Shown: positions 1 to 59,964 of the stretch, piece by piece | Layout of the letters: every line of letters starts with the position of its first letter | Numbering within the stretch: position 1 is the first letter of the stretch | Source: Campylobacteraceae bacterium | GTDB lineage: Bacteria; Campylobacterota; Campylobacteria; Campylobacterales; Campylobacteraceae | Direction of reading: 5' to 3' | Assembly: GCA_031255525.1 (NCBI GenBank) | Contig: JAIRSJ010000095.1 | Coordinates: 1-59,964 of the forward strand | Length of the DNA: 59,964 bases | Notes under the pieces: generated by a model | Database searches by the model: none | What the model saw: the letters and a program-made list of their open reading frames with translations, nothing else | What the model was told of the DNA's origin: nothing | Translations under genes and position numbers: made by a program

Positions 1-1084
1 ATTCCACGGACTCCAAGATAAAGAGTTAAGATATCGCCAAAGATATCTTGATATGATTATGAATCCTGAGGTTAAGCATACTTTTCAAACCAGAAGCAAA
101 ATAGTAAGCTTGATTAGAAGATTTTTTGAAGAACACGGATTTTTGGAAGTCGAAACACCGATGATGCATCCTATTGCCGGAGGTGCGAATGCAAAACCGT
201 TCGTAACTTTTCATAATGCATTAAATACACAAAGGTACTTGCGAATAGCTCCGGAACTTTATCTGAAAAGACTTATTGTCGGCGGATTTGATGCTGTTTT
301 TGAGATAAATAGAAATTTTAGAAATGAGGGATTGGACGCAACGCATAATCCTGAATTCACAAGTATTGAGTTTTATTGGGCGCACCATAACTACAAAGAT
401 TTGATGAAATTAACAGAAGAACTTTTTAGAGTGCTGCTTGATAAACTGGACTTACCGCAACGACTTCCGTTTAATGATAATGTCATTGATTTTTCAAAAC
501 CTTTTGAGCAAATTTCATTCAAAGAAGCACTGGTAAAGATAGGTGGTATAGACAATGCCATACTGAATGATAAAAAAGCTATTGAGAATAAACTAAAAAA
601 AGACGCTTTTGATGTCAAGTCCAATCTAAATTTAGGCCAGCTTCAAGCCGAGCTTTTTGATAATTATGTTGAAAAGAAGCTTATAAATCCTACTTTCATC
701 GTCGATTATCCGATTGATATCAGTCCATTGTCCAGAAAAAGTGATAAAAATAGTGAAATAGCCGAAAGATTTGAGCTATTTATAGCTGGAAATGAGCTGG
801 CAAACGGTTTTAACGAATTAAACGACCCGATTGATCAATATAACAGATTTGTAGCTCAACTTGATGCAAAAGCAGCAGGAGACGATGAAGCTCACGAGAT
901 GGATGAAGATTATGTAAGGGCTTTGGGATACGGTTTTGCGCCGACAGCAGGAGAAGGACTCGGGATAGACAGGCTCGTCATGCTTTTGACAAACCAGGTT
1001 TCAGTTAGGGATGTTATACTATTTCCGGCGATGAAGCAATTGAAAATAACAGAAAAACAAGATAACGAAGGAGATAATAAATGA
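1..1084 (+). CDS. lysS: lysyl-tRNA synthetase, class II (5' end cut by window edge)
   Basis: The frame is open from base 2: [24 protein letters not shown]..., with a C-terminal [14 protein letters not shown] motif-3 region. The TGA stop overlaps the glyA ATG (ATGA). Confidence 0.95.
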
Positions 1085-2328
1085 GTTTTTTGGCTGAAAG
1101 CGACATCACGGTTTATGAGCTCGCCAAACAAGAATTAGAGCGCCAATCTTATAATTTAGAGATGATAGCAAGTGAAAATTTTGCCTCAAAAGCGGTCATA
1201 GAGGCGATGGGAAGCATCTTTACAAACAAGTATGCAGAAGGATATCCCTCTAAACGTTACTATGGCGGCTGCGAAATAGTTGACAAACTTGAACAATTGG
1301 CTATAGATAGAGTAAAAGAGCTTTTTGGGTGTAAATTTGCAAATGTGCAGCCAAATTCGGGTTCTCAAGCAAATCAAGGCGTTTATCAAGCGCTTCTAAA
1401 TCCTTACGATAAAATTTTGGGTATGAATTTAAGTCACGGTGGACACTTGACACATGGCGCCAAAGTGAGCAGTTCGGGCAAAACTTATCAAAGTTTTTTT
1501 TACGGCGTAAACTTGGATGGTAAAATTGATTATGACAGAGTAAGAGATATAGCAAAAATAGTACAACCAAAACTAATAGTGTGTGGCGCTTCTGCGTATC
1601 CAAGAGAGATAGAATTCAAAATTTTCAGAGAAATAGCAGATGAGGTTGGGGCATACTTATTTGCCGATATAGCGCACATAGCAGGTCTTATCGCAGCAAA
1701 CGAACATCAAGATCCGTTTCCGCATGCACACGTAGTAGCTTCTACAACACACAAAACTCTTAGAGGCCCAAGAGGCGGCTTCATCTTGACAAACGATGAA
1801 GAGATATCCAAAAAAATAAATTCCGCCATATTCCCCGGCATTCAAGGAGGACCGCTTGAAAATATAATAGCGGCAAAAGCGGTAGGATTTGGAGAAAATC
1901 TAAAGCCAGAGTGGAAAACATATGCAAAGCAAGTTAAGACAAACGCCAAAATTTTAGCGGAAGTTTTATCAAAAGAGGGATTTGACGTAGTAAGTAAAGG
2001 TACGGACAATCATCTTATATTACTTAGCTTTCTAAATAGAGAGTTTAGCGGAAAAGATGCCGACCATGCCCTTGAAAATGCAGGTATAACAGTGAATAAA
2101 AACACAGTTCCCGGAGAGACAAGAAGTCCTTTTATCACTTCTGGTATCCGTGTCGGTTCAGCCGCCCTTACTTCGCGCGGTATGAAAGACAAAGAGTTTG
2201 CATTTATCGCTCAAAAAATTGCCGAAGTTTTGAATAATATAAACGATATATCAATTCAGCAAAAAGTTAAAAAAGAGGTGAGAGAACTCTCGTCTAACTT
2301 TATCATTTACGATAAAGCTACGTATTAG
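1081..2328 (+). CDS. glyA: serine hydroxymethyltransferase
   Basis: 415 aa. Contains [10 protein letters not shown] and the PLP-lysine block [13 protein letters not shown]. Translationally coupled to lysS. Confidence 0.97.
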
Positions 2329-2337
2329 GAGAAAAAT

Positions 2338-2982
2338 ATGGAAGAGAAAAACGAATTAAGCGATATATTGTTAGAGCAAAAAAGCTCCAACAAAATAACA
2401 CAAGTCAAAAGATTGGTTGTCATAACCGTGCTTTTAGTGCTGATTTTTATGCTTGTAATTCTAATCATGAAGCTTATAAGCAAACCAAAAGGCGATGATG
2501 TAGCGGTTTATCCGATATCGACAGACACGCCCGTAGATAACAATGAAATAGTTGTAGCAAATATATCTATTATAGAAGATGATGATTATGATATACAAAC
2601 TAATGAGACTAATGAGACTACAACAATTACAGTTATCGAAACAAATATAGAGCCTGTAACACAAACGCCTCCCGTCGAAACAATTCAACCGCCAAAAATA
2701 CAAACAACTCCTCCGGTAACAACAGACTCCCCGCAGGCAAGCTCTGTGAAAAGCGGACACTATATACAAGTCGGCTCATTTTCAAACCCTCCGAACAAAA
2801 ACTTTTTAGATGGTATTTCTAAAAAAAATTATGAGCACCATCTGTATAAAACTACTATAAAATCCAAACAGGTAACAATAGTTTTAGTAGGTCCTTATCC
2901 ATCTGAAAGTTCGGCAAGAAATGCGCTGCTTGATGCAAAAGCGACTATAACAAAAGACGCTTTCTATAAAAAAATACCATAA
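2338..2982 (+). CDS. SPOR-domain membrane protein (septal peptidoglycan binding)
   Basis: AGGAG RBS, one N-terminal TM segment, a Thr/Pro-rich linker, and a C-terminal SPOR-like block GHYIQVGSFSNPP...VLVGPYPSESSARNA. Confidence 0.7.
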   Translation: MEEKNELSDILLEQKSSNKITQVKRLVVITVLLVLIFMLVILIMKLISKPKGDDVAVYPISTDTPVDNNEIVVANISIIEDDDYDIQTNETNETTTITVIETNIEPVTQTPPVETIQPPKIQTTPPVTTDSPQASSVKSGHYIQVGSFSNPPNKNFLDGISKKNYEHHLYKTTIKSKQVTIVLVGPYPSESSARNALLDAKATITKDAFYKKIP

Positions 2983-3017
2983 TAATGTCGGGCTTCTTTT
3001 TTGAAGCCCTATTATCC

Positions 3018-3806
3018 ATGAAAAATTTTTGCGTATTCGGAAATCCGATAGAACATTCCATATCGCCGAAACTTCACAATAAAGCGTTTGAAATTTTAGG
3101 CATAGATGCAAACTATACAAAAATACTGCTGAAAAATGCTGATGAATTGAAAAAATTTTTCGCAAGATTAAACCTTAGCGGAGCAAATATAACCATTCCT
3201 TATAAAGAGGTGTCATTTGGTATATGCGACGAAATTTTCGGTATAGCAAAAAAAATAGAAGCTGTAAATACTATAGTACGAAAAAATGATAAATTATTTG
3301 GTTTTAATACCGACGCATTAGGATTTTTAAAAGCGATAGAGGAGTTTGGCAATATAAAAAACGCTCTTGTTTTAGGAGCCGGCGGAACGGCAAAAGCCGT
3401 CGTATTTATATTGCAAGAAAACGGTATATACACAGAACTTTTAAACCGTTCAAAAGAGAGAATAGAGTTTTTCAAAAACAGAAAAATCGCTGCTTTTTCT
3501 TGGAATGACTATAATTTAAAAGAATATGATTTAATAATAAACACAACATCGGCCGGATTGAAAGATGAAAATTTACCTGCACCAAAAGAGCTTTTATCAC
3601 AAATATTTAAAAAAGCAAAATTTGGCTTTGATGTTATTTACGGCAAAAAAACACCATTTTTAACGCTTTGCGAAGAAAATATGTTGACATGCAAAGATGG
3701 TGCTGATATGCTCTTGTATCAAGCGGCTCTTGCTTTCAATCTATTTTTTGATAATGTTTATGATGAAACAAAAATTGCCGAAGCAATGAAAACGGCAATG
3801 TTATAA
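3018..3806 (+). CDS. aroE: shikimate dehydrogenase
   Basis: GNPIEHSISPKLHN and the GAGGTAKAV NADP loop. I prefer the ATG at 3018 (MKNFCVFGNP) over the track start at 2985. Confidence 0.9.
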   Translation: MKNFCVFGNPIEHSISPKLHNKAFEILGIDANYTKILLKNADELKKFFARLNLSGANITIPYKEVSFGICDEIFGIAKKIEAVNTIVRKNDKLFGFNTDALGFLKAIEEFGNIKNALVLGAGGTAKAVVFILQENGIYTELLNRSKERIEFFKNRKIAAFSWNDYNLKEYDLIINTTSAGLKDENLPAPKELLSQIFKKAKFGFDVIYGKKTPFLTLCEENMLTCKDGADMLLYQAALAFNLFFDNVYDETKIAEAMKTAML

Positions 3807-4296
3807 ATTTTCAAATCATTTGATAAATGTCAATGATTAGCGCTGTGCTTTGCTTTATCTCATCAAATCTCTATTTGCAAATATACTTTTACAACTTCAA
3901 ATAATATATTGGTTGTTATTATACAAACTCTCCATTTTGTCGCTATCTTGCACCATCAATCAAATCAGCAAGTAAGATATTATATTTTTATCAGTTTTAT
4001 CGCTCTAACATAACTTAACGCTTCAAAATATTTTCGCACATATTTAATGTTTATATCACTAATCAGCGAAAATTTGTGTCTTGTATTTCAAAAATGGTGA
4101 TTCATCAGTAACTTTAGTTTGTCAAGTTTTCATTTTTGCACAGTGGCGCTTATAACTGACTTTGACAATGTCCACCATAAGAGCAGATTGTTATTTGCTT
4201 TTATCAATAGTCCATCTTTTTTGAATGTTAAAATCAGAAAAGTATTTTAAAAAATTGGGGATACATCCAAAAGGAGCTGCGGTCAATTTACTCTAT

Positions 4297-4866
4297 TTAT
4301 ACTTTCGTCCTGGCTTCCAGCGCTTTTGAGAGAGACAGCATGTCAACATTTTCAAGCTGCACACCTGTTGGAACGCCTTGCGCTATTTTCGTAAAATTAA
4401 GCTTCAAGTCCTGAAGTTTATCCTCAATAAAAAGTATCATAGCATCACTCGCCAAAGATGGAGTAAAAGCAAATATCACCTCTTTGACATTGGCCTCTTT
4501 TATAACTTTTTGAAGATCATGCACCTTATCATCCTCCAATGAATCAAACACGAAATAACGTCCCAGGAAAAGTTTATGCTCCTCAAGTATAAAGATATCT
4601 TTTGCGCTCTCTACTATGCAGAGTTGTCCGTTATTTCTGCTCTCATCAAGGCATATTTCACATATTTCATGTTCGCTTACACTCCCGCAGCATTCACAAC
4701 GCCTAATGGTTCGAACAGCATTTTCTATCGCATGCGCCAATTTCATTGCGCCGAAAGTATCTTTTAATACCAGATGATATGCAAAACGCAATGCGGATTT
4801 TTTCCCTACTGTGGGTAAAGCGCCAAAAGCCTCTATAAGTTGATTAAATTTTTGAAGTCTTCTCAT
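4297..4866 (-). CDS. recR: recombination protein RecR
   Basis: 189 aa. HhH-type N-terminus LPTVGKKSALRFAYHL, C4 zinc finger CECCGSVSEHEICEIC, and a Toprim-like C-terminal half. Confidence 0.95.
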   Translation of the reverse strand: MRRLQKFNQLIEAFGALPTVGKKSALRFAYHLVLKDTFGAMKLAHAIENAVRTIRRCECCGSVSEHEICEICLDESRNNGQLCIVESAKDIFILEEHKLFLGRYFVFDSLEDDKVHDLQKVIKEANVKEVIFAFTPSLASDAMILFIEDKLQDLKLNFTKIAQGVPTGVQLENVDMLSLSKALEARTKV

Positions 4867-4890
4867 CCAAGAAGTCTAACCTAAGTTATT

Positions 4891-6138
4891 TTAAGCTTTA
4901 ATAAGAGCTATAAAAAAGCGGTGCTGTCCGCTTTTATATTCGTATTCTAATTTTAATTCATGCAATCTCAAAATATTATCTACTATATATAAGCCAAGTC
5001 CGAACCCGCTGCCCAATTTATCCCGCTTTGTAGATGATGCAAATGCTTGTCTATATTCGTCTATCGGTTTTTCAAGTGGTTCACCTTTGTTATAAAAAGA
5101 AAGAACGTTCCTCTTTAAAACAACTTTTACGATATTATCTTTTCCGTATTTTATAGCGTTGTCCATAAGATTTTTAAATGCCAAAGCCATCAATCCAAGA
5201 TCCACATTCACCAAAAATGATCTGTTGCCCAAATCAAAGTGAACCCTTTTTTCTACCTGTTCTGGTTCAAACATAAGGATGCTGACGGATTGGTTAAAAA
5301 CATCTTTTAAATTGTATGTGTCTCTTTCCAATATATAATTTTTGGTTATAACTTGTTCCATTCTCGTAAATTCGTTTATCAATACTTCAAGTCTTTTAAA
5401 AACTTTTATGAGCCTGTTTCTGCTTATCTCTTCTTCCACCATCTCAGCTATAATACGCCCTTTTCCTATCGGGGTTTTAAGCTCATGCATTATAGTTCTT
5501 AAAAAAAGAGTGCGTGAATTGTGAAGATTTGCAATAGTTTTTGTAGCTTTATTAAATTCTTTGGATAACTCTCCTATCTCATCTTTCCCATCATAAACAA
5601 ATTGTACACTCGTATCTCCGCCGGCCAATTTTCTGACTACTTTTCCAAACTCTTTTATGGGCTCTATACTTTTAATAGTAGATATATAAAGCCAAACTAA
5701 AAGCGAAAAAGTCAGTATCAGTATAATAAAAAACAGATTCCCTGAAGGAAGAGTATCTTTGCTCTCAAGCAAAACCACAGACTCTCCGCTGACAATGGAG
5801 ATGTAGTGCTTATTATCATAAATAATCGCCGAAAAACCTCCAAAATCAGTATCTCGTTTTATTATGATATTGCCATGTTTTAAAATTAAACTGCTCAAAG
5901 ACTTGTTTTCGACCTTTTTAAAGTCAAAACTTTGAAAATAACTTTCAATGTCTTCAGATGGAGTTTTATTTTCGTAAAGTAGCATAAGGTAATTTATGGA
6001 TTGCAAATGTTTTTCTTTTAATCTTTGCAAATTCAATTCATTTTCATATCTGTAAAAAACTAAAAATAGTATTAATAAAAAGATGAGACAAAAGGCAAAC
6101 GTAATGCTGACTTTTGTCCCTAAAGAGTAATTTTTCAT
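4891..6138 (-). CDS. racS: sensor histidine kinase (two TM segments, HAMP, HisKA, HATPase); RacS by synteny
   Basis: H-box IMHELKTPIG, G-box GSGFGLGLYIV, and a 4-nt overlap with the upstream regulator gene. The dnaJ / RR-HK-recR order matches the C. jejuni racRS locus as I recall it. Confidence 0.75.
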   Translation of the reverse strand: MKNYSLGTKVSITFAFCLIFLLILFLVFYRYENELNLQRLKEKHLQSINYLMLLYENKTPSEDIESYFQSFDFKKVENKSLSSLILKHGNIIIKRDTDFGGFSAIIYDNKHYISIVSGESVVLLESKDTLPSGNLFFIILILTFSLLVWLYISTIKSIEPIKEFGKVVRKLAGGDTSVQFVYDGKDEIGELSKEFNKATKTIANLHNSRTLFLRTIMHELKTPIGKGRIIAEMVEEEISRNRLIKVFKRLEVLINEFTRMEQVITKNYILERDTYNLKDVFNQSVSILMFEPEQVEKRVHFDLGNRSFLVNVDLGLMALAFKNLMDNAIKYGKDNIVKVVLKRNVLSFYNKGEPLEKPIDEYRQAFASSTKRDKLGSGFGLGLYIVDNILRLHELKLEYEYKSGQHRFFIALIKA

Positions 6139-6812
6139 CCTAAAAGTTTATAGCCGATTCCTCTTACGGAGTGGATATATTTAGGTATTTTTGAACTATC
6201 ACCAATTTTTGTTCTGATTCTTCCGATAATTACGTCCAAACTTTTACCGCCTTTATCTTTTATAGATCTGCAATTATAAACTAACTGTTCTCTAGAAAGC
6301 GAAAAGCCGTGCTGCTGAATAAGATACGAAAGTATTTCGTATTCGGCAGGCGTAAGCGTAAGCGGTTTATCTTCAAGAAATATCTGATGTCTCTTATCGT
6401 CAACTCTAAATTTAGAATCTTCCGCAGGACTCTCCTCAACTTCAGCTGTAACTTTTTTATATCTTCTAATCAAGCTTACTATTCTGGCGTACATCTCTTT
6501 CGGATCGTATGGTTTTGGCAGATAATCATCGGCTCCTATCTGGAGTCCTATGATCTTATCGGACAAATCACTTCTGGCTGAAGATATGATAATTGGAATA
6601 TCATATTTTGAAGCAACTTCACGACAAACATCAAGCCCGTCAATCCCCGGTAGCGTCAAATCCAAAATCAACAAATCGTAATTTTTGATTCCTGCGCTTA
6701 ACCCAAGATACGGATCTTCATAGTTTGTAATTTTTATGTTATACCTTGCCAAATATTCGCTAAGAACTTGTGCAAACTCTATATCGTCTTCAATCATTAA
6801 AACGTTAATCAT
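6135..6812 (-). CDS. racR: OmpR-family response regulator; RacR by synteny
   Basis: MINVLMIEDD..., LLILDLTLPGIDG receiver, and a winged-helix C-terminus VRGIGYKLL. Confidence 0.8.
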   Translation of the reverse strand: MINVLMIEDDIEFAQVLSEYLARYNIKITNYEDPYLGLSAGIKNYDLLILDLTLPGIDGLDVCREVASKYDIPIIISSARSDLSDKIIGLQIGADDYLPKPYDPKEMYARIVSLIRRYKKVTAEVEESPAEDSKFRVDDKRHQIFLEDKPLTLTPAEYEILSYLIQQHGFSLSREQLVYNCRSIKDKGGKSLDVIIGRIRTKIGDSSKIPKYIHSVRGIGYKLLG

Positions 6813-6892
6813 TGAACACCTCCTAAAAAGTGGATAATGAAAATCTTTCGTTTATAATTCTATCTATTTCCGCTTAAATAAAATATAAATTA

Positions 6893-7366
6893 TTATTTAT
6901 TCTTAGTATTTTTTCTCCACTTATTTTCTATTTTGTCCAGCGTTTCGTGCATTTTTCCTCTCTGTTCTGCCGTCAAAATATTATAAACTTTATCAAAATA
7001 GTCTGCTCTAATACTAACCAGGGCATCGTTTATCTCTTTTTTGTCATTCAAAAAAGCCTCTTTATTAAACGAGTTTTCACTAAAATAAGTTTTTAATCCG
7101 TTTGCATTCTCAAAAACTGCCTTCATTTTCAAAAACATATCTGTTCGCAAGAGCTTAATTTGTTCTTTTTGTTCCGAACCCAAATCAAGCTTTTTTAAAA
7201 AACTACCATCGTGTTTATTTATAAAATCATCTGTGTGCAATCTTCCATCTGCTTCAAACATCTGCTTGTTTCGTTCGTATTTTAGCCCGTCCGCATGATG
7301 TCTTGCAAATGCACCGCTCGCCGCAAACAAACTTACTGCGACTAAAATAAATAAGCCTTTTTTCAT
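6893..7366 (-). CDS. periplasmic LTXXQ-motif protein (Spy/CpxP/ZraP-like)
   Basis: AAGGAG RBS plus ATG at 7366 (MKKGLFILVAVSLFAASGAFA signal peptide). Helical and charged, with motifs LGSEQKEQIKLL and LTAEQRGKM. The track ORF extends 14 codons further upstream. Confidence 0.6.
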   Translation of the reverse strand: MKKGLFILVAVSLFAASGAFARHHADGLKYERNKQMFEADGRLHTDDFINKHDGSFLKKLDLGSEQKEQIKLLRTDMFLKMKAVFENANGLKTYFSENSFNKEAFLNDKKEINDALVSIRADYFDKVYNILTAEQRGKMHETLDKIENKWRKNTKNK

Positions 7367-7533
7367 GTAAATCTCCTTAAAATGAATTGTCATAAAATTG
7401 TATAACACAGCTTGTTAACCGCTTGTAAGCAAAAATCGAAAACATACATATGAAGAGCTTACTGACAATTAAACTTTTTTTTGATAGAATTCCTATCTTT
7501 AATAATTTACTCCCACCATTTAAAGGATTGTTG

Positions 7534-8655
7534 TTGGATTTTGAATATTATGAAATTTTGGAAATTGATAGAAGTGCAGACAATGAAACCATCAAGAGAG
7601 CTTACAGAAAACTCGCGCTAAAATATCATCCCGACAGAAATCAAGGTGATAAAAAAGCCGAAGAAAGATTTAAGCAAATAAATGAGGCTTATCAGGTTTT
7701 AAGCGATTCAAGCAAACGTGAAATTTATGACAGATATGGCAAAAGCGGACTTGATAGACAAGGCTTTAGTCATTTTTCCGAGCAAAATTATGAAGATATT
7801 ATGGGTGATCTCGGTTCAATATTTGAGTCTGTTTTCGGAAGAAATTTTGGATTTGGCAACAGCACGCAAAATAGAGAAAGGGGCGGAAAATATTCGCTCG
7901 ATATAGAAACAGATATACTTTTGGAGTTTAACGAAGCGATTTTCGGATGCAAAAAAAAGATGGACTTTGTTTATAAATCACCTTGCAAAGAGTGCAACGG
8001 CACGGGAAGCGAAGATAAAAAACTGAGCGAATGCCCTGAGTGCAGGGGTAAAGGGCAAGTATTTTACAGACAAGGTTTTATGACATTCTCACAAACTTGT
8101 TCAAAATGCAGCGGAAGCGGACAAATTATAAAAAACCCTTGCAAAAAATGCAAAGGCAAAGCTTATGAAGAGCTAAAAGAGAGTGTTATGGTGGATATTC
8201 CCGAAGGTATAGACAATAACAACAGAATCCGAGTGTCTACAAAAGGTAATGTCGCTTCTAACGGCTCAAGAGGCGACGTATATGTTCTGATAAGAGTCAA
8301 GGAAGATGATCATTTTATAAGGGATGGGCAACATATATATATAGAAGTGCCTATATTTTTTACTCAAGCTATTTTGGGTGAAAGTATAACAATTCCAACT
8401 TTAAGAGGCACAAAAGAGTTAAAACTTCCGCAAGGAACTCAAGATAAACAACAGTTCATCTTTAAAAACGAAGGCGTTAAAGATTTGAGAACAAAACAAC
8501 TCGGAAGTTTTGTCGCACAAGTCTCCATAAAATATCCATCGAGTTTAAATAATGAACAAAAAGAGACACTCAAAAATCTACAAGAGTCATTTGGCATAAA
8601 AAGTTCGGTACATGACGAAAGCGTATTTGATAAAATCAAAAACTGGTTCAAATAA
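7534..8655 (+). CDS. dnaJ: co-chaperone DnaJ
   Basis: J-domain [35 protein letters not shown]. Four zinc-finger repeats: [32 protein letters not shown]. Probable TTG start after AAAGGA; the track ORF from 7450 adds a non-J-domain extension. Confidence 0.9.
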
Positions 8656-8672
8656 TTAAAAGTATCGGCAAT

Positions 8673-8698
8673 TCCTTTGAGTATTTTTACTCAAAGGA
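8673..8698 (+). terminator. hairpin downstream of dnaJ
   Basis: TCCTTTGAGT-ATTTTT-ACTCAAAGGA: 10-bp stem, 18 nt after the dnaJ stop. No clear U-tract follows. Confidence 0.4.
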
Positions 8699-8956
8699 GT
8701 GTTCAAAGCAATGTAAGTTTTTTTGAAAAATACACTCTCAAACACAAAAACAAAGTCTCAAAGCGCTCTTTATATCACACATAAGCATTTTAAAAATCGT
8801 CTTTGATATACGTATATTTATCTGAGACTTATATCACATGCAAATACTAAATGCTTATTTGATTGTATGCGGCACATGTGTTTTTTTAATCTTGATAGAT
8901 GGAAAATAGCTTTTGGACTGGGAAATATTGCTTAAAAAGCAATCGATCGGCAAAAA

Positions 8957-9361
8957 TTATCTCTTAAACTCCAATTTTTTACCAAACCCTAAACGGTTGT
9001 CGGTGAGTTTCGCATAATCTATCTCTAACTCCCACAAAGACGGCGCAAGCGCAGCTGCAAACGGATATGATAAAAAGTAAGCTTTTTTAGCTTTTAAAGA
9101 GGCTTTTTGTACTATTCCTTCAAATTGTAACCCTTGTATCAAACCTATCTCTTTTGTTTCAAGCGCTATCGTACCGCTTACATATGGGGTTTTTATGATA
9201 TTTCGCATGTGACGGGTATCTTTATCGGAAGCAAAAACAAATGCATTATTTGTCTTTAAAAATACATAAAAACAGTTAGCAGACCAAGTTTTTCCATCTT
9301 CATGAGAGCTTATGTGTAAAACATGATGCTCTTTTATAAACCATATAAACTCTTCGCTCAT
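8957..9361 (-). CDS. pyridoxamine 5'-phosphate oxidase-fold protein, YhbP/UPF0306-like
   Basis: 134 aa. Aligns by eye along its length to E. coli YhbP, including WSANCFYVF and the C-terminal TDNRLGFGKK. Confidence 0.75.
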   Translation of the reverse strand: MSEEFIWFIKEHHVLHISSHEDGKTWSANCFYVFLKTNNAFVFASDKDTRHMRNIIKTPYVSGTIALETKEIGLIQGLQFEGIVQKASLKAKKAYFLSYPFAAALAPSLWELEIDYAKLTDNRLGFGKKLEFKR

Positions 9362-9383
9362 AAAAATTCTTCACACATATTAA

Positions 9384-10430
9384 TTAAGTTTCATCTTTCA
9401 AACTTTTTTCTTTGACAATGCGGAATAGTTTTAAAAGCGATATAAAGAGTGTGGTAATGGCGGGGCCCAATATCATTCCCCAAAAACCAAAAGAAGCAAG
9501 TCCTGCTATGATGGAGAAAAATATCAAAAGCGTATTAAAATAAACTGGTGTTTTCAAAAGCAATTTGTTTACATATTTGATGATAAGAGGCTTTATAAAG
9601 TTATCTACCGCGCCAATGCCTACAAAAGAGTAAAGAGCTATCACTATAGCCGCGGTAGTATTGCCGTTTGAAAATTCTATCAACGACAAAGGAGCCCATA
9701 CGAGCGTACCGCCAACTATTGGTATTAAGGATGCAAAACCATACAGTATGCCGAGCATCAGTCCGTTGTATCCGTAAGTCATACCTATGAAAGCAAATAA
9801 AATTCCTTCCAGAATAGCGGTTAAAATGATGGAGTAAAATACTACGCTCATGACATTTGCCACTTCGAAAAATATGCTGTTCGCTTCTTTCGGATTTATC
9901 GGTATTACACTTATAAAATATGCGCTTAGATTTTTGCCGTAATACGTTGCGAAAAAAAAGAATATGACGATTAAAATCATATCTTTTAAAAACCCTGCAC
10001 TCATTTTACCAATGAAAGTCGCGTAAGAGACTGCTTTGGCAGTTATCGCCGCTTTGTCCAGATTTGCAAAATATCCGTCTATATCGGGTTCTAAAAAACT
10101 TAGTGATTCGGGCAAAGATAGTTTTACGTTTGAGAGAAAAGTTACCATCTCTTCTATCAGATCATAGTTTACATGCATGAGCGAATTTGTTAGAGTAGTA
10201 GCCGCATATCCTATTGGTGCAAAAAACAGCAAAAGCAGTACCAAAGTTGTTAAAACAGCTGATAATACGGGGATTTTTACAAATTTTTGAATGAAAATAT
10301 TTATGCTGTTCATAGCTACAGCCAAAAGTGAAGCTATCGCAATATCCATCAAAAACGGCGAATAAAGACGAAACATTGCATAAAGTGTTAAAATTAAAAC
10401 ACCTGATAAAAAGAGACGATTGCCGTTCAT
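9384..10430 (-). CDS. AI-2E family transporter (PerM/UPF0118 permease)
   Basis: 348 aa polytopic membrane protein with the family-typical IPIVGGTLVWAP block and about 8 TM segments. Confidence 0.8.
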   Translation of the reverse strand: MNGNRLFLSGVLILTLYAMFRLYSPFLMDIAIASLLAVAMNSINIFIQKFVKIPVLSAVLTTLVLLLLFFAPIGYAATTLTNSLMHVNYDLIEEMVTFLSNVKLSLPESLSFLEPDIDGYFANLDKAAITAKAVSYATFIGKMSAGFLKDMILIVIFFFFATYYGKNLSAYFISVIPINPKEANSIFFEVANVMSVVFYSIILTAILEGILFAFIGMTYGYNGLMLGILYGFASLIPIVGGTLVWAPLSLIEFSNGNTTAAIVIALYSFVGIGAVDNFIKPLIIKYVNKLLLKTPVYFNTLLIFFSIIAGLASFGFWGMILGPAITTLFISLLKLFRIVKEKSLKDET

Positions 10431-10556
10431 TTTAAAAACTTCTCCTAATTTTTCTAATTTTTAATTCATCATACTATCAAGCAGATATTTTATCTTGCAA
10501 AGAACGCTTTGATTCCGGCAATGTTTTCAACTCCATAAGTACCATTTTTATCTGCT

Positions 10557-11570
10557 CTATTTTTGTTCAAATAAGCCTGTATTTAGAGGTGTAAGCTTAA
10601 AAAGATCGTAACATTTTGGGGTTGCCACACGTCCACGCGCCGTTCTTTCAATATATCCCGTAGCTATCAAATAAGGCTCTATCACATCTTCAACTGTTCC
10701 TTCATCTTCGCTTAAAGCCGCCGCTATAGTATTTAAACCTATAGGTCGCCCTTTTGCATTAAGCAAGGTTTGCAAAAATCTTATATCCATTTCATCAAAT
10801 CCCTGTTCATCTACACCAAGTTCACTGAGTCCATACTCCGTGCGTTCTTTCGAGATGAACTCTTCGTTGTGTATTTGAGCAAAGTCGCGCATGCGTTTTA
10901 ATAATCTCAAAGCTATTCTGGGTGTTCCTCTACATCTTTTTGCCATCTCTTGCGCGGCATCTTCTTTGCATGTGAAATTAAGTCTAAGAGAGGCTTTTTT
11001 GATTATTTTGCTCAACTCTTCATGCGAATAAAACTGCAGTCTAAAATGCATACCGAATCTATCTCTCAACGGCGAGCTTATCATGCCTGCTCTGGTTGTA
11101 GCACCTATAAGCGTAAAGCGCGGCAAATCTATCTTTATGGTTTGCGCTGCAGGTCCGCTTCCTATAATAATATCGAGTCTAAAATCCTCCATAGCAGGAT
11201 ATAAAATCTCTTCAATGGCCGAAGAGAGTCTGTGAATCTCGTCAATAAACAGCACATCGCCTTCTTGAAGATTTGTCAAAATCGCCGCTAAATCTCCACT
11301 TTTTTCTATCATAGGAGCAGCTGTTATTTTGATATTCGTATTCATTTCAGCCGCTATCAGATGTGCCAATGTGGTTTTGCCAAGTCCGGGAGGTCCGAAA
11401 AAAAGCACATGGTCTAAACTCTCGCTCCTTTTTTTGGATGCTTCTATAAATACTCGCAAATTTTTCTTGATCTTATCTTGCCCTATATAATCATCCCAAG
11501 ATTTCGGACGCAGCGAATTTTCATACTCATTATCAAATTTTATTTTTTCTATCTCAACGACTCTTTCCAT
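10557..11570 (-). CDS. ruvB: Holliday junction branch migration helicase RuvB
   Basis: [12 protein letters not shown], Walker [10 protein letters not shown], Walker [20 protein letters not shown] at 11570 preferred; the track uses a TTG at 11582. Confidence 0.95.
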
Positions 11571-11578
11571 AGTTTTAC

Positions 11579-12361
11579 TCAATAAATAAATTCATCATTT
11601 GGAAATTTTCCACTCTTTACATCTTCCGCGTATTGCTCAACCGCCTTTTTAACCAAATCAGCACCGTTTAAATACTGCTTTACAAATTTTGGTCTGAATT
11701 TCTCAAAAAATCCCAACATATCGCTCCAAACAAGCACTTGTCCGTCTGTATATCTGCCGGCTCCTATACCGATAACGGGTATACTCACGGCTTTAGTTAC
11801 AGCTTTTCCCGCATCTTCCTTTACCCCTTCAAGAACTATACAAAAAGCTCCTGCGTCTTCAATAGCACGCGCATCGTCAATCAATTTTTGAGTACTCTCG
11901 TCATCTTTGCCTTTTATCTTAAAACCGCCTTCGCTTCTGACAAATTGTGGCATAAGCCCGATATGCCCCATAACCGCTATAGAGTTTCGTGTAAGAGATT
12001 TTACGATATTAGCGCGCTCTTTTCCGCCCTCTATTTTGACGGCGTTAGAGTTAGTTTCTTGATAAATTCTTGTGCAATTTTTGAGTGCGGCCTGTTCGCT
12101 AAGATAAGCACCAAAAGGCATGTCGGTAATGACAAAAGTATCGGGTGCACCCTTGCATACGGCTTTTGTATGGTAAATCATCATATCCGTGGAAACCGAA
12201 AGTGTGTCGCCGGCGTAGTTAAAACTCATATTTAAACTATCGCCTACCAAAATCATATCCGTTTTATTGTTAAAAATTGCAGCAAAAAGTGCATCGTAGG
12301 CTGTTATCATAACAAGCTTTTCGCTGTTTTTAGCATTTTTTATGGAAGTTATAGTTCTCAT
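11579..12361 (-). CDS. panB: 3-methyl-2-oxobutanoate hydroxymethyltransferase
   Basis: 260 aa. MITAYD...LVGDSL...TDMPFG...VKIEGG...GHIGLMPQ, typical PanB blocks. Confidence 0.95.
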
Positions 12362-12480
12362 TTCAAACTTATCCTTTGTGTTCGTACAACAAAATCACAT
12401 TTAAAATGTTACAATTATATCCATAAAAAACAGCAAAAGAGTTAAAATCTTTAGACTGCATATAGGCAAACGGAGATAAA

Positions 12481-13221
12481 TTGAAACGGTTGGTTGCATA
12501 TATCACATCAGGATATCCCGATGTAAATTTCAGTATAGATACGGCTTTAGCACTCAAAGACGCGGGAGCAGATATAATAGAACTTGGGGTTCCATTCTCA
12601 GACCCGGTAGCCGATGGAGCAATTATAGAAGAAGCGAATCTTAAAGCTTTAAAAGGCGGCTTCAAAACAGAGTGGCTTTTTAAGATTTCGGAAGAAATTG
12701 CACCTAAAATTTCTACATTTTGGATGGGATATTTCAATCCTTTTTATCACAAAGGTATCGATTATTTTGCCGCAAAAGCAAAAAAGTGCGGAGTAGATGG
12801 GTTTATTATTCCTGATTTACCTTTTGAAGAGGCGATGCCCTATAAACATCTTTTGGAAGGAATGGGATTAAACCTTATCAATTTTGTAGCTCCTACGCAC
12901 TCAAAAGAGAGGATAGAAAAAATTGTCAAAGATTCTTTGGGATTTATCTATCTTGTGGCTTACGCCGGCATAACCGGAAGCAAAACAAAAGAAGATTTAA
13001 GCGAAATCGTAAAAAGTATAAAAGACTGTACCAATACACCGGTATTTGTAGGTTTTGGCGTTGATGAAAAGAGCGCGAAGACTAAAGCCAAAGGCGTTGA
13101 TGGAGTTATTGTTGGAAGCGCATTTATAAAAATACTTTTGGATGAGAGCTTGACTAAAACACAAAAAATAGATAGAATTTCCCTCCTTGCCCGCAATATC
13201 AAAGAGATAATCAACGAATAA
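12481..13221 (+). CDS. trpA: tryptophan synthase alpha chain
   Basis: TTG start after GGAG. IELGVPFSDPVADGAIIE (catalytic Glu/Asp context) and GFGV...GVIVGSA. Confidence 0.92.
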   Translation: MKRLVAYITSGYPDVNFSIDTALALKDAGADIIELGVPFSDPVADGAIIEEANLKALKGGFKTEWLFKISEEIAPKISTFWMGYFNPFYHKGIDYFAAKAKKCGVDGFIIPDLPFEEAMPYKHLLEGMGLNLINFVAPTHSKERIEKIVKDSLGFIYLVAYAGITGSKTKEDLSEIVKSIKDCTNTPVFVGFGVDEKSAKTKAKGVDGVIVGSAFIKILLDESLTKTQKIDRISLLARNIKEIINE

Positions 13222-13232
13222 CGGGTTTTTAT

Positions 13233-13608
13233 GGGAGTGACTTGGCTTCGACAGGAGCAAGTTGGTTTTGACTGCATGCCGCTTTGAACAGAGCGCAAAA
13301 AGTTCATTAAATTTAGACGCAAATAACAAAAATTTCGCTCCCGCTTACGCAAAAGTCGCGTAAGTTTCATCCTTAAAGGGAGGCTTCGCACCGCAGATGC
13401 TATCTATGCGGATTTTGTGAGGCTCGTAAAACAGATAGCTTGATTTGGCGCTTAGCTAACGTCAAATTGAAATCTAAGCTTGCGCTTTTGTGTAGTTTTC
13501 GCGGATTGAATCAAGCAAAAGCAAAGCCTTAATCAATCCTTCTAAGCATGTAGACGTTGGGATGGGACTTGTTTTTGGACAGGGGTTCGATTCCCCTCAC
13601 TTCCACCA
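13233..13608 (+). ncRNA. ssrA: tmRNA (SsrA)
   Basis: 5' GGGAGUGACUUGGCUUCGACAGG pairs with 3' CACUUCC-ACCA (the G3:U pair is present). T-arm GGGGUUCGAUUCCCC. Tag ORF from GCA 13319 to TAA 13361-13363 encodes ANNKNFAPAYAKVA, close to the Campylobacter/Helicobacter ...APAYAKAA tags. Confidence 0.92.
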
Positions 13609-14143
13609 GAAAATCTTTTATATTATTTCGATAAAAGTCTTGGATATTGGCTTTTTGACCTCATCATTTACTTCAAATAATCTTATATATTTTAAACGTA
13701 ATTTTAAAAGCAATAATAAAGCAAGTTTGCGTGATTTTTCAAAATCATTCGCTTTTCAAAAAATATTAATGTATTAAAAACTATTAAATTTATTACAAAA
13801 ATTTAAGTTAAAAATACTAAACTGAAAGAGAAGCCGCAAAATATTTAATGACGACAAATAATTAGTGTAACAAAAAATATTTTAGATCAATAAATTCTTT
13901 CAAAAACAATCTATTAAACGGTATTTAAATCAACTGAAATTTCTCTTATAGTTTCTCGAAAAATAGAGATCGTAATCGACACTCTGGTAATTTGGGTGTT
14001 TTCTTGCCGTTTTATTATTTTGCATACAATAGTTTGAGATAAAAATAACATTAAATTTTAGATTTTTTGAAAAATATTCTTACGGCTTTAAATACATTTG
14101 TAATAAATAATTTTTAATCATAAACTTAAAAAAATATCTTTTA

Positions 14144-14152
14144 TGATATAAT
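14144..14152 (+). promoter_or_regulatory. extended -10 promoter element for the T2SS operon
   Basis: TGATATAAT sits 29 nt upstream of the gspG TTG start, preceded by T-rich DNA as in Campylobacter sigma70 promoters. Confidence 0.4.
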
Positions 14153-14180
14153 TCACAGAAATAAAAATAGGAATTTAAAA

Positions 14181-14600
14181 TTGAGAAAAGCATTCACACT
14201 TATGGAGCTCATGGTAGTTATCATGATATTGGGACTTCTCACGGCCATTGTTGTACCGAATCTTGTCGGTCAAAGCGAAAGAGCGAGAAGAGATTTGGTT
14301 TGCATACAGATGAAAACGATTGGCGAATCACTCAATATGTTCAGGGCTGATTTCGGAAATTATCCACAATTAGAAGAGGGTATTGACGCTCTTATAAAAA
14401 ATCCTGATTCTTCAAAATACAAAAATTATCCCAATGGCGGATATCTCTCTGCCAAATCTACGCCGAAAGACTCCTGGGGAACAGAATATATATATGTGGT
14501 TGACAATGGAAATTTTGATATTATCTCTTTAGGCAGAGACAAGAAAGAGGGCGGAGACGGAGATGATGAGGATATATATTTTAGCAAATGTCAAGAGTAA
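14181..14600 (+). CDS. gspG: type II secretion major pseudopilin GspG
   Basis: TTG start. MRKAFTLMELMVVIMILGLL prepilin N-terminus; ...DSWGTEYIYV...ISLGRDKKEGGDGDDEDI, a GspG-type C-terminal region. Confidence 0.88.
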   Translation: MRKAFTLMELMVVIMILGLLTAIVVPNLVGQSERARRDLVCIQMKTIGESLNMFRADFGNYPQLEEGIDALIKNPDSSKYKNYPNGGYLSAKSTPKDSWGTEYIYVVDNGNFDIISLGRDKKEGGDGDDEDIYFSKCQE

Positions 14601-15121
14601 GAAGTGCGTTTACGCTTTTTGAATTATTGCTGGTTTTGTTACTAATAGTAATTTCGTACGGCTTATTTGCTCAAAATTTTTCCATGAGAACTCCCGAGGA
14701 AGAATCGGTAAAACTAGAGAAGTTAAATCTCTATCTTGCCAAAATCGGTGGAGACAAAAATCTTGTCTCTTTGAGATGTATTGACGATTGCGGCGAATGC
14801 AGACTTTTGATAAACGGCAAAGACACAAACATGACGCTTAGCATTTTTGAAAAAGACAACGCTGTAAATGCTTATTATTATGACGGCAAAAGATTAGAAA
14901 AAATAGTATTTGATGATTATTATATAGATGAATATAAAAGAGAAAAAGTTTGCTTTAGAATGGATATTTATCCGAACGGCAGCAATGATAAATTAGTTTT
15001 GGATTATAAAGGAAAAGTATATTTATTTGAAAATTACATGGAAAGCGGAAGAGTATTTGATACCGTAGCAAATACGCAGAATTTTTTAGAGAAATACCAA
15101 CTCGAGGCGAGAGGACGATAA
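14588..15121 (+). CDS. minor pseudopilin, GspH-like by size and position
   Basis: MSRVRSAFTLFELLLVLLLIV prepilin-type N-terminus. 177 aa. Overlaps gspG by 13 nt. Confidence 0.6.
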   Translation: MSRVRSAFTLFELLLVLLLIVISYGLFAQNFSMRTPEEESVKLEKLNLYLAKIGGDKNLVSLRCIDDCGECRLLINGKDTNMTLSIFEKDNAVNAYYYDGKRLEKIVFDDYYIDEYKREKVCFRMDIYPNGSNDKLVLDYKGKVYLFENYMESGRVFDTVANTQNFLEKYQLEARGR

Positions 15122-15124
15122 AAA

Positions 15125-16339
15125 TTGATATTTAAATATTCGGGAATAGACGGGTCCGGCGGCAAAGTAAATTCTAAAATAGAAGCTTCGGACTTAGACG
15201 ATGCGAAGCGGAGATTAAAAGCTCAAGGCATTATTTACAAAAAACTACAAGAGGATAGTTTTACGCTTTTGAGTAAATTTACTTTTAAAAGAAGATATAA
15301 AATTTCTTCAGGTGAACTCGCCGTATTTAGTCGCGATATAAGCATATATTTAAAATCCGGAATATCTTTAGTCGACGCCGTAACACTCTCTTCAAATCAA
15401 TACGCTAAAAACAAAAAAATGCTGCTTTTTTTAAAGAGTATAAAAACAGCTTTGGACGAGGGGAAAAATTTCTATTTCGCGCTTGAAAACCAAAACGTTA
15501 TAATTTTGCCGAATTTTTACAAACAATCCATAAAAGTATCGGAAGATAGCGGCATATTGACAGATATTCTACTGGAACTGTCGCGTTTTTTAAAAGAACA
15601 AGAGAGGTTGGAAAAGCAGGTGCAAAATGCATTTGCATACCCTGTTTTTATCTTGATAGTCTCTTGCTTTATGGTGGGTTTCATGGTAACTTATATAGTT
15701 CCTAAAATCAGCTCCATATTTGAACAGATGGATCAAGAGTTGCCAAAAATCACGCAAATAGTAATATCTACCGGAAATTGGATGTCAAACAATTGGTTCT
15801 ATCTTGCCGCAGGGTTGTTTTTGTTTGTTTTTGCTTTTAAATTTATCCTAAAAACAAGCTTAAAGGCAAAATATAGATTTGACATGCTTATGTTAAAACT
15901 GCCATTTTTTGGCAAAATAATACGATCATCCGAACTGGGACGTTTTACATATGTCGCTTCGATTTTGATTAGATCCGGTGTGCCTTTTGTCAAAACGGTA
16001 AGGCTTGGTGCGGGTATTTTGAAAAACAGTGTTATTGCTGATGTATTTGAAAAAGCTTCATTGAAAGTTGTAGAGGGTTCGCGTCTATCGGCAGCGCTTG
16101 TAAAAAGCGGTTTTGAATCCGACAACTCTTTTGTGCAAGCTATCACATTAGGGGAAGAGACGAGCGAGGTTGCTATGGTTTTACAAAACATGTCGGAACT
16201 ATATTTTGAAGAAAATAAAGACAAAATAGCACTTTTTCTATCTCTCTTGGAGCCTATGCTGATGTTGATTGTCGGCGGAATTATCGGATTTATAGTAACT
16301 TCGATGTTGCTTCCCATATTTTCCATAAACGTTTCGTGA
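15125..16339 (+). CDS. gspF: type II secretion inner-membrane platform protein GspF
   Basis: TTG start, 404 aa, three TM segments. C-terminal LLEPMLMLIVGGIIGFIV block typical of the GspF/PilC family. Confidence 0.88.
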   Translation: MIFKYSGIDGSGGKVNSKIEASDLDDAKRRLKAQGIIYKKLQEDSFTLLSKFTFKRRYKISSGELAVFSRDISIYLKSGISLVDAVTLSSNQYAKNKKMLLFLKSIKTALDEGKNFYFALENQNVIILPNFYKQSIKVSEDSGILTDILLELSRFLKEQERLEKQVQNAFAYPVFILIVSCFMVGFMVTYIVPKISSIFEQMDQELPKITQIVISTGNWMSNNWFYLAAGLFLFVFAFKFILKTSLKAKYRFDMLMLKLPFFGKIIRSSELGRFTYVASILIRSGVPFVKTVRLGAGILKNSVIADVFEKASLKVVEGSRLSAALVKSGFESDNSFVQAITLGEETSEVAMVLQNMSELYFEENKDKIALFLSLLEPMLMLIVGGIIGFIVTSMLLPIFSINVS

Positions 16340-16346
16340 GCCTTGC

Positions 16347-17240
16347 ATGTGCGGATTAGATAGAAAAGGTATCGTACTGCTTACCACAGTAGGACTTATT
16401 TTGATGCTCTCACTGCTTATCCTAAAAAGCATAGACGTTTCGCAAAAATATTTTGAAAGAGCAAACGATAGAAGTTTGTTTGTGCAACTCAACAGAAGCT
16501 TTCTCGATATTTTGGCGATTTTGCAAAAGAATTCACAAAACGTAAAAGATGCGCAAAGTCTCTCCACCATAGTCGGGCTTCCCATAATACTTAATACTGA
16601 TAGCGGCGATATAAACGTTATGATAGAGATAGCTTCTGCCGGCAGTGTTATAAATATTAACAATCTTATTTTAAGCAATAATGATATAAATGAACCTTTG
16701 TATAATTTTTTGCAAAATATTTTATATGAATACAGAGTTACAAATTCAAATTTTTTTTTATCCGTGCTGCTTGATGCTATAGATAAAGATAAAAATGAGA
16801 GAACATACGCAAGTGAAGCGGCTTTGCAAAGTTACAAATTTAGCGATGGAGGCATAAATTCAAAAGAGTCGTTTAGCTACCTTTTGGACTATTTCGTAGC
16901 AAATGGAGGAGATGCTAAGATATATAATGTTCCATGGGAAGAAATTGTAGGTTTTTTTGGTAAAGATATAGATTTTAATTATATAAAAGAACCTTTGTTT
17001 ACTTTAATAAAAAAAGAGTATAATTTGCATTCACTAACGCAAGATGAAATTATAAGTTCTTATGATGAGTTAGCAATTTCCGCAAGTGATAAAAATAAAC
17101 TTAGAGCTTTAAATATCGGATTTTTTTCGCCCAGAATATTTTGCAGTATGAGTTTTTTTTATTCAGGACAGACAAAGTTACTTAATTTTTTGTATGACAT
17201 GGAGACGAAAAAGGTGGATTATATTGAAACGATTTTTTGA
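16347..17240 (+). CDS. GspK-like minor pseudopilin
   Basis: 297 aa. N-terminal RKGIVLLTTVGLILMLSLLIL hydrophobic segment without the conserved Glu5, as in GspK. Size and operon context fit. Confidence 0.5.
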   Translation: MCGLDRKGIVLLTTVGLILMLSLLILKSIDVSQKYFERANDRSLFVQLNRSFLDILAILQKNSQNVKDAQSLSTIVGLPIILNTDSGDINVMIEIASAGSVININNLILSNNDINEPLYNFLQNILYEYRVTNSNFFLSVLLDAIDKDKNERTYASEAALQSYKFSDGGINSKESFSYLLDYFVANGGDAKIYNVPWEEIVGFFGKDIDFNYIKEPLFTLIKKEYNLHSLTQDEIISSYDELAISASDKNKLRALNIGFFSPRIFCSMSFFYSGQTKLLNFLYDMETKKVDYIETIF

Positions 17241-18237
17241 TATTTTGCGCTACAAAACGGCGCCTTTAATAGATGCTTTTAAACAAAGATACTATGATAA
17301 ATTCGGTAAAACACACAGTTATAAAGTGGTATTTGCAGATACAAAACATATAGAATCGGATGATTTGGGCATGTTTGATATTGTTCTATCTCCGAAATAT
17401 TATTGGACAAAGATAGAAAATCTTCCCGTAAAATATACATTTCAAGCAAAAGAGTATGCCCCTTCCGTATTTGACGGTTTTATCCCAAAAGGTGACTATT
17501 CCTATAAAGCCATAAAGCAAAACGGCAAATTTTTACTTTTTGCGTATGATGCCAAAAATATATTGGAAAATTTAGAAGCTCTTGGTATTAAGCTTACTCA
17601 TGTGCGCAATATATATTTTGCACAGACAGAATTTATAGACTATCCCTCCGCCATTAAGATAGATAATGAAAGTGTTTTAATAACACATAGCGAAAAAGTC
17701 GTAAAAGTGCCGCTTTCGTTGGCAAAAGAGTATGTAGGTATAAATAAAGTTTTACAAACTCTGAAACTTTCAAAAAATATCATTAAGCTCGGAAAATTTA
17801 ACCGTTTTTATGAAAAACAAGGAGCGCTCAGGGGCATCATATATGTCTTAGTGTTTTTGATAGTAGTTTTTTTCGCAGAGCTATTGTATCTTTCGCATAT
17901 ATTAAGTTCTCAAGAAGCCCAAAAAGATAAAATCTTGAAGCAGTACTCTCTACCATCTACAGAGATTCAATTAAATGCGCTTTTAAATCAGCAGGATAGA
18001 ATAAACAAGCAACAAAAGGCTATCAGAGAAAACGTGAGTAAAATCTTTAAACTTCCATTATTGGAAGGCGAGTATATTAAAAGCATAGAGGCAAATCAGA
18101 TGCAAATCTCTCTCGTACTGCACGTAAATGATAAAAACAGGTCAAATATCGTTAGAAACTACTTCCAAAGATCTTTTATCATGGATGAATTCAGAGACGA
18201 TACCAATGATATCGGGATAAAGTTACGCTATGAATAA
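17194..18237 (+). CDS. GspL-like bitopic assembly-platform protein
   Basis: 347 aa with one central TM segment (GIIYVLVFLIVVFFAELLYL) separating about 225 aa from about 100 aa. An alternative TTG start lies at 17224. Assigned by topology and position only. Confidence 0.45.
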   Translation: MTWRRKRWIILKRFFDILRYKTAPLIDAFKQRYYDKFGKTHSYKVVFADTKHIESDDLGMFDIVLSPKYYWTKIENLPVKYTFQAKEYAPSVFDGFIPKGDYSYKAIKQNGKFLLFAYDAKNILENLEALGIKLTHVRNIYFAQTEFIDYPSAIKIDNESVLITHSEKVVKVPLSLAKEYVGINKVLQTLKLSKNIIKLGKFNRFYEKQGALRGIIYVLVFLIVVFFAELLYLSHILSSQEAQKDKILKQYSLPSTEIQLNALLNQQDRINKQQKAIRENVSKIFKLPLLEGEYIKSIEANQMQISLVLHVNDKNRSNIVRNYFQRSFIMDEFRDDTNDIGIKLRYE

Positions 18238-18613
18238 AATAAATCCTTTAATTTTAACATCGGTGTTGGTTCTGGTTTTGCTGATCATGGCATATAACAT
18301 TTCGCACTCAAAAGATGAGATCAAAGAGAACAATACGGCTATTTTGGCACTTGATAACAATGCCAAAAAGATAATGTATTCGAAAAAAGTTTGGGACAAA
18401 ACAAATCTTGAAGGAAAACTAAAAGCGGTTTTTGGAGCAGACACATTAAGTGATAAAGGAAAAGTTTTCGAGATAAAATTGTCACTTTTAACGCACGAAC
18501 AAGTAGACGATATAGCCAAAAAAGCATTTAACGAAGCTTTTGAGATAGAAAAATTTGAGATTGCGATAGATTCTAACGGCAGATCTTCCGTTGTTTTGGA
18601 GATAACAAAATGA
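18230..18613 (+). CDS. GspM-like bitopic protein
   Basis: 127 aa, with an N-terminal TM segment (LILTSVLVLVLLIMAY) and a roughly 100-aa periplasmic domain. Overlaps both neighbours (8 nt and 4 nt). Confidence 0.4.
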   Translation: MNKINPLILTSVLVLVLLIMAYNISHSKDEIKENNTAILALDNNAKKIMYSKKVWDKTNLEGKLKAVFGADTLSDKGKVFEIKLSLLTHEQVDDIAKKAFNEAFEIEKFEIAIDSNGRSSVVLEITK

Positions 18614-19146
18614 GAGTTTTGAAGTACTTAAAGTATATACTGATGATTGTGCTGTTTTTTTATATTGTCATACTATTTTTGCCCAAAGAGAACTTTTATT
18701 TTTTTTTAGAACATAAACTTTTCAAAGACAATATTGTGCTCAGCAATGAGAGCCTGAAGGATGTTGGCGGTATTTTGCAAATAAACGATGTGTTTGTGAC
18801 GAGTGCAGGCGATGAAATCGCGCAGATAGACGAGATAACAATCCTGCCGTTTATTTTGTATAACGAAGTCGACGTTAAAAACTTGCATCTTGCCAAGAGA
18901 TTTGAAGGTGCGCTTCCGAGTAAAATTGATGAGGCAAGTTTCAAGGCAACTCTCTTTTATCCAATAAAAATTTGGATAAAACTAAAAGGTGATTTTGGCG
19001 ACATAGACGGCAGTTATAACGTATATAGCAAAACAGTCCGTTTGGTTTTGAAACCGCAAGAAAATTTTAAGCAAAAGTATCCGCTTATCTATGCAAAATT
19101 TCAAAATATAGATGGGGAGTTGGTATATGAATCGTCTCTTAAATAA
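18610..19146 (+). CDS. GspN-position bitopic protein (function unassigned)
   Basis: 178 aa, N-terminal TM segment (ILMIVLFFYIVILFL). Coupled to its neighbours. I recognise no motif. Confidence 0.35.
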   Translation: MRVLKYLKYILMIVLFFYIVILFLPKENFYFFLEHKLFKDNIVLSNESLKDVGGILQINDVFVTSAGDEIAQIDEITILPFILYNEVDVKNLHLAKRFEGALPSKIDEASFKATLFYPIKIWIKLKGDFGDIDGSYNVYSKTVRLVLKPQENFKQKYPLIYAKFQNIDGELVYESSLK

Positions 19147-19945
19147 TAAAACATTAAAGTTTGTCTTTAAAATTTTAATTTGTGTAGCCGTAGCAAAAAG
19201 TATAGCTTTGATCTTTTTTATTTTCCTTCCAAAAAGCGGAGTCGATGTCGGTTATAGCGACAACAATGTTATAAATTTCAACGCTTATAATCCAAGCCGT
19301 ACAAATCAATCCGTTGTCTCAAATACTCAAACCCGACAAGTAAATAATTTAAAGCTTTTGGCAATATATAAAGAAAGTGATGGCAAAAGCGCTTTTGTCG
19401 TTATCAATGACGGCGTCTCTTCGGAAGTATTAAAAATAGGCGATACATATAAACAATACCGTATAGATGAAATAATGCCTGATGGCGTTTTTCTTTTGGA
19501 AGACGGCAGAAAGGTATGGATTGGTTTTGCAAAAAGCACATTAAACTCTTTTGCCGCATCTACACAGCCAAACAATAGACCTGCCAATACAGGTATCAGA
19601 CAGCAGCTTCAACAGCCAAATGAAGAGTATACGAGTATCATAAAAAGAAGCGAAGTAGATGAGCTTATGACAAATCCCGATGCACTATTTAAAAATATAG
19701 GTTTTAAAGAAGTCGTGAAGAATGGGAAATTGGACGGTTTTAGAATCACCAGCATTAACAGAAACTCTCCCTTGGCAAAACTTGGCCTTCGCTCGGGAGA
19801 TGTTATACAGAGCTTTAATGGAATCAGACTTGATAACTATTCAGATGTTGTCGGGATTTATGATAATGCCAAATCTTACAGTAAAGTAAAATTGGAGATT
19901 ATGAGAAATAATGAAATAAAGGAGTTTGAATATGAGATTTATTAA
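19127..19945 (+). CDS. gspC: type II secretion protein GspC (TM + PDZ domain)
   Basis: GGGGAG RBS plus ATG at 19127. N-terminal TM segment and a C-terminal PDZ-like block GFRITSINRNSPLAKLGLRSGDVIQSFNGIRLDN. Confidence 0.6.
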   Translation: MNRLLNNKTLKFVFKILICVAVAKSIALIFFIFLPKSGVDVGYSDNNVINFNAYNPSRTNQSVVSNTQTRQVNNLKLLAIYKESDGKSAFVVINDGVSSEVLKIGDTYKQYRIDEIMPDGVFLLEDGRKVWIGFAKSTLNSFAASTQPNNRPANTGIRQQLQQPNEEYTSIIKRSEVDELMTNPDALFKNIGFKEVVKNGKLDGFRITSINRNSPLAKLGLRSGDVIQSFNGIRLDNYSDVVGIYDNAKSYSKVKLEIMRNNEIKEFEYEIY

Positions 19946-22091
19946 AATAGTCGCGTGCGTAATTTTGGCTGCGAATTTAAACGCCCAAAATGTCAACGGC
20001 ACTGCTTCGCCGAATAATTCAACTATTGAGATAAACTTTAGAGATTTGGAAATTACAGATTTTATAAGGCTTGTATCAAATGTCTTGAACAAAAATATAC
20101 TACTTCAAGATGCCGTTGGCGGTAAAGTGGAGTTTGTTTCCACAAAGCCCGTAAACAAGCAGGATCTGCCAAACATACTCCAGTCCGTTCTTGCCACAAA
20201 AGGCTATACCATGATAGACCACGGCACATACATGGAGGTGGTAAGAAGCAATGTAGTTTCGCAATACAATTTACCGTTGGTAGATAAATCGGCCTCGGGT
20301 TATACTCAAATGGTCACGCAAACTATAAGTATTAAAGGGCTAAATGCCGACGAAGTTGTAAATAAAATAAGATATCTCGCCTCTATAGCTGCAAAAATTG
20401 CAACTGTTAGAGAAAATAACATGATTGTTATAACGGATTTTCCCAAAAATATAGAAACCATAAGAAAAGTTATAACTCTTATGGAAAAAAATGTTGCTTC
20501 GGAAGTGGCATTTATCAAAATGTACAATGCCAACATAGAGCAGATTTTTCCTGTATTGCAATCAATTTCAAGAAGTGTTTTTAATGAAAGAATTGAAAGC
20601 GAAAAAGTGGCATTGTATGAAAATAAAGCCGATAACGGAGTTATTGCTGTGGGTTCGTCGGCAAATGTAAAAAAGCTAAAAGAGATTGTAGCCAATTTGG
20701 ATAAAGGACAAGAATCGTTCCAGATGGTAACAAGAGTCATACAGTTAAATAATACCGAAGCCAAAGATATTCATAAAATAATAAGCGAACTTGTCTCTTC
20801 AAACGCATTAACAGCGGCATCTTCTTCAAATGGCTTGCCTTCGGCAAATCAAACAATACAAAATTTAAAAGCGACAGATGTGGGCAAACCGGTATTTTCT
20901 ATAGATGAAGCCAGTAACTCTATTGTTGTTTTTGCCACACAAAAAGATTATGAAATCATAAAAAACATAATATCCGAACTTGATAAAGAGCAAAAACAGG
21001 TTTTCGTTAAAGCGAAAATTGTTGAGATTAGTGAAGCTGCTTCACAAAAAATAGGCGTAAAATACGGACTTGAAGGCGGAAGAGCTACATCGGACGGACT
21101 TTACACATTTGCCATGAACATGGGAGGAAGCGCGCTTGCTTTATCGCCTATATTAAGTTCTGTCATAAGCATAGGAGATATCAAATCCGGTCTGGCGTTC
21201 GGCGCTTCTATAGATTTTTTAAAGTCAAACGGCGCGGCAAATATTATCTCCGAACCGTCCGTTTTATGTTTAAACAATATGGAGTCAAAAATATATGTAG
21301 GTCAGACGCAATCCATCATAACAAGCGCTACTAACCCGGATAGTACTACCGATTTAAGCAGAAGTACATATACGAGAGAAGATATAGGTTTGACTTTGCA
21401 AGTAAAACCAAGAATAGCAAACGACGGAAAAGTCACTTTGCAGATAGAAGCTACGGTAGAAGATGTTTTGGACGGCAGCGGCGGCGACAGCGGTATGCCT
21501 ACTACAACAAAAAGGGAAGTTTCCACAAGAGCCATAGTAAAACACGGGGAGAGCGTCATAGTGGGAGGACTCATCCGCAATAAAGTTACCGAAAACGACA
21601 TAAAAGTTCCGCTTTTGGGAAATATACCGCTTTTGGGGCGTCTTTTCACACACAAAACAGATGTTGATGATCAGCTAAATATCGTTATTGTTTTAACTCC
21701 GTATATAATAAACTCGAGTGACGAATTATCACAATTAAGAGTGCAGTTATCCGAGCTTGACCAGCTTCAAGATGCTTATACCAAACAGTTAAAAGAAGAG
21801 CTTCTGAAAAAGATGGGTAACGTCTCGGAACCTGAAAACTTGAACGATGTCGTAGAATCTAAAAACACGAACTATACCATAGAACCAAAAAATACAAATG
21901 ATGTTTTAGAGCCTACTATGGAAGCAGATAATGTTTCGGCACCTGAGATAATAAACGATATTTCAGAACCTGTCAAAGAACCGGACAACATTTTGGAACC
22001 CAAAAAGAGAAAAGGCACAGTCAGCAATAGTGTGCAATTTGGCAGCAGTGAATACTGGAACAATATAATACTCAAAGGAGATGGTTCCTGA
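19932..22091 (+). CDS. gspD: type II secretion outer-membrane secretin GspD
   Basis: Signal peptide MRFIKIVACVILAANLNA, N0-like IEINFRDLEITDFIRLVSNVL, and secretin core VPLLGNIPLLGRLF...IVIVLTPYI. GGAG RBS before the ATG at 19932 (the track uses TTG 19926). Confidence 0.9.
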   Translation: MRFIKIVACVILAANLNAQNVNGTASPNNSTIEINFRDLEITDFIRLVSNVLNKNILLQDAVGGKVEFVSTKPVNKQDLPNILQSVLATKGYTMIDHGTYMEVVRSNVVSQYNLPLVDKSASGYTQMVTQTISIKGLNADEVVNKIRYLASIAAKIATVRENNMIVITDFPKNIETIRKVITLMEKNVASEVAFIKMYNANIEQIFPVLQSISRSVFNERIESEKVALYENKADNGVIAVGSSANVKKLKEIVANLDKGQESFQMVTRVIQLNNTEAKDIHKIISELVSSNALTAASSSNGLPSANQTIQNLKATDVGKPVFSIDEASNSIVVFATQKDYEIIKNIISELDKEQKQVFVKAKIVEISEAASQKIGVKYGLEGGRATSDGLYTFAMNMGGSALALSPILSSVISIGDIKSGLAFGASIDFLKSNGAANIISEPSVLCLNNMESKIYVGQTQSIITSATNPDSTTDLSRSTYTREDIGLTLQVKPRIANDGKVTLQIEATVEDVLDGSGGDSGMPTTTKREVSTRAIVKHGESVIVGGLIRNKVTENDIKVPLLGNIPLLGRLFTHKTDVDDQLNIVIVLTPYIINSSDELSQLRVQLSELDQLQDAYTKQLKEELLKKMGNVSEPENLNDVVESKNTNYTIEPKNTNDVLEPTMEADNVSAPEIINDISEPVKEPDNILEPKKRKGTVSNSVQFGSSEYWNNIILKGDGS

Positions 22092-23614
22092 TGGACGATA
22101 TAGAACATATTCACGACACAAATTTAGAGCCTTTTGAAATAGAGTCCGAAGAGCTCAATATAGCCCTCAAAAACTATGTGCTTTTTTCAAAAATAGGAGA
22201 TGTTTTATGTGCGTGCATTACGGAAAATTATATAGATGTGGCTTTTGAATATCTCTCCAAACAAGGCTTGAAATATAAAGTTATATTTTTAGACGAAGAG
22301 TCTTACGATAGGCTTTTAAATAAATTTTTAGAACTTAGAACCGACAAAGAGCTTGGCTCTATAGATAGAAATGCCGAAGAAGAAGCCAATATCGATGAAA
22401 ATATGAATTTAACGGAGTTTCTAAGAAATTCCGGTGATATTTTGACGTCCGAAGAGTCTGCACCGATTATCAAATTTGTAAACTCGCTTTTTTATCAGGC
22501 TATCAAAAAACGCTCAAGCGATATTCATATAGAGATGCATGAATTTAAAGGCGAAATACGCTTTCGTATAGACGGCGTATTGACAAAACATATAGAGCTT
22601 GAAAAAAATATCTTGAATCTTGTCATAAGCCGTATAAAAGTCATATCAAATCTTGATATCTCCGAAAAACGTATTCCTCAAGACGGCAGAACACAGATAA
22701 AGATAGCAGGACGCACATTGGATATCCGCGTCTCTATATTGCCTGTATATTACGGTGAAAGAGTTGTTATGCGTATTTTGATGGATTCCACGCAAATTCC
22801 TTCGCTGTTTGAGCTTGGTTTCACCGACGATTTGATAAACGGACTAAATAGTATTTTGCAATATTCGCATGGCATAATTTTAGTAACCGGACCAACCGGC
22901 AGCGGTAAATCAACCACTTTGCATTCGTTTTTGCAAAGATTGGCATCTCCGGAAAAAAATATTATCACGATAGAAGACCCCGTAGAATATAAGACAAACA
23001 ATATAAATCAGATTCAAGTAAATAGCAAAGTGGGGCTTACATTTGCAACAGGACTTCGCTCCATACTAAGACAAGATCCCGATATAGTCATGGTAGGCGA
23101 AATACGCGACAATGAGACTGCATCTATAGCTACACAAGCGGCTCTTACAGGGCATTTGGTTTTATCTACGCTGCATACAAACAACGCTACAGCCGCCATA
23201 ACAAGACTTGTGGACATGAAAATAGAGCCGTTTTTAATATCTTCTACACTACTTGCCGTGCTGGCTCAAAGACTTGTGCGGTTACTATGTCCTTATTGCA
23301 AAACAGAGGATAAGATAGCAGAAGATTATGCAAATCAATTTTCGCTCAAAAAAAATGCTATTATCTACAAAGCCAACGGTTGTAAAAAATGCAACTACAC
23401 AGGATATATAGGAAGGCAAGCCGTAGGGGAGCTGCTCGTGATGAATGATGATGTCAAAACGATACTCAAAACTACGACAAACGACTATCAGATCCGCTCC
23501 TTTACCAAAGAAAACGGTATGGTATTTCTCTCGCATAGATTGAAACAGCTGTTGCACGAAGGAAAGATATCGCTTGATGAGGCGATAAGAATCGGAATAA
23601 AAGACGATGACTAA
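22091..23614 (+). CDS. gspE: type II secretion ATPase GspE
   Basis: Walker A GPTGSGKST, RQDPDIVMVGEIRD, His box LVLSTLHTN, and the tetracysteine site CPYC...CKKC. The ATG overlaps the gspD TGA. Confidence 0.93.
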   Translation: MDDIEHIHDTNLEPFEIESEELNIALKNYVLFSKIGDVLCACITENYIDVAFEYLSKQGLKYKVIFLDEESYDRLLNKFLELRTDKELGSIDRNAEEEANIDENMNLTEFLRNSGDILTSEESAPIIKFVNSLFYQAIKKRSSDIHIEMHEFKGEIRFRIDGVLTKHIELEKNILNLVISRIKVISNLDISEKRIPQDGRTQIKIAGRTLDIRVSILPVYYGERVVMRILMDSTQIPSLFELGFTDDLINGLNSILQYSHGIILVTGPTGSGKSTTLHSFLQRLASPEKNIITIEDPVEYKTNNINQIQVNSKVGLTFATGLRSILRQDPDIVMVGEIRDNETASIATQAALTGHLVLSTLHTNNATAAITRLVDMKIEPFLISSTLLAVLAQRLVRLLCPYCKTEDKIAEDYANQFSLKKNAIIYKANGCKKCNYTGYIGRQAVGELLVMNDDVKTILKTTTNDYQIRSFTKENGMVFLSHRLKQLLHEGKISLDEAIRIGIKDDD

Positions 23615-24035
23615 GGCTTTTACGCTCGTAGAAGTTTTGATAGCTGTCGCTATTGTGTTCACAGCAGGTCTTGGACTTTTAAAAGTAAGCTCGAATAGTT
23701 CAAAACTCATAGGTTATGCAAAAGTCAAAAACGAAGCAAATTCTCTTTTTTCTTTTGTAATTTTAAACGGTATTTGCATTGATGGTATTGATAAAAATAT
23801 GTACGATGTAGTCAAAACCAAATTTACGATAAAAGACGATAAACTTGTATCGGTTTTAAAAGAACAAAACCTCACATGTGAGAGCGAAGAGATTTTTAAT
23901 ATGGATTTAGCGGACAGCAAAGATATAGAAGAGACTTTAGATAATATACCCAAAATGGAGTTTATTATAAATAAAATCAGCGCAAACATAAAAGGTATTA
24001 ATACGCTGGGGTATGAGATAAAGGCCAACATGTGA
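23607..24035 (+). CDS. minor pseudopilin, GspI-like
   Basis: MTKAFTLVEVLIAVAIVF prepilin N-terminus. 142 aa. Overlaps the gspE 3' end by 8 nt. Confidence 0.55.
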   Translation: MTKAFTLVEVLIAVAIVFTAGLGLLKVSSNSSKLIGYAKVKNEANSLFSFVILNGICIDGIDKNMYDVVKTKFTIKDDKLVSVLKEQNLTCESEEIFNMDLADSKDIEETLDNIPKMEFIINKISANIKGINTLGYEIKANM

Positions 24036-24568
24036 AAAGGGCTTTCACGCTCATTGAAGTAGTCATATCGATAGCTATATTTTCTATTATGGCTGTGTAT
24101 TTATATCAAGCCATAAATACTATGCAAAAAAGCAATGATATCAACTCTTTACATTATGAAGAAGAGATAAAAGAGCAAAAAATAGTGAAGCTTTTTTATA
24201 ACGATCTGTTTTTGCAAACAAATGTGTATGCCGTCTCAAACATAACAAGCGATGATGATTTTGACATTTTTCGGCTGCATACCAGAAACTCTATACATGC
24301 AATGATAAATCCGTATGTAGCGTATTTTGTCAAGGATAACTCTTTGTACAGAATAGAATCAAGAGAAGTTGAAAATATTCCTTTGACTTATGAAGGCGCA
24401 GAACGCGTTAAGGTAGATAAGCTTATGGAAAATATAACTCTTTTCCGCATATATGCGAACAAAAACTCTTATCTTATCAGCTATCAAAGCGAAGAAAAAT
24501 TTACCATATTTCAGATATCTTTACCTCAAGTCTCCGCTGATTCCAATAACACACCAAATAATAATTAA
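24032..24568 (+). CDS. minor pseudopilin, GspJ-like
   Basis: GTG start overlapping the preceding TGA. MKRAFTLIEVVISIAIFSIMAVYLYQ. 178 aa. Confidence 0.55.
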   Translation: MKRAFTLIEVVISIAIFSIMAVYLYQAINTMQKSNDINSLHYEEEIKEQKIVKLFYNDLFLQTNVYAVSNITSDDDFDIFRLHTRNSIHAMINPYVAYFVKDNSLYRIESREVENIPLTYEGAERVKVDKLMENITLFRIYANKNSYLISYQSEEKFTIFQISLPQVSADSNNTPNNN

Positions 24569-24584
24569 ATCGCTTGCTTTTAAA

Positions 24585-24593
24585 TGGTATAAT
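24585..24593 (+). promoter_or_regulatory. extended -10 promoter element for the aldo/keto reductase gene
   Basis: TGGTATAAT ends 26 nt upstream of the ATG at 24620, with an ACGGAG RBS between them. Confidence 0.4.
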
Positions 24594-24619
24594 TTGATGA
24601 AATTATTACGGAGATAGAT

Positions 24620-25459
24620 ATGAATATCAAAAGCACAATCACTTTAAACAATGGTATAAAGATGCCTGTTTTTGGCTTTGGAGTCTGGCAAATCAAAGAT
24701 GGACAAGATGTTACTAATGCTGTCGGCGAAGCTATAAAAACAGGATATCAGCTTATAGACACGGCCGCTATTTACGAAAATGAAAAGGGTGTAGGCGAAG
24801 CCCTTAAAGGTACAAAAAGGGAAGAAATTTTTGTAACCACGAAAGTTTGGAATGAGGAGCAAGGTTACGATACTACGCTGAAAGCTTGCGAAAATAGCCT
24901 AAAAAGGCTTGGGCTTGATTATGTGGATTTATATCTTGTCCATTGGCCTGTAGCAGGCAAACTAAACGATACATGGAAAGCTATGGAAAAAATCTACGAA
25001 AGTAAACTTGCCAGAGCCATAGGAGTCAGTAATTTTTATGAATATCATTTGCGTGAGATTCTTAAAACAGCTCAAATCAAGCCATCTGTAAATCAAATAG
25101 AGATTCACCCTGTTTTATCTCAAAAAGAAACTCGAGAATTTTGCAAAAAAGAGAATATTGCCATCGAGGCTTACTCTCCGCTTGGGCGAGCTAAAATACT
25201 TAACATACCACAAATTGCCGCTATCGCTAAAAAGTATGGCAAGACGCCTGCGCAAGTAATTTTAAGATGGCATTTACAAAACGATATTATTCCCATACCA
25301 AAATCGCTACACGCTGAGCGAATAAGAGAAAACGCCGATATTTTTGATTTTGAATTAAATCAACAAGAGATAGCAACAATAGACGCATTAAATAGAAATG
25401 AGAAAGCTATTAAGGGCGTATTTTTCAAGTTTGATGAACACAAAAGCGTAATACTCTAA
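24620..25459 (+). CDS. aldo/keto reductase (DkgA-like)
   Basis: 279 aa. LIDTAAIYENEKGVGEAL, DLYLVHWP, and IPIPKS, which are AKR family signatures. Confidence 0.88.
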   Translation: MNIKSTITLNNGIKMPVFGFGVWQIKDGQDVTNAVGEAIKTGYQLIDTAAIYENEKGVGEALKGTKREEIFVTTKVWNEEQGYDTTLKACENSLKRLGLDYVDLYLVHWPVAGKLNDTWKAMEKIYESKLARAIGVSNFYEYHLREILKTAQIKPSVNQIEIHPVLSQKETREFCKKENIAIEAYSPLGRAKILNIPQIAAIAKKYGKTPAQVILRWHLQNDIIPIPKSLHAERIRENADIFDFELNQQEIATIDALNRNEKAIKGVFFKFDEHKSVIL

Positions 25460-25884
25460 AGTGTGAAAACACAGCGGATCTGAAGATGTTTGAGAATTTG
25501 CGATAATAAATCAGAAAATATGTGCGCGATACTATCATGATTGAATAGTTTAAGTATCTTCCCTTTTGCTTGCTTTAGAGGTGAATAATAACTTTTTTAG
25601 TTCAACCCGATCATCAAATTTTTAAACGTTTAAAAATTTATCCATTTTTGAATATTCGACATAGAGCTCCTGTGCTTGCAAACCAAAATTTTATAAACCG
25701 AATATTAGATTTTCAGTAAAAACCATTTAAGTTCAAAACCTTGCGAGCAAATGCGAACTCACTGTGAGATATTGATATGATTTCCAAAAACATACCGTAT
25801 AAAATTTATAATTTTATAAAACTCTTATCAGCTGCAAAGGTATTGTTAGGTAAAATTTAATTTCATTTTTTTTAAGGGTTTGAA

Positions 25885-26993
25885 ATGTTGCTTTTTACAC
25901 CGGGACCTACCCCTTCTCCTGAAGCTATAAGAGTAGCCATGAGCGTTCCTACCATTCATCACAGAACGCCCGAATTTGAAGAAATTTTTAAAGTTGTCAG
26001 AGAAAAGTTAATGAAAATTATGAATATGCCCGAAGTTCTCATGCTTGCTTCAAGCGGAACAGGCGCTATGGAGGCAGCCGTTACAAATCTTTGTAAATCA
26101 CGTGCCTTGAGTATAAATGCAGGAAAATTCGGTGAAAGATTCGGCAAAATCTGCAAAGCTTTTGATATTGCATACACGGAATTAAAATACGACTGGGACA
26201 CTCCGGCATCCATCGAGGATATATTGCATGCAATAAAAAGCAATCCGTCAATAGATGCGCTTTGCATACAGATATGTGAAAGTGCCGGAGGAGTTCGTCA
26301 TGATGTGGAAAAAATCGCAAAAGCCGTAAAGGACGTAAACAAAAATATTATGATAATAGCAGATGGCATAACTGCGGTTGGTGTTGAAAAAATAGATACC
26401 ACACACATAGACGCTCTTATCACAGGGAGCCAAAAAGCCTTTATGTTGCCTCCCGGACTCTCAATGATAGGCTTAAGTAAAAACGCACTCTTGAAAATAG
26501 AACAATCATCCAAAGGTTTTTATTTTAATCTCGCAAACGAACTTAAAAATCAAAGAAAAAATACCACAGCTTACACGGCGGCGACAACGCTTATTATAGG
26601 TTTGAAAGCGATGCTCGAAATTATTGAAAATATAGGGCTTGAGAATTTTTACACAAATACAAAAATGAGGGCGCAAGCTGTGAATGCCGCACTTGAAGCT
26701 ATTGGACTTAAAATTTATCCCAAAACGCCATCATTTGCCATGAGCACTGTTTATGATGAAAGAGCGAAAGAGATAAGAAGTATTGCCAAGAAAAAGTATA
26801 GTGTAAATATCGCCGGCGGACAAGACGAGCTCAAAGATAAACTTTTTCGTATAAATAATATGGGTTTGATAGATTCTTATGAGATAGCATGGGCATTAAA
26901 TGCCGTAGAATTAGCTCTTGACGAACTTGATATAAGGGCTTACGATGGTACGGCAAACCGTGTTTTCTCATTAAAAATTTTCAAAGGCGCACA

Positions 26994-26997
<4 letters not shown>
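25885..26997 (+). CDS. class V pyridoxal-phosphate aminotransferase (serine-pyruvate/AGXT-like)
   Basis: MLLFTPGPTP..., SGTGAMEAA, and the PLP-lysine context TGSQKAFMLPPGL. Confidence 0.8.
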
Positions 26998-29103
<2,106 letters not shown>

Positions 29104-29133
29104 AAACTCAAACTTGTTTTGCTCTTTGCAAAA

Positions 29134-29170
29134 AGTCTACATACAAAAAAATAAAACTTATATGTAGACT
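29134..29170 (+). terminator. hairpin terminator after purA
   Basis: AGTCTACATA-17 nt-TATGTAGACT followed by TTTCT, 31 nt after the purA stop. Confidence 0.5.
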
Positions 29171-29501
29171 TTCTATCAGATTAGTGCTAATTTGTCCTTG
29201 ATAAATATGGGTGTTTAAAAATTTCAGTACTGAAAGAAGCCAAAATCACCACCAAGCAACCACAACAAAAATCCAACTTAATAAAACCTCCGCTTTGTTT
29301 TTTCAAAATCCTTTTTTGAGACAAGAGATTATATGTCTCATATCAGATGATAGATTTAAATATTTGTGTATTGTATATTCATGCGCAATACAAGTCTTAA
29401 ATATAGAATTTGACAATTTGCGTTTATTTCGTTAAAGGACAATTATGCTAAAAAGCCATGGTACCAATGGTTTTTTTTGCATAAAATATTGTATGCAAAT
29501 A

Positions 29502-29993
29502 TCAAATTAGTTCAAGTTCCCTGTTTTTCATCACTCCAATACCCCTTTTTAACACTTGTTTGGCTATCTTTTTGGCTTGTTTCAAAGAGTGCAATTTGTA
29601 TGTACCGCACTGATATATATTAAGTTCGGGAATGTCTTTTTTGCGCTTTACTTTTAAAATGTCTTTCATCGCAGCTTCCCATGCTACCGCCACATCTTTC
29701 TCTTTAGGACTTCCTATAAGGCTCATATAAAATCCCGTCCTGCAACCCATAGGAGAAATATCTATTATCTCTACTTTATCGCCATTTAAATGCTGTCTTA
29801 AAAATCCGGCAAAAAGATGCTCTAACGTATGAATACCTTTAGGACTCAATATCTCCTTGTTCGGTCTGCAAAAACGCAAATCAAAAACAGTGATCTTGTC
29901 TCCTCCGTTTGGAGTTTTCATAGTTTTTGCTACTCTAACTGCAGGCGCCGTCATTTTTGTATGATCAACTTTAAAACTGTCAAGAAGCGGCAT
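29502..29993 (-). CDS. luxS: S-ribosylhomocysteine lyase
   Basis: AAGGAGG RBS plus ATG at 29993 ([14 protein letters not shown]). The metal-site motif HTLEHL is present, with the second site Cys in the YQCGTY context. Confidence 0.95.
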
Positions 29994-30110
29994 ATTATCC
30001 TCCTTGTTTTTCACAATTTTTTTTATAAAAATTTGAAAGAATTATATCAAAAAAGTAATGTTTATATTACTTTTCGATATACTAAAATCAGAACAAGACA
30101 AGGAGTTTAC

Positions 30111-30926
30111 ATGGAGCAGATTGTAGCAGCTTTAGCCATGCACGAAAGTGATTTGTATGTAATAGAAAAAAGTGAGGAGTTGCGCAAAAGAACAGGCGCG
30201 AAAGTGACCTATGTACACGCTGTAGTCTCAAGGTTTTTAGGTAAAAGTACAGATATAGTCAAAATCAAAGAAGAACTTCAAAACTTTGTCAAAAAAACAG
30301 CCGATATCAATGATGACGATATCGTGGTAAGTATATCAAGCGGCTGGGAGCTTATCTTAAAAACAGTAAAAGAAAAAGATGCCGATCTTGTTGTGCTTGG
30401 AAATATGAGCAAATCGCACGCTGTTTTATATCTGGGTTCAACAGTTAAAAAAGTACTTGAAAGAATAGGAGCTCCTGTATTTATAGCAAGAAGCAAGCCT
30501 CTTGATAATAAAATACTCATTCCGACAGACCTTGGCGACTATACTATGAAAGCTTCGGTTGTCAAAAAATTTTTAAAATCAAACGCACCTGTCTCTTATG
30601 TTTACGCGGACGCGTCTGCTTTCGGCGAAATAGCGACACCATACACTACGCTTGCCGCGTATTCCGTAGAATATATGCAAGAAGAGATGGAAAAGCAGCT
30701 CAAAGAGTTCAAAAAAAACAGAACTGACGCGCCTATCGCGATATTGGAAGTGGAAGAGAGCGTTTCTGAGGCTATTAAAAAATATGCGCAAGAAAACGAC
30801 TATACACTAATGGTTTTGGCTTCAAGAAATATAGCGGGGTTAAATCCCATAATTTTCGGCAGTACAGCTTCAAAAATAGCGCAAATAGTAGACGCGAATC
30901 TCCTGATAACCTTTGTGGAGGAGTAA
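30111..30926 (+). CDS. tandem-domain universal stress protein (UspA family)
   Basis: AAGGAG RBS plus ATG at 30111. Contains two USP-like halves, ending GSTVKKVLERIGAPVFI and GSTASKIAQIVDANLLI. The upstream part of the track ORF overlaps luxS antisense. Confidence 0.75.
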   Translation: MEQIVAALAMHESDLYVIEKSEELRKRTGAKVTYVHAVVSRFLGKSTDIVKIKEELQNFVKKTADINDDDIVVSISSGWELILKTVKEKDADLVVLGNMSKSHAVLYLGSTVKKVLERIGAPVFIARSKPLDNKILIPTDLGDYTMKASVVKKFLKSNAPVSYVYADASAFGEIATPYTTLAAYSVEYMQEEMEKQLKEFKKNRTDAPIAILEVEESVSEAIKKYAQENDYTLMVLASRNIAGLNPIIFGSTASKIAQIVDANLLITFVEE

Positions 30927-30958
30927 AATTTCGGAAGGAGTATCTCCTTCCGAAATTT
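30926..30958. terminator. bidirectional intrinsic terminator between usp and the flavodoxin paralog
   Basis: Perfect inverted repeat AAATTTCGGAAGGAG-TAT-CTCCTTCCGAAATTT (15-bp arms). The A/T flanks allow it to function on both strands between convergent genes. Confidence 0.75.
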
Positions 30959-30965
30959 AGCTTAT

Positions 30966-31460
30966 CTATTTAAGACTATTTTTTACCAGATCCGTCCACT
31001 TCTTGATACTATCTTCCAATAAATCTCCTTCAACCTCTCTATCTATAACAAGTCCTATAAATTTGCCATCCGCCATCGCCTTTGAAAACTCAAAAGTGTA
31101 TTTATCGATCGGATTTTTATCTCCTACTACTTTAGCACCTTTCTTTACGCTCAGTTCATACAAAATGCCTACACCATCGTTAAAAGTTTTGCTGTGTCTT
31201 TTCTGATTTCCAATGCCGAAAAATGCCACTTTTTTATCCTTAAGATTAAGAGCTTCTTTATCAAATGCTTCCCAGTCATCTTGCAACTGACCGTCATAAT
31301 ATGTAGGCGTACCCATGATAAGCGCATCATAATCGTTCAATTCATCAGGAGATGTTTTGGCAATATTTATAAAATCAGCCTCCTTAAAATTACTTTTTAT
31401 GAGTTTTGCAATACCTTCAGTTGCGCCTTTTGTGCTTCCATAAACTATAGCTACAGACAT
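30966..31460 (-). CDS. long-chain flavodoxin, divergent paralog
   Basis: 164 aa, MSVAIVYGSTKGATEG... Aligns along its full length with the neighbouring fldA product but has TYYDG and GNQKRHSKTF where fldA has TWYEG and GDQESYGGEF. Confidence 0.8.
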   Translation of the reverse strand: MSVAIVYGSTKGATEGIAKLIKSNFKEADFINIAKTSPDELNDYDALIMGTPTYYDGQLQDDWEAFDKEALNLKDKKVAFFGIGNQKRHSKTFNDGVGILYELSVKKGAKVVGDKNPIDKYTFEFSKAMADGKFIGLVIDREVEGDLLEDSIKKWTDLVKNSLK

Positions 31461-31751
31461 TTTTTATCCTCAAAATTCAGTTTTGACAGGTCGTAATTGA
31501 GTGATTTTTTACTTTTTCACGCTCCGTCATTTATAAGATATATTTTATCCTATTTTTTTAAATTTGTCGTAACAATTTTTATAAATATATTAATCTATCA
31601 CATAAATGACATTGGATTTTGAAAGCTTGCATACAAAAAAGCGCTCTGACATTAAAAGTACTATTTTTGGTGCAATATCTGCAGCGTAAAAGATAAAATA
31701 TTATGAGTGGCTTTCTATCGAGACAAAAAGTATCGTTTATCATAAAAAATA

Positions 31752-31788
31752 ACTGGCGCCAATGAAACAATACGCTATCAGCGCCAGT
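31752..31788 (-). terminator. intrinsic terminator downstream of fldA
   Basis: ACTGGCGC-21 nt-GCGCCAGT. On the minus strand the hairpin is followed by TATTTTTTATG. Confidence 0.5.
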
Positions 31789-31991
31789 ATAAAAGAGTAT
31801 CCTCTACTCTCTTTTGTGCATTTTTACGTTTTTTGCAACAGTATCTTTTAGAAACAAAGAAAATTTATAAAAACTTTCGCTAATTTTGCAAATATGACCT
31901 AACAAGAAACAAGCAAACTTGCTATAAAAATGCACAAAATAAAGACTGGACACTTTTGAGAAAAAAGTAAAACCAATCTAAAATTCATAAA

Positions 31992-32486
31992 TCAAAAAAC
32001 CGATTTTATACTCTCCACCCATTTTTCAACTCTCTCTTCAGTCAAATCGCTTTGGTTGTCTTCATCAATGATAAGACCGATAAATTTCCCATCTACCACT
32101 GCCTTTGATTCCTCAAAGCTATATCCTTCGGTAGAATTTTTATCGCCGACTATTTTAGCGCCTTTTTTCAAGCTTAGCTCATACAAAGTTCCTACACCAT
32201 CACAAAATTCCCCGCCATAACTCTCTTGATCGCCAAGTCCGAAAAATGCTACGGTTTTACCTTCAAGTTCAAGCGTGTCTTTATTGAACAAATCCCAATC
32301 GTCCTGCAATTCGCCCTCATACCAAGTTGACGTACCCAAAATCAATTTATCGTAACCGTTTATCTCATTTGCATCAGCTTTGCCGATATCTATCAAATCA
32401 GCCTCTTTGCCGAGTTTTTTTTGAATAAGTTTAGCAACACTTTCGGTATTGCCGCCGCTGCTTCCGTAAACAATAGCTATTGACAT
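31992..32486 (-). CDS. fldA: flavodoxin FldA (long-chain)
   Basis: MSIAIVYGSSGGNTE..., TSTWYEGELQDDW, GLGDQESYGGEFCD. The ATG at 32486 is 6 nt from an AGGAG RBS. Confidence 0.9.
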   Translation of the reverse strand: MSIAIVYGSSGGNTESVAKLIQKKLGKEADLIDIGKADANEINGYDKLILGTSTWYEGELQDDWDLFNKDTLELEGKTVAFFGLGDQESYGGEFCDGVGTLYELSLKKGAKIVGDKNSTEGYSFEESKAVVDGKFIGLIIDEDNQSDLTEERVEKWVESIKSVF

Positions 32487-32501
32487 TTTCATCTCCTAAA
32501 A

Positions 32502-33233
32502 TTAAATGGTATATGGAACAAGCTTTACCAAATGGTCGGCAAAGCATGGATTTTTGACCTCTACGTGACGCTTGAAAGCATTGTTTCTGGGAAAGACAAT
32601 GTACAAAGATTTGATATTGCCCTTTGCAATCTTTCTCCAAGCCTCGTCTATCTCATTTTTTGCAAGATGGATTTTATCTTTGTCAAATTTTTTGAAACAC
32701 AGCATAATGCCAAGCAAACACTCACTATTTTTTTCGACCACAATCAAATCATCTTTAAAATAGACATTTTTATCCGGATTTTTACGCGCAATTTTTTCAG
32801 ATACAAATTCGGAAAAAAGCGACTTTGCATTAAACATTATTCCGCAATTTTCTGATGAAAATATCCTGAAAATCAGCATCGCCTGAGAAATCTTGGGCAA
32901 AAATGCATTTGCTTTTGTTATTGCCCTTAATTTATCAAAATCTCCCTTGATAAAAAGCGATATCAAAACAGCCGAGTATGCGTCAAATGTCTTGAGATTA
33001 TTTTTATAAAGTCTGTTTTTCACTCTCAAGCCGGAAAAGATTTTATTTTGGAATATCTCAAAAAGAGTGAAAAAACAAAAATTATTCTTAATATCAATCC
33101 TCTCCTTTTTATTAACGCAATAGTTATATTGGTTGATAAAAAACTCGCGCTGCTCTTTGGGGGGAAATGCTGAAAACAGCGCGGGGACTCTCTCGATCCA
33201 TTCTCCGTTTATTCTCTCAAAACCAAAAAGCAT
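32502..33233 (-). CDS. hypothetical protein co-transcribed with fldA (Cj1383c-position homolog)
   Basis: 243 aa with no motif I can name. 15 nt upstream of fldA and 4 nt downstream of the DUF2325 gene. Confidence 0.6.
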   Translation of the reverse strand: MLFGFERINGEWIERVPALFSAFPPKEQREFFINQYNYCVNKKERIDIKNNFCFFTLFEIFQNKIFSGLRVKNRLYKNNLKTFDAYSAVLISLFIKGDFDKLRAITKANAFLPKISQAMLIFRIFSSENCGIMFNAKSLFSEFVSEKIARKNPDKNVYFKDDLIVVEKNSECLLGIMLCFKKFDKDKIHLAKNEIDEAWRKIAKGNIKSLYIVFPRNNAFKRHVEVKNPCFADHLVKLVPYTI

Positions 33234-33237
33234 TTTT

Positions 33238-33564
33238 CTAAAAACTACTTTGACATTCGACGCAATTATAATCCCTGTTTAAGCCGAATATTTTGCAATA
33301 CTCGCTATACACGCAACTTACACTTCTTTTTGCGCAAACCACAGGTATATTGCGTTTTTTAGCTTGAGATTTAAAAAGCTTCATAGTATTATGATTTAAA
33401 AAACTCGTCAGCATCACAATGCATTCGGTATTTTGCGGAATAATCTTTCTATTAACACTGCTTTTTTTTCTAGCATCCCAATGTACAACTTCGTCTGCTC
33501 CGAGATTATTTAATACGGCCTTTATCGGATTTATCTCATCGGCGCCTATAACAAGTACGGACAT
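33238..33564 (-). CDS. DUF2325-like small protein with a Cys-rich tail
   Basis: 108 aa. MSVLVIGADE...VVHWDARK...IVMLTSFLNHNTMKLFKSQAKKRNIPVV resembles DUF2325 as I remember it. The tail reads C-x6-C-x5-C-x10-C-x2-C. Confidence 0.55.
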   Translation of the reverse strand: MSVLVIGADEINPIKAVLNNLGADEVVHWDARKKSSVNRKIIPQNTECIVMLTSFLNHNTMKLFKSQAKKRNIPVVCAKRSVSCVYSEYCKIFGLNRDYNCVECQSSF

Positions 33565-33950
33565 GAATTTTTCCTAAGTGTCATTTTTTTGATAATGATT
33601 ATTATAAATAAAAAAGCTGAAAGTCCGCTTATTTTAATACCAATTATCAAAAATTATTAAAATCCCGGTTTCGCAATACCAAAAATATATAAAAAATACA
33701 CTCTCTCATGCTTTTTAAAGATAGTAAAACTATATTTATATATTTACTATATTATATCTATTAGGATATGTTGAATATAAAAATTTATTAATATGCGTAA
33801 AAATATATTTAAATTAAGTGATATTTAATTTTTATGAAATTTCTTTGTCATGAATTATCTCTATTATTAACACTATATTCAGTAATACATTGCGTATTAT
33901 ATTGAAAATTAAATTATTTTAATAAATTTTTAAATTGAAAGGTTATTATT

Positions 33951-34523
33951 ATGAACAAATATACCTCTTTTAAAACAGCATTTTTAAGAAACACAACGAC
34001 AGCTCAAAACAGCAGAATATTTTGGATTTTTATCACATGCGCGCTTGTATTTGCAGTACTTTTTAGTTGTTTGATCTTTAATGACTATGCAAATATACTT
34101 TTAAGCGCTGACTTTACGCATTTGAGATTCGTATTTTTACTTATTGTTCTGGCAGGAATTATTTGTGCGTTAAATCCTAAAAAATTTTCTAATATCGGAT
34201 GTGGATTTGGATTTATCGCAGCAGTTTTGGGTATTAAATACTCTTTGACACTTTGGACAACATACAGATTTTCCGAGACACAAGAGTTTTTTATACAAAG
34301 CAACTCTTTTTCCAAATTCGCAAACTGTTTTTTCAATCTATCCGAAACAAACAACGAGTGTGTATTTAGGGTCAATTCGATAACAGAAAATATTCTATCT
34401 TCTTATACGAGTGTAATTTCATTAAACGATTTTACGAATATACTAAAGTTGCATGTATGGGCATTCGTAGCAATTTCGACTCTTTTTTGCATGCTATATC
34501 TTTATAAAGAAGTTAAAATGTAG
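33951..34523 (+). CDS. hypothetical integral membrane protein
   Basis: 190 aa with 4-5 hydrophobic segments and a GAAAGG RBS. Its 3' end overlaps the convergent regulator gene by 11 nt. Confidence 0.5.
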   Translation: MNKYTSFKTAFLRNTTTAQNSRIFWIFITCALVFAVLFSCLIFNDYANILLSADFTHLRFVFLLIVLAGIICALNPKKFSNIGCGFGFIAAVLGIKYSLTLWTTYRFSETQEFFIQSNSFSKFANCFFNLSETNNECVFRVNSITENILSSYTSVISLNDFTNILKLHVWAFVAISTLFCMLYLYKEVKM

Positions 34524-35205
34524 GCCTGTTTCCTAAAATATATCCGACATTTGCAACATTCTCTATATTTATACCGAGATATTTTTTGATTCTTAGTATT
34601 ACGGTGTGTATTGTGTTTTTGTTCATACTTTTACCTCCATATACATAATCTTCTATCATCTCGTAACTTACAAGATTGTTCAGATTGTAACACAAAAGCC
34701 AAAAAACCTTGTTGTTCACATTTGTTAAAAATACCGGTTTGCCATTTTTGTATATCACCTCTTTTGTAAAATCCAACAAAACATCCTCTGCAATTTTAAC
34801 TTGCTTTTTTTTCATACTTTTGGAGAGTGCCAACATTAAAGAAATTTGCAAATCTTCAATCTCTATGGGTTTTCTTAAAAAACTAAATGCGCCGGTACGC
34901 ACGCTACTTAGGACATTTTTGTCCGTATCGTATGAGGTGATAATAACGAACGGCTGTCTTGGCTTCAACATCAAAATCTCTTTTATCATATCAAAACCGT
35001 TAAGAAGCGGTAAGTGAATATCTACTACAATGATATCTATCTTGTGTTTTTTGAAAACTTCAAGTCCCTCAAGACCATTTTTAGCATCATAATATGCCAA
35101 AAAATACTCTTTTAGTCCCTGTTTTATCATGGCTCTTGCGATACTATCGTCGTCTACCACCAAAACAGTAAAATTGCTCAAAAGCTCAAAAGTTGATTTA
35201 CGCAT
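34513..35205 (-). CDS. response regulator, receiver + winged-helix DNA-binding domain
   Basis: VLVVDDD..., IIVVDIHLPLLNG phospho-acceptor context, and a C-terminal wHTH ending VGYILG. Confidence 0.8.
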   Translation of the reverse strand: MRKSTFELLSNFTVLVVDDDSIARAMIKQGLKEYFLAYYDAKNGLEGLEVFKKHKIDIIVVDIHLPLLNGFDMIKEILMLKPRQPFVIITSYDTDKNVLSSVRTGAFSFLRKPIEIEDLQISLMLALSKSMKKKQVKIAEDVLLDFTKEVIYKNGKPVFLTNVNNKVFWLLCYNLNNLVSYEMIEDYVYGGKSMNKNTIHTVILRIKKYLGINIENVANVGYILGNRPTF

Positions 35206-35215
35206 TTTTTCTCTT

Positions 35216-36931
35216 TTATACTTTACATATTTTTCTAATACTGAAACGAAAAATTGTCGGATTGAAATTTTGGATTAACATTATATCACCCATAAGTTTT
35301 TTATTTGCTAATTTTTTTGCAAAAAACAGCCCCATACCAAAACCTTGCCGTTTACTTGATTTATAAAACGCAGAAAATATGCTTTTTTCAATTCCCTCTT
35401 TCACGCCGCGTCCAAAATCCACTACATCTATGTCAACACTCTTTTCGTGAACCTCAAATTTTATCTCTATACTGCGTTTATCAAGTCTTTTCAAATCCTC
35501 CATAGGGGCTATTGCATCGATAGAATTTTGTATAAGTACCAGCAGTATCTGCTGCACAAAATTTTCCATAGAAACTATTTTGAGATTTTTTATATTTTTA
35601 TCATGCATACAGATCATTATGTTCTTTTGTGACGCATTTGTGTATACCACTTGCAAAACACCGTTTATGGCATCTTTCAAGTAAAATTCGCTTATCTCGT
35701 TATCCGAACGATAAAAGTTGCGAAAAATATTTATTGTTTTATCCATAAGAGTTATCGATTTTTGAGATAACTTAAGATTGCTCTCGATCGTCTTTTTATC
35801 AAAAACATCACGAGATAACAATTTAATCGTACCGCTTGTGATAAGAGCTAAAGAGTTGAGAGGCTGACGAAGCTGATGATTGATAGCTGAGACCAATTCG
35901 CCTACTTCGCTCATACGAGAGCTGTATTCGAGCATTTTTTTATACTCTCTTTTTTTAGTATCCAGGCGGGAATACAAAAATGTGTAAGAGCCGTTTACTA
36001 AGACTATGAATATAATAAAAAAAATCGATATTAAAACAGCATGTTTCAAAAAAGCCTCCAAAGCCTCTTCGTGAACCTCGCTTTTATTAACACCCGCAAC
36101 TATATACCACCCGAAATCATCAAGGATATCCATTGTTATCACACCCTTATCCGTGTGGATATTTTTTGTAAAACTACCTGCAAAATTTGCGCTAAACGCT
36201 TCTTTTATCTCGTCCAGATTCAGGCTGCTGTTGTTAAATTCGGTCAAGATATTGCCATTTTCATCTATTATCAGATAATAACTGCCTTTGGGCATTTCGA
36301 ACGACTTTATTTTATCAAACAAAGAGTCTGCTTTTATAATTCCGCAATATACTCCTTTAAATTCGTTATTTCTATCAATAGGAGTGCAGATATTTATAGT
36401 CTTTACATGCAAAAATCCATGCTCTTGCATAGTCTCCATAGTAGTTTTCATCCCTTTTTTTGTATCCGTAAACCACTTTAACTTCAGATACCAAAGCTCT
36501 TCATCATCACTCTTATAATAATACCTCTCACCGTAAGAGTCCGTATAATGTTTGACATAATCGTCTATTTTCACGCCGTTTACATAAAGATATAAATCCG
36601 GGATAAGCATTTGCACAGCATCAAAACTTTTATTATTTTTCATAAAAATAGTGCTGAAAGCCTCTAATGTCTCTTCGTCATCATAAATTTCATCAACGAA
36701 TTTTGCGCTGTTTTCCATATTTGTAACGCGCTCCAAAAGCCACGTTTTAATCTCGTGATCCATATCTTTTACAATCAATACTCTCTTTTGTTCTGCAAGA
36801 TTTTCAAAATTATCCCTGATGTAATAAAAACTGTTGCCTATAATTATGATAAAAGCTACTGTAACGATAAGTATAAAATTGTAAACTTTATAGTTTTCTA
36901 CATTTTGTATAAAATCTCTTACTATCTTCAA
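35216..36931 (-). CDS. sensor histidine kinase with a periplasmic Cache-like domain
   Basis: 571 aa: TM segment, roughly 270-aa extracytoplasmic domain, second TM segment, H-box INHQLRQPLN, and an ATPase G-box RQGFGMGLFFAKKL. Confidence 0.8.
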   Translation of the reverse strand: MKIVRDFIQNVENYKVYNFILIVTVAFIIIIGNSFYYIRDNFENLAEQKRVLIVKDMDHEIKTWLLERVTNMENSAKFVDEIYDDEETLEAFSTIFMKNNKSFDAVQMLIPDLYLYVNGVKIDDYVKHYTDSYGERYYYKSDDEELWYLKLKWFTDTKKGMKTTMETMQEHGFLHVKTINICTPIDRNNEFKGVYCGIIKADSLFDKIKSFEMPKGSYYLIIDENGNILTEFNNSSLNLDEIKEAFSANFAGSFTKNIHTDKGVITMDILDDFGWYIVAGVNKSEVHEEALEAFLKHAVLISIFFIIFIVLVNGSYTFLYSRLDTKKREYKKMLEYSSRMSEVGELVSAINHQLRQPLNSLALITSGTIKLLSRDVFDKKTIESNLKLSQKSITLMDKTINIFRNFYRSDNEISEFYLKDAINGVLQVVYTNASQKNIMICMHDKNIKNLKIVSMENFVQQILLVLIQNSIDAIAPMEDLKRLDKRSIEIKFEVHEKSVDIDVVDFGRGVKEGIEKSIFSAFYKSSKRQGFGMGLFFAKKLANKKLMGDIMLIQNFNPTIFRFSIRKICKV

Positions 36932-37096
36932 TAATGAAGCCTATAACAAGTAGACATTTGGACAAACCTCTGTATTTTGGAAATATTAATTCAAATGATA
37001 GCAAATTTTTCTAATTTATAAAAGTTTATTTAATGGAAAATTTTTCGTTTAAGCGGATCTTTAAACCCACTTAAACGATTCGTATACTCTTTATCC

Positions 37097-40000
37097 TCAG
37101 ACTAATTCGTTTGAATAATCAGCCTGCGCCAAACGTTTTAACTGTCTGTATCTGCGTTTGGCATCCTCTTCGTTACGTTCAAAAAGCTCTTTTGCGTGCG
37201 CTGGATTTAATTTTTTCAAAGAAGCGTATCTGACTTCGTTATTTAAAAACTCTTCATATAAAGACCAATCTGGCTCCTTGCCTGTAATCTTGATAGGATT
37301 TTTGCCCTCTGTTTTAAGCCTCGGATCATACGTATATAAAGGCCAGTAACCGCATTTTGTGGCAAGTTCTGCTTGAGCGCCTGATTTGCCGAGTCCTCCT
37401 TTGATACCATGAGCGATACAAGGAGAATAAGCTATGATCAACGATGCTCCATCATAACTTTCCGCCTCTTCAATAGCTTTAATAGTTTGCGCCGCAGATG
37501 CATTGGAATTGATTTGTGCAACATAAATATTTTCATAAGTCATGGCTATATAACCCAAATCTTTCTTTTGCACTGCTTTGCCTGATGCTGTAAATTGTGC
37601 CACTGAACCTGTTCTTGATGATTTTGAACTTTGACCGCCCGTGTTTGAGTAAACTTCCGTGTCAAGCACCATTAAATTTACATTCTCACCGCTTGCCAAT
37701 ACATGATCAAGACCGCCGTAACCTATATCGTAAGCCCAACCGTCACCGCCAATTATCCACTGAGAGCGTTTAGCAAGATGCATTTTGAGACTTAGTATCT
37801 CTTTTACTTCTGGAATTTGTGTATTTTTCTCTAGTAGCGGTACAAGTGCGTTTCTAATCTCCAAACTTTTAACTCTATTGTTTTTAAATTCAATCCACTC
37901 TTTAAATAGCAGTGATAATTCAATCGGCGCTTTATCTTTCGCACTCTCCATCAAATCCACTATACGATGTCTCATTGTCTCCGTCGCGACCGTCATACCA
38001 AGTCCGAATTCTGCATTGTCTTCAAAAAGTGAATTTGCCCATGAAGGTCCTCTACCCTCGCTGTTTTTGCGATATGGCGTGGAAGGAGCGGACGCGCCGT
38101 AAATAGATGAGCAGCCGGTGCCATTGGCTACACTCATACTTTCTCCAAACAGTCTTGTTACAAGCGTCACGTAAGGGGTTTCGCCACATCCAGGACATGC
38201 TCCGTGAAACTCAAAAAGAGGCTGAGCAAAACCTACTCCTTTCACGCTGCCTTTATTTAAAATATTGTCTTTATATGTAACTTTTTTGAAAAGATAATCA
38301 GCGCTCTCCTGTTCTCCGTCTTCAAGTGATTCTTGCAATGGAACCATTTTCAAAGATTTCTCTTTTGTGGGGCATGCGGCTACACATAAATCACAACCCG
38401 TACAATCGAGCGGGGATGCCTGGATTTTATATTTGAGTCCTTCAACACCTTTGCCTTTAGCATCTATAGCATGAGTTTTCACTCCTAAAGGCGCTTCTGC
38501 AAACTCTTTATCATCTATCAAAAATCCTCTTATGACCGCGTGCGGACATGCAAATACGCATTGATTGCATTGTATACAATCTTTCTCTATCCATTTTGGA
38601 ACGCTAACGCCAACACCTCTTTTTTCATATTCGCTTGAACCATGCTCCATTGAGCCGTCTTCATAGCCTTTAAATACTGAAACGGCAAGCGAATCGCCTC
38701 TGGCGGCATTTACGGGTTTAGCTATTTTTTCCACATATTCCGTGCCTTTGTAGTTGTCTTTTTTCAAACCCTCTTCGTCCGGCAGATTTATCCATGCGGG
38801 ATCAACGGTAACTTTTATCAATCCTTCCGCACCTAAATCTATGGCTTTGTAATTCATCTCGACTATCTGATCACCTTTTTTGCCATAAGCTTTATAAGCT
38901 TGTTTTTTCATATACTCTTGTGCTTTTCCATAATCAATAATGTCGGCAAGTTTAAAAAACGCCGATTGCATAATTGTGTTACTGCGATTTCCAAGACCTA
39001 TTTCGCGCGCTAATTTGGTGGCGTTGATAATATAAAAATTTGCCTCTTGACGCGCTAAAATCTTTTTGACTTTATTTGGTATTCTATCTATCGTCTCTTT
39101 TTCATCCCAAATAGAGTTCAATAAAAATGTACCTTTCTTTCTTATGCCGTCAACGACATCGTAAATATCCAAATATGCTGCAACCGAACATGCAATAAAA
39201 TGCGGATTTGAAACAAGATAGGTTGAACGGATAGGTTTTTTGCCGAATCTCAAATGTGACCTTGTAAAGCCGCCCGATTTTTTGGAATCATACGCAAAAT
39301 AAGCTTGTGAATACATATCGGTCTCATCACCGATAATTTTAACCGAACTCTTATTTGCCCCAACAGTTCCGTCTGCGCCAAGTCCATAGAAAAGGCACTC
39401 TTTTGTTTCTTCATCACTCAAATCAATCCCAACTACCGGTTCAAGAGACTTAAATGTAACATCATCCGTTATACCTATGGTAAAATCCGCTTTGGGACTT
39501 CTTTCGTCCAAATTTTTAAACACTGCCAAAATATGAGATGGATTTACATCTTTTGAAGCAAGTCCGTATCTGCCGCCTATTATTAAAGGTGCGTTTTCTT
39601 TGCCGTAAAATGCAGCTCTTACATCTAAAAACAACGGTTCGCCTATAGAACCCGACTCTTTTGTTCTATCTAAAACAGCTATTTTTTTGACGGTCTCCGG
39701 CATAGCTTTAAATAGATATTTCAAGCTAAAAGGTCTGTAAAGATGCGGGGTAATAAGTCCTGTTTTTTTGCCCTTGGAGTTAAGATAATCAACAACCTCT
39801 TTTATGCACTCGGTTACGGAACCCATAGCTATTATAATGTTTTCGGCCTCTTTATGACCGTAAAACACAAACGGCGCATAATCCCTGCCCGTTGCTTTGG
39901 ATATCTCGCTCATGTATTCGGCTACTACATCGGGTAATGCTTCGTAAATTTTATTTTGCGCTTCTCGTCCCTGGAAGTATATATCATCGTTTTGCGCACT

Positions 40001-40651
40001 TCCTCTGGTTTTAGGATTGTCTGGGGTTAAGGCGCTGTCTCTAAATGCCTGCAAAGCTGTTCTGTCCAAAAGCTTGTCAAACACGTCATAATCCATAACC
40101 TCTATTTTTTGCACTTCATGCGAAGTTCTAAATCCATCAAAAAAGTGCAAAAACGGCACGCTGCCTTTTATCGCACTAAGATGTGCAACACCGGCCAAAT
40201 CCATAACTTGCTGCACAGAACCTGTAGAGAGCATGGCAAAGCCTGTTTGTCTACATGCATAAACATCTTGATGGTCTCCGAAAATTGATAGTGCATGTGT
40301 AGCAAGCGTTCTAGCACTTACATGTATAACGCCAGGAAGCAACTGTCCTGCGATTTTGTACATGTTAGGAATTTTTAAAAGCAATCCTTGCGAAGCAGTA
40401 TAGGTTGTAGTTAATGCGCCGGCTTGCAAAGAACCATGCACAGTACCGGCAGCACCGCCTTCGCTTTGCATCTCAACAACCTTAACAGGCATTCCGAATA
40501 GATTTTTCTTGCCCTGCGCAGCCCATATATCAGTAAAATCAGCCATCGGGGAAGATGGAGTGATAGGATATATTCCCGCAACTTCAGTAAATGCGTAAGC
40601 GGCATAAGCGGCAGCCTCATTGCCGTCCATTGTTCTCATAACCTTAGCCAT
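37097..40651 (-). CDS. por: pyruvate:flavodoxin/ferredoxin oxidoreductase (single-polypeptide PFOR)
   Basis: About 1184 aa. MDGNEAAAYAAYAFTEVAGIYPITPSS, two ferredoxin-type motifs (CIQCNQCVFACP and CTGCDLCVAACP), and TPP-site GGDGWAYDIG. ATG at 40651 with an AAGGAT RBS. Confidence 0.95.
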   Translation of the reverse strand: MAKVMRTMDGNEAAAYAAYAFTEVAGIYPITPSSPMADFTDIWAAQGKKNLFGMPVKVVEMQSEGGAAGTVHGSLQAGALTTTYTASQGLLLKIPNMYKIAGQLLPGVIHVSARTLATHALSIFGDHQDVYACRQTGFAMLSTGSVQQVMDLAGVAHLSAIKGSVPFLHFFDGFRTSHEVQKIEVMDYDVFDKLLDRTALQAFRDSALTPDNPKTRGSAQNDDIYFQGREAQNKIYEALPDVVAEYMSEISKATGRDYAPFVFYGHKEAENIIIAMGSVTECIKEVVDYLNSKGKKTGLITPHLYRPFSLKYLFKAMPETVKKIAVLDRTKESGSIGEPLFLDVRAAFYGKENAPLIIGGRYGLASKDVNPSHILAVFKNLDERSPKADFTIGITDDVTFKSLEPVVGIDLSDEETKECLFYGLGADGTVGANKSSVKIIGDETDMYSQAYFAYDSKKSGGFTRSHLRFGKKPIRSTYLVSNPHFIACSVAAYLDIYDVVDGIRKKGTFLLNSIWDEKETIDRIPNKVKKILARQEANFYIINATKLAREIGLGNRSNTIMQSAFFKLADIIDYGKAQEYMKKQAYKAYGKKGDQIVEMNYKAIDLGAEGLIKVTVDPAWINLPDEEGLKKDNYKGTEYVEKIAKPVNAARGDSLAVSVFKGYEDGSMEHGSSEYEKRGVGVSVPKWIEKDCIQCNQCVFACPHAVIRGFLIDDKEFAEAPLGVKTHAIDAKGKGVEGLKYKIQASPLDCTGCDLCVAACPTKEKSLKMVPLQESLEDGEQESADYLFKKVTYKDNILNKGSVKGVGFAQPLFEFHGACPGCGETPYVTLVTRLFGESMSVANGTGCSSIYGASAPSTPYRKNSEGRGPSWANSLFEDNAEFGLGMTVATETMRHRIVDLMESAKDKAPIELSLLFKEWIEFKNNRVKSLEIRNALVPLLEKNTQIPEVKEILSLKMHLAKRSQWIIGGDGWAYDIGYGGLDHVLASGENVNLMVLDTEVYSNTGGQSSKSSRTGSVAQFTASGKAVQKKDLGYIAMTYENIYVAQINSNASAAQTIKAIEEAESYDGASLIIAYSPCIAHGIKGGLGKSGAQAELATKCGYWPLYTYDPRLKTEGKNPIKITGKEPDWSLYEEFLNNEVRYASLKKLNPAHAKELFERNEEDAKRRYRQLKRLAQADYSNELV

Positions 40652-40729
40652 AAATACTATCCTTATAATCAATATAAAAGTAGGTGATTTTACCCACTAT
40701 TTTCTTAATTATTTAAAAAAATGAGAGGT

Positions 40730-41377
40730 TTATGATATTTTACTAAAATTGTCCCTTATAAATGTTACTGCATGTAAAGTATCTTCTGCTATCTTGTCCG
40801 TAAGTTGCATTAAATCTTCCTCTTTACCATATCCGCACAATACCCCTACACTATTTATACCTGCCTCTTTTGCCGCCATTAAATCCAAAATCATATCACC
40901 TATAATCCACGCGTTTTTCGCATCGCTATTTAATGCCAAAAGAGCTTTTAACACAGGTTCCGGGTGTGGTTTGGGATTTTTGACATCTTCTCGTCCGATT
41001 ACTGCTTTGAAAAATTTCAAAAGTCCGAAGTGTTTTAATATCTCTTTTGTGTAAATAGAGGTTTTTGTGGTAACTATGCCGATATTTGCAAAAGTTGCAG
41101 CAATCTCCACAGCCTCTTTCGCTCCGTTTATCAAAACTGTCTTTTGTATGGCTATGGTTTTGTAATGAGCTTTATATGCCGCTACAAACTCCTCTGCCAT
41201 ATCCGCATGTATGCCCAATTTTTCAAACATAATATCAAGCGGATAACCGATAAGAGGAGGGATTTTTTCAATATCCGAAAAATTGATATTCATCTTTTTA
41301 AAAGCCGCGTCAAAGCTCTCTAAAATCGCAGGTGTCGAATCAATGAGCGTACCATCCATATCAAAAAGTATAGTCAA
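40730..41377 (-). CDS. HAD-superfamily hydrolase (phosphoglycolate phosphatase-like)
   Basis: Motif I ILFDMDGTLIDS, motif II VTTK, and a motif IV-like WIIGDMILD. Sits next to por, like the C. jejuni hydrolase gene. Confidence 0.8.
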   Translation of the reverse strand: MTILFDMDGTLIDSTPAILESFDAAFKKMNINFSDIEKIPPLIGYPLDIMFEKLGIHADMAEEFVAAYKAHYKTIAIQKTVLINGAKEAVEIAATFANIGIVTTKTSIYTKEILKHFGLLKFFKAVIGREDVKNPKPHPEPVLKALLALNSDAKNAWIIGDMILDLMAAKEAGINSVGVLCGYGKEEDLMQLTDKIAEDTLHAVTFIRDNFSKIS

Positions 41378-41856
41378 ATATTCTCCTTTTATTTATACGC
41401 ACAAATTAATATAACCACATCATATTTGCACACAAAAAACCATTCATCAAAATCCCAGTGAAGAATTTCACCTTGCTCTTATCTGCAAACCGAATGAATT
41501 ATAAGCACGATACAAGCTATGAGAAATGCTTTTTTGTATCATAAATTTTCCACATGTAAAAAAATATTTTTTAGCAAAGCGGTAGTTTAGCATATCTTTT
41601 ATCCGTCCCAATTAGAGATTTTAAGGTGGTCATTTTTCATTAAGCTTTAACTATAAAACAAACCGTCATAACGCTGCGTCAAATGAGATAAAAGAGAATT
41701 TTTGCATAAAAAATCATACTCTAAAAGACTTTATACAAATTAGGTATCTTGATTTTAAAGCTATAGATATATCTTTTACTTTTCATATTATTGAGACCAT
41801 GCGGACTAAAACATCTCTATTGCTCTTATCGCGTCTCTTTAAAAGCTATCAGAATA

Positions 41857-42666
41857 CTACTTTTTTTGCGAAACTTCTACTTGCGGGTATGGTATCGTTA
41901 TGCCCTCATCGTCAAACTTAAGTTTTACAGCTTCATTTAGATGAAAATAGACACCCCAATAATCGTCGTTTTTTACCCAAACTCTAACGGCAAAATTCAC
42001 ACTGCTTGAACCAAGTTCCAAAACAGCCACTAATGGAGACGGATTTTTCAGCACTCTTTGTTCTGCTGCGACTATCTCTTCCAAAATCTTTTTTGCTCTT
42101 CTCAAATCATCTTCATAGCTTATGCCAAATACCAAATCCACTCTACGTACTTTTTTGCTCGAATAGTTAATAATATTGTTTGCGACTATTTTTGAGTTTG
42201 GGATAATTATCTGCTTATTGTCGTTTGTTCTTAAAATAGTACTAAATATGTTTATGGATTCGACTGTACCTATCACTCCGATAATCTCTATCATATCTTT
42301 CACTTTAAAAGGCTTAAAAAAGACTATCAGAAGTCCTGCACCTATGCTCGAAAATGAGTCTCTTAAGGCCATGCCTATAGCAAGCCCCATCGCGCCGATA
42401 AGCGCAACAAATGATGTCGTTTCAATACCCAGATTTGCAAGCGCAGCAAGTATAACCACAAAAAGCAACGCCATATAAATAGCACTGCTTAAAAACGATG
42501 CGGTTGTCTCATCTAAAGATGTTTTGCCAATAACCTTGACAAACATTTTTGAAAGCCATAAAGCAACTTTCTTGCCTACAAAAAATATAAACAAAGCTCC
42601 TATAACACGAAGTCCGTAAGAGCTTATAAGTCCGATTATTTGTTCTTGTTTTAAAAATTCCATCAT
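41857..42666 (-). CDS. small-conductance mechanosensitive channel (MscS family)
   Basis: 269 aa with three N-terminal TM segments, then FKPFKVKDMIEIIGVIGTVESINIFSTILRTNDNKQIIIPNSKI, typical of the MscS beta domain. Confidence 0.85.
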   Translation of the reverse strand: MMEFLKQEQIIGLISSYGLRVIGALFIFFVGKKVALWLSKMFVKVIGKTSLDETTASFLSSAIYMALLFVVILAALANLGIETTSFVALIGAMGLAIGMALRDSFSSIGAGLLIVFFKPFKVKDMIEIIGVIGTVESINIFSTILRTNDNKQIIIPNSKIVANNIINYSSKKVRRVDLVFGISYEDDLRRAKKILEEIVAAEQRVLKNPSPLVAVLELGSSSVNFAVRVWVKNDDYWGVYFHLNEAVKLKFDDEGITIPYPQVEVSQKK

Positions 42667-42672
42667 TTAAAA

Positions 42673-43156
42673 TTACTCAATAAAAATAGTTTTAACTCTT
42701 CCATTTTTGGTCAGCTCTTTGGTGTTTTTGTTAATCGCCGCATTTTTGTCGCTAAAGCTGTCATGCAATTCTCATCAACAATACGGACAGACAAACTCAT
42801 TTGCCGCGCTTTTGGTTTTTTGCTCAAAGCTCTATCCTGATACTTTGGGGCAACTGTCTTTAATTATAATCCCGCAATCTATCTTGCTCTTTAATATTTT
42901 AGCTATAGATTCTAATCTGCAGCTCAAAACTTCAACTTTGTTCAATTTAATACGGTTGATTGCCACACTCTGCGCTATCCGTTATCATATATTTCGCTCT
43001 TCTTGAAGCTTTTCTAAAAACTCGGTTACAAGGTAAAATCCTCTTCTCTTAAATATAAAACCTTGCTTGGAATTGTGTTATACTTAACAGTCAAATCAGC
43101 CCACAAAAAGCTTCGTCTTCTTTTTTATTAAAGATTTTAATGTCTTCTATTCCCAT
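42673..43156 (-). pseudogene. probable decayed gene upstream of mscS (identity unknown)
   Basis: AAGGAT RBS plus ATG at 43156, then a stop after 21 codons (MGIEDIKIFNKKEDEAFCGLI*). Protein-like open stretches continue in shifting frames (e.g. RIAQSVAINRIKLNKVEVLSCRLESIAKILKSKIDCGIIIKD) and end at a TAA 6 nt before the mscS start. Confidence 0.35.
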
Positions 43157-43503
43157 TATTTAATCCTTATCTACTTTAGCAATCTACAAGATAGTAGAAA
43201 TTTACATTTAATCCTTTAGACTATCTACGACTATTAAAGTCTTCTTATCGGTTGTGAAGCCACAATAATCAGCGCTTGTTTTTACGCATATCAGGCTCAC
43301 TTATTTAATTGATAAATGTAAACTTGAAACTGCTCTCAACTTCATTTGGAAAATATTATTAATATATTTATCACAATATCGGATTAATTTTTCCAAGTTA
43401 GCATTTGTCCTTAAAAATAATGATAAAAACTGTTCTGTTCATCTTTATTTTTTAAAGTTTTGTTTAAAAAAGTCATTTTATCTAAATTATTTTTAAAACC
43501 AAA

Positions 43504-45003
43504 TTATTCTTTATCCCACTCTAAAATATTGTGCGTAACTCCTATAATTGACGGATAGACAGGAGATATATTTCTTTTGACGGCAGTAATATTTTTTGGT
43601 ATATATAAAAAAAGATAGGGATTGTCTTGCACGATGAGTTCAAAAATTTCTCTGTAAATTTTACCAAACTCCTCCTCCTCAACTATTTTTTCGGCCTCTT
43701 TTATGAGCTTGTCGACCTTTTCGTTTTTGTATCCTATAAAATTGAAACCTCCGACTTTGTCGGATTCACTATGCCAAATAGAGTAAGCATCCGGTTTAAT
43801 GCCAAGCGACCAACCCATCAAAATAGCATCAAATTTTCTCGGAGCAATAACGGTATTTAAAAATGCCTGCCACTCCATAACTCTTATCTTCACCTTTACG
43901 CCGACGCTTTTAAATTGATGCTGCAATATTTGCGCTACATATACTCTATGGCCCGAATTTGTTATAAGTTCAAATTCAAGCGGATTTTTTTCATTGTATC
44001 CCGCTTTTTTAAGCAGCTCGAGCGCTTTTTTTATATCTTGTTTCGGGGCTTTTATTTGTGTATTAAAAACATTAGTACCCGGCAAAAAAGGTCCTGTACA
44101 CACAAAACCTTCGCCGAAAAGCAAAATATCTATCAACGCTTGTCTGTCAATAGCAAGGCTCAAAGCTTCTCTTACAAGCGGATTTTGAAATTTCGGAAGT
44201 TTCAGATTAAACCCTACATATGTATAAGCGTGCGATATGCCTTCATATATATTAAATTTGCTCATAAATTCTTCATCTGCTTGTTTTTTAAGCTGCAACG
44301 GAGAGATTTCGGCCATATCAAGCTCGCCTGATTTTAACATCAAAAAAGCGGTTGAAGAATCCGGCACAAAATGATAAATTATATTATCAAATTTCGGAGA
44401 ACCTAAAAAATAATTTTTGTTAGCTTGCAATATAAAGTTTTTTGAAATTGAAAAGTCTTTAAGCGTAAACATTCCTGTGCCTATCGGCTTTTGATTAAAT
44501 TTGCTTGTCATCAAAGAATCTTCATCTTTTAAAATATGTTTAGGAAGCACTCCCATCATCCATGTTTCAAGAGCTTTAAAATAAGGGTATTCATAAGTTA
44601 CCTTGATGATAAAATCATCTAATTTTTCCACTTTTCGGACATGCTTAAAACCTTCCGAGTATGGTGTAGAAACGTTTGGGGAAAGAATACTCTCATATGT
44701 GAAAATCACATCATCTGCATCAAATCGCTCTCCATCAGACCAAAAAACATCATCTCTTAGATAAAAAATAAGCGTTTTATCATCCAAAAATTTGTACGAC
44801 TTGGCAAGTTCTGATTTTATAGATGCGTTTTCATCATAAGTAAGCAAACTATTGAATATAAAAAATGATATTTCACCGCTCACGGTATCGGTGGCCAAAA
44901 TGGGATTTATCCTGCTTGGATTTGCATTCATCGCCATATGTAAGGAGGAGCAAAAAAGAAATTGAAATTGAATGATAAAAATTAAAATAAATAGTTTTCT
45001 CAT
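43504..45003 (-). CDS. ABC transporter substrate-binding protein, family 5 (peptide/nickel type), orphan
   Basis: Signal peptide MRKLFILIFIIQFQFLFC, about 499 aa. The family-5 SBP is recognisable along its length (FYLRDDVFWSDGERFDADDV...). No permease or ATPase genes lie adjacent. Confidence 0.8.
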   Translation of the reverse strand: MRKLFILIFIIQFQFLFCSSLHMAMNANPSRINPILATDTVSGEISFFIFNSLLTYDENASIKSELAKSYKFLDDKTLIFYLRDDVFWSDGERFDADDVIFTYESILSPNVSTPYSEGFKHVRKVEKLDDFIIKVTYEYPYFKALETWMMGVLPKHILKDEDSLMTSKFNQKPIGTGMFTLKDFSISKNFILQANKNYFLGSPKFDNIIYHFVPDSSTAFLMLKSGELDMAEISPLQLKKQADEEFMSKFNIYEGISHAYTYVGFNLKLPKFQNPLVREALSLAIDRQALIDILLFGEGFVCTGPFLPGTNVFNTQIKAPKQDIKKALELLKKAGYNEKNPLEFELITNSGHRVYVAQILQHQFKSVGVKVKIRVMEWQAFLNTVIAPRKFDAILMGWSLGIKPDAYSIWHSESDKVGGFNFIGYKNEKVDKLIKEAEKIVEEEEFGKIYREIFELIVQDNPYLFLYIPKNITAVKRNISPVYPSIIGVTHNILEWDKE

Positions 45004-45009
45004 CACGAC

Positions 45010-45018
45010 ATTATAACA
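45010..45018 (-). promoter_or_regulatory. extended -10 element placed for a leaderless SBP transcript
   Basis: Minus strand reads TGTTATAAT-GTCGTG-ATG. The A of the ATG (45003) is 7 nt after the hexamer, and there is no Shine-Dalgarno sequence. Confidence 0.35.
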
Positions 45019-45170
45019 AAAAAAGCAGAACTTACATTATAGATGAAGCCGCGATATATTTTAAAGGATGTGAGGAAACACCGCGGCTTTCTATAATGCT
45101 ACAAAAAGGAGGTTTGTCATTTAGACAAGTCGAATTATACTTGCTTTATTTTAATAAAAGATAAATTTAT

Positions 45171-45198
45171 AAAAAGAGTCAAAAAATTGACTCTTTTT
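45171..45198. terminator. bidirectional intrinsic terminator downstream of rpsI
   Basis: AAAAAGAGTCAA-AAAA-TTGACTCTTTTT, with the stem flanked by an A-run and a T-run. It ends 4 nt from the rpsI stop. Confidence 0.7.
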
Positions 45199-45201
45199 GA
45201 A

Positions 45202-45600
45202 TTAACGTTTTGAAAATTGAGGACTGCGGCGCGCTTTATGTCTACCGAATTTTTTTCTCTCGACCACACGAGAATCCCTTGTAAGAAGTCCTTTTGGTTT
45301 TAAAATCGCGCGGAAATCATCATCTAAAGCAGCCAAAGCTTTTGCTATTCCATGTCTTAGAGCTTCAGCTTGAGCCGAATAACCGCCGCCTTGTATATCG
45401 GCAACAACTTCCAGCAAAGACTCTTGTTTTGTTAAAAGCAAAGGCTGAATTACTTTCAATTTTATAGCCTCATGTCCGCCAAGCCAACTATTTAAATCTG
45501 TGCCGTTAATACTTATGGCGCCTTTACCTGATTTTACCCACACTTTAGCAACCGCTGATTTTCTTTTGCCTGTTGCATACACTTTTACTGCTTTTGCCAT
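45202..45600 (-). CDS. rpsI: 30S ribosomal protein S9
   Basis: 132 aa. ...[19 protein letters not shown]...[25 protein letters not shown]. Confidence 0.97.
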
Positions 45601-45602
45601 AA

Positions 45603-46034
45603 TTATTTTCCTTTTATCTTGCTAAATTGTGCCGTATGCGGATGTTCACCGCCTGCGTAAACTTTAAGTTTCTTAATCATAGCTTTTCCCAAAATTGTTT
45701 TTGGAAGCATGCCGCGCATCGCTAATTTGTATAACTTCACCGGATTTTTCGCTAAAAGGTCGCCGAGCTTTTCACTCTTCGTGCTGCCAAAATATCCGCT
45801 GTGTCTATGATAAAATTTATCCTCCGTTTTTTTACCGCTGAAGTCGGTTTTGTCCGCATTGATAATAACGACAAAATCACCACAATCAACATTTGGAGTA
45901 AAAGATGGTTTGTGTTTTCCGCGCAAAATTGTAGCGGCTTCGGTTAATACTCGCCCGAATCGCTTTCCTTTGGCATCTATCAAAACCCAGTCTCTAACAA
46001 CCTGGCTTGACTTTAAAATTTGAGTAGCGCCCAT
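45603..46034 (-). CDS. rplM: 50S ribosomal protein L13
   Basis: 143 aa. [47 protein letters not shown]. Confidence 0.97.
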
Positions 46035-46144
46035 AATATTATGACCTTTGTCTTTGATTTTTAAAAAGGTGATTGTAGTTAAATAATTCTTACATAACGC
46101 TTAATTTAAGTTTATTTGAAGCAAAAAGATAGGTGCTACGAAAC

Positions 46145-48922
46145 TTATGTCAAATCTCGCAAACTAATCACAACGCTTTTATCTTCGTGCAGATAGCAAA
46201 GATACGCCTCAACTCTTTTTTTGCTAATGATTTCAAGGGTATCTCTATACTCATTCACCTGTTTTACATGTGACGATTTTGCAAAAAATGAGCTTTTGTA
46301 ATCAATAATTACACTTTCCGTATCTTTCTCCACCAATATATCTATCTGCTTTCTCTTGCCCTCATACACATACGGCTGCTCTTTGAAAAGTGTACCACCT
46401 TGAACAAGACTTTGAAATTTCTCATTTTTTATCAAACTTAAAACTCTATTTTTTATAGATAAAAAAGCCTTTTCGTCTAATAGCTTTCCATATTTATTTT
46501 TAGTGCAAATAAGACTATTTTTGAGCTCATCTTCGCTGAAGTTTGTCATCATTTCCAAAGTAAAATGCAGTGCGAGTCCAAAATGCACACTTTCCAAACT
46601 GCCCTCAATACTCTCTTTCTCTATAACAACATTTTGCTTGCCAAACGCCAAAGCATTGTATTTTAGTGTTTTTTGCGCACTTTCTTGATGCGGTGTGATA
46701 GGAGTTATGTGACCTGCTTGTATCTGTTGCAACCCTAATGTATCAAAGGACGAATCTTTGTCTTTTTGCACGATAATAAGGCCATTTTTAGCACGTGTAA
46801 AAGCAACATAGAACTGATTTAGCGCATCGTCTTCGCTTAATTTTTGTTCTTTGTCTTTTGCGCATTTATAGCTTTTATCTACAAGTTCTCTTTTGTTCAT
46901 AGGAACGAAAATGTTTTTTAACTCGATTCCATCATAATCAAACAACAATAAATCACTTCCAAATCTTTTACCTTGAATTCTATCTACTACAATAACGTAT
47001 GCAAACTCAAGCCCTTTTGATTTGTGTGTAGTTAAGATTTTTACGCCTTTTGCGTGCTCTTTTAAAGATTTTTCGCCCATTTTATCGCGAGAGAAAAGCA
47101 AGCTTTCTATATTGTCATATCTACTTGCAATTTCTAAAAAATGTATAACATCGGTATCTTTACCCTCAAGTCCGAACTTTTCAATACATGAAGTTATGAT
47201 GTGAAGCGGCGCATCGTTTTTGTCAAAGTCAGCAAGACTTGGCAACTTTTCAAAATCTTCTCCTATTATTGCCATAAAATTACGTCCGAACATACCATTT
47301 TGCGTACTAAAGCTTAACTTTTTTTGTTCCGCAATTGCCCTAAACTTGCTCCAAAATACCTCATCTTCAAAATAGAGATATTTCAAAAACTCCATAATAG
47401 CCACAACATTTGGCGAATCCATCACAAGTGTCGCGCTCTCCGTTCTTGTAAAAATACCTCTCTCTTCAAGTGCCTCTCTTATAGTCAAAACATCGCTATT
47501 AACGGTGCACAAAATAGCAATATTTTCTGCCCTTACGTGCTCGAGCAGCATTTGCACATTCTCGCATGTATCAAAAACTATATCAGTACTTATTGTAACT
47601 TTAACAAAGCCACCCTCTTTTGTCGCTTCTTGCATTTCATAATTTGCAATTTTATCTTTAAAAATTTCATTTACAAACTCTACAATAATTTTTTGACTTC
47701 TATAGTTTTTTTTCAAAGAGTCGACATGTACGTCTAAATCTTTTACTATATGTCCGAAAAGTTCTTTTGCACCACCTCTGAAACGATAGATAGACTGTTT
47801 CGTATCGCCAACATAAAAAAAACTTCTAAACTCTTTTGTGCCTATTCCGGAAATAATCTCGCGAATAATAGGCTCTAAAATCTTATATTGCACAATATTT
47901 GTATCTTGAAATTCGTCTATCAACAAATGTTCTATTGTTCCATCAAGCCTGAAATATAAAAAATCATTATCTATATATCGGCATAAAAGTTCATAAACGG
48001 CATTTGTAATATCATCAAACGAAAGCTCATTCGTCAATTTTGCATTTTGAAGTCTGGCATCTTTGTAAAGAGAAAAAAGGAAAAACAGTTCTCCCATCAA
48101 ATAATGTTCTCTTTTAATATAAAATTCTCTCAATGCTTCTTTTAACCTCTCAAGCATTTCGTCAAGTTCAGGAGTATAAACCTTTTTGTATAACCAATAA
48201 TTAAGACTCTCTTTTGCCCAAAAATTCTTTGCGATAAGCTTGGAGAAATTATCGGCATCAAAAGTTTTCACCGCATTTTCGCTTGCATTCAAGCTCTCAA
48301 GTTTTTGCTTTATTTCGTTTGCAACTTCAAGAACATTTTTATCACTTGGAGCTTTGATTCTATCAAATTGCCATCTGTCTATTTCGCTATTTTTTTCGTA
48401 CATTAAGGATAAAAATTCGAAAAAATCTCTTAAGCTCTTTTGTCCTGAAATCACAAAATGCAAAAGAGAGTCGTATGCATTGAAACTTTTCACGTTTTTC
48501 AAAAAAAATTCATAAAAACGCTGTTCATCATATGCAAAATTACTTCTAAAATCAGGCATAAGTCCAAGATGCAAAGCAAATTTCCGCAAAATCTGTCCGA
48601 AAAATGCATCTATGGTGGAAATTTTGATATTTGCTTTTAAAAAATGCGGCAAAATTTTGGCGCTTACTTTTAAAATCTCATCTTCGCTCAATTCCAAAAC
48701 AGCGCTAAGTTCGCTTAATTCCGCTTTGTGGTTTTTTAAATTTTGCAACGTATTATAAACTCTGTGCTGCATCTCATTCGCCGCTTTTTTAGTAAATGTG
48801 AGCGCAACTATATTAGAAGCATTAGCTCCCTTTAATAAAAGCGCAATATATCTTATGCTAAGCGCAAATGTCTTACCGCTTCCGGCACTTGCATTAAGAG
48901 CTAAACATTCGACAAATTTCAT
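46145..48922 (-). CDS. addA: AddA/RecB-like helicase-nuclease subunit
   Basis: UvrD-type Walker A NASAGSGKTF, DEFQDTN, VGDTKQSIYRFRGG, and a C-terminal RecB nuclease motif VIIDYKSS. The ATG at 48922 overlaps the addB TGA (the track uses TTG 48937). Confidence 0.85.
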   Translation of the reverse strand: MKFVECLALNASAGSGKTFALSIRYIALLLKGANASNIVALTFTKKAANEMQHRVYNTLQNLKNHKAELSELSAVLELSEDEILKVSAKILPHFLKANIKISTIDAFFGQILRKFALHLGLMPDFRSNFAYDEQRFYEFFLKNVKSFNAYDSLLHFVISGQKSLRDFFEFLSLMYEKNSEIDRWQFDRIKAPSDKNVLEVANEIKQKLESLNASENAVKTFDADNFSKLIAKNFWAKESLNYWLYKKVYTPELDEMLERLKEALREFYIKREHYLMGELFFLFSLYKDARLQNAKLTNELSFDDITNAVYELLCRYIDNDFLYFRLDGTIEHLLIDEFQDTNIVQYKILEPIIREIISGIGTKEFRSFFYVGDTKQSIYRFRGGAKELFGHIVKDLDVHVDSLKKNYRSQKIIVEFVNEIFKDKIANYEMQEATKEGGFVKVTISTDIVFDTCENVQMLLEHVRAENIAILCTVNSDVLTIREALEERGIFTRTESATLVMDSPNVVAIMEFLKYLYFEDEVFWSKFRAIAEQKKLSFSTQNGMFGRNFMAIIGEDFEKLPSLADFDKNDAPLHIITSCIEKFGLEGKDTDVIHFLEIASRYDNIESLLFSRDKMGEKSLKEHAKGVKILTTHKSKGLEFAYVIVVDRIQGKRFGSDLLLFDYDGIELKNIFVPMNKRELVDKSYKCAKDKEQKLSEDDALNQFYVAFTRAKNGLIIVQKDKDSSFDTLGLQQIQAGHITPITPHQESAQKTLKYNALAFGKQNVVIEKESIEGSLESVHFGLALHFTLEMMTNFSEDELKNSLICTKNKYGKLLDEKAFLSIKNRVLSLIKNEKFQSLVQGGTLFKEQPYVYEGKRKQIDILVEKDTESVIIDYKSSFFAKSSHVKQVNEYRDTLEIISKKRVEAYLCYLHEDKSVVISLRDLT

Positions 48923-51255
48923 GCGCAACCCCAGCAAAGTTTATTAAATTGACATATTCTGCACATCTTTTTATCTTCTCTTTTATCAAATGCAAACGTA
49001 GTATTTTGCCTCAAAAACCGCAAATGCTCCAAAAGCTTCTCTTTCTTTTTGTCAAAATACATATTTTCTACTATTTCCGCTTTATTCAAATCGTAAAAAG
49101 CAGCTTTCACATCTCCTAAATTTTCACACAAAAGAGAATAAAATTCGAGTTGAAAATCGTTTGATTCCATAGCTTTTTTTTCGGTTATATCTATATCTAT
49201 TTTGCCTGTTTTATAGTCCAAAAGTAGATATTTATCTGCTTTTTTATCTATTCTGTCTATAATGCCTGTTATGTTAAATCCCTCAAATTCACGTTTTTCA
49301 TTTTTTTCTAATGCAAAAATCTCCCATCCATCTTCAAATCTTTGCATCTCAAGAGCAAAAAAATTCTCTAATTTTAATAGCCAAACATCGCTCTCAATCT
49401 CCCAAAGCGCTTTTTTTACTCTTTTTTCCTCAATTAATTTTTTTGCCTCTTTCATTAAATCTGCAAATGTGAAAGAGGGGTTTTTAAAAACATCTCTTAA
49501 TACTTCATGTATCAGCGTTCCCATAGCCCTTGCATCGCATGTATCAGTCGGCATCAAAGCTTCTTTGTAACCCTTTATATACTTTAGATAATATTTTCTT
49601 GAACACTCCAAATAAGTTTTGAGTCTACTTGAAGAGAGTGGTTCGGCAAAAAAATCATGCTCGCAAATAAAATTTTTCTCTATGTTTTTTTTAATACGGT
49701 TTGTTTTAAACAAAATATCTTTATATGATTCTTCGGATATCTCCTCTATACTCATGTGTAAGCTTTTTAAAAATCGCGAAGGTAATTTTTCCTCATTTTC
49801 CACACAGCTTATCGCGACCATTTTTGCATTATTTATAAGTCTGTCATAAAAAAACCGCTGCAAGTTTTCTCTATCTTCAGCAGTGGGAAGATTTGATTTT
49901 AAACGCACCAAAGAGGAGATAAACATATCTTTGCTACTTCTTTTAGGAACAATATCGTCATTAAAATCTACGATAATAACGCCATCATACCTAGCTCCGC
50001 GACTCTCCAATACGCCCATAACTGTTATTTTACCGCCTCTGTAATCATCTATACTTTTTTGCCCCACTCTTTTTAAAAACAGTGTTGCGGCTTGTTCAAA
50101 ATTTAATTCCATGCCGTTTTGCAAAAACTTTTCAAATAAAAAAAGTTCATTTTCAACTATACTTTTCTCTTCTTTGCTATCATCTTCATAAATAAGACTT
50201 TTGAGCCAAAATACGATATCACCAAGACCCGTTTTTTTACGAAAATCCCATAAGTTTTCTTTGCCCAGTCTAAGTCTAAACAGTCTAAAAATATGCTCTA
50301 TCTCATCATCTTTTATAAATTTCAAAACAGCTTGCAATCTTTGGCAATAAGCAAAATATTTCATCTCAAAGCCCATTGCAAAATTCAGATTATTCAATTT
50401 GTCAAGCTCTTTTAAAATAGAAGCGAAACTCTCATCAGGCAGTACGACAGCTATATTTTGAGGTAAAATACCATTTTTTACAAACTCTTCTATCTTTTTA
50501 AATACAAAAGCTGCTTGCAAAACACGCAAAGAGAAAGATTTATAAAAAATTTTTGGCTTTGAGGAGTAAAGATTTTCACTTTTTATCACTTTGCTTTCAT
50601 TTAAATCACACTCTGCAATCGTACCCGGCAATGCGTCAATACCCTCTTTCGCAAGCCATTGGGCTGTTTTTTTATTATATGCTGATATAGGCGTTACAAT
50701 CTCAACTTTGCAGTACTTTTTAATATTTTCCAAAAGTCTTATCTCAAAGCGACTCAAATATCCTTCCAAATGAACTCTTATTTTTTTCAAAGAGGAAACG
50801 TAGGATATATTTAATTCGGCAAGTTTGGGTAAAGTTATCTTATCAAACAACCCTTTTTGTTCAAGCAATATGCAATATCGCCTCAAAAGCTCTTTTAATA
50901 TCGCAACATGTTCGCTAAACTCGGCATAAGTATCATTCAAGTCAAGCTCATCTAATTCAACCTCTTCATTTGCAAGTTCTTCAAAAAGACGAAAAATATA
51001 GTTTGAATTTTGCAAAAAAGCCATGAATTCTTTTGGAATATGAAGTTTATCAAAGTTGGAAAACGCTGAAGCTTCGCGCATTAAAAGTGCTCTTGTATCA
51101 TCGTCGGCTTGCACGGCATTGGGCACAATCCAAGCTTTTGACTCAAGTTCGGCTATGGTAATAGCTTTTATCAAGAGTTGATTATTACCTAAAAATGATT
51201 CGTAAAATCCTCTAACTTGCCTTGTGGTAGAAAAAACCTCTGTCATAAACTCCAC
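48919..51255 (-). CDS. addB: AddB-like nuclease subunit with Fe-S cysteines
   Basis: 778 aa. Nuclease motif GIIDRIDK...LLLDYKTGK, plus Cys in YLECSRKYY and the C-terminal CRICQFNKLC (CxxCx5C) typical of AddB iron-staple domains. Confidence 0.8.
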   Translation of the reverse strand: MEFMTEVFSTTRQVRGFYESFLGNNQLLIKAITIAELESKAWIVPNAVQADDDTRALLMREASAFSNFDKLHIPKEFMAFLQNSNYIFRLFEELANEEVELDELDLNDTYAEFSEHVAILKELLRRYCILLEQKGLFDKITLPKLAELNISYVSSLKKIRVHLEGYLSRFEIRLLENIKKYCKVEIVTPISAYNKKTAQWLAKEGIDALPGTIAECDLNESKVIKSENLYSSKPKIFYKSFSLRVLQAAFVFKKIEEFVKNGILPQNIAVVLPDESFASILKELDKLNNLNFAMGFEMKYFAYCQRLQAVLKFIKDDEIEHIFRLFRLRLGKENLWDFRKKTGLGDIVFWLKSLIYEDDSKEEKSIVENELFLFEKFLQNGMELNFEQAATLFLKRVGQKSIDDYRGGKITVMGVLESRGARYDGVIIVDFNDDIVPKRSSKDMFISSLVRLKSNLPTAEDRENLQRFFYDRLINNAKMVAISCVENEEKLPSRFLKSLHMSIEEISEESYKDILFKTNRIKKNIEKNFICEHDFFAEPLSSSRLKTYLECSRKYYLKYIKGYKEALMPTDTCDARAMGTLIHEVLRDVFKNPSFTFADLMKEAKKLIEEKRVKKALWEIESDVWLLKLENFFALEMQRFEDGWEIFALEKNEKREFEGFNITGIIDRIDKKADKYLLLDYKTGKIDIDITEKKAMESNDFQLEFYSLLCENLGDVKAAFYDLNKAEIVENMYFDKKKEKLLEHLRFLRQNTTFAFDKREDKKMCRICQFNKLCWGCA

Positions 51256-51593
51256 TTTTGTTTTAATAACGGTTATTTTAACTACTTAGATTTGTTTTGG
51301 GCTTAAATACGCTTTTTTAAAAAAACGACTTGCGGTTGCAATTTTTAAGCATACATCAACATTGGTGATTTTTATTTCGCTTGCAACAAATTGTCGCTTT
51401 ATTTATTTTTAACGTCTGCATCAAAAGACAATAAAGCAGATATTTAGATCATCAGGATTGAAATTAAAATAAGCACTCTTACTGATAAAAAACAGGCAGG
51501 TTTTTGCCATTAATTAATAGTGCTATAACCGAATATATCAATTAAAAATACTCATGATTGGTTCGGCTCTTACTATACGTCTGTTCGCGTAAA

Positions 51594-52109
51594 TTACTTA
51601 TGCGTAGTATTGGTTTCGTACGTAAAAAATCCGACATCTTCACCGATTGTTATTTTAGTCTGAAACTGCCATCGTCCGATCTTTTCTATAGTAATAGGAG
51701 AAAAAAACCATTCGCATTTGTCAATCTCGGAACCTGTAAGATTTTGATTGTATAAGTTTGTCTCGGGTCTTGTTAAAAGTAATTGTATATCGGCATCTAA
51801 ATCACATTCGCTCTGTTCTCTGTCATTTAGAGTAATTTTTATATTATTATTTTCCCCTACATGCAAAATATCATCAGACCCATTGTTAACCTCAAAAAAT
51901 ACCTTATATTTTTTTTCAAAATTCTCTTGCAAGGCTTTTATCTTATCATAGTTTTTATCTACTTCTTGATAATTTTGCAAATAGAAAGTATCCATCTCGA
52001 CAGGGTTTTTTAAAGCCTCTATAATAGTATAAACGCAAGCTAACGCTATTAGTCCCAAACTAATAAGAATTGCATGCGGCCAATAATTTTTACTTTTTCT
52101 TTTTTGCAT
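51594..52109 (-). CDS. ccoH: FixH/CcoH-family cbb3 oxidase assembly protein
   Basis: 171 aa. N-terminal KNYWPHAILISLGLIALACVY anchor plus a periplasmic domain. Same position as C. jejuni Cj1483c downstream of ccoNOQP. Confidence 0.6.
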   Translation of the reverse strand: MQKRKSKNYWPHAILISLGLIALACVYTIIEALKNPVEMDTFYLQNYQEVDKNYDKIKALQENFEKKYKVFFEVNNGSDDILHVGENNNIKITLNDREQSECDLDADIQLLLTRPETNLYNQNLTGSEIDKCEWFFSPITIEKIGRWQFQTKITIGEDVGFFTYETNTTHK

Positions 52110-52722
52110 AGTAATACCTTATTTTTTTATAAATATAAATGAAAAAAACTGCTACAAATATACTATATATTATAATTCTGACATAATCAAGCGTATCACG
52201 GTTAGTATCTCCTATAGCGCTCTCGAGCTTTAAATTATCACTTTTTGCTATTTGCTCAACAATATCAGCATAGCCATTCAATATAGCGGCTGAAAAATTA
52301 TCCAAATCTTTCTTAACAGCTAAAAGCGGCTTAATTGTGCCGTGATAAGGAACAGGGCTTAGCACTTGGGATTTGTTGAACCTCTTTTCCATGTCTTCGC
52401 TTGAGCTGATAATATCTATTATTTTATCTTCGGTAAGCATTATCAAAAGCACATATGGAGACTTAAGCTTATCGGTAAGTAAATCAGTATACTCTTTGGC
52501 TGAAATATTGCCCGCGGTTTTATTGAGCGATACATAGACACTTACGTCATCTTTCGCAAAAAGTTCTTCGCCCATCTCATTTATCTTATCAACAGCTTTT
52601 TGGCCTATGATGCCATCTTCATTATTGATAACATAATTTTGGGCTTGCAATAAAAACGGAATAAAAAAAAGAAAAGCAGCCGTTAAAAAACGACTGCTTT
52701 TGAAAAAATCGCCTAATTTCAT
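52090..52722 (-). CDS. TPM-domain-like membrane protein of the cbb3 accessory cluster (Cj1484c/CcoZ position)
   Basis: ATG at 52722 (MKLGDFFKSSRFLTAAFLFFIPFLLQA signal/anchor), a central soluble domain and a C-terminal TM segment. The track ORF adds 40 upstream codons that overlap the small ORF. Confidence 0.55.
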   Translation of the reverse strand: MKLGDFFKSSRFLTAAFLFFIPFLLQAQNYVINNEDGIIGQKAVDKINEMGEELFAKDDVSVYVSLNKTAGNISAKEYTDLLTDKLKSPYVLLIMLTEDKIIDIISSSEDMEKRFNKSQVLSPVPYHGTIKPLLAVKKDLDNFSAAILNGYADIVEQIAKSDNLKLESAIGDTNRDTLDYVRIIIYSIFVAVFFIYIYKKIRYYYAKKKK

Positions 52723-52823
52723 CAGACGATAACTAAATGGTTCGGAGTTAAGACAGAGTAAGCCATCAAAACAGCAATTGCTACAAGTACTAATACTATT
52801 AAAGCGCCAACTAATTTTTCCAT
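52722..52823 (-). CDS. 33-aa hydrophobic peptide (not in the ORF track)
   Basis: AAGGAG RBS 7 nt before the ATG at 52823. Encodes MEKLVGALIVLVLVAIAVLMAYSVLTPNHLVIV. Its TGA shares one base with the next gene's ATG. Same slot as the small cj1485c gene. Confidence 0.55.
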   Translation of the reverse strand: MEKLVGALIVLVLVAIAVLMAYSVLTPNHLVIV

Positions 52824-52825
52824 GC

Positions 52826-53041
52826 CTATTCTCCTTTAACAACTCTTAGATTCGCATTGCCAATATCGATGGCTTTAATCTCTTGCGGATCTGTAATCAC
52901 ATAAGGTTTATCAGCAACACTCTTTTGCGCTAATATACCAAAATATGTCAATGCTGCCAAGATTGAAAGCAATAGAACCGTAGCTATTAACATACCTGTG
53001 ATTCCGTGAATGTGAAAAATATGTCTGCTTGTATTTTCCAT
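52826..53041 (-). CDS. 71-aa single-TM protein of the cbb3 accessory cluster (Cj1486c position)
   Basis: AAGGAGAG RBS 6 nt before the ATG at 53041. One TM segment (GMLIATVLLLSILAALTYFGIL). Begins 12 nt after the ccoP stop. Confidence 0.6.
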   Translation of the reverse strand: MENTSRHIFHIHGITGMLIATVLLLSILAALTYFGILAQKSVADKPYVITDPQEIKAIDIGNANLRVVKGE

Positions 53042-53052
53042 TGTTTCTCTCC

Positions 53053-53922
53053 TTAACGACGAAGTGAAAGCACGTATGTGCCCACAGCTCTTTTTTGAAC
53101 ATCAGTTAAACGACCGTCATCAAATGCAGGCATACTTCCGATATAACCGTTTTTGCCTCTATTTAATACGTCCACTACAAATTCAGGCTTACCATAATTT
53201 GTCAAATCGGGAGCGCCGTATCCTTTGCCATCTTCACCGTGGCAAGAGGCGCATACATTCCATGCTTCTTCTTCAATCCCTTTTGTATTCTCATCACCAG
53301 CTGTCAAAGGTTTAGTTTGTGCCAAGTATTTAACCATATAATCTCTGGCTAACTCTATATCTCTTTCGCTTTCAACTAAACCGTCGAGTTTAGGTAACAT
53401 CTCTATAAGATCGTAACCCAAACCTTTAGAGCCGTGTAATACGGAATCAACAACAGAAGTATCTGTTCCCCATTTTGTCAAATCAGCCGCCATTTTGCCA
53501 TCGATACCATCGCCTGTCAACCCATGACACGGAGCACATTGTACCGAGAAAACACTTTCGCCCATATTTCTTAAAGTAGCTTCATCTGCATTTTGCCACT
53601 TCGCTTCAAACTTGGCATTGTGTCCTGCTACCTCTTCATTGTATTCCCCAATTTGCGAATATGCATTTAGCGGATAACCTGCAAACATGTACCAGATAGC
53701 CCAAATACCAAGACCCAAGAAAGAGACAGCCCACCCCAGAGGAAGCGGGTTTTTATACTCTTTAATGCCGTCCCAAGCTCCATCAGATAGCTCGCCGCTA
53801 CTTTTATCACTGGCAATACTTTTAAAATATATTGCGATCGCAATAAGAGTGATGACAAGAGTCGCCGCAGCGCCTGCCAACGCGAGTTCATTGATATTAC
53901 TAAAACCAAAAAGATCGCTCAT
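53053..53922 (-). CDS. ccoP: cbb3-type cytochrome c oxidase subunit P (dihaem)
   Basis: N-terminal TM region and two haem c sites, CAPCHG and CASCHG. 4-nt overlap with ccoQ. Confidence 0.93.
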   Translation of the reverse strand: MSDLFGFSNINELALAGAAATLVITLIAIAIYFKSIASDKSSGELSDGAWDGIKEYKNPLPLGWAVSFLGLGIWAIWYMFAGYPLNAYSQIGEYNEEVAGHNAKFEAKWQNADEATLRNMGESVFSVQCAPCHGLTGDGIDGKMAADLTKWGTDTSVVDSVLHGSKGLGYDLIEMLPKLDGLVESERDIELARDYMVKYLAQTKPLTAGDENTKGIEEEAWNVCASCHGEDGKGYGAPDLTNYGKPEFVVDVLNRGKNGYIGSMPAFDDGRLTDVQKRAVGTYVLSLRR

Positions 53923-54161
53923 TTTGCTCCCCTTTGCTGTTCAATTTTGCTTTTTTTGATAGGCATAGGTTCAATAGGCTTGTTATAGATTTCATCTTCT
54001 AAAGCTATCTTGCCATACTTTTCAAAATTTCTTCTTCCCGTTTTTTCGGATTTGTACAAATGAAAATAGTACCAATAAAGTACAGTTACCAAAAAAACTA
54101 TCAAGAAAAAATACCCATACGCTTGATACTTGATTAACATACCCATTATGTCCATGCTCAT
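53919..54161 (-). CDS. ccoQ: cbb3-type cytochrome c oxidase subunit Q
   Basis: 80 aa with a single TM segment (YGYFFLIVFLVTVLYWYYF), lying between ccoO and ccoP. Confidence 0.8.
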   Translation of the reverse strand: MSMDIMGMLIKYQAYGYFFLIVFLVTVLYWYYFHLYKSEKTGRRNFEKYGKIALEDEIYNKPIEPMPIKKSKIEQQRGAK

Positions 54162-54170
54162 ATCACACCT

Positions 54171-54836
54171 TTACTTTAAACTGTTCAAATAAGCAATTAG
54201 AGCGACAATTTCTAAGACTTCGCCTCTGGCGAATGCATCTTTGACGTCTTGTCCTCTTACGCTATCGACAATTACTTTAGCCTCTTGCATCGCTTGCTCT
54301 TGTGCTTCTTCCCAAGTACCTAACCTTGGAAAGCCTTCCTTGTCATAAGGAGTATCAAACACCGCTTTGACAGTGTAAGCTTCAGCATAAGCAGTCTCCA
54401 AATCGGCAACTTTATTGTATAAGTGTTTATAAGCAGGCATAATTGAACCTTTGACATAGGCGGACGGATCTTTCATGTGATCATCATGCCAATCAGAAGA
54501 TCTTAAATTGCCAACTCTCATCAAATCAGGACCGGTTCTTTTTGAACCCCACAAAAATGGTCTATCATAAGCATACTCGCCGCTTAATGAGTACTTGCCG
54601 TATCTATCTGTTTCAGACTTGAACGGTCGTATCATTTGCGAATGACATCCGTTGCAGTTCTCTTTGACATAGATATTTTTACCTGCAAGCTCAAGTACCG
54701 TATATGGTTTTGCACCTTCTACCGGACGAGCATTTTCAACAAAGCTTGGGAGTATCTCCACAATGCCTGCATACGCGATAACTACAAATAAAACCACTGC
54801 GAAAAAGAAAGGATTTTTTTCTAACCAACTAAACAT
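54171..54836 (-). CDS. ccoO: cbb3-type cytochrome c oxidase subunit O (monohaem)
   Basis: N-terminal anchor, haem site CNGCHSQMIRP, GPDL and RSSDWH blocks. Confidence 0.95.
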   Translation of the reverse strand: MFSWLEKNPFFFAVVLFVVIAYAGIVEILPSFVENARPVEGAKPYTVLELAGKNIYVKENCNGCHSQMIRPFKSETDRYGKYSLSGEYAYDRPFLWGSKRTGPDLMRVGNLRSSDWHDDHMKDPSAYVKGSIMPAYKHLYNKVADLETAYAEAYTVKAVFDTPYDKEGFPRLGTWEEAQEQAMQEAKVIVDSVRGQDVKDAFARGEVLEIVALIAYLNSLK

Positions 54837-54847
54837 AACCGCCTCCT

Positions 54848-56317
54848 TTACGCTGCAACAGGCGTAGCATTTTGAGGTTCTTTCTCAAGTACTTTGCCTG
54901 AATAAATAGTTTTGATGATATTGTAGACGAATAGTAAAAATCCTAGTACATACAATGTTCCGCCTACTGCACGAATTACAAAATATGGGAATAGTTTTGT
55001 AACAGTGTCTATAAACGAATGCTGAAGACTACCAAAATCGTCTGTCGCTCTCCACATCATACCTTGTGAAATACCAGCTATCCACATACTTGCGAAAAAT
55101 AAAACGATACCTGTTGTTTGAATCCAAAATTGTGCTTCCATCAAGCTTTTACTATAAAGCTCTCTTTTTACAAATCTTGGAACCATATGGTAAATTGATG
55201 CCATTGTCATAAATCCTACCCAGCCAAGCGTACCGTCATGAACGTGTCCTGGAACCCAATCTGTGAAGTGTGCTAAAGCGTTTACAGATTTGATAGACAA
55301 AATCGGACCTTCAAGAGTTGAAAACATATAGAATGTCGAAGCTACTATCATAAACTTGATAAGCGGACTTGATTTTAACTGATCCCATTCGCCTTTCATA
55401 GTCAGAAGGATATTCACCGCACTACCCCAAGAAGGTAAAATCAAGACAACAGAAAAGATTGAACCCATCGTTTGCAACCAGTCAGGAACTGCCTGATATA
55501 ACAAATGGTGTCCGCCTGCCCATAGATAAACAAACATTAATCCCCAAAATGCGAATAATGAAAGTTTATATGAGTAAACTGCCTGACCTGCCTCTTTTGG
55601 CAAAAAGTAGTAGAGCTGAGCGATAATGCCAACAGTAAAGACAAATGCAACAGCATTGTGTCCGTACCACCATTGCACCATAGCATCATTTGCTCCCGCA
55701 TACATAGAGACGGAGTGCAATACGCTTCCGTAGCCAGATACAAAATATGTAGGAATGCTCATGTTGTTGAACAAGAAAAGCATAGCTATACCCAAGAACG
55801 TAGCTATGTAATACCAAACAGAGATATAGAGTGACTTTTCACGTCTTATGCCTATAAGTCCGAAGATACTAACTCCCCATAAAACCCAAAAGACAACAAT
55901 TACCAAATCCAAAGGCCACTCTAATTCAGCATACTCTTTTCCTGTAGATATGCCCAAAAATAGGTTTATAACTGCAACTAAGATGAGTAGAAAATATACC
56001 CAAAAGTGCAATTTGCCAATGAATAAAAGAAACGGCGACTCAGCCAATGAGACTTTGAGTACGCGTTGTCCAACGTAGTACCATGTTGCAAAAATACCGC
56101 TCAACATAAATCCAAAGATAACCCCGGAAGTATGCAAAACTCTCAACCTGCCGAATAAACCATATTCGCCAAGTAGATAATTTAGGCTTGGAAAAGCCAT
56201 TTGCAAGGCAATTACAACACCCAAGACCATACCTATAACGCCAAATAATATGGCGGCAAAGGTAAATAGCTTGGCAACCGAATAGTCGTAGTTCAATGCA
56301 TTCGTAGCCTGCATCAA
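54848..56317 (-). CDS. ccoN: cbb3-type cytochrome c oxidase subunit N (catalytic)
   Basis: 489 aa polytopic haem-copper oxidase subunit I. WYGHNAV, WAGGHHL and GHVHDGTLGW histidine-ligand contexts. Confidence 0.96.
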   Translation of the reverse strand: MMQATNALNYDYSVAKLFTFAAILFGVIGMVLGVVIALQMAFPSLNYLLGEYGLFGRLRVLHTSGVIFGFMLSGIFATWYYVGQRVLKVSLAESPFLLFIGKLHFWVYFLLILVAVINLFLGISTGKEYAELEWPLDLVIVVFWVLWGVSIFGLIGIRREKSLYISVWYYIATFLGIAMLFLFNNMSIPTYFVSGYGSVLHSVSMYAGANDAMVQWWYGHNAVAFVFTVGIIAQLYYFLPKEAGQAVYSYKLSLFAFWGLMFVYLWAGGHHLLYQAVPDWLQTMGSIFSVVLILPSWGSAVNILLTMKGEWDQLKSSPLIKFMIVASTFYMFSTLEGPILSIKSVNALAHFTDWVPGHVHDGTLGWVGFMTMASIYHMVPRFVKRELYSKSLMEAQFWIQTTGIVLFFASMWIAGISQGMMWRATDDFGSLQHSFIDTVTKLFPYFVIRAVGGTLYVLGFLLFVYNIIKTIYSGKVLEKEPQNATPVAA

Positions 56318-56484
56318 ATTCCTCCTAAGTAAAGTTTTTATGTCACAAGAATATCACATAATGCTGAGATTATAGTACATTCAAGATACAACCAAGCTTA
56401 ATAAGATTAGCTATCTCTTAAATAAAAAATCAACTTTTTCGTCTTAAGTGATTAGATGATAAATAATATTTATTATTTTGTTTT

Positions 56485-57165
56485 TTATATTGATATTTTA
56501 TATCCTAAAGCAGGTACATTTTTAATAAAATTTTTGTCCGTTTTTTCCCTGATTCTTTTAACAAACGTCCTTATTGCCGCATCCTTTACTTTTTTATTTG
56601 CCCAAACAGAACGTTTAATATCTTCGTGCAAAGCAAATGTTCCAAGATGTCCCACCAAAAAAGAGATGAAAAAAATCTCTTTTTTGGTTAATGCTATGGG
56701 ATTGCCGTCTTTTATCAAAATTTTTTTGTTTTTATCAAACTCATACCCTCTTCCAAGTTCAATAATATTACTTATCGAAAACTTTTGTATGGCTATATTT
56801 GTAAGCAAAGATAGGAGATCGTCCGGATGAATAGGTTTTATGAGATACTTATCCACTCCCACATCTATAGCTTTAAACAACCTCTCTTTTTCACTAAATG
56901 CACTCAAGATTACTATGGCCGTGTCTTTCGATATGGCTTTTATCTCTTTTGCCATCTCCAAACCGTCTTTTATCGGCATTAAAATATCCGTAACTACAAT
57001 ATCAGGTTCAAATTTTTTGAATTTCTTCAAACCCTCACTGCCATCTGCGGCGGTTATGAATTTACCAAATTCATCTTCTATAGCAGCTGCGAGAGATTTT
57101 CTAATATCAACCTCATCTTCCACATATAAAACCGAAAGCTTTTTAAGCAAACTTTGTGTTCCCAT
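56485..57165 (-). CDS. response regulator (receiver + winged helix), Cj1491c position
   Basis: LSVLYVEDE..., DIVVTDILMPIKDG, and a C-terminal wHTH ending ALGYKISI. Confidence 0.8.
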   Translation of the reverse strand: MGTQSLLKKLSVLYVEDEVDIRKSLAAAIEDEFGKFITAADGSEGLKKFKKFEPDIVVTDILMPIKDGLEMAKEIKAISKDTAIVILSAFSEKERLFKAIDVGVDKYLIKPIHPDDLLSLLTNIAIQKFSISNIIELGRGYEFDKNKKILIKDGNPIALTKKEIFFISFLVGHLGTFALHEDIKRSVWANKKVKDAAIRTFVKRIREKTDKNFIKNVPALGYKISI

Positions 57166-57182
57166 AATATTTCCTTTTAATC

Positions 57183-58391
57183 TTATTTGATTGGTATTTT
57201 TATCATGAAAAATGCACCGCCGTTTCTATTCTCAACGGTAATTTCTCCTTGCATACTGTTTTCTATTATTGTTTTTACGATATAAAGCCCAAGCCCTGTT
57301 CCCAAACTTGCATGTTTGGTTGTAAAATACGGCTCAAAAACCTTATCAATGATAGCTTCATCTATGCCTCCGGCGTTGTCTTGTATACATATATGTACAA
57401 ATCCGCTCTCTTTTTTTGCGGATATTGTTATGACATTTTTTTTGGTATTCTTATCTTTGAAGGCGTCTTTTGCATTGTTTATTATATTTAAAATTGCTTG
57501 AGACAATTCATTTTTGTGACCTAAAACATTTATCGTTTTTCTCGCTTTTATCTTTACGTGTATTTTTGCTCTGGAAAGGGAACCTGCCAAAATGGAGATA
57601 ACTTCATCTATCGTATCTTTTATAAAAAATACGTTTTTGCGTTTCTCAAGACTGAAGAAATTTCTGAAATCTTCTATAGTTTGCGACATCCTGTCTATAA
57701 CTTTTTTACCCTGTTCGTACTGCTCTTCCATCTTGTCCAAGTCTTGTTGCGCAAAAGATTTTTTCATACTAAATAAAATTATTCCAAGTTCCGATAAAGG
57801 CTGTCTCCACTGATGAGCAATATTGCCTATCATTTCACCCATTGCCGCAAGACGCGCTTGTTGAAATACCATCTTATCTTTTTCGCGGTTTTTTTCAGCC
57901 TCTTCTTTGACTCTTTTTTCCAAATTTCTATTTAAATCAAGTAATTGTTTGGTCTGTTCTTTGACTCTATTCTCAAGCGTAGCATTCAAATGTTTTAACT
58001 CTTCCTCTTTTCTCGTCAACTCTTCTGTTAAAAGAATATTTTCCGTCACATCATATCTTATGGCAATAAACTCCAAAATATTTCCGCTTTTATCCAAAAT
58101 AGGAAAAATAGTCGTGTTTACATAAAAAGTAGACCCGTCTTTTGCTCTGTTTTTAGCGGTAGTTTTGAATGTCTCTTTTCTTAAGATAGTATTCCAAAGC
58201 AGTTCAAAATTCGCCTTTGGAACATCCGGATGTCTCACTATGTTGTGGTTTTTTCCTATCAGCTCTTCTTGGTTGTAACCGCTTATTTTACAAAACTCTT
58301 CGTTTGCGAAAGTAATAATGCCGTTTATATCTGTTTTTGAGACTATATTGCTTTGCTCTACCGCCATTTTATACTGTCTAAGTTCTTCCAT
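57183..58391 (-). CDS. cytoplasmic PAS-domain sensor histidine kinase, Cj1492c position
   Basis: GGAG RBS plus ATG at 58391. PAS block ITFANEEFCKISGYNQEELIGKNHNIVRHPD, a coiled coil, H-box IAHQWRQPL and G-box GTGLGLYIV. No TM segment. Confidence 0.8.
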   Translation of the reverse strand: MEELRQYKMAVEQSNIVSKTDINGIITFANEEFCKISGYNQEELIGKNHNIVRHPDVPKANFELLWNTILRKETFKTTAKNRAKDGSTFYVNTTIFPILDKSGNILEFIAIRYDVTENILLTEELTRKEEELKHLNATLENRVKEQTKQLLDLNRNLEKRVKEEAEKNREKDKMVFQQARLAAMGEMIGNIAHQWRQPLSELGIILFSMKKSFAQQDLDKMEEQYEQGKKVIDRMSQTIEDFRNFFSLEKRKNVFFIKDTIDEVISILAGSLSRAKIHVKIKARKTINVLGHKNELSQAILNIINNAKDAFKDKNTKKNVITISAKKESGFVHICIQDNAGGIDEAIIDKVFEPYFTTKHASLGTGLGLYIVKTIIENSMQGEITVENRNGGAFFMIKIPIK

Positions 58392-59064
58392 CGACTGCTC
58401 CAAGCATCGTAATATAACCGCGGTAAGATAGATATATACCATATAAAATGATTATCGCAGAGGATATCTTAATCATTACATCTCTTATTTTTAAAACACC
58501 CAAGACAAAACCAAACCCCATCATGGCAGGAAGAGTGGCAACTCCAAAAGTTATCATAACAACAGCGCCCCAAAAAGCAGAACCGCCAACAGCAGCAAAT
58601 GCGGCAAAAAAATAAACCAACCCACACGGAAGAAAGCCGTTAAAAACTCCCAATAGATAAAAACTCGACAAGCTTTTTGATGCCGTAAGAAAATTATAGA
58701 TTTTTTTTACTGCGGGCTTCAGTATAAAAGAACTCTCAAGATATGTTAAAAATTTTATCTTGCCAATCAGCGAAACACCAAGCGCTACCATGAAACATCC
58801 AACCACAAACCATAAAAAGCCTTGCATTTTATAAGATAAAGAGACGGCCTGTCCCAAAAATCCAAAAACAGCTCCTAAAAGCGCATATGAACTGATTCGT
58901 CCGAAGTGATATATAAAATGTAAAAAAAACTGTTTGCCAAAAGGGGTGTCTTTGTTTATCTTATGAGCGCTAATAGCTGCAACAAAACCTCCGCACATGC
59001 CTATACAATGCGCACTTCCGCTCAACGCTGCAAGAAGGATTGCCGCAAAGTTGATAACATTCAT
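58378..59064 (-). CDS. polytopic membrane protein with an HCxxMCGG motif (DsbD_2/UreH-like family)
   Basis: 228 aa, about 6 TM segments. N-terminal SGSAHCIGMCGGFVAAI and a later GFLPCGLVY motif. Same slot as C. jejuni Cj1493c. Confidence 0.65.
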   Translation of the reverse strand: MNVINFAAILLAALSGSAHCIGMCGGFVAAISAHKINKDTPFGKQFFLHFIYHFGRISSYALLGAVFGFLGQAVSLSYKMQGFLWFVVGCFMVALGVSLIGKIKFLTYLESSFILKPAVKKIYNFLTASKSLSSFYLLGVFNGFLPCGLVYFFAAFAAVGGSAFWGAVVMITFGVATLPAMMGFGFVLGVLKIRDVMIKISSAIIILYGIYLSYRGYITMLGAVDGRT

Positions 59065-59076
59065 CTCAATATAGAT

Positions 59077-59964
59077 TTAAAGTTTTTTTGCAAACTTGCT
59101 AAAAATATATTTACTCTCATGAGGTCCCGGACTTGCCTCAGGATGGTGCTGAACCGAAAATATAGGTTCATCTATATATTCAAGCCCTTCTATCGTGTTG
59201 TCAAAAAGATTTATGTGTGTGATTTTAGCTATTTTGCAAATTTCTTCAGGTACACTGTAATTGTGATTTTGCGCTGTTATTTCAACATACTTGTTCTGTT
59301 CGTTGCGTACGGGGTGATTTCCGCCGTGTTGTCCGAATTTTAACTTATATGTGTCGTATCCGTGTGCGATTGAAAGCAATTGATGCCCTAAGCAAATGGC
59401 AAATATCGGTATTTTTGCTTTTATCAGCTTCTTTAACTCTTCAGCCTCTTTTTTCAACACCAACGGATCTCCCGGACCATTTGATAAAAATACTCCGTGT
59501 ATTTCACCTTCTTCGTATTTTTTGATAATTGTCTCGCTTTTCGTATTATATGGTACAACTTCAACGCTGATTCCGGCTTCAGAGAGTTCATTTAAAATAT
59601 TTCGCTTAATACCAAAATCAAACGCAATAACTTTTTTGCCTAAAATATGAGAAGCTTTCTTATACTTTAACTCTTTATCATTCCATGCACCGTTTTCATG
59701 TATATAGCTTTTTTTTGTACTCACTTGCGGCATATAGTCAAACTCTTCAATTCTCGGAGAGCTTTTAAGCATATTTTTTAATACATCTTTGCTGCTCTCT
59801 TTAGTAGAGGCTATCATCATTTTAGGTCCGCTTTCTCGTATCATTTTAGTCAAAAATCTGGTATCTACATCACAAATGCCAAATCCGTGGTGCTTTTTCA
59901 AAAATTCCGGAAAATCGCTCGTGCTTCTGAAATTTGAAGCTTTATCGTTTAAACTTCTAATGAA
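59077..59964 (-). CDS. carA: carbamoyl-phosphate synthase small (glutaminase) subunit, N-terminus beyond window edge
   Basis: The frame stays open to base 59964 upstream of the track Met. Catalytic Cys context PIFAICLGHQLL, and HGGNHPV and VQHHPE blocks. Confidence 0.93.
   Translation of the reverse strand, partial: FIRSLNDKASNFRSTSDFPEFLKKHHGFGICDVDTRFLTKMIRESGPKMMIASTKESSKDVLKNMLKSSPRIEEFDYMPQVSTKKSYIHENGAWNDKELKYKKASHILGKKVIAFDFGIKRNILNELSEAGISVEVVPYNTKSETIIKKYEEGEIHGVFLSNGPGDPLVLKKEAEELKKLIKAKIPIFAICLGHQLLSIAHGYDTYKLKFGQHGGNHPVRNEQNKYVEITAQNHNYSVPEEICKIAKITHINLFDNTIEGLEYIDEPIFSVQHHPEASPGPHESKYIFSKFAKKL

What the first reader, a model, noticed from the sequence alone, without database searches (positions are those of the whole stretch)
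14181..24568. Complete, permuted 12-gene type II secretion-like operon in a Campylobacter-type genome
Seen: twelve same-strand ORFs separated by at most 8 nt or overlapping, with start/stop overlaps at 22089-22093, 23607-23614 and 24032-24035. They are preceded by 572 bp of AT-rich non-coding DNA with TGATATAAT at 14144-14152. Several genes use TTG or GTG starts, including the lead gene gspG. The products are five proteins with prepilin-type N-termini, a GspF platform, a GspE ATPase (GPTGSGKST, CPYC...CKKC), a 721-aa secretin (VPLLGNIPLLGRLF), a PDZ-bearing GspC-like protein and three bitopic proteins. Established knowledge: the canonical proteobacterial order is C-D-E-F-G-H-I-J-K-L-M-N. C. 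jejuni, as I recall, has only the reduced Cts DNA-uptake set (ctsD/E/F/P/X/R plus ctsG/ctsT) with no GspC/L/M equivalents. Inference: this is a full envelope-spanning T2SS, or an elaborate competence pseudopilus. Its order is G-H-F-K-L-M-N-C-D-E-I-J, which separates K from its I-J tip partners. Its cargo and role are unknown, and no obvious exoprotein gene flanks it.
Basis: partly seen in the sequence, partly recalled or inferred. Interest (0 to 1): 0.8.

Follow-up and report, generated by a model that had tools for sequence, protein, structure and literature searches.

The report
Complete Campylobacterota type II secretion operon
A twelve-gene operon in an uncultured relative of Campylobacter encodes a complete but very divergent type II protein-secretion machine; many environmental relatives share it, but nobody has tested it experimentally, and its cargo is unknown.

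Summary
Twelve tightly packed same-strand genes lie at 14181-24568, behind a 572-bp, 21% GC leader that starts at the end of a tmRNA gene.

Curated models or fold comparison identify eight products:
- GspG and GspD score above NCBIfam equivalog cut-offs.
- GspE and GspF best match the type II secretion (T2SS) models.
- GspC has an HR region plus a PDZ domain.
- GspK and GspL were recognised only from AlphaFold models matched to solved XcpX/GspK and EpsL/GspL structures.
- GspJ was supported by a profile comparison with E. coli GspJ.

The H and I labels rest on the prepilin N-terminus, size and position. The M and N labels rest on position and topology only.

All twelve genes are under purifying selection. 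The same order recurs in Arcobacter-type genomes. The K-L-M-N-C-D-E core recurs in Sulfurimonas, Sulfurospirillum and Nitratiruptor relatives, so the "permutation" is a phylum-level layout.

It differs in gene set and protein sizes from the C. jejuni Cts DNA-uptake set, but I could not build a Cts phylogeny. No prepilin peptidase or cargo gene lies in the window.

Verdict: a new, unstudied member of a known kind. It is of moderate interest because a 2016 survey reported no T2SS in 98 Epsilonproteobacteria genomes.

The parts
14144..14152 (+). Extended -10-like promoter element TGATATAAT, 29 nt upstream of the gspG start codon. AGGA ribosome-binding site at 14170-14173.
   Evidence: Read directly. 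The sigma-70 pattern scan gives nothing decisive in this AT-rich DNA. Function is inferred, not shown.
14181..14600 (+). gspG, major pseudopilin (139 aa, TTG start). N-terminus MRKA|FTLMEL; C-terminal GRDKKEGGDGDDEDI loop.
   Evidence: TIGR01710 GspG equivalog 132.3 bits (cut-off 88.85). Pfam T2SSG E=1e-27. The top 8 PDB sequence hits are all T2SS GspG.
14588..15121 (+). gspH-like minor pseudopilin (177 aa), N-terminus SAFTLFELL.
   Evidence: Only the prepilin N-terminus is recognised. Weak blastp match to E. coli GspH over 125 aa, E=0.008. Two invariant Cys among orthologues. The label is by size and position.
15125..16339 (+). gspF, inner-membrane platform (404 aa, TTG start, three membrane segments).
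   Evidence: Pfam T2SSF x2, E=5e-44. Best NCBIfam model is GspF TIGR02120 at 273.8 bits (below the 424 cut-off), ahead of PilC at 203.
16347..17240 (+). gspK, tip minor pseudopilin (297 aa). Hydrophobic N-terminus without Glu5; conserved D143-x-x-D146-x-D148.
   Evidence: No Pfam or NCBIfam hit. AlphaFold model pLDDT 78.8, pTM 0.72. The only significant Foldseek hits are XcpX/GspK (9a1f_T, 5vtm_X, 3ci0_K), E 3e-6 to 4e-5, TM about 0.6. hhalign against E. coli GspK gives E=1.4e-4 over 152 columns.
17224..18237 (+). gspL, bitopic assembly-platform protein (337 aa, revised TTG start). Cytoplasmic actin-like domain, membrane segment 205-223, small periplasmic alpha/beta domain.
   Evidence: No HMM hit in 32 orthologues. 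AlphaFold model pLDDT 75.6. Top three Foldseek hits are cyto-EpsL 1yf5 and GspL 4pht, E 2e-5 to 5e-5, followed by PilM and FtsA. Weak C-terminal hits to PulL/PulM C-terminal domains. Start revised.
18230..18613 (+). gspM-like bitopic protein (127 aa; membrane segment 7-25, then about 100 periplasmic residues).
   Evidence: Position after gspL, size and topology only. No Pfam, PDB or hhalign match. A 125-135 aa ORF occupies this slot in Arcobacter, Sulfurospirillum and L082 loci. dN/dS about 0.2.
18610..19146 (+). gspN-like bitopic protein (178 aa; membrane segment 6-24; conserved G-x-F-G-x-x-x-G).
   Evidence: Position and topology. Orthologues found in 56 loci. 3 of 33 orthologues weakly hit TIGR04411 T2SS_GspN_Lepto, best E=0.019. 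No Pfam hit. The label is tentative.
19112..19945 (+). gspC (277 aa, or 272 aa from ATG 19127): N-terminal membrane anchor, HR region, C-terminal PDZ domain.
   Evidence: NCBIfam GspC_delta NF041515 at 104.9 bits, E=7e-30 (below the 150 cut-off); TIGR01713 GspC E=5e-17. Pfam PDZ_2 E=3e-10; T2SSC E=1.5e-4 at residues 65-134.
19926..22091 (+). gspD, outer-membrane secretin (721 aa): signal peptide, N0, Secretin_N repeats, secretin core, then an acidic low-complexity C-terminal tail of about 90 residues.
   Evidence: TIGR02517 GspD equivalog 373.3 bits (cut-off 351.35), against PilQ 187 and MshL 130. Pfam N0 + Secretin_N + Secretin. The top 9 PDB hits are T2SS GspD, several full length.
22091..23614 (+). 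gspE, assembly ATPase (507 aa): Walker A GPTGSGKST; tetracysteine CPYC...CKKC.
   Evidence: TIGR02533 GspE 556.4 bits (best model, below the 630 cut-off), against PilB 460.8. PDB: Vibrio GspE/EpsE 402-407 bits, against PilF/PilB 332-357. 43% identical to E. coli GspE.
23607..24035 (+). gspI-like minor pseudopilin (142 aa), N-terminus KAFTLVEVL.
   Evidence: Only the N-terminal helix matches GspI: TIGR01707 E=6e-4; hhalign 37 columns. The label is by size and by adjacency to gspJ.
24032..24568 (+). gspJ minor pseudopilin (178 aa, GTG start), N-terminus RAFTLIEVV.
   Evidence: hhalign of a 26-sequence profile against E. coli GspJ: probability 93%, E=2.5e-7, 136 columns. blastp E=1e-6 over 161 aa. 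TIGR01711 GspJ E=9e-7, N-terminus only.

Best explanation
This is a complete, functional type II secretion system, encoded as one operon in the core chromosome of an uncultured Campylobacterota bacterium.

Proposed mechanism (inferred from the canonical T2SS unless marked otherwise):
1. The operon is transcribed from an extended -10 promoter in the AT-rich leader. The genes are translationally coupled; the overlapping junctions are shown.
2. A prepilin peptidase encoded elsewhere cleaves G, H, I and J after the Ala that precedes Phe+1.
3. The GspE hexamer docks on the cytoplasmic actin-like domain of GspL and on GspF.
4. GspE uses ATP to polymerise a short GspG pseudopilus capped by K-I-J(-H).
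5. GspC links this inner-membrane platform, through its HR region, to the N0 domain of the GspD secretin.
6. The growing pseudopilus pushes folded periplasmic proteins out through the secretin.

What is shown here: gene content, family or fold membership of G, F, K, L, C, D, E and J, conservation, and purifying selection. Activity and cargo are not shown. The unusual gene order is the ancestral layout for this phylum, not a local rearrangement.
For: Family membership:
- GspG and GspD exceed NCBIfam equivalog cut-offs.
- GspE, GspF and GspC each score best against the T2SS model rather than the T4P, MSH or Com models.
- PDB sequence searches rank solved T2SS GspE, GspD and GspG first.
- Predicted folds of ORF4 and ORF5 match solved GspK and GspL structures as the top three hits each.
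- The ORF4 profile aligns to E. coli GspK, including the D-x-x-D-x-D segment. The ORF12 profile aligns to GspJ at 93% probability.
- GspC with a PDZ domain, a GspK-type tip pseudopilin and an N0-bearing secretin together are T2SS hallmarks (established knowledge).

Genes are real and conserved:
- All 12 genes have dN/dS of 0.03-0.23.
- The same 12-gene order occurs in the closest MAGs, in Arcobacter, Halarcobacter and Aliarcobacter loci, and in L082. The K-L-M-N-C-D-E core occurs in Sulfurimonadaceae, Nitratiruptor and Sulfurospirillum-like loci.
- The GspL-like family has 519 representative clusters at 50% identity with E<=1e-3.

Secretion rather than DNA uptake:
- In two other lineages, genes for signal-peptide proteins and lipoproteins directly follow gspJ. 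This fits protein export.
- The published Cts proteins and their A. butzleri homologues differ in size and arrangement: secretin 472/478 aa, ATPase 519/453 aa, scattered genes.
Against: - No prepilin peptidase (GspO/PilD) in the window or in any fetched flank.
- No candidate cargo next to the operon in this genome.
- ORF6 and ORF7 match no GspM or GspN model or structure. H and I are recognised only by their N-termini.
- GspE, GspF and GspC fall below the curated equivalog cut-offs.
- The two structure models are of moderate confidence. The GspL match covers only the cytoplasmic domain (TM 0.28-0.39).
- No pilotin or GspA/B was seen.
- C. jejuni shows that T2SS-like genes in this phylum can serve DNA uptake, and I could not place GspD/E/F in a tree with CtsD/E/F.
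- There are no expression or secretion data.
Confidence: 0.77

Rival explanations
1. The operon is the DNA-uptake (competence) pseudopilus of this lineage. It would be the full-length counterpart of the C. jejuni Cts system: a pseudopilus that pulls DNA through the secretin rather than pushing proteins out.
For: C. jejuni natural transformation depends on T2SS/T4P-like genes ctsD/E/F/G. No cargo gene flanks the operon in the window. I could not show that this genome carries a separate Cts set.
Against: - CtsD is 472 aa and CtsE 519 aa. The A. butzleri homologues are 478 and 453 aa and are scattered in the genome. Here GspD is 721 aa with an N0 domain, and all genes sit in one operon.
- The locus has GspC-PDZ, GspL and GspK, which the Cts set lacks. 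It has no CtsP-like NTPase.
- The HMMs rank ComGA, ComGB, ComGC and HofQ far below the Gsp models.
- No comEA, comEC or dprA gene lies nearby.
- In relatives, exported-protein genes follow gspJ.
Confidence: 0.1
2. It builds a surface type IV-like pilus (MSH-like or T4aP-like) for adhesion or motility, rather than a periplasmic pseudopilus.
For: The order L-M-N-C-D-E is collinear with pilM/N-O-P-Q and mshI-J-K-L...E (my recollection of those operons). Denise et al. [quoted passage not shown]
Against: - The secretin scores 373 bits for GspD, against 130 for MshL and 187 for PilQ.
- The major subunit passes the GspG equivalog cut-off and resembles solved GspG, not PilA.
- None of the twelve products matches a PilT-type retraction ATPase, MshM (AAA) or MshN (TPR). 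mshM is mandatory in the MSH model.
- GspC-PDZ and GspK are T2SS features.
Confidence: 0.05
3. It is a cryptic or decaying remnant that is no longer used, like the silent gsp operon of E. coli K-12.
For: There are no expression data. There is no peptidase or cargo in view. E. coli K-12 shows that an intact T2SS operon can be transcriptionally silent under laboratory conditions; its genes are annotated 'cryptic'.
Against: All twelve reading frames are intact with coupled junctions and dN/dS of 0.03-0.23. The operon is kept across many lineages. T2SS genes of Nitratiruptor and Sulfurovum are reported as differentially expressed.
Confidence: 0.06

Closest known systems
Canonical proteobacterial T2SS (Gsp/Pul/Eps/Xcp; for example E. 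coli K-12 gspC-O, Vibrio Eps, Pseudomonas Xcp)
   Same: The same parts list: a GspD secretin with N0 and N domains, GspE ATPase with Walker A and tetracysteine motifs, GspF, major pseudopilin GspG, four minor pseudopilins including a GspK-fold tip protein, GspC with HR region and PDZ domain, and a GspL with the EpsL-like cytoplasmic fold. All are in a single locus.
   Different: - The order is G-H-F-K-L-M-N-C-D-E-I-J, not C-D-E-F-G-H-I-J-K-L-M-O.
- There is no gspO in the locus.
- K, L, M, N, H and I are too divergent for Pfam or NCBIfam to recognise.
- Identity to E. coli is low: 43% for E, 33% for G, 25% for D and F.
- The prepilins have Ala, not Gly, before Phe+1.
- The secretin carries an acidic low-complexity C-terminal tail.
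Campylobacter jejuni Cts transformation system (ctsR-D-P-X-E-F plus ctsG, ctsT)
   Same: Same phylum. It is built from a secretin, a GspE-like ATPase, a GspF-like platform and pseudopilin-like proteins with KAFTL-type N-termini.
   Different: - Cts has a short 472-aa secretin, the CtsP NTPase and CtsX, no GspC/K/L equivalents, and scattered pilin genes. Its demonstrated role is DNA uptake.
- The present operon has a 721-aa GspD-type secretin and the full T2SS accessory set.
- The phylogenetic relationship was not tested here.
T4aP alignment subcomplex pilMNOPQ and the MSH pilus operon mshIJKL-MN-E-G
   Same: The L-M-(N)-C-D-E order parallels pilM/N-O-P-Q and mshI-J-K-L...E. This uses the established structural equivalences GspL ~ PilM+PilN, GspM ~ PilO, GspC HR ~ PilP and GspD ~ PilQ (my knowledge). 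PilM is the fourth-best fold hit for ORF5. MSH loci also lack a prepilin peptidase.
   Different: There is no retraction ATPase and no MshM or MshN. The secretin, ATPase and major subunit all score higher on T2SS models.
Non-canonical T2SS lineages modelled by NCBIfam (GspC_delta of Deltaproteobacteria; GspN of Leptospira)
   Same: The best GspC model is the delta-type NF041515. The only repeated hit for the ORF7 family is the Leptospira-type GspN model TIGR04411.
   Different: The scores are below the cut-offs (104.9 against 150; E=0.019). Gene order in those lineages was not examined here.

Membership tests
Type II secretion system (T2SS) | GspD-type secretin with an N0 domain, N1-N3 repeats and a secretin core | tested here: met
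   TIGR02517 373.3 bits, above the 351.35 cut-off. Pfam type_II_gspD_N0 + Secretin_N + Secretin. Full-length alignments to solved GspD.
Type II secretion system (T2SS) | GspE-type assembly ATPase | tested here: inconclusive
   The best model is GspE TIGR02533 at 556.4 bits, but this is below the equivalog cut-off of 630.25. It is ahead of PilB at 460.8. Solved GspE/EpsE rank above PilB/PilF. Walker A and tetracysteine motifs are present.
Type II secretion system (T2SS) | GspF platform protein | tested here: inconclusive
   The best model is GspF TIGR02120 at 273.8 bits, below the 424 cut-off; PilC models score about 203. Two Pfam T2SSF domains.
Type II secretion system (T2SS) | Major pseudopilin GspG | tested here: met
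   TIGR01710 132.3 bits, above the 88.85 cut-off. Pfam T2SSG. The top PDB hits are all GspG.
Type II secretion system (T2SS) | Minor pseudopilin tip complex GspK-GspI-GspJ, plus GspH | tested here: inconclusive
   K: fold match to XcpX/GspK, TM about 0.6, and hhalign E=1.4e-4. J: hhalign probability 93%. H and I: only the prepilin N-terminus is recognised.
Type II secretion system (T2SS) | GspC (membrane anchor, HR domain, PDZ or coiled coil) linking the platform to the secretin | tested here: met
   GspC_delta E=7e-30, TIGR01713 E=5e-17, Pfam T2SSC region at residues 65-134 and PDZ at 196-273. The scores are below the equivalog cut-offs.
Type II secretion system (T2SS) | GspL with a cytoplasmic actin-like domain that binds GspE | tested here: met
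   No sequence-model hit. The predicted fold's three best PDB matches are cyto-EpsL and GspL in complex with GspE, E about 2e-5. Topology fits. Binding itself was not tested.
Type II secretion system (T2SS) | GspM (and the optional GspN) | tested here: inconclusive
   ORF6 and ORF7 have the right position, size and bitopic topology but no model, PDB or hhalign match. There is only a weak GspN_Lepto hint.
Type II secretion system (T2SS) | Prepilin peptidase GspO/PilD available | tested here: not met
   There is no homologue of E. coli GspO in the 60-kb window or in 80 related loci. It may be encoded elsewhere in the genome, as in many bacteria. This is not a defining failure for the system.
Type II secretion system (T2SS) | Secretes folded periplasmic proteins across the outer membrane | not testable with these tools
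   This needs mutant secretome analysis.
C. jejuni Cts competence system | Presence of CtsP (NTPase) and CtsX, with a short PilQ-like secretin of about 470 aa | tested here: not met
   None of the twelve products has a second NTPase domain. The secretin is 721 aa with an N0 domain. No Cts sequences were available for direct comparison.
C. jejuni Cts competence system | GspD/E/F orthologous to CtsD/E/F in a phylogeny | not tested
MSH pilus | mshM (AAA protein), mandatory in the MacSyFinder MSH model, and mshN (TPR), with an MshL-type secretin | tested here: not met
   There is no AAA or TPR protein among the twelve. The MshL model scores 130 bits, against 373 for GspD.

The most novel reading that the evidence does not exclude
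This is an anciently diverged, phylum-wide T2SS lineage. Its L-M-N-C-D-E order preserves the pilM/N-O-P-Q-like arrangement of the type IV pilus ancestor, making it a transitional layout between T4aP/MSH and the classical T2SS. The C. jejuni Cts DNA-uptake genes would be its reduced descendant, so the intact system might both secrete proteins and take up DNA.
Probability: 0.12. Interest if true: 0.6.

Novelty: new member of a known kind. Interest (0 to 1): 0.36.

Why it matters
- The reference survey of secretion systems found no T2SS in 98 Epsilonproteobacteria genomes. Genome papers on environmental members report the system as partial, with "several subunits missing".
- This analysis shows the subunits are present but too divergent for current models. 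GspK and GspL are annotated "hypothetical protein". The GspL-like family alone has more than 500 representative clusters and no Pfam or NCBIfam model.
- Recognising the full set would improve annotation and detection models for Campylobacterota, including vent, sediment and host-associated species.
- It also gives a defined target for asking what these bacteria secrete, and how the Cts DNA-uptake genes of C. jejuni relate to a complete T2SS.
- It does not reveal a new kind of machine.

Tried and rejected
- **Sequence models for ORF4-7.** Pfam and NCBIfam scans of the window proteins and of 11-33 orthologues each found nothing for L and M. They gave only 2/24 marginal T2SSK_1st hits for K and 3/33 marginal GspN_Lepto hits for N.
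- **Profile searches of the L and K alignments against PDB sequences.** These gave only noise.
- **hhalign of M and L profiles against single E. coli GspM and GspL sequences.** M gave no signal and L gave E=0.07.
- **Structure prediction with locus-derived alignments.** Both prediction jobs went to L and K, leaving none for M and N.
- **A Cts comparison.** The GspE homologue search listed only 120 hits of at least 62% identity, and the two primary Cts papers are not held. No tree could be built.
- **A genomic island at ssrA.** Rejected. There is no integrase, the operon's GC (0.355) equals the window's, the downstream genes are syntenic in L001 and L002, and ssrA adjacency is seen only in the window and L001.
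- **A regulatory RNA in the 572-bp leader.** Nothing credible in Rfam; only short AT-rich repeats.
- **Cargo next to the operon.** The flanks are all housekeeping genes. The exported-protein cassette found in relatives has no homologue in the window.
- **A termite-gut origin for the closest MAGs.** I suspected this from memory, but the bin names were not in the held supplement of the paper checked. It remains unverified.

Full report
**Observation**

One search lists twelve + strand ORFs from 14181 to 24568. With refined start codons, the eleven junctions are two gaps of 3 and 7 nt and nine overlaps of 1 to 20 nt.

The upstream 572 bp (13609-14180) is 21% GC, against 35.5% for both the operon and the whole window. 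It contains TGATATAAT at 14144-14152 and an AGGA 7 nt before the TTG start of the first gene.

No known RNA family lies in the leader.

One coordinate needs correcting. ORF5 starts at TTG 17224 (337 aa), not ATG 17194. Two relatives at about 75% identity carry a stop codon in the extension, and the database copy of this protein is 337 aa.

dN/dS against three relatives is 0.03-0.23 for every one of the twelve genes. All are therefore real, constrained coding sequences (dS is near 1, so the values are approximate).

**What the genes are**

Five products are identified by curated models:
- GspG passes the equivalog cut-off (132.3 bits against 88.85).
- GspD passes its cut-off (373.3 against 351.35) and has N0, Secretin_N and Secretin domains.
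- GspE scores 556 bits on the GspE model, against 461 on PilB.
- GspF scores 274 bits on GspF, against about 203 on PilC.
- The PDZ protein hits three GspC models (best E=7e-30) plus the Pfam T2SSC region.

GspE, GspF and GspC are below the strict equivalog cut-offs, but the T2SS model is the best hit in each case. Sequence searches of solved structures agree. Vibrio GspE/EpsE rank above PilF/PilB. Nine T2SS GspD chains rank above any PilQ. Eight GspG chains rank above any type IV pilin.

ORF4, 5, 6 and 7 have no Pfam or NCBIfam hit, either alone or across 11-33 orthologues. Their close homologues in public records, where a name is given, are almost all called "hypothetical protein".

AlphaFold models were built from database homologues.
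- **ORF4** (pLDDT 78.8, pTM 0.72): the only significant Foldseek hits are XcpX/GspK in three T2SS pseudopilus structures, with TM about 0.6. A profile of 24 orthologues aligns to E. coli GspK over 152 columns (E=1.4e-4), including the conserved D-x-x-D-x-D segment.
- **ORF5** (pLDDT 75.6): the three best hits are the cytoplasmic domain of EpsL and of GspL bound to GspE (E about 2e-5), followed by PilM and FtsA. Its small C-terminal domain weakly resembles the PulL/PulM periplasmic domains.

ORF4 is therefore GspK and ORF5 is GspL.

ORF12 aligns to E. coli GspJ at 93% hhalign probability over 136 columns. ORF2 and ORF11 resemble GspH and GspI only in the prepilin helix. Their labels rest on size and position.

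ORF6 (127 aa) and ORF7 (178 aa) each have one N-terminal membrane segment and a periplasmic body, as GspM and GspN do. Nothing matched ORF6. For ORF7 the only recurrent family is a marginal Leptospira-type GspN model (3 of 33 orthologues, best E=0.019). These two labels remain positional.

**Distribution**

A scan of one genome per species with GspE found 248 relatives, and the best 80 loci were kept. The closest (82-94% identity) are MAGs labelled Campylobacteraceae bacterium. At 59-71% identity come Arcobacter, Halarcobacter, Aliarcobacter, Sulfurimonas, Sulfuricurvum, Sulfurospirillum and Nitratiruptor. The GspE homologue search also found cultured carriers, Nitratiruptor sp. YY09-18 and a Sulfurimonas species.

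Mapping the twelve proteins onto these loci gave three layouts:
- the identical G-H-F-K-L-M-N-C-D-E-I-J order in the closest clade and in the Arcobacter-type loci, confirmed ORF by ORF in Arcobacter sp. YIC-464 and in L082;
- an inverted F-H-G block upstream of K-L-M-N-C-D-E-I-J in Sulfurimonadaceae and Nitratiruptor;
- a divergent G with K-L-M-N-C-D-E-F in Sulfurospirillum-like loci.

The K-L-M-N-C-D-E core is thus a phylum-level feature. The GspL-like family alone has 519 representative clusters at E<=1e-3, all about 300-370 aa.

In the window the operon sits among housekeeping genes: lysS, glyA, aroE, recR, ruvB, panB, trpA and ssrA upstream; an aldo-keto reductase, an aminotransferase, a hisZ-like gene and purA downstream. 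These names are my reading of the translations. The downstream genes are syntenic in the two closest MAGs. It is not an island.

**How it most likely works**

The parts list is that of a classical T2SS, so the canonical mechanism is the best inference. GspE is docked by GspL and GspF. It polymerises GspG under a K-I-J(-H) cap. GspC bridges to the N0 domain of the GspD secretin, and folded periplasmic proteins are expelled.

Gene content, family or fold assignment, conservation and selection are shown. Activity, cargo and regulation are inferred. The prepilins carry Ala, not Gly, before Phe+1, and no prepilin peptidase lies in the window or in any flank. It must be encoded elsewhere.

No exoprotein gene flanks the operon here. 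In L082 and in six Sulfurimonadaceae loci, however, a set of Pfam-less genes for signal-peptide proteins and lipoproteins follows gspJ directly. Two of them are homologous between those lineages. This fits a protein-export role, but they have no homologue in the window.

**Rival readings**

*Competence pseudopilus.* This is the serious rival, because C. jejuni uses T2SS-like Cts genes for DNA uptake. Several points count against it:
- Cts proteins and their A. butzleri homologues differ in size and arrangement (secretin 472/478 aa, ATPase 519/453 aa, scattered genes).
- The locus has GspC, GspK and GspL and lacks a CtsP-like NTPase.
- Com and HofQ models score far lower.

*MSH-like or T4aP-like pilus.* This is unlikely. 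There is no PilT, MshM or MshN, and the MshL and PilQ models score well below GspD.

*Silent remnant.* This is unlikely given intact frames and purifying selection. Expression is untested.

**Comparison with what is known, and novelty**

The canonical order, checked in E. coli K-12, is C-D-E-F-G-H-I-J-K-L-M-O. The order here differs, but T2SS gene order varies among lineages and the parts are the same.

One observation is worth recording. L-M-(N)-C-D is collinear with pilM/N-O-P-Q and mshI-J-K-L, under the accepted structural equivalences of those proteins (my knowledge, not tested here).

On the literature:
- Abby et al. 2016 state that T2SS were absent from 98 Epsilonproteobacteria genomes.
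- Denise et al. 2019 mention only MSH for this class.
- Genome and transcriptome papers mention T2SS genes in Sulfurovum, Nitratiruptor, vent symbionts and an aquifer epsilonproteobacterium. One says subunits are missing.
- I found no functional study.

The finding is therefore a new, uncharacterised member of a known kind. Its practical value is that the "missing" subunits are identified. Interest is moderate.

Noticed in passing
window:13233-13608 (+): A tmRNA (ssrA) gene with tag peptide ANNKNFAPAYAKVA lies directly upstream of the operon's AT-rich leader. The same adjacency is seen in L001 but not in 12 other related loci checked.
   Followed up: partly
L082:12780-18512; also L019, L023, L025, L029, L041, L074 downstream of gspJ: A cassette of Pfam-less genes for signal-peptide proteins and lipoproteins (152, 500, 232, 128, 416 and 408 aa in L082) follows gspJ on the same strand. 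The 232-aa and 416-aa proteins have homologues in the same position in Sulfurimonadaceae loci. They are candidate cargo or accessory proteins and are absent from the window.
   Followed up: partly
L012:17465-18856 and the equivalent positions in L001, L002, L003, L008: An ORF of about 463 aa that looks like an RHS/YD repeat protein (judged by eye) lies downstream of the operon in the closest clade. In L012 it sits between the operon and the aldo-keto reductase gene. There is no counterpart in the window.
   Followed up: no
window:21810-22088 (GspD residues about 630-721): The secretin ends in an acidic, Pro/Asn-rich low-complexity tail (...EPENLNDVVESKNTNYTIEPKNTNDVLEP...), beyond the secretin core and a helical segment. 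Orthologues in Arcobacter (647 aa) and L082 (645 aa) are shorter, so the tail is lineage-specific.
   Followed up: no
window:14588-15121 and orthologues (alignment A7): The GspH-like protein has two invariant cysteines (C64, C71 in CIDDCGEC) across 13 orthologues at 21-82% identity. This suggests a conserved disulfide or metal site not described for canonical GspH.
   Followed up: no
L038, L043, L045, L052, L065, L077, L079 (Helicobacteraceae-labelled MAGs): In these loci the longest ORF covering the GspL-like gene is 564-618 aa rather than about 310-340 aa. This hints at a fusion with the upstream (GspK-position) gene or an extended N-terminus. G, H, F, I and J were not detected near the core there.
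   Followed up: no
window:30966-31460 and 31992-32492 (-): Two paralogous flavodoxin-like genes (164 and 166 aa) lie about 500 bp apart. A pyruvate:ferredoxin/flavodoxin oxidoreductase-like ORF of 1191 aa is at 37097-40672. Both assignments are by eye from the translations.
   Followed up: no
window:29502-30014 (-) and 29829-30926 (+): A LuxS-like ORF (by eye) and the longest form of the next + strand ORF overlap by about 185 nt on opposite strands. The + strand ORF is probably over-extended at its 5' end; its translation reads like a real protein only from about residue 95.
   Followed up: no
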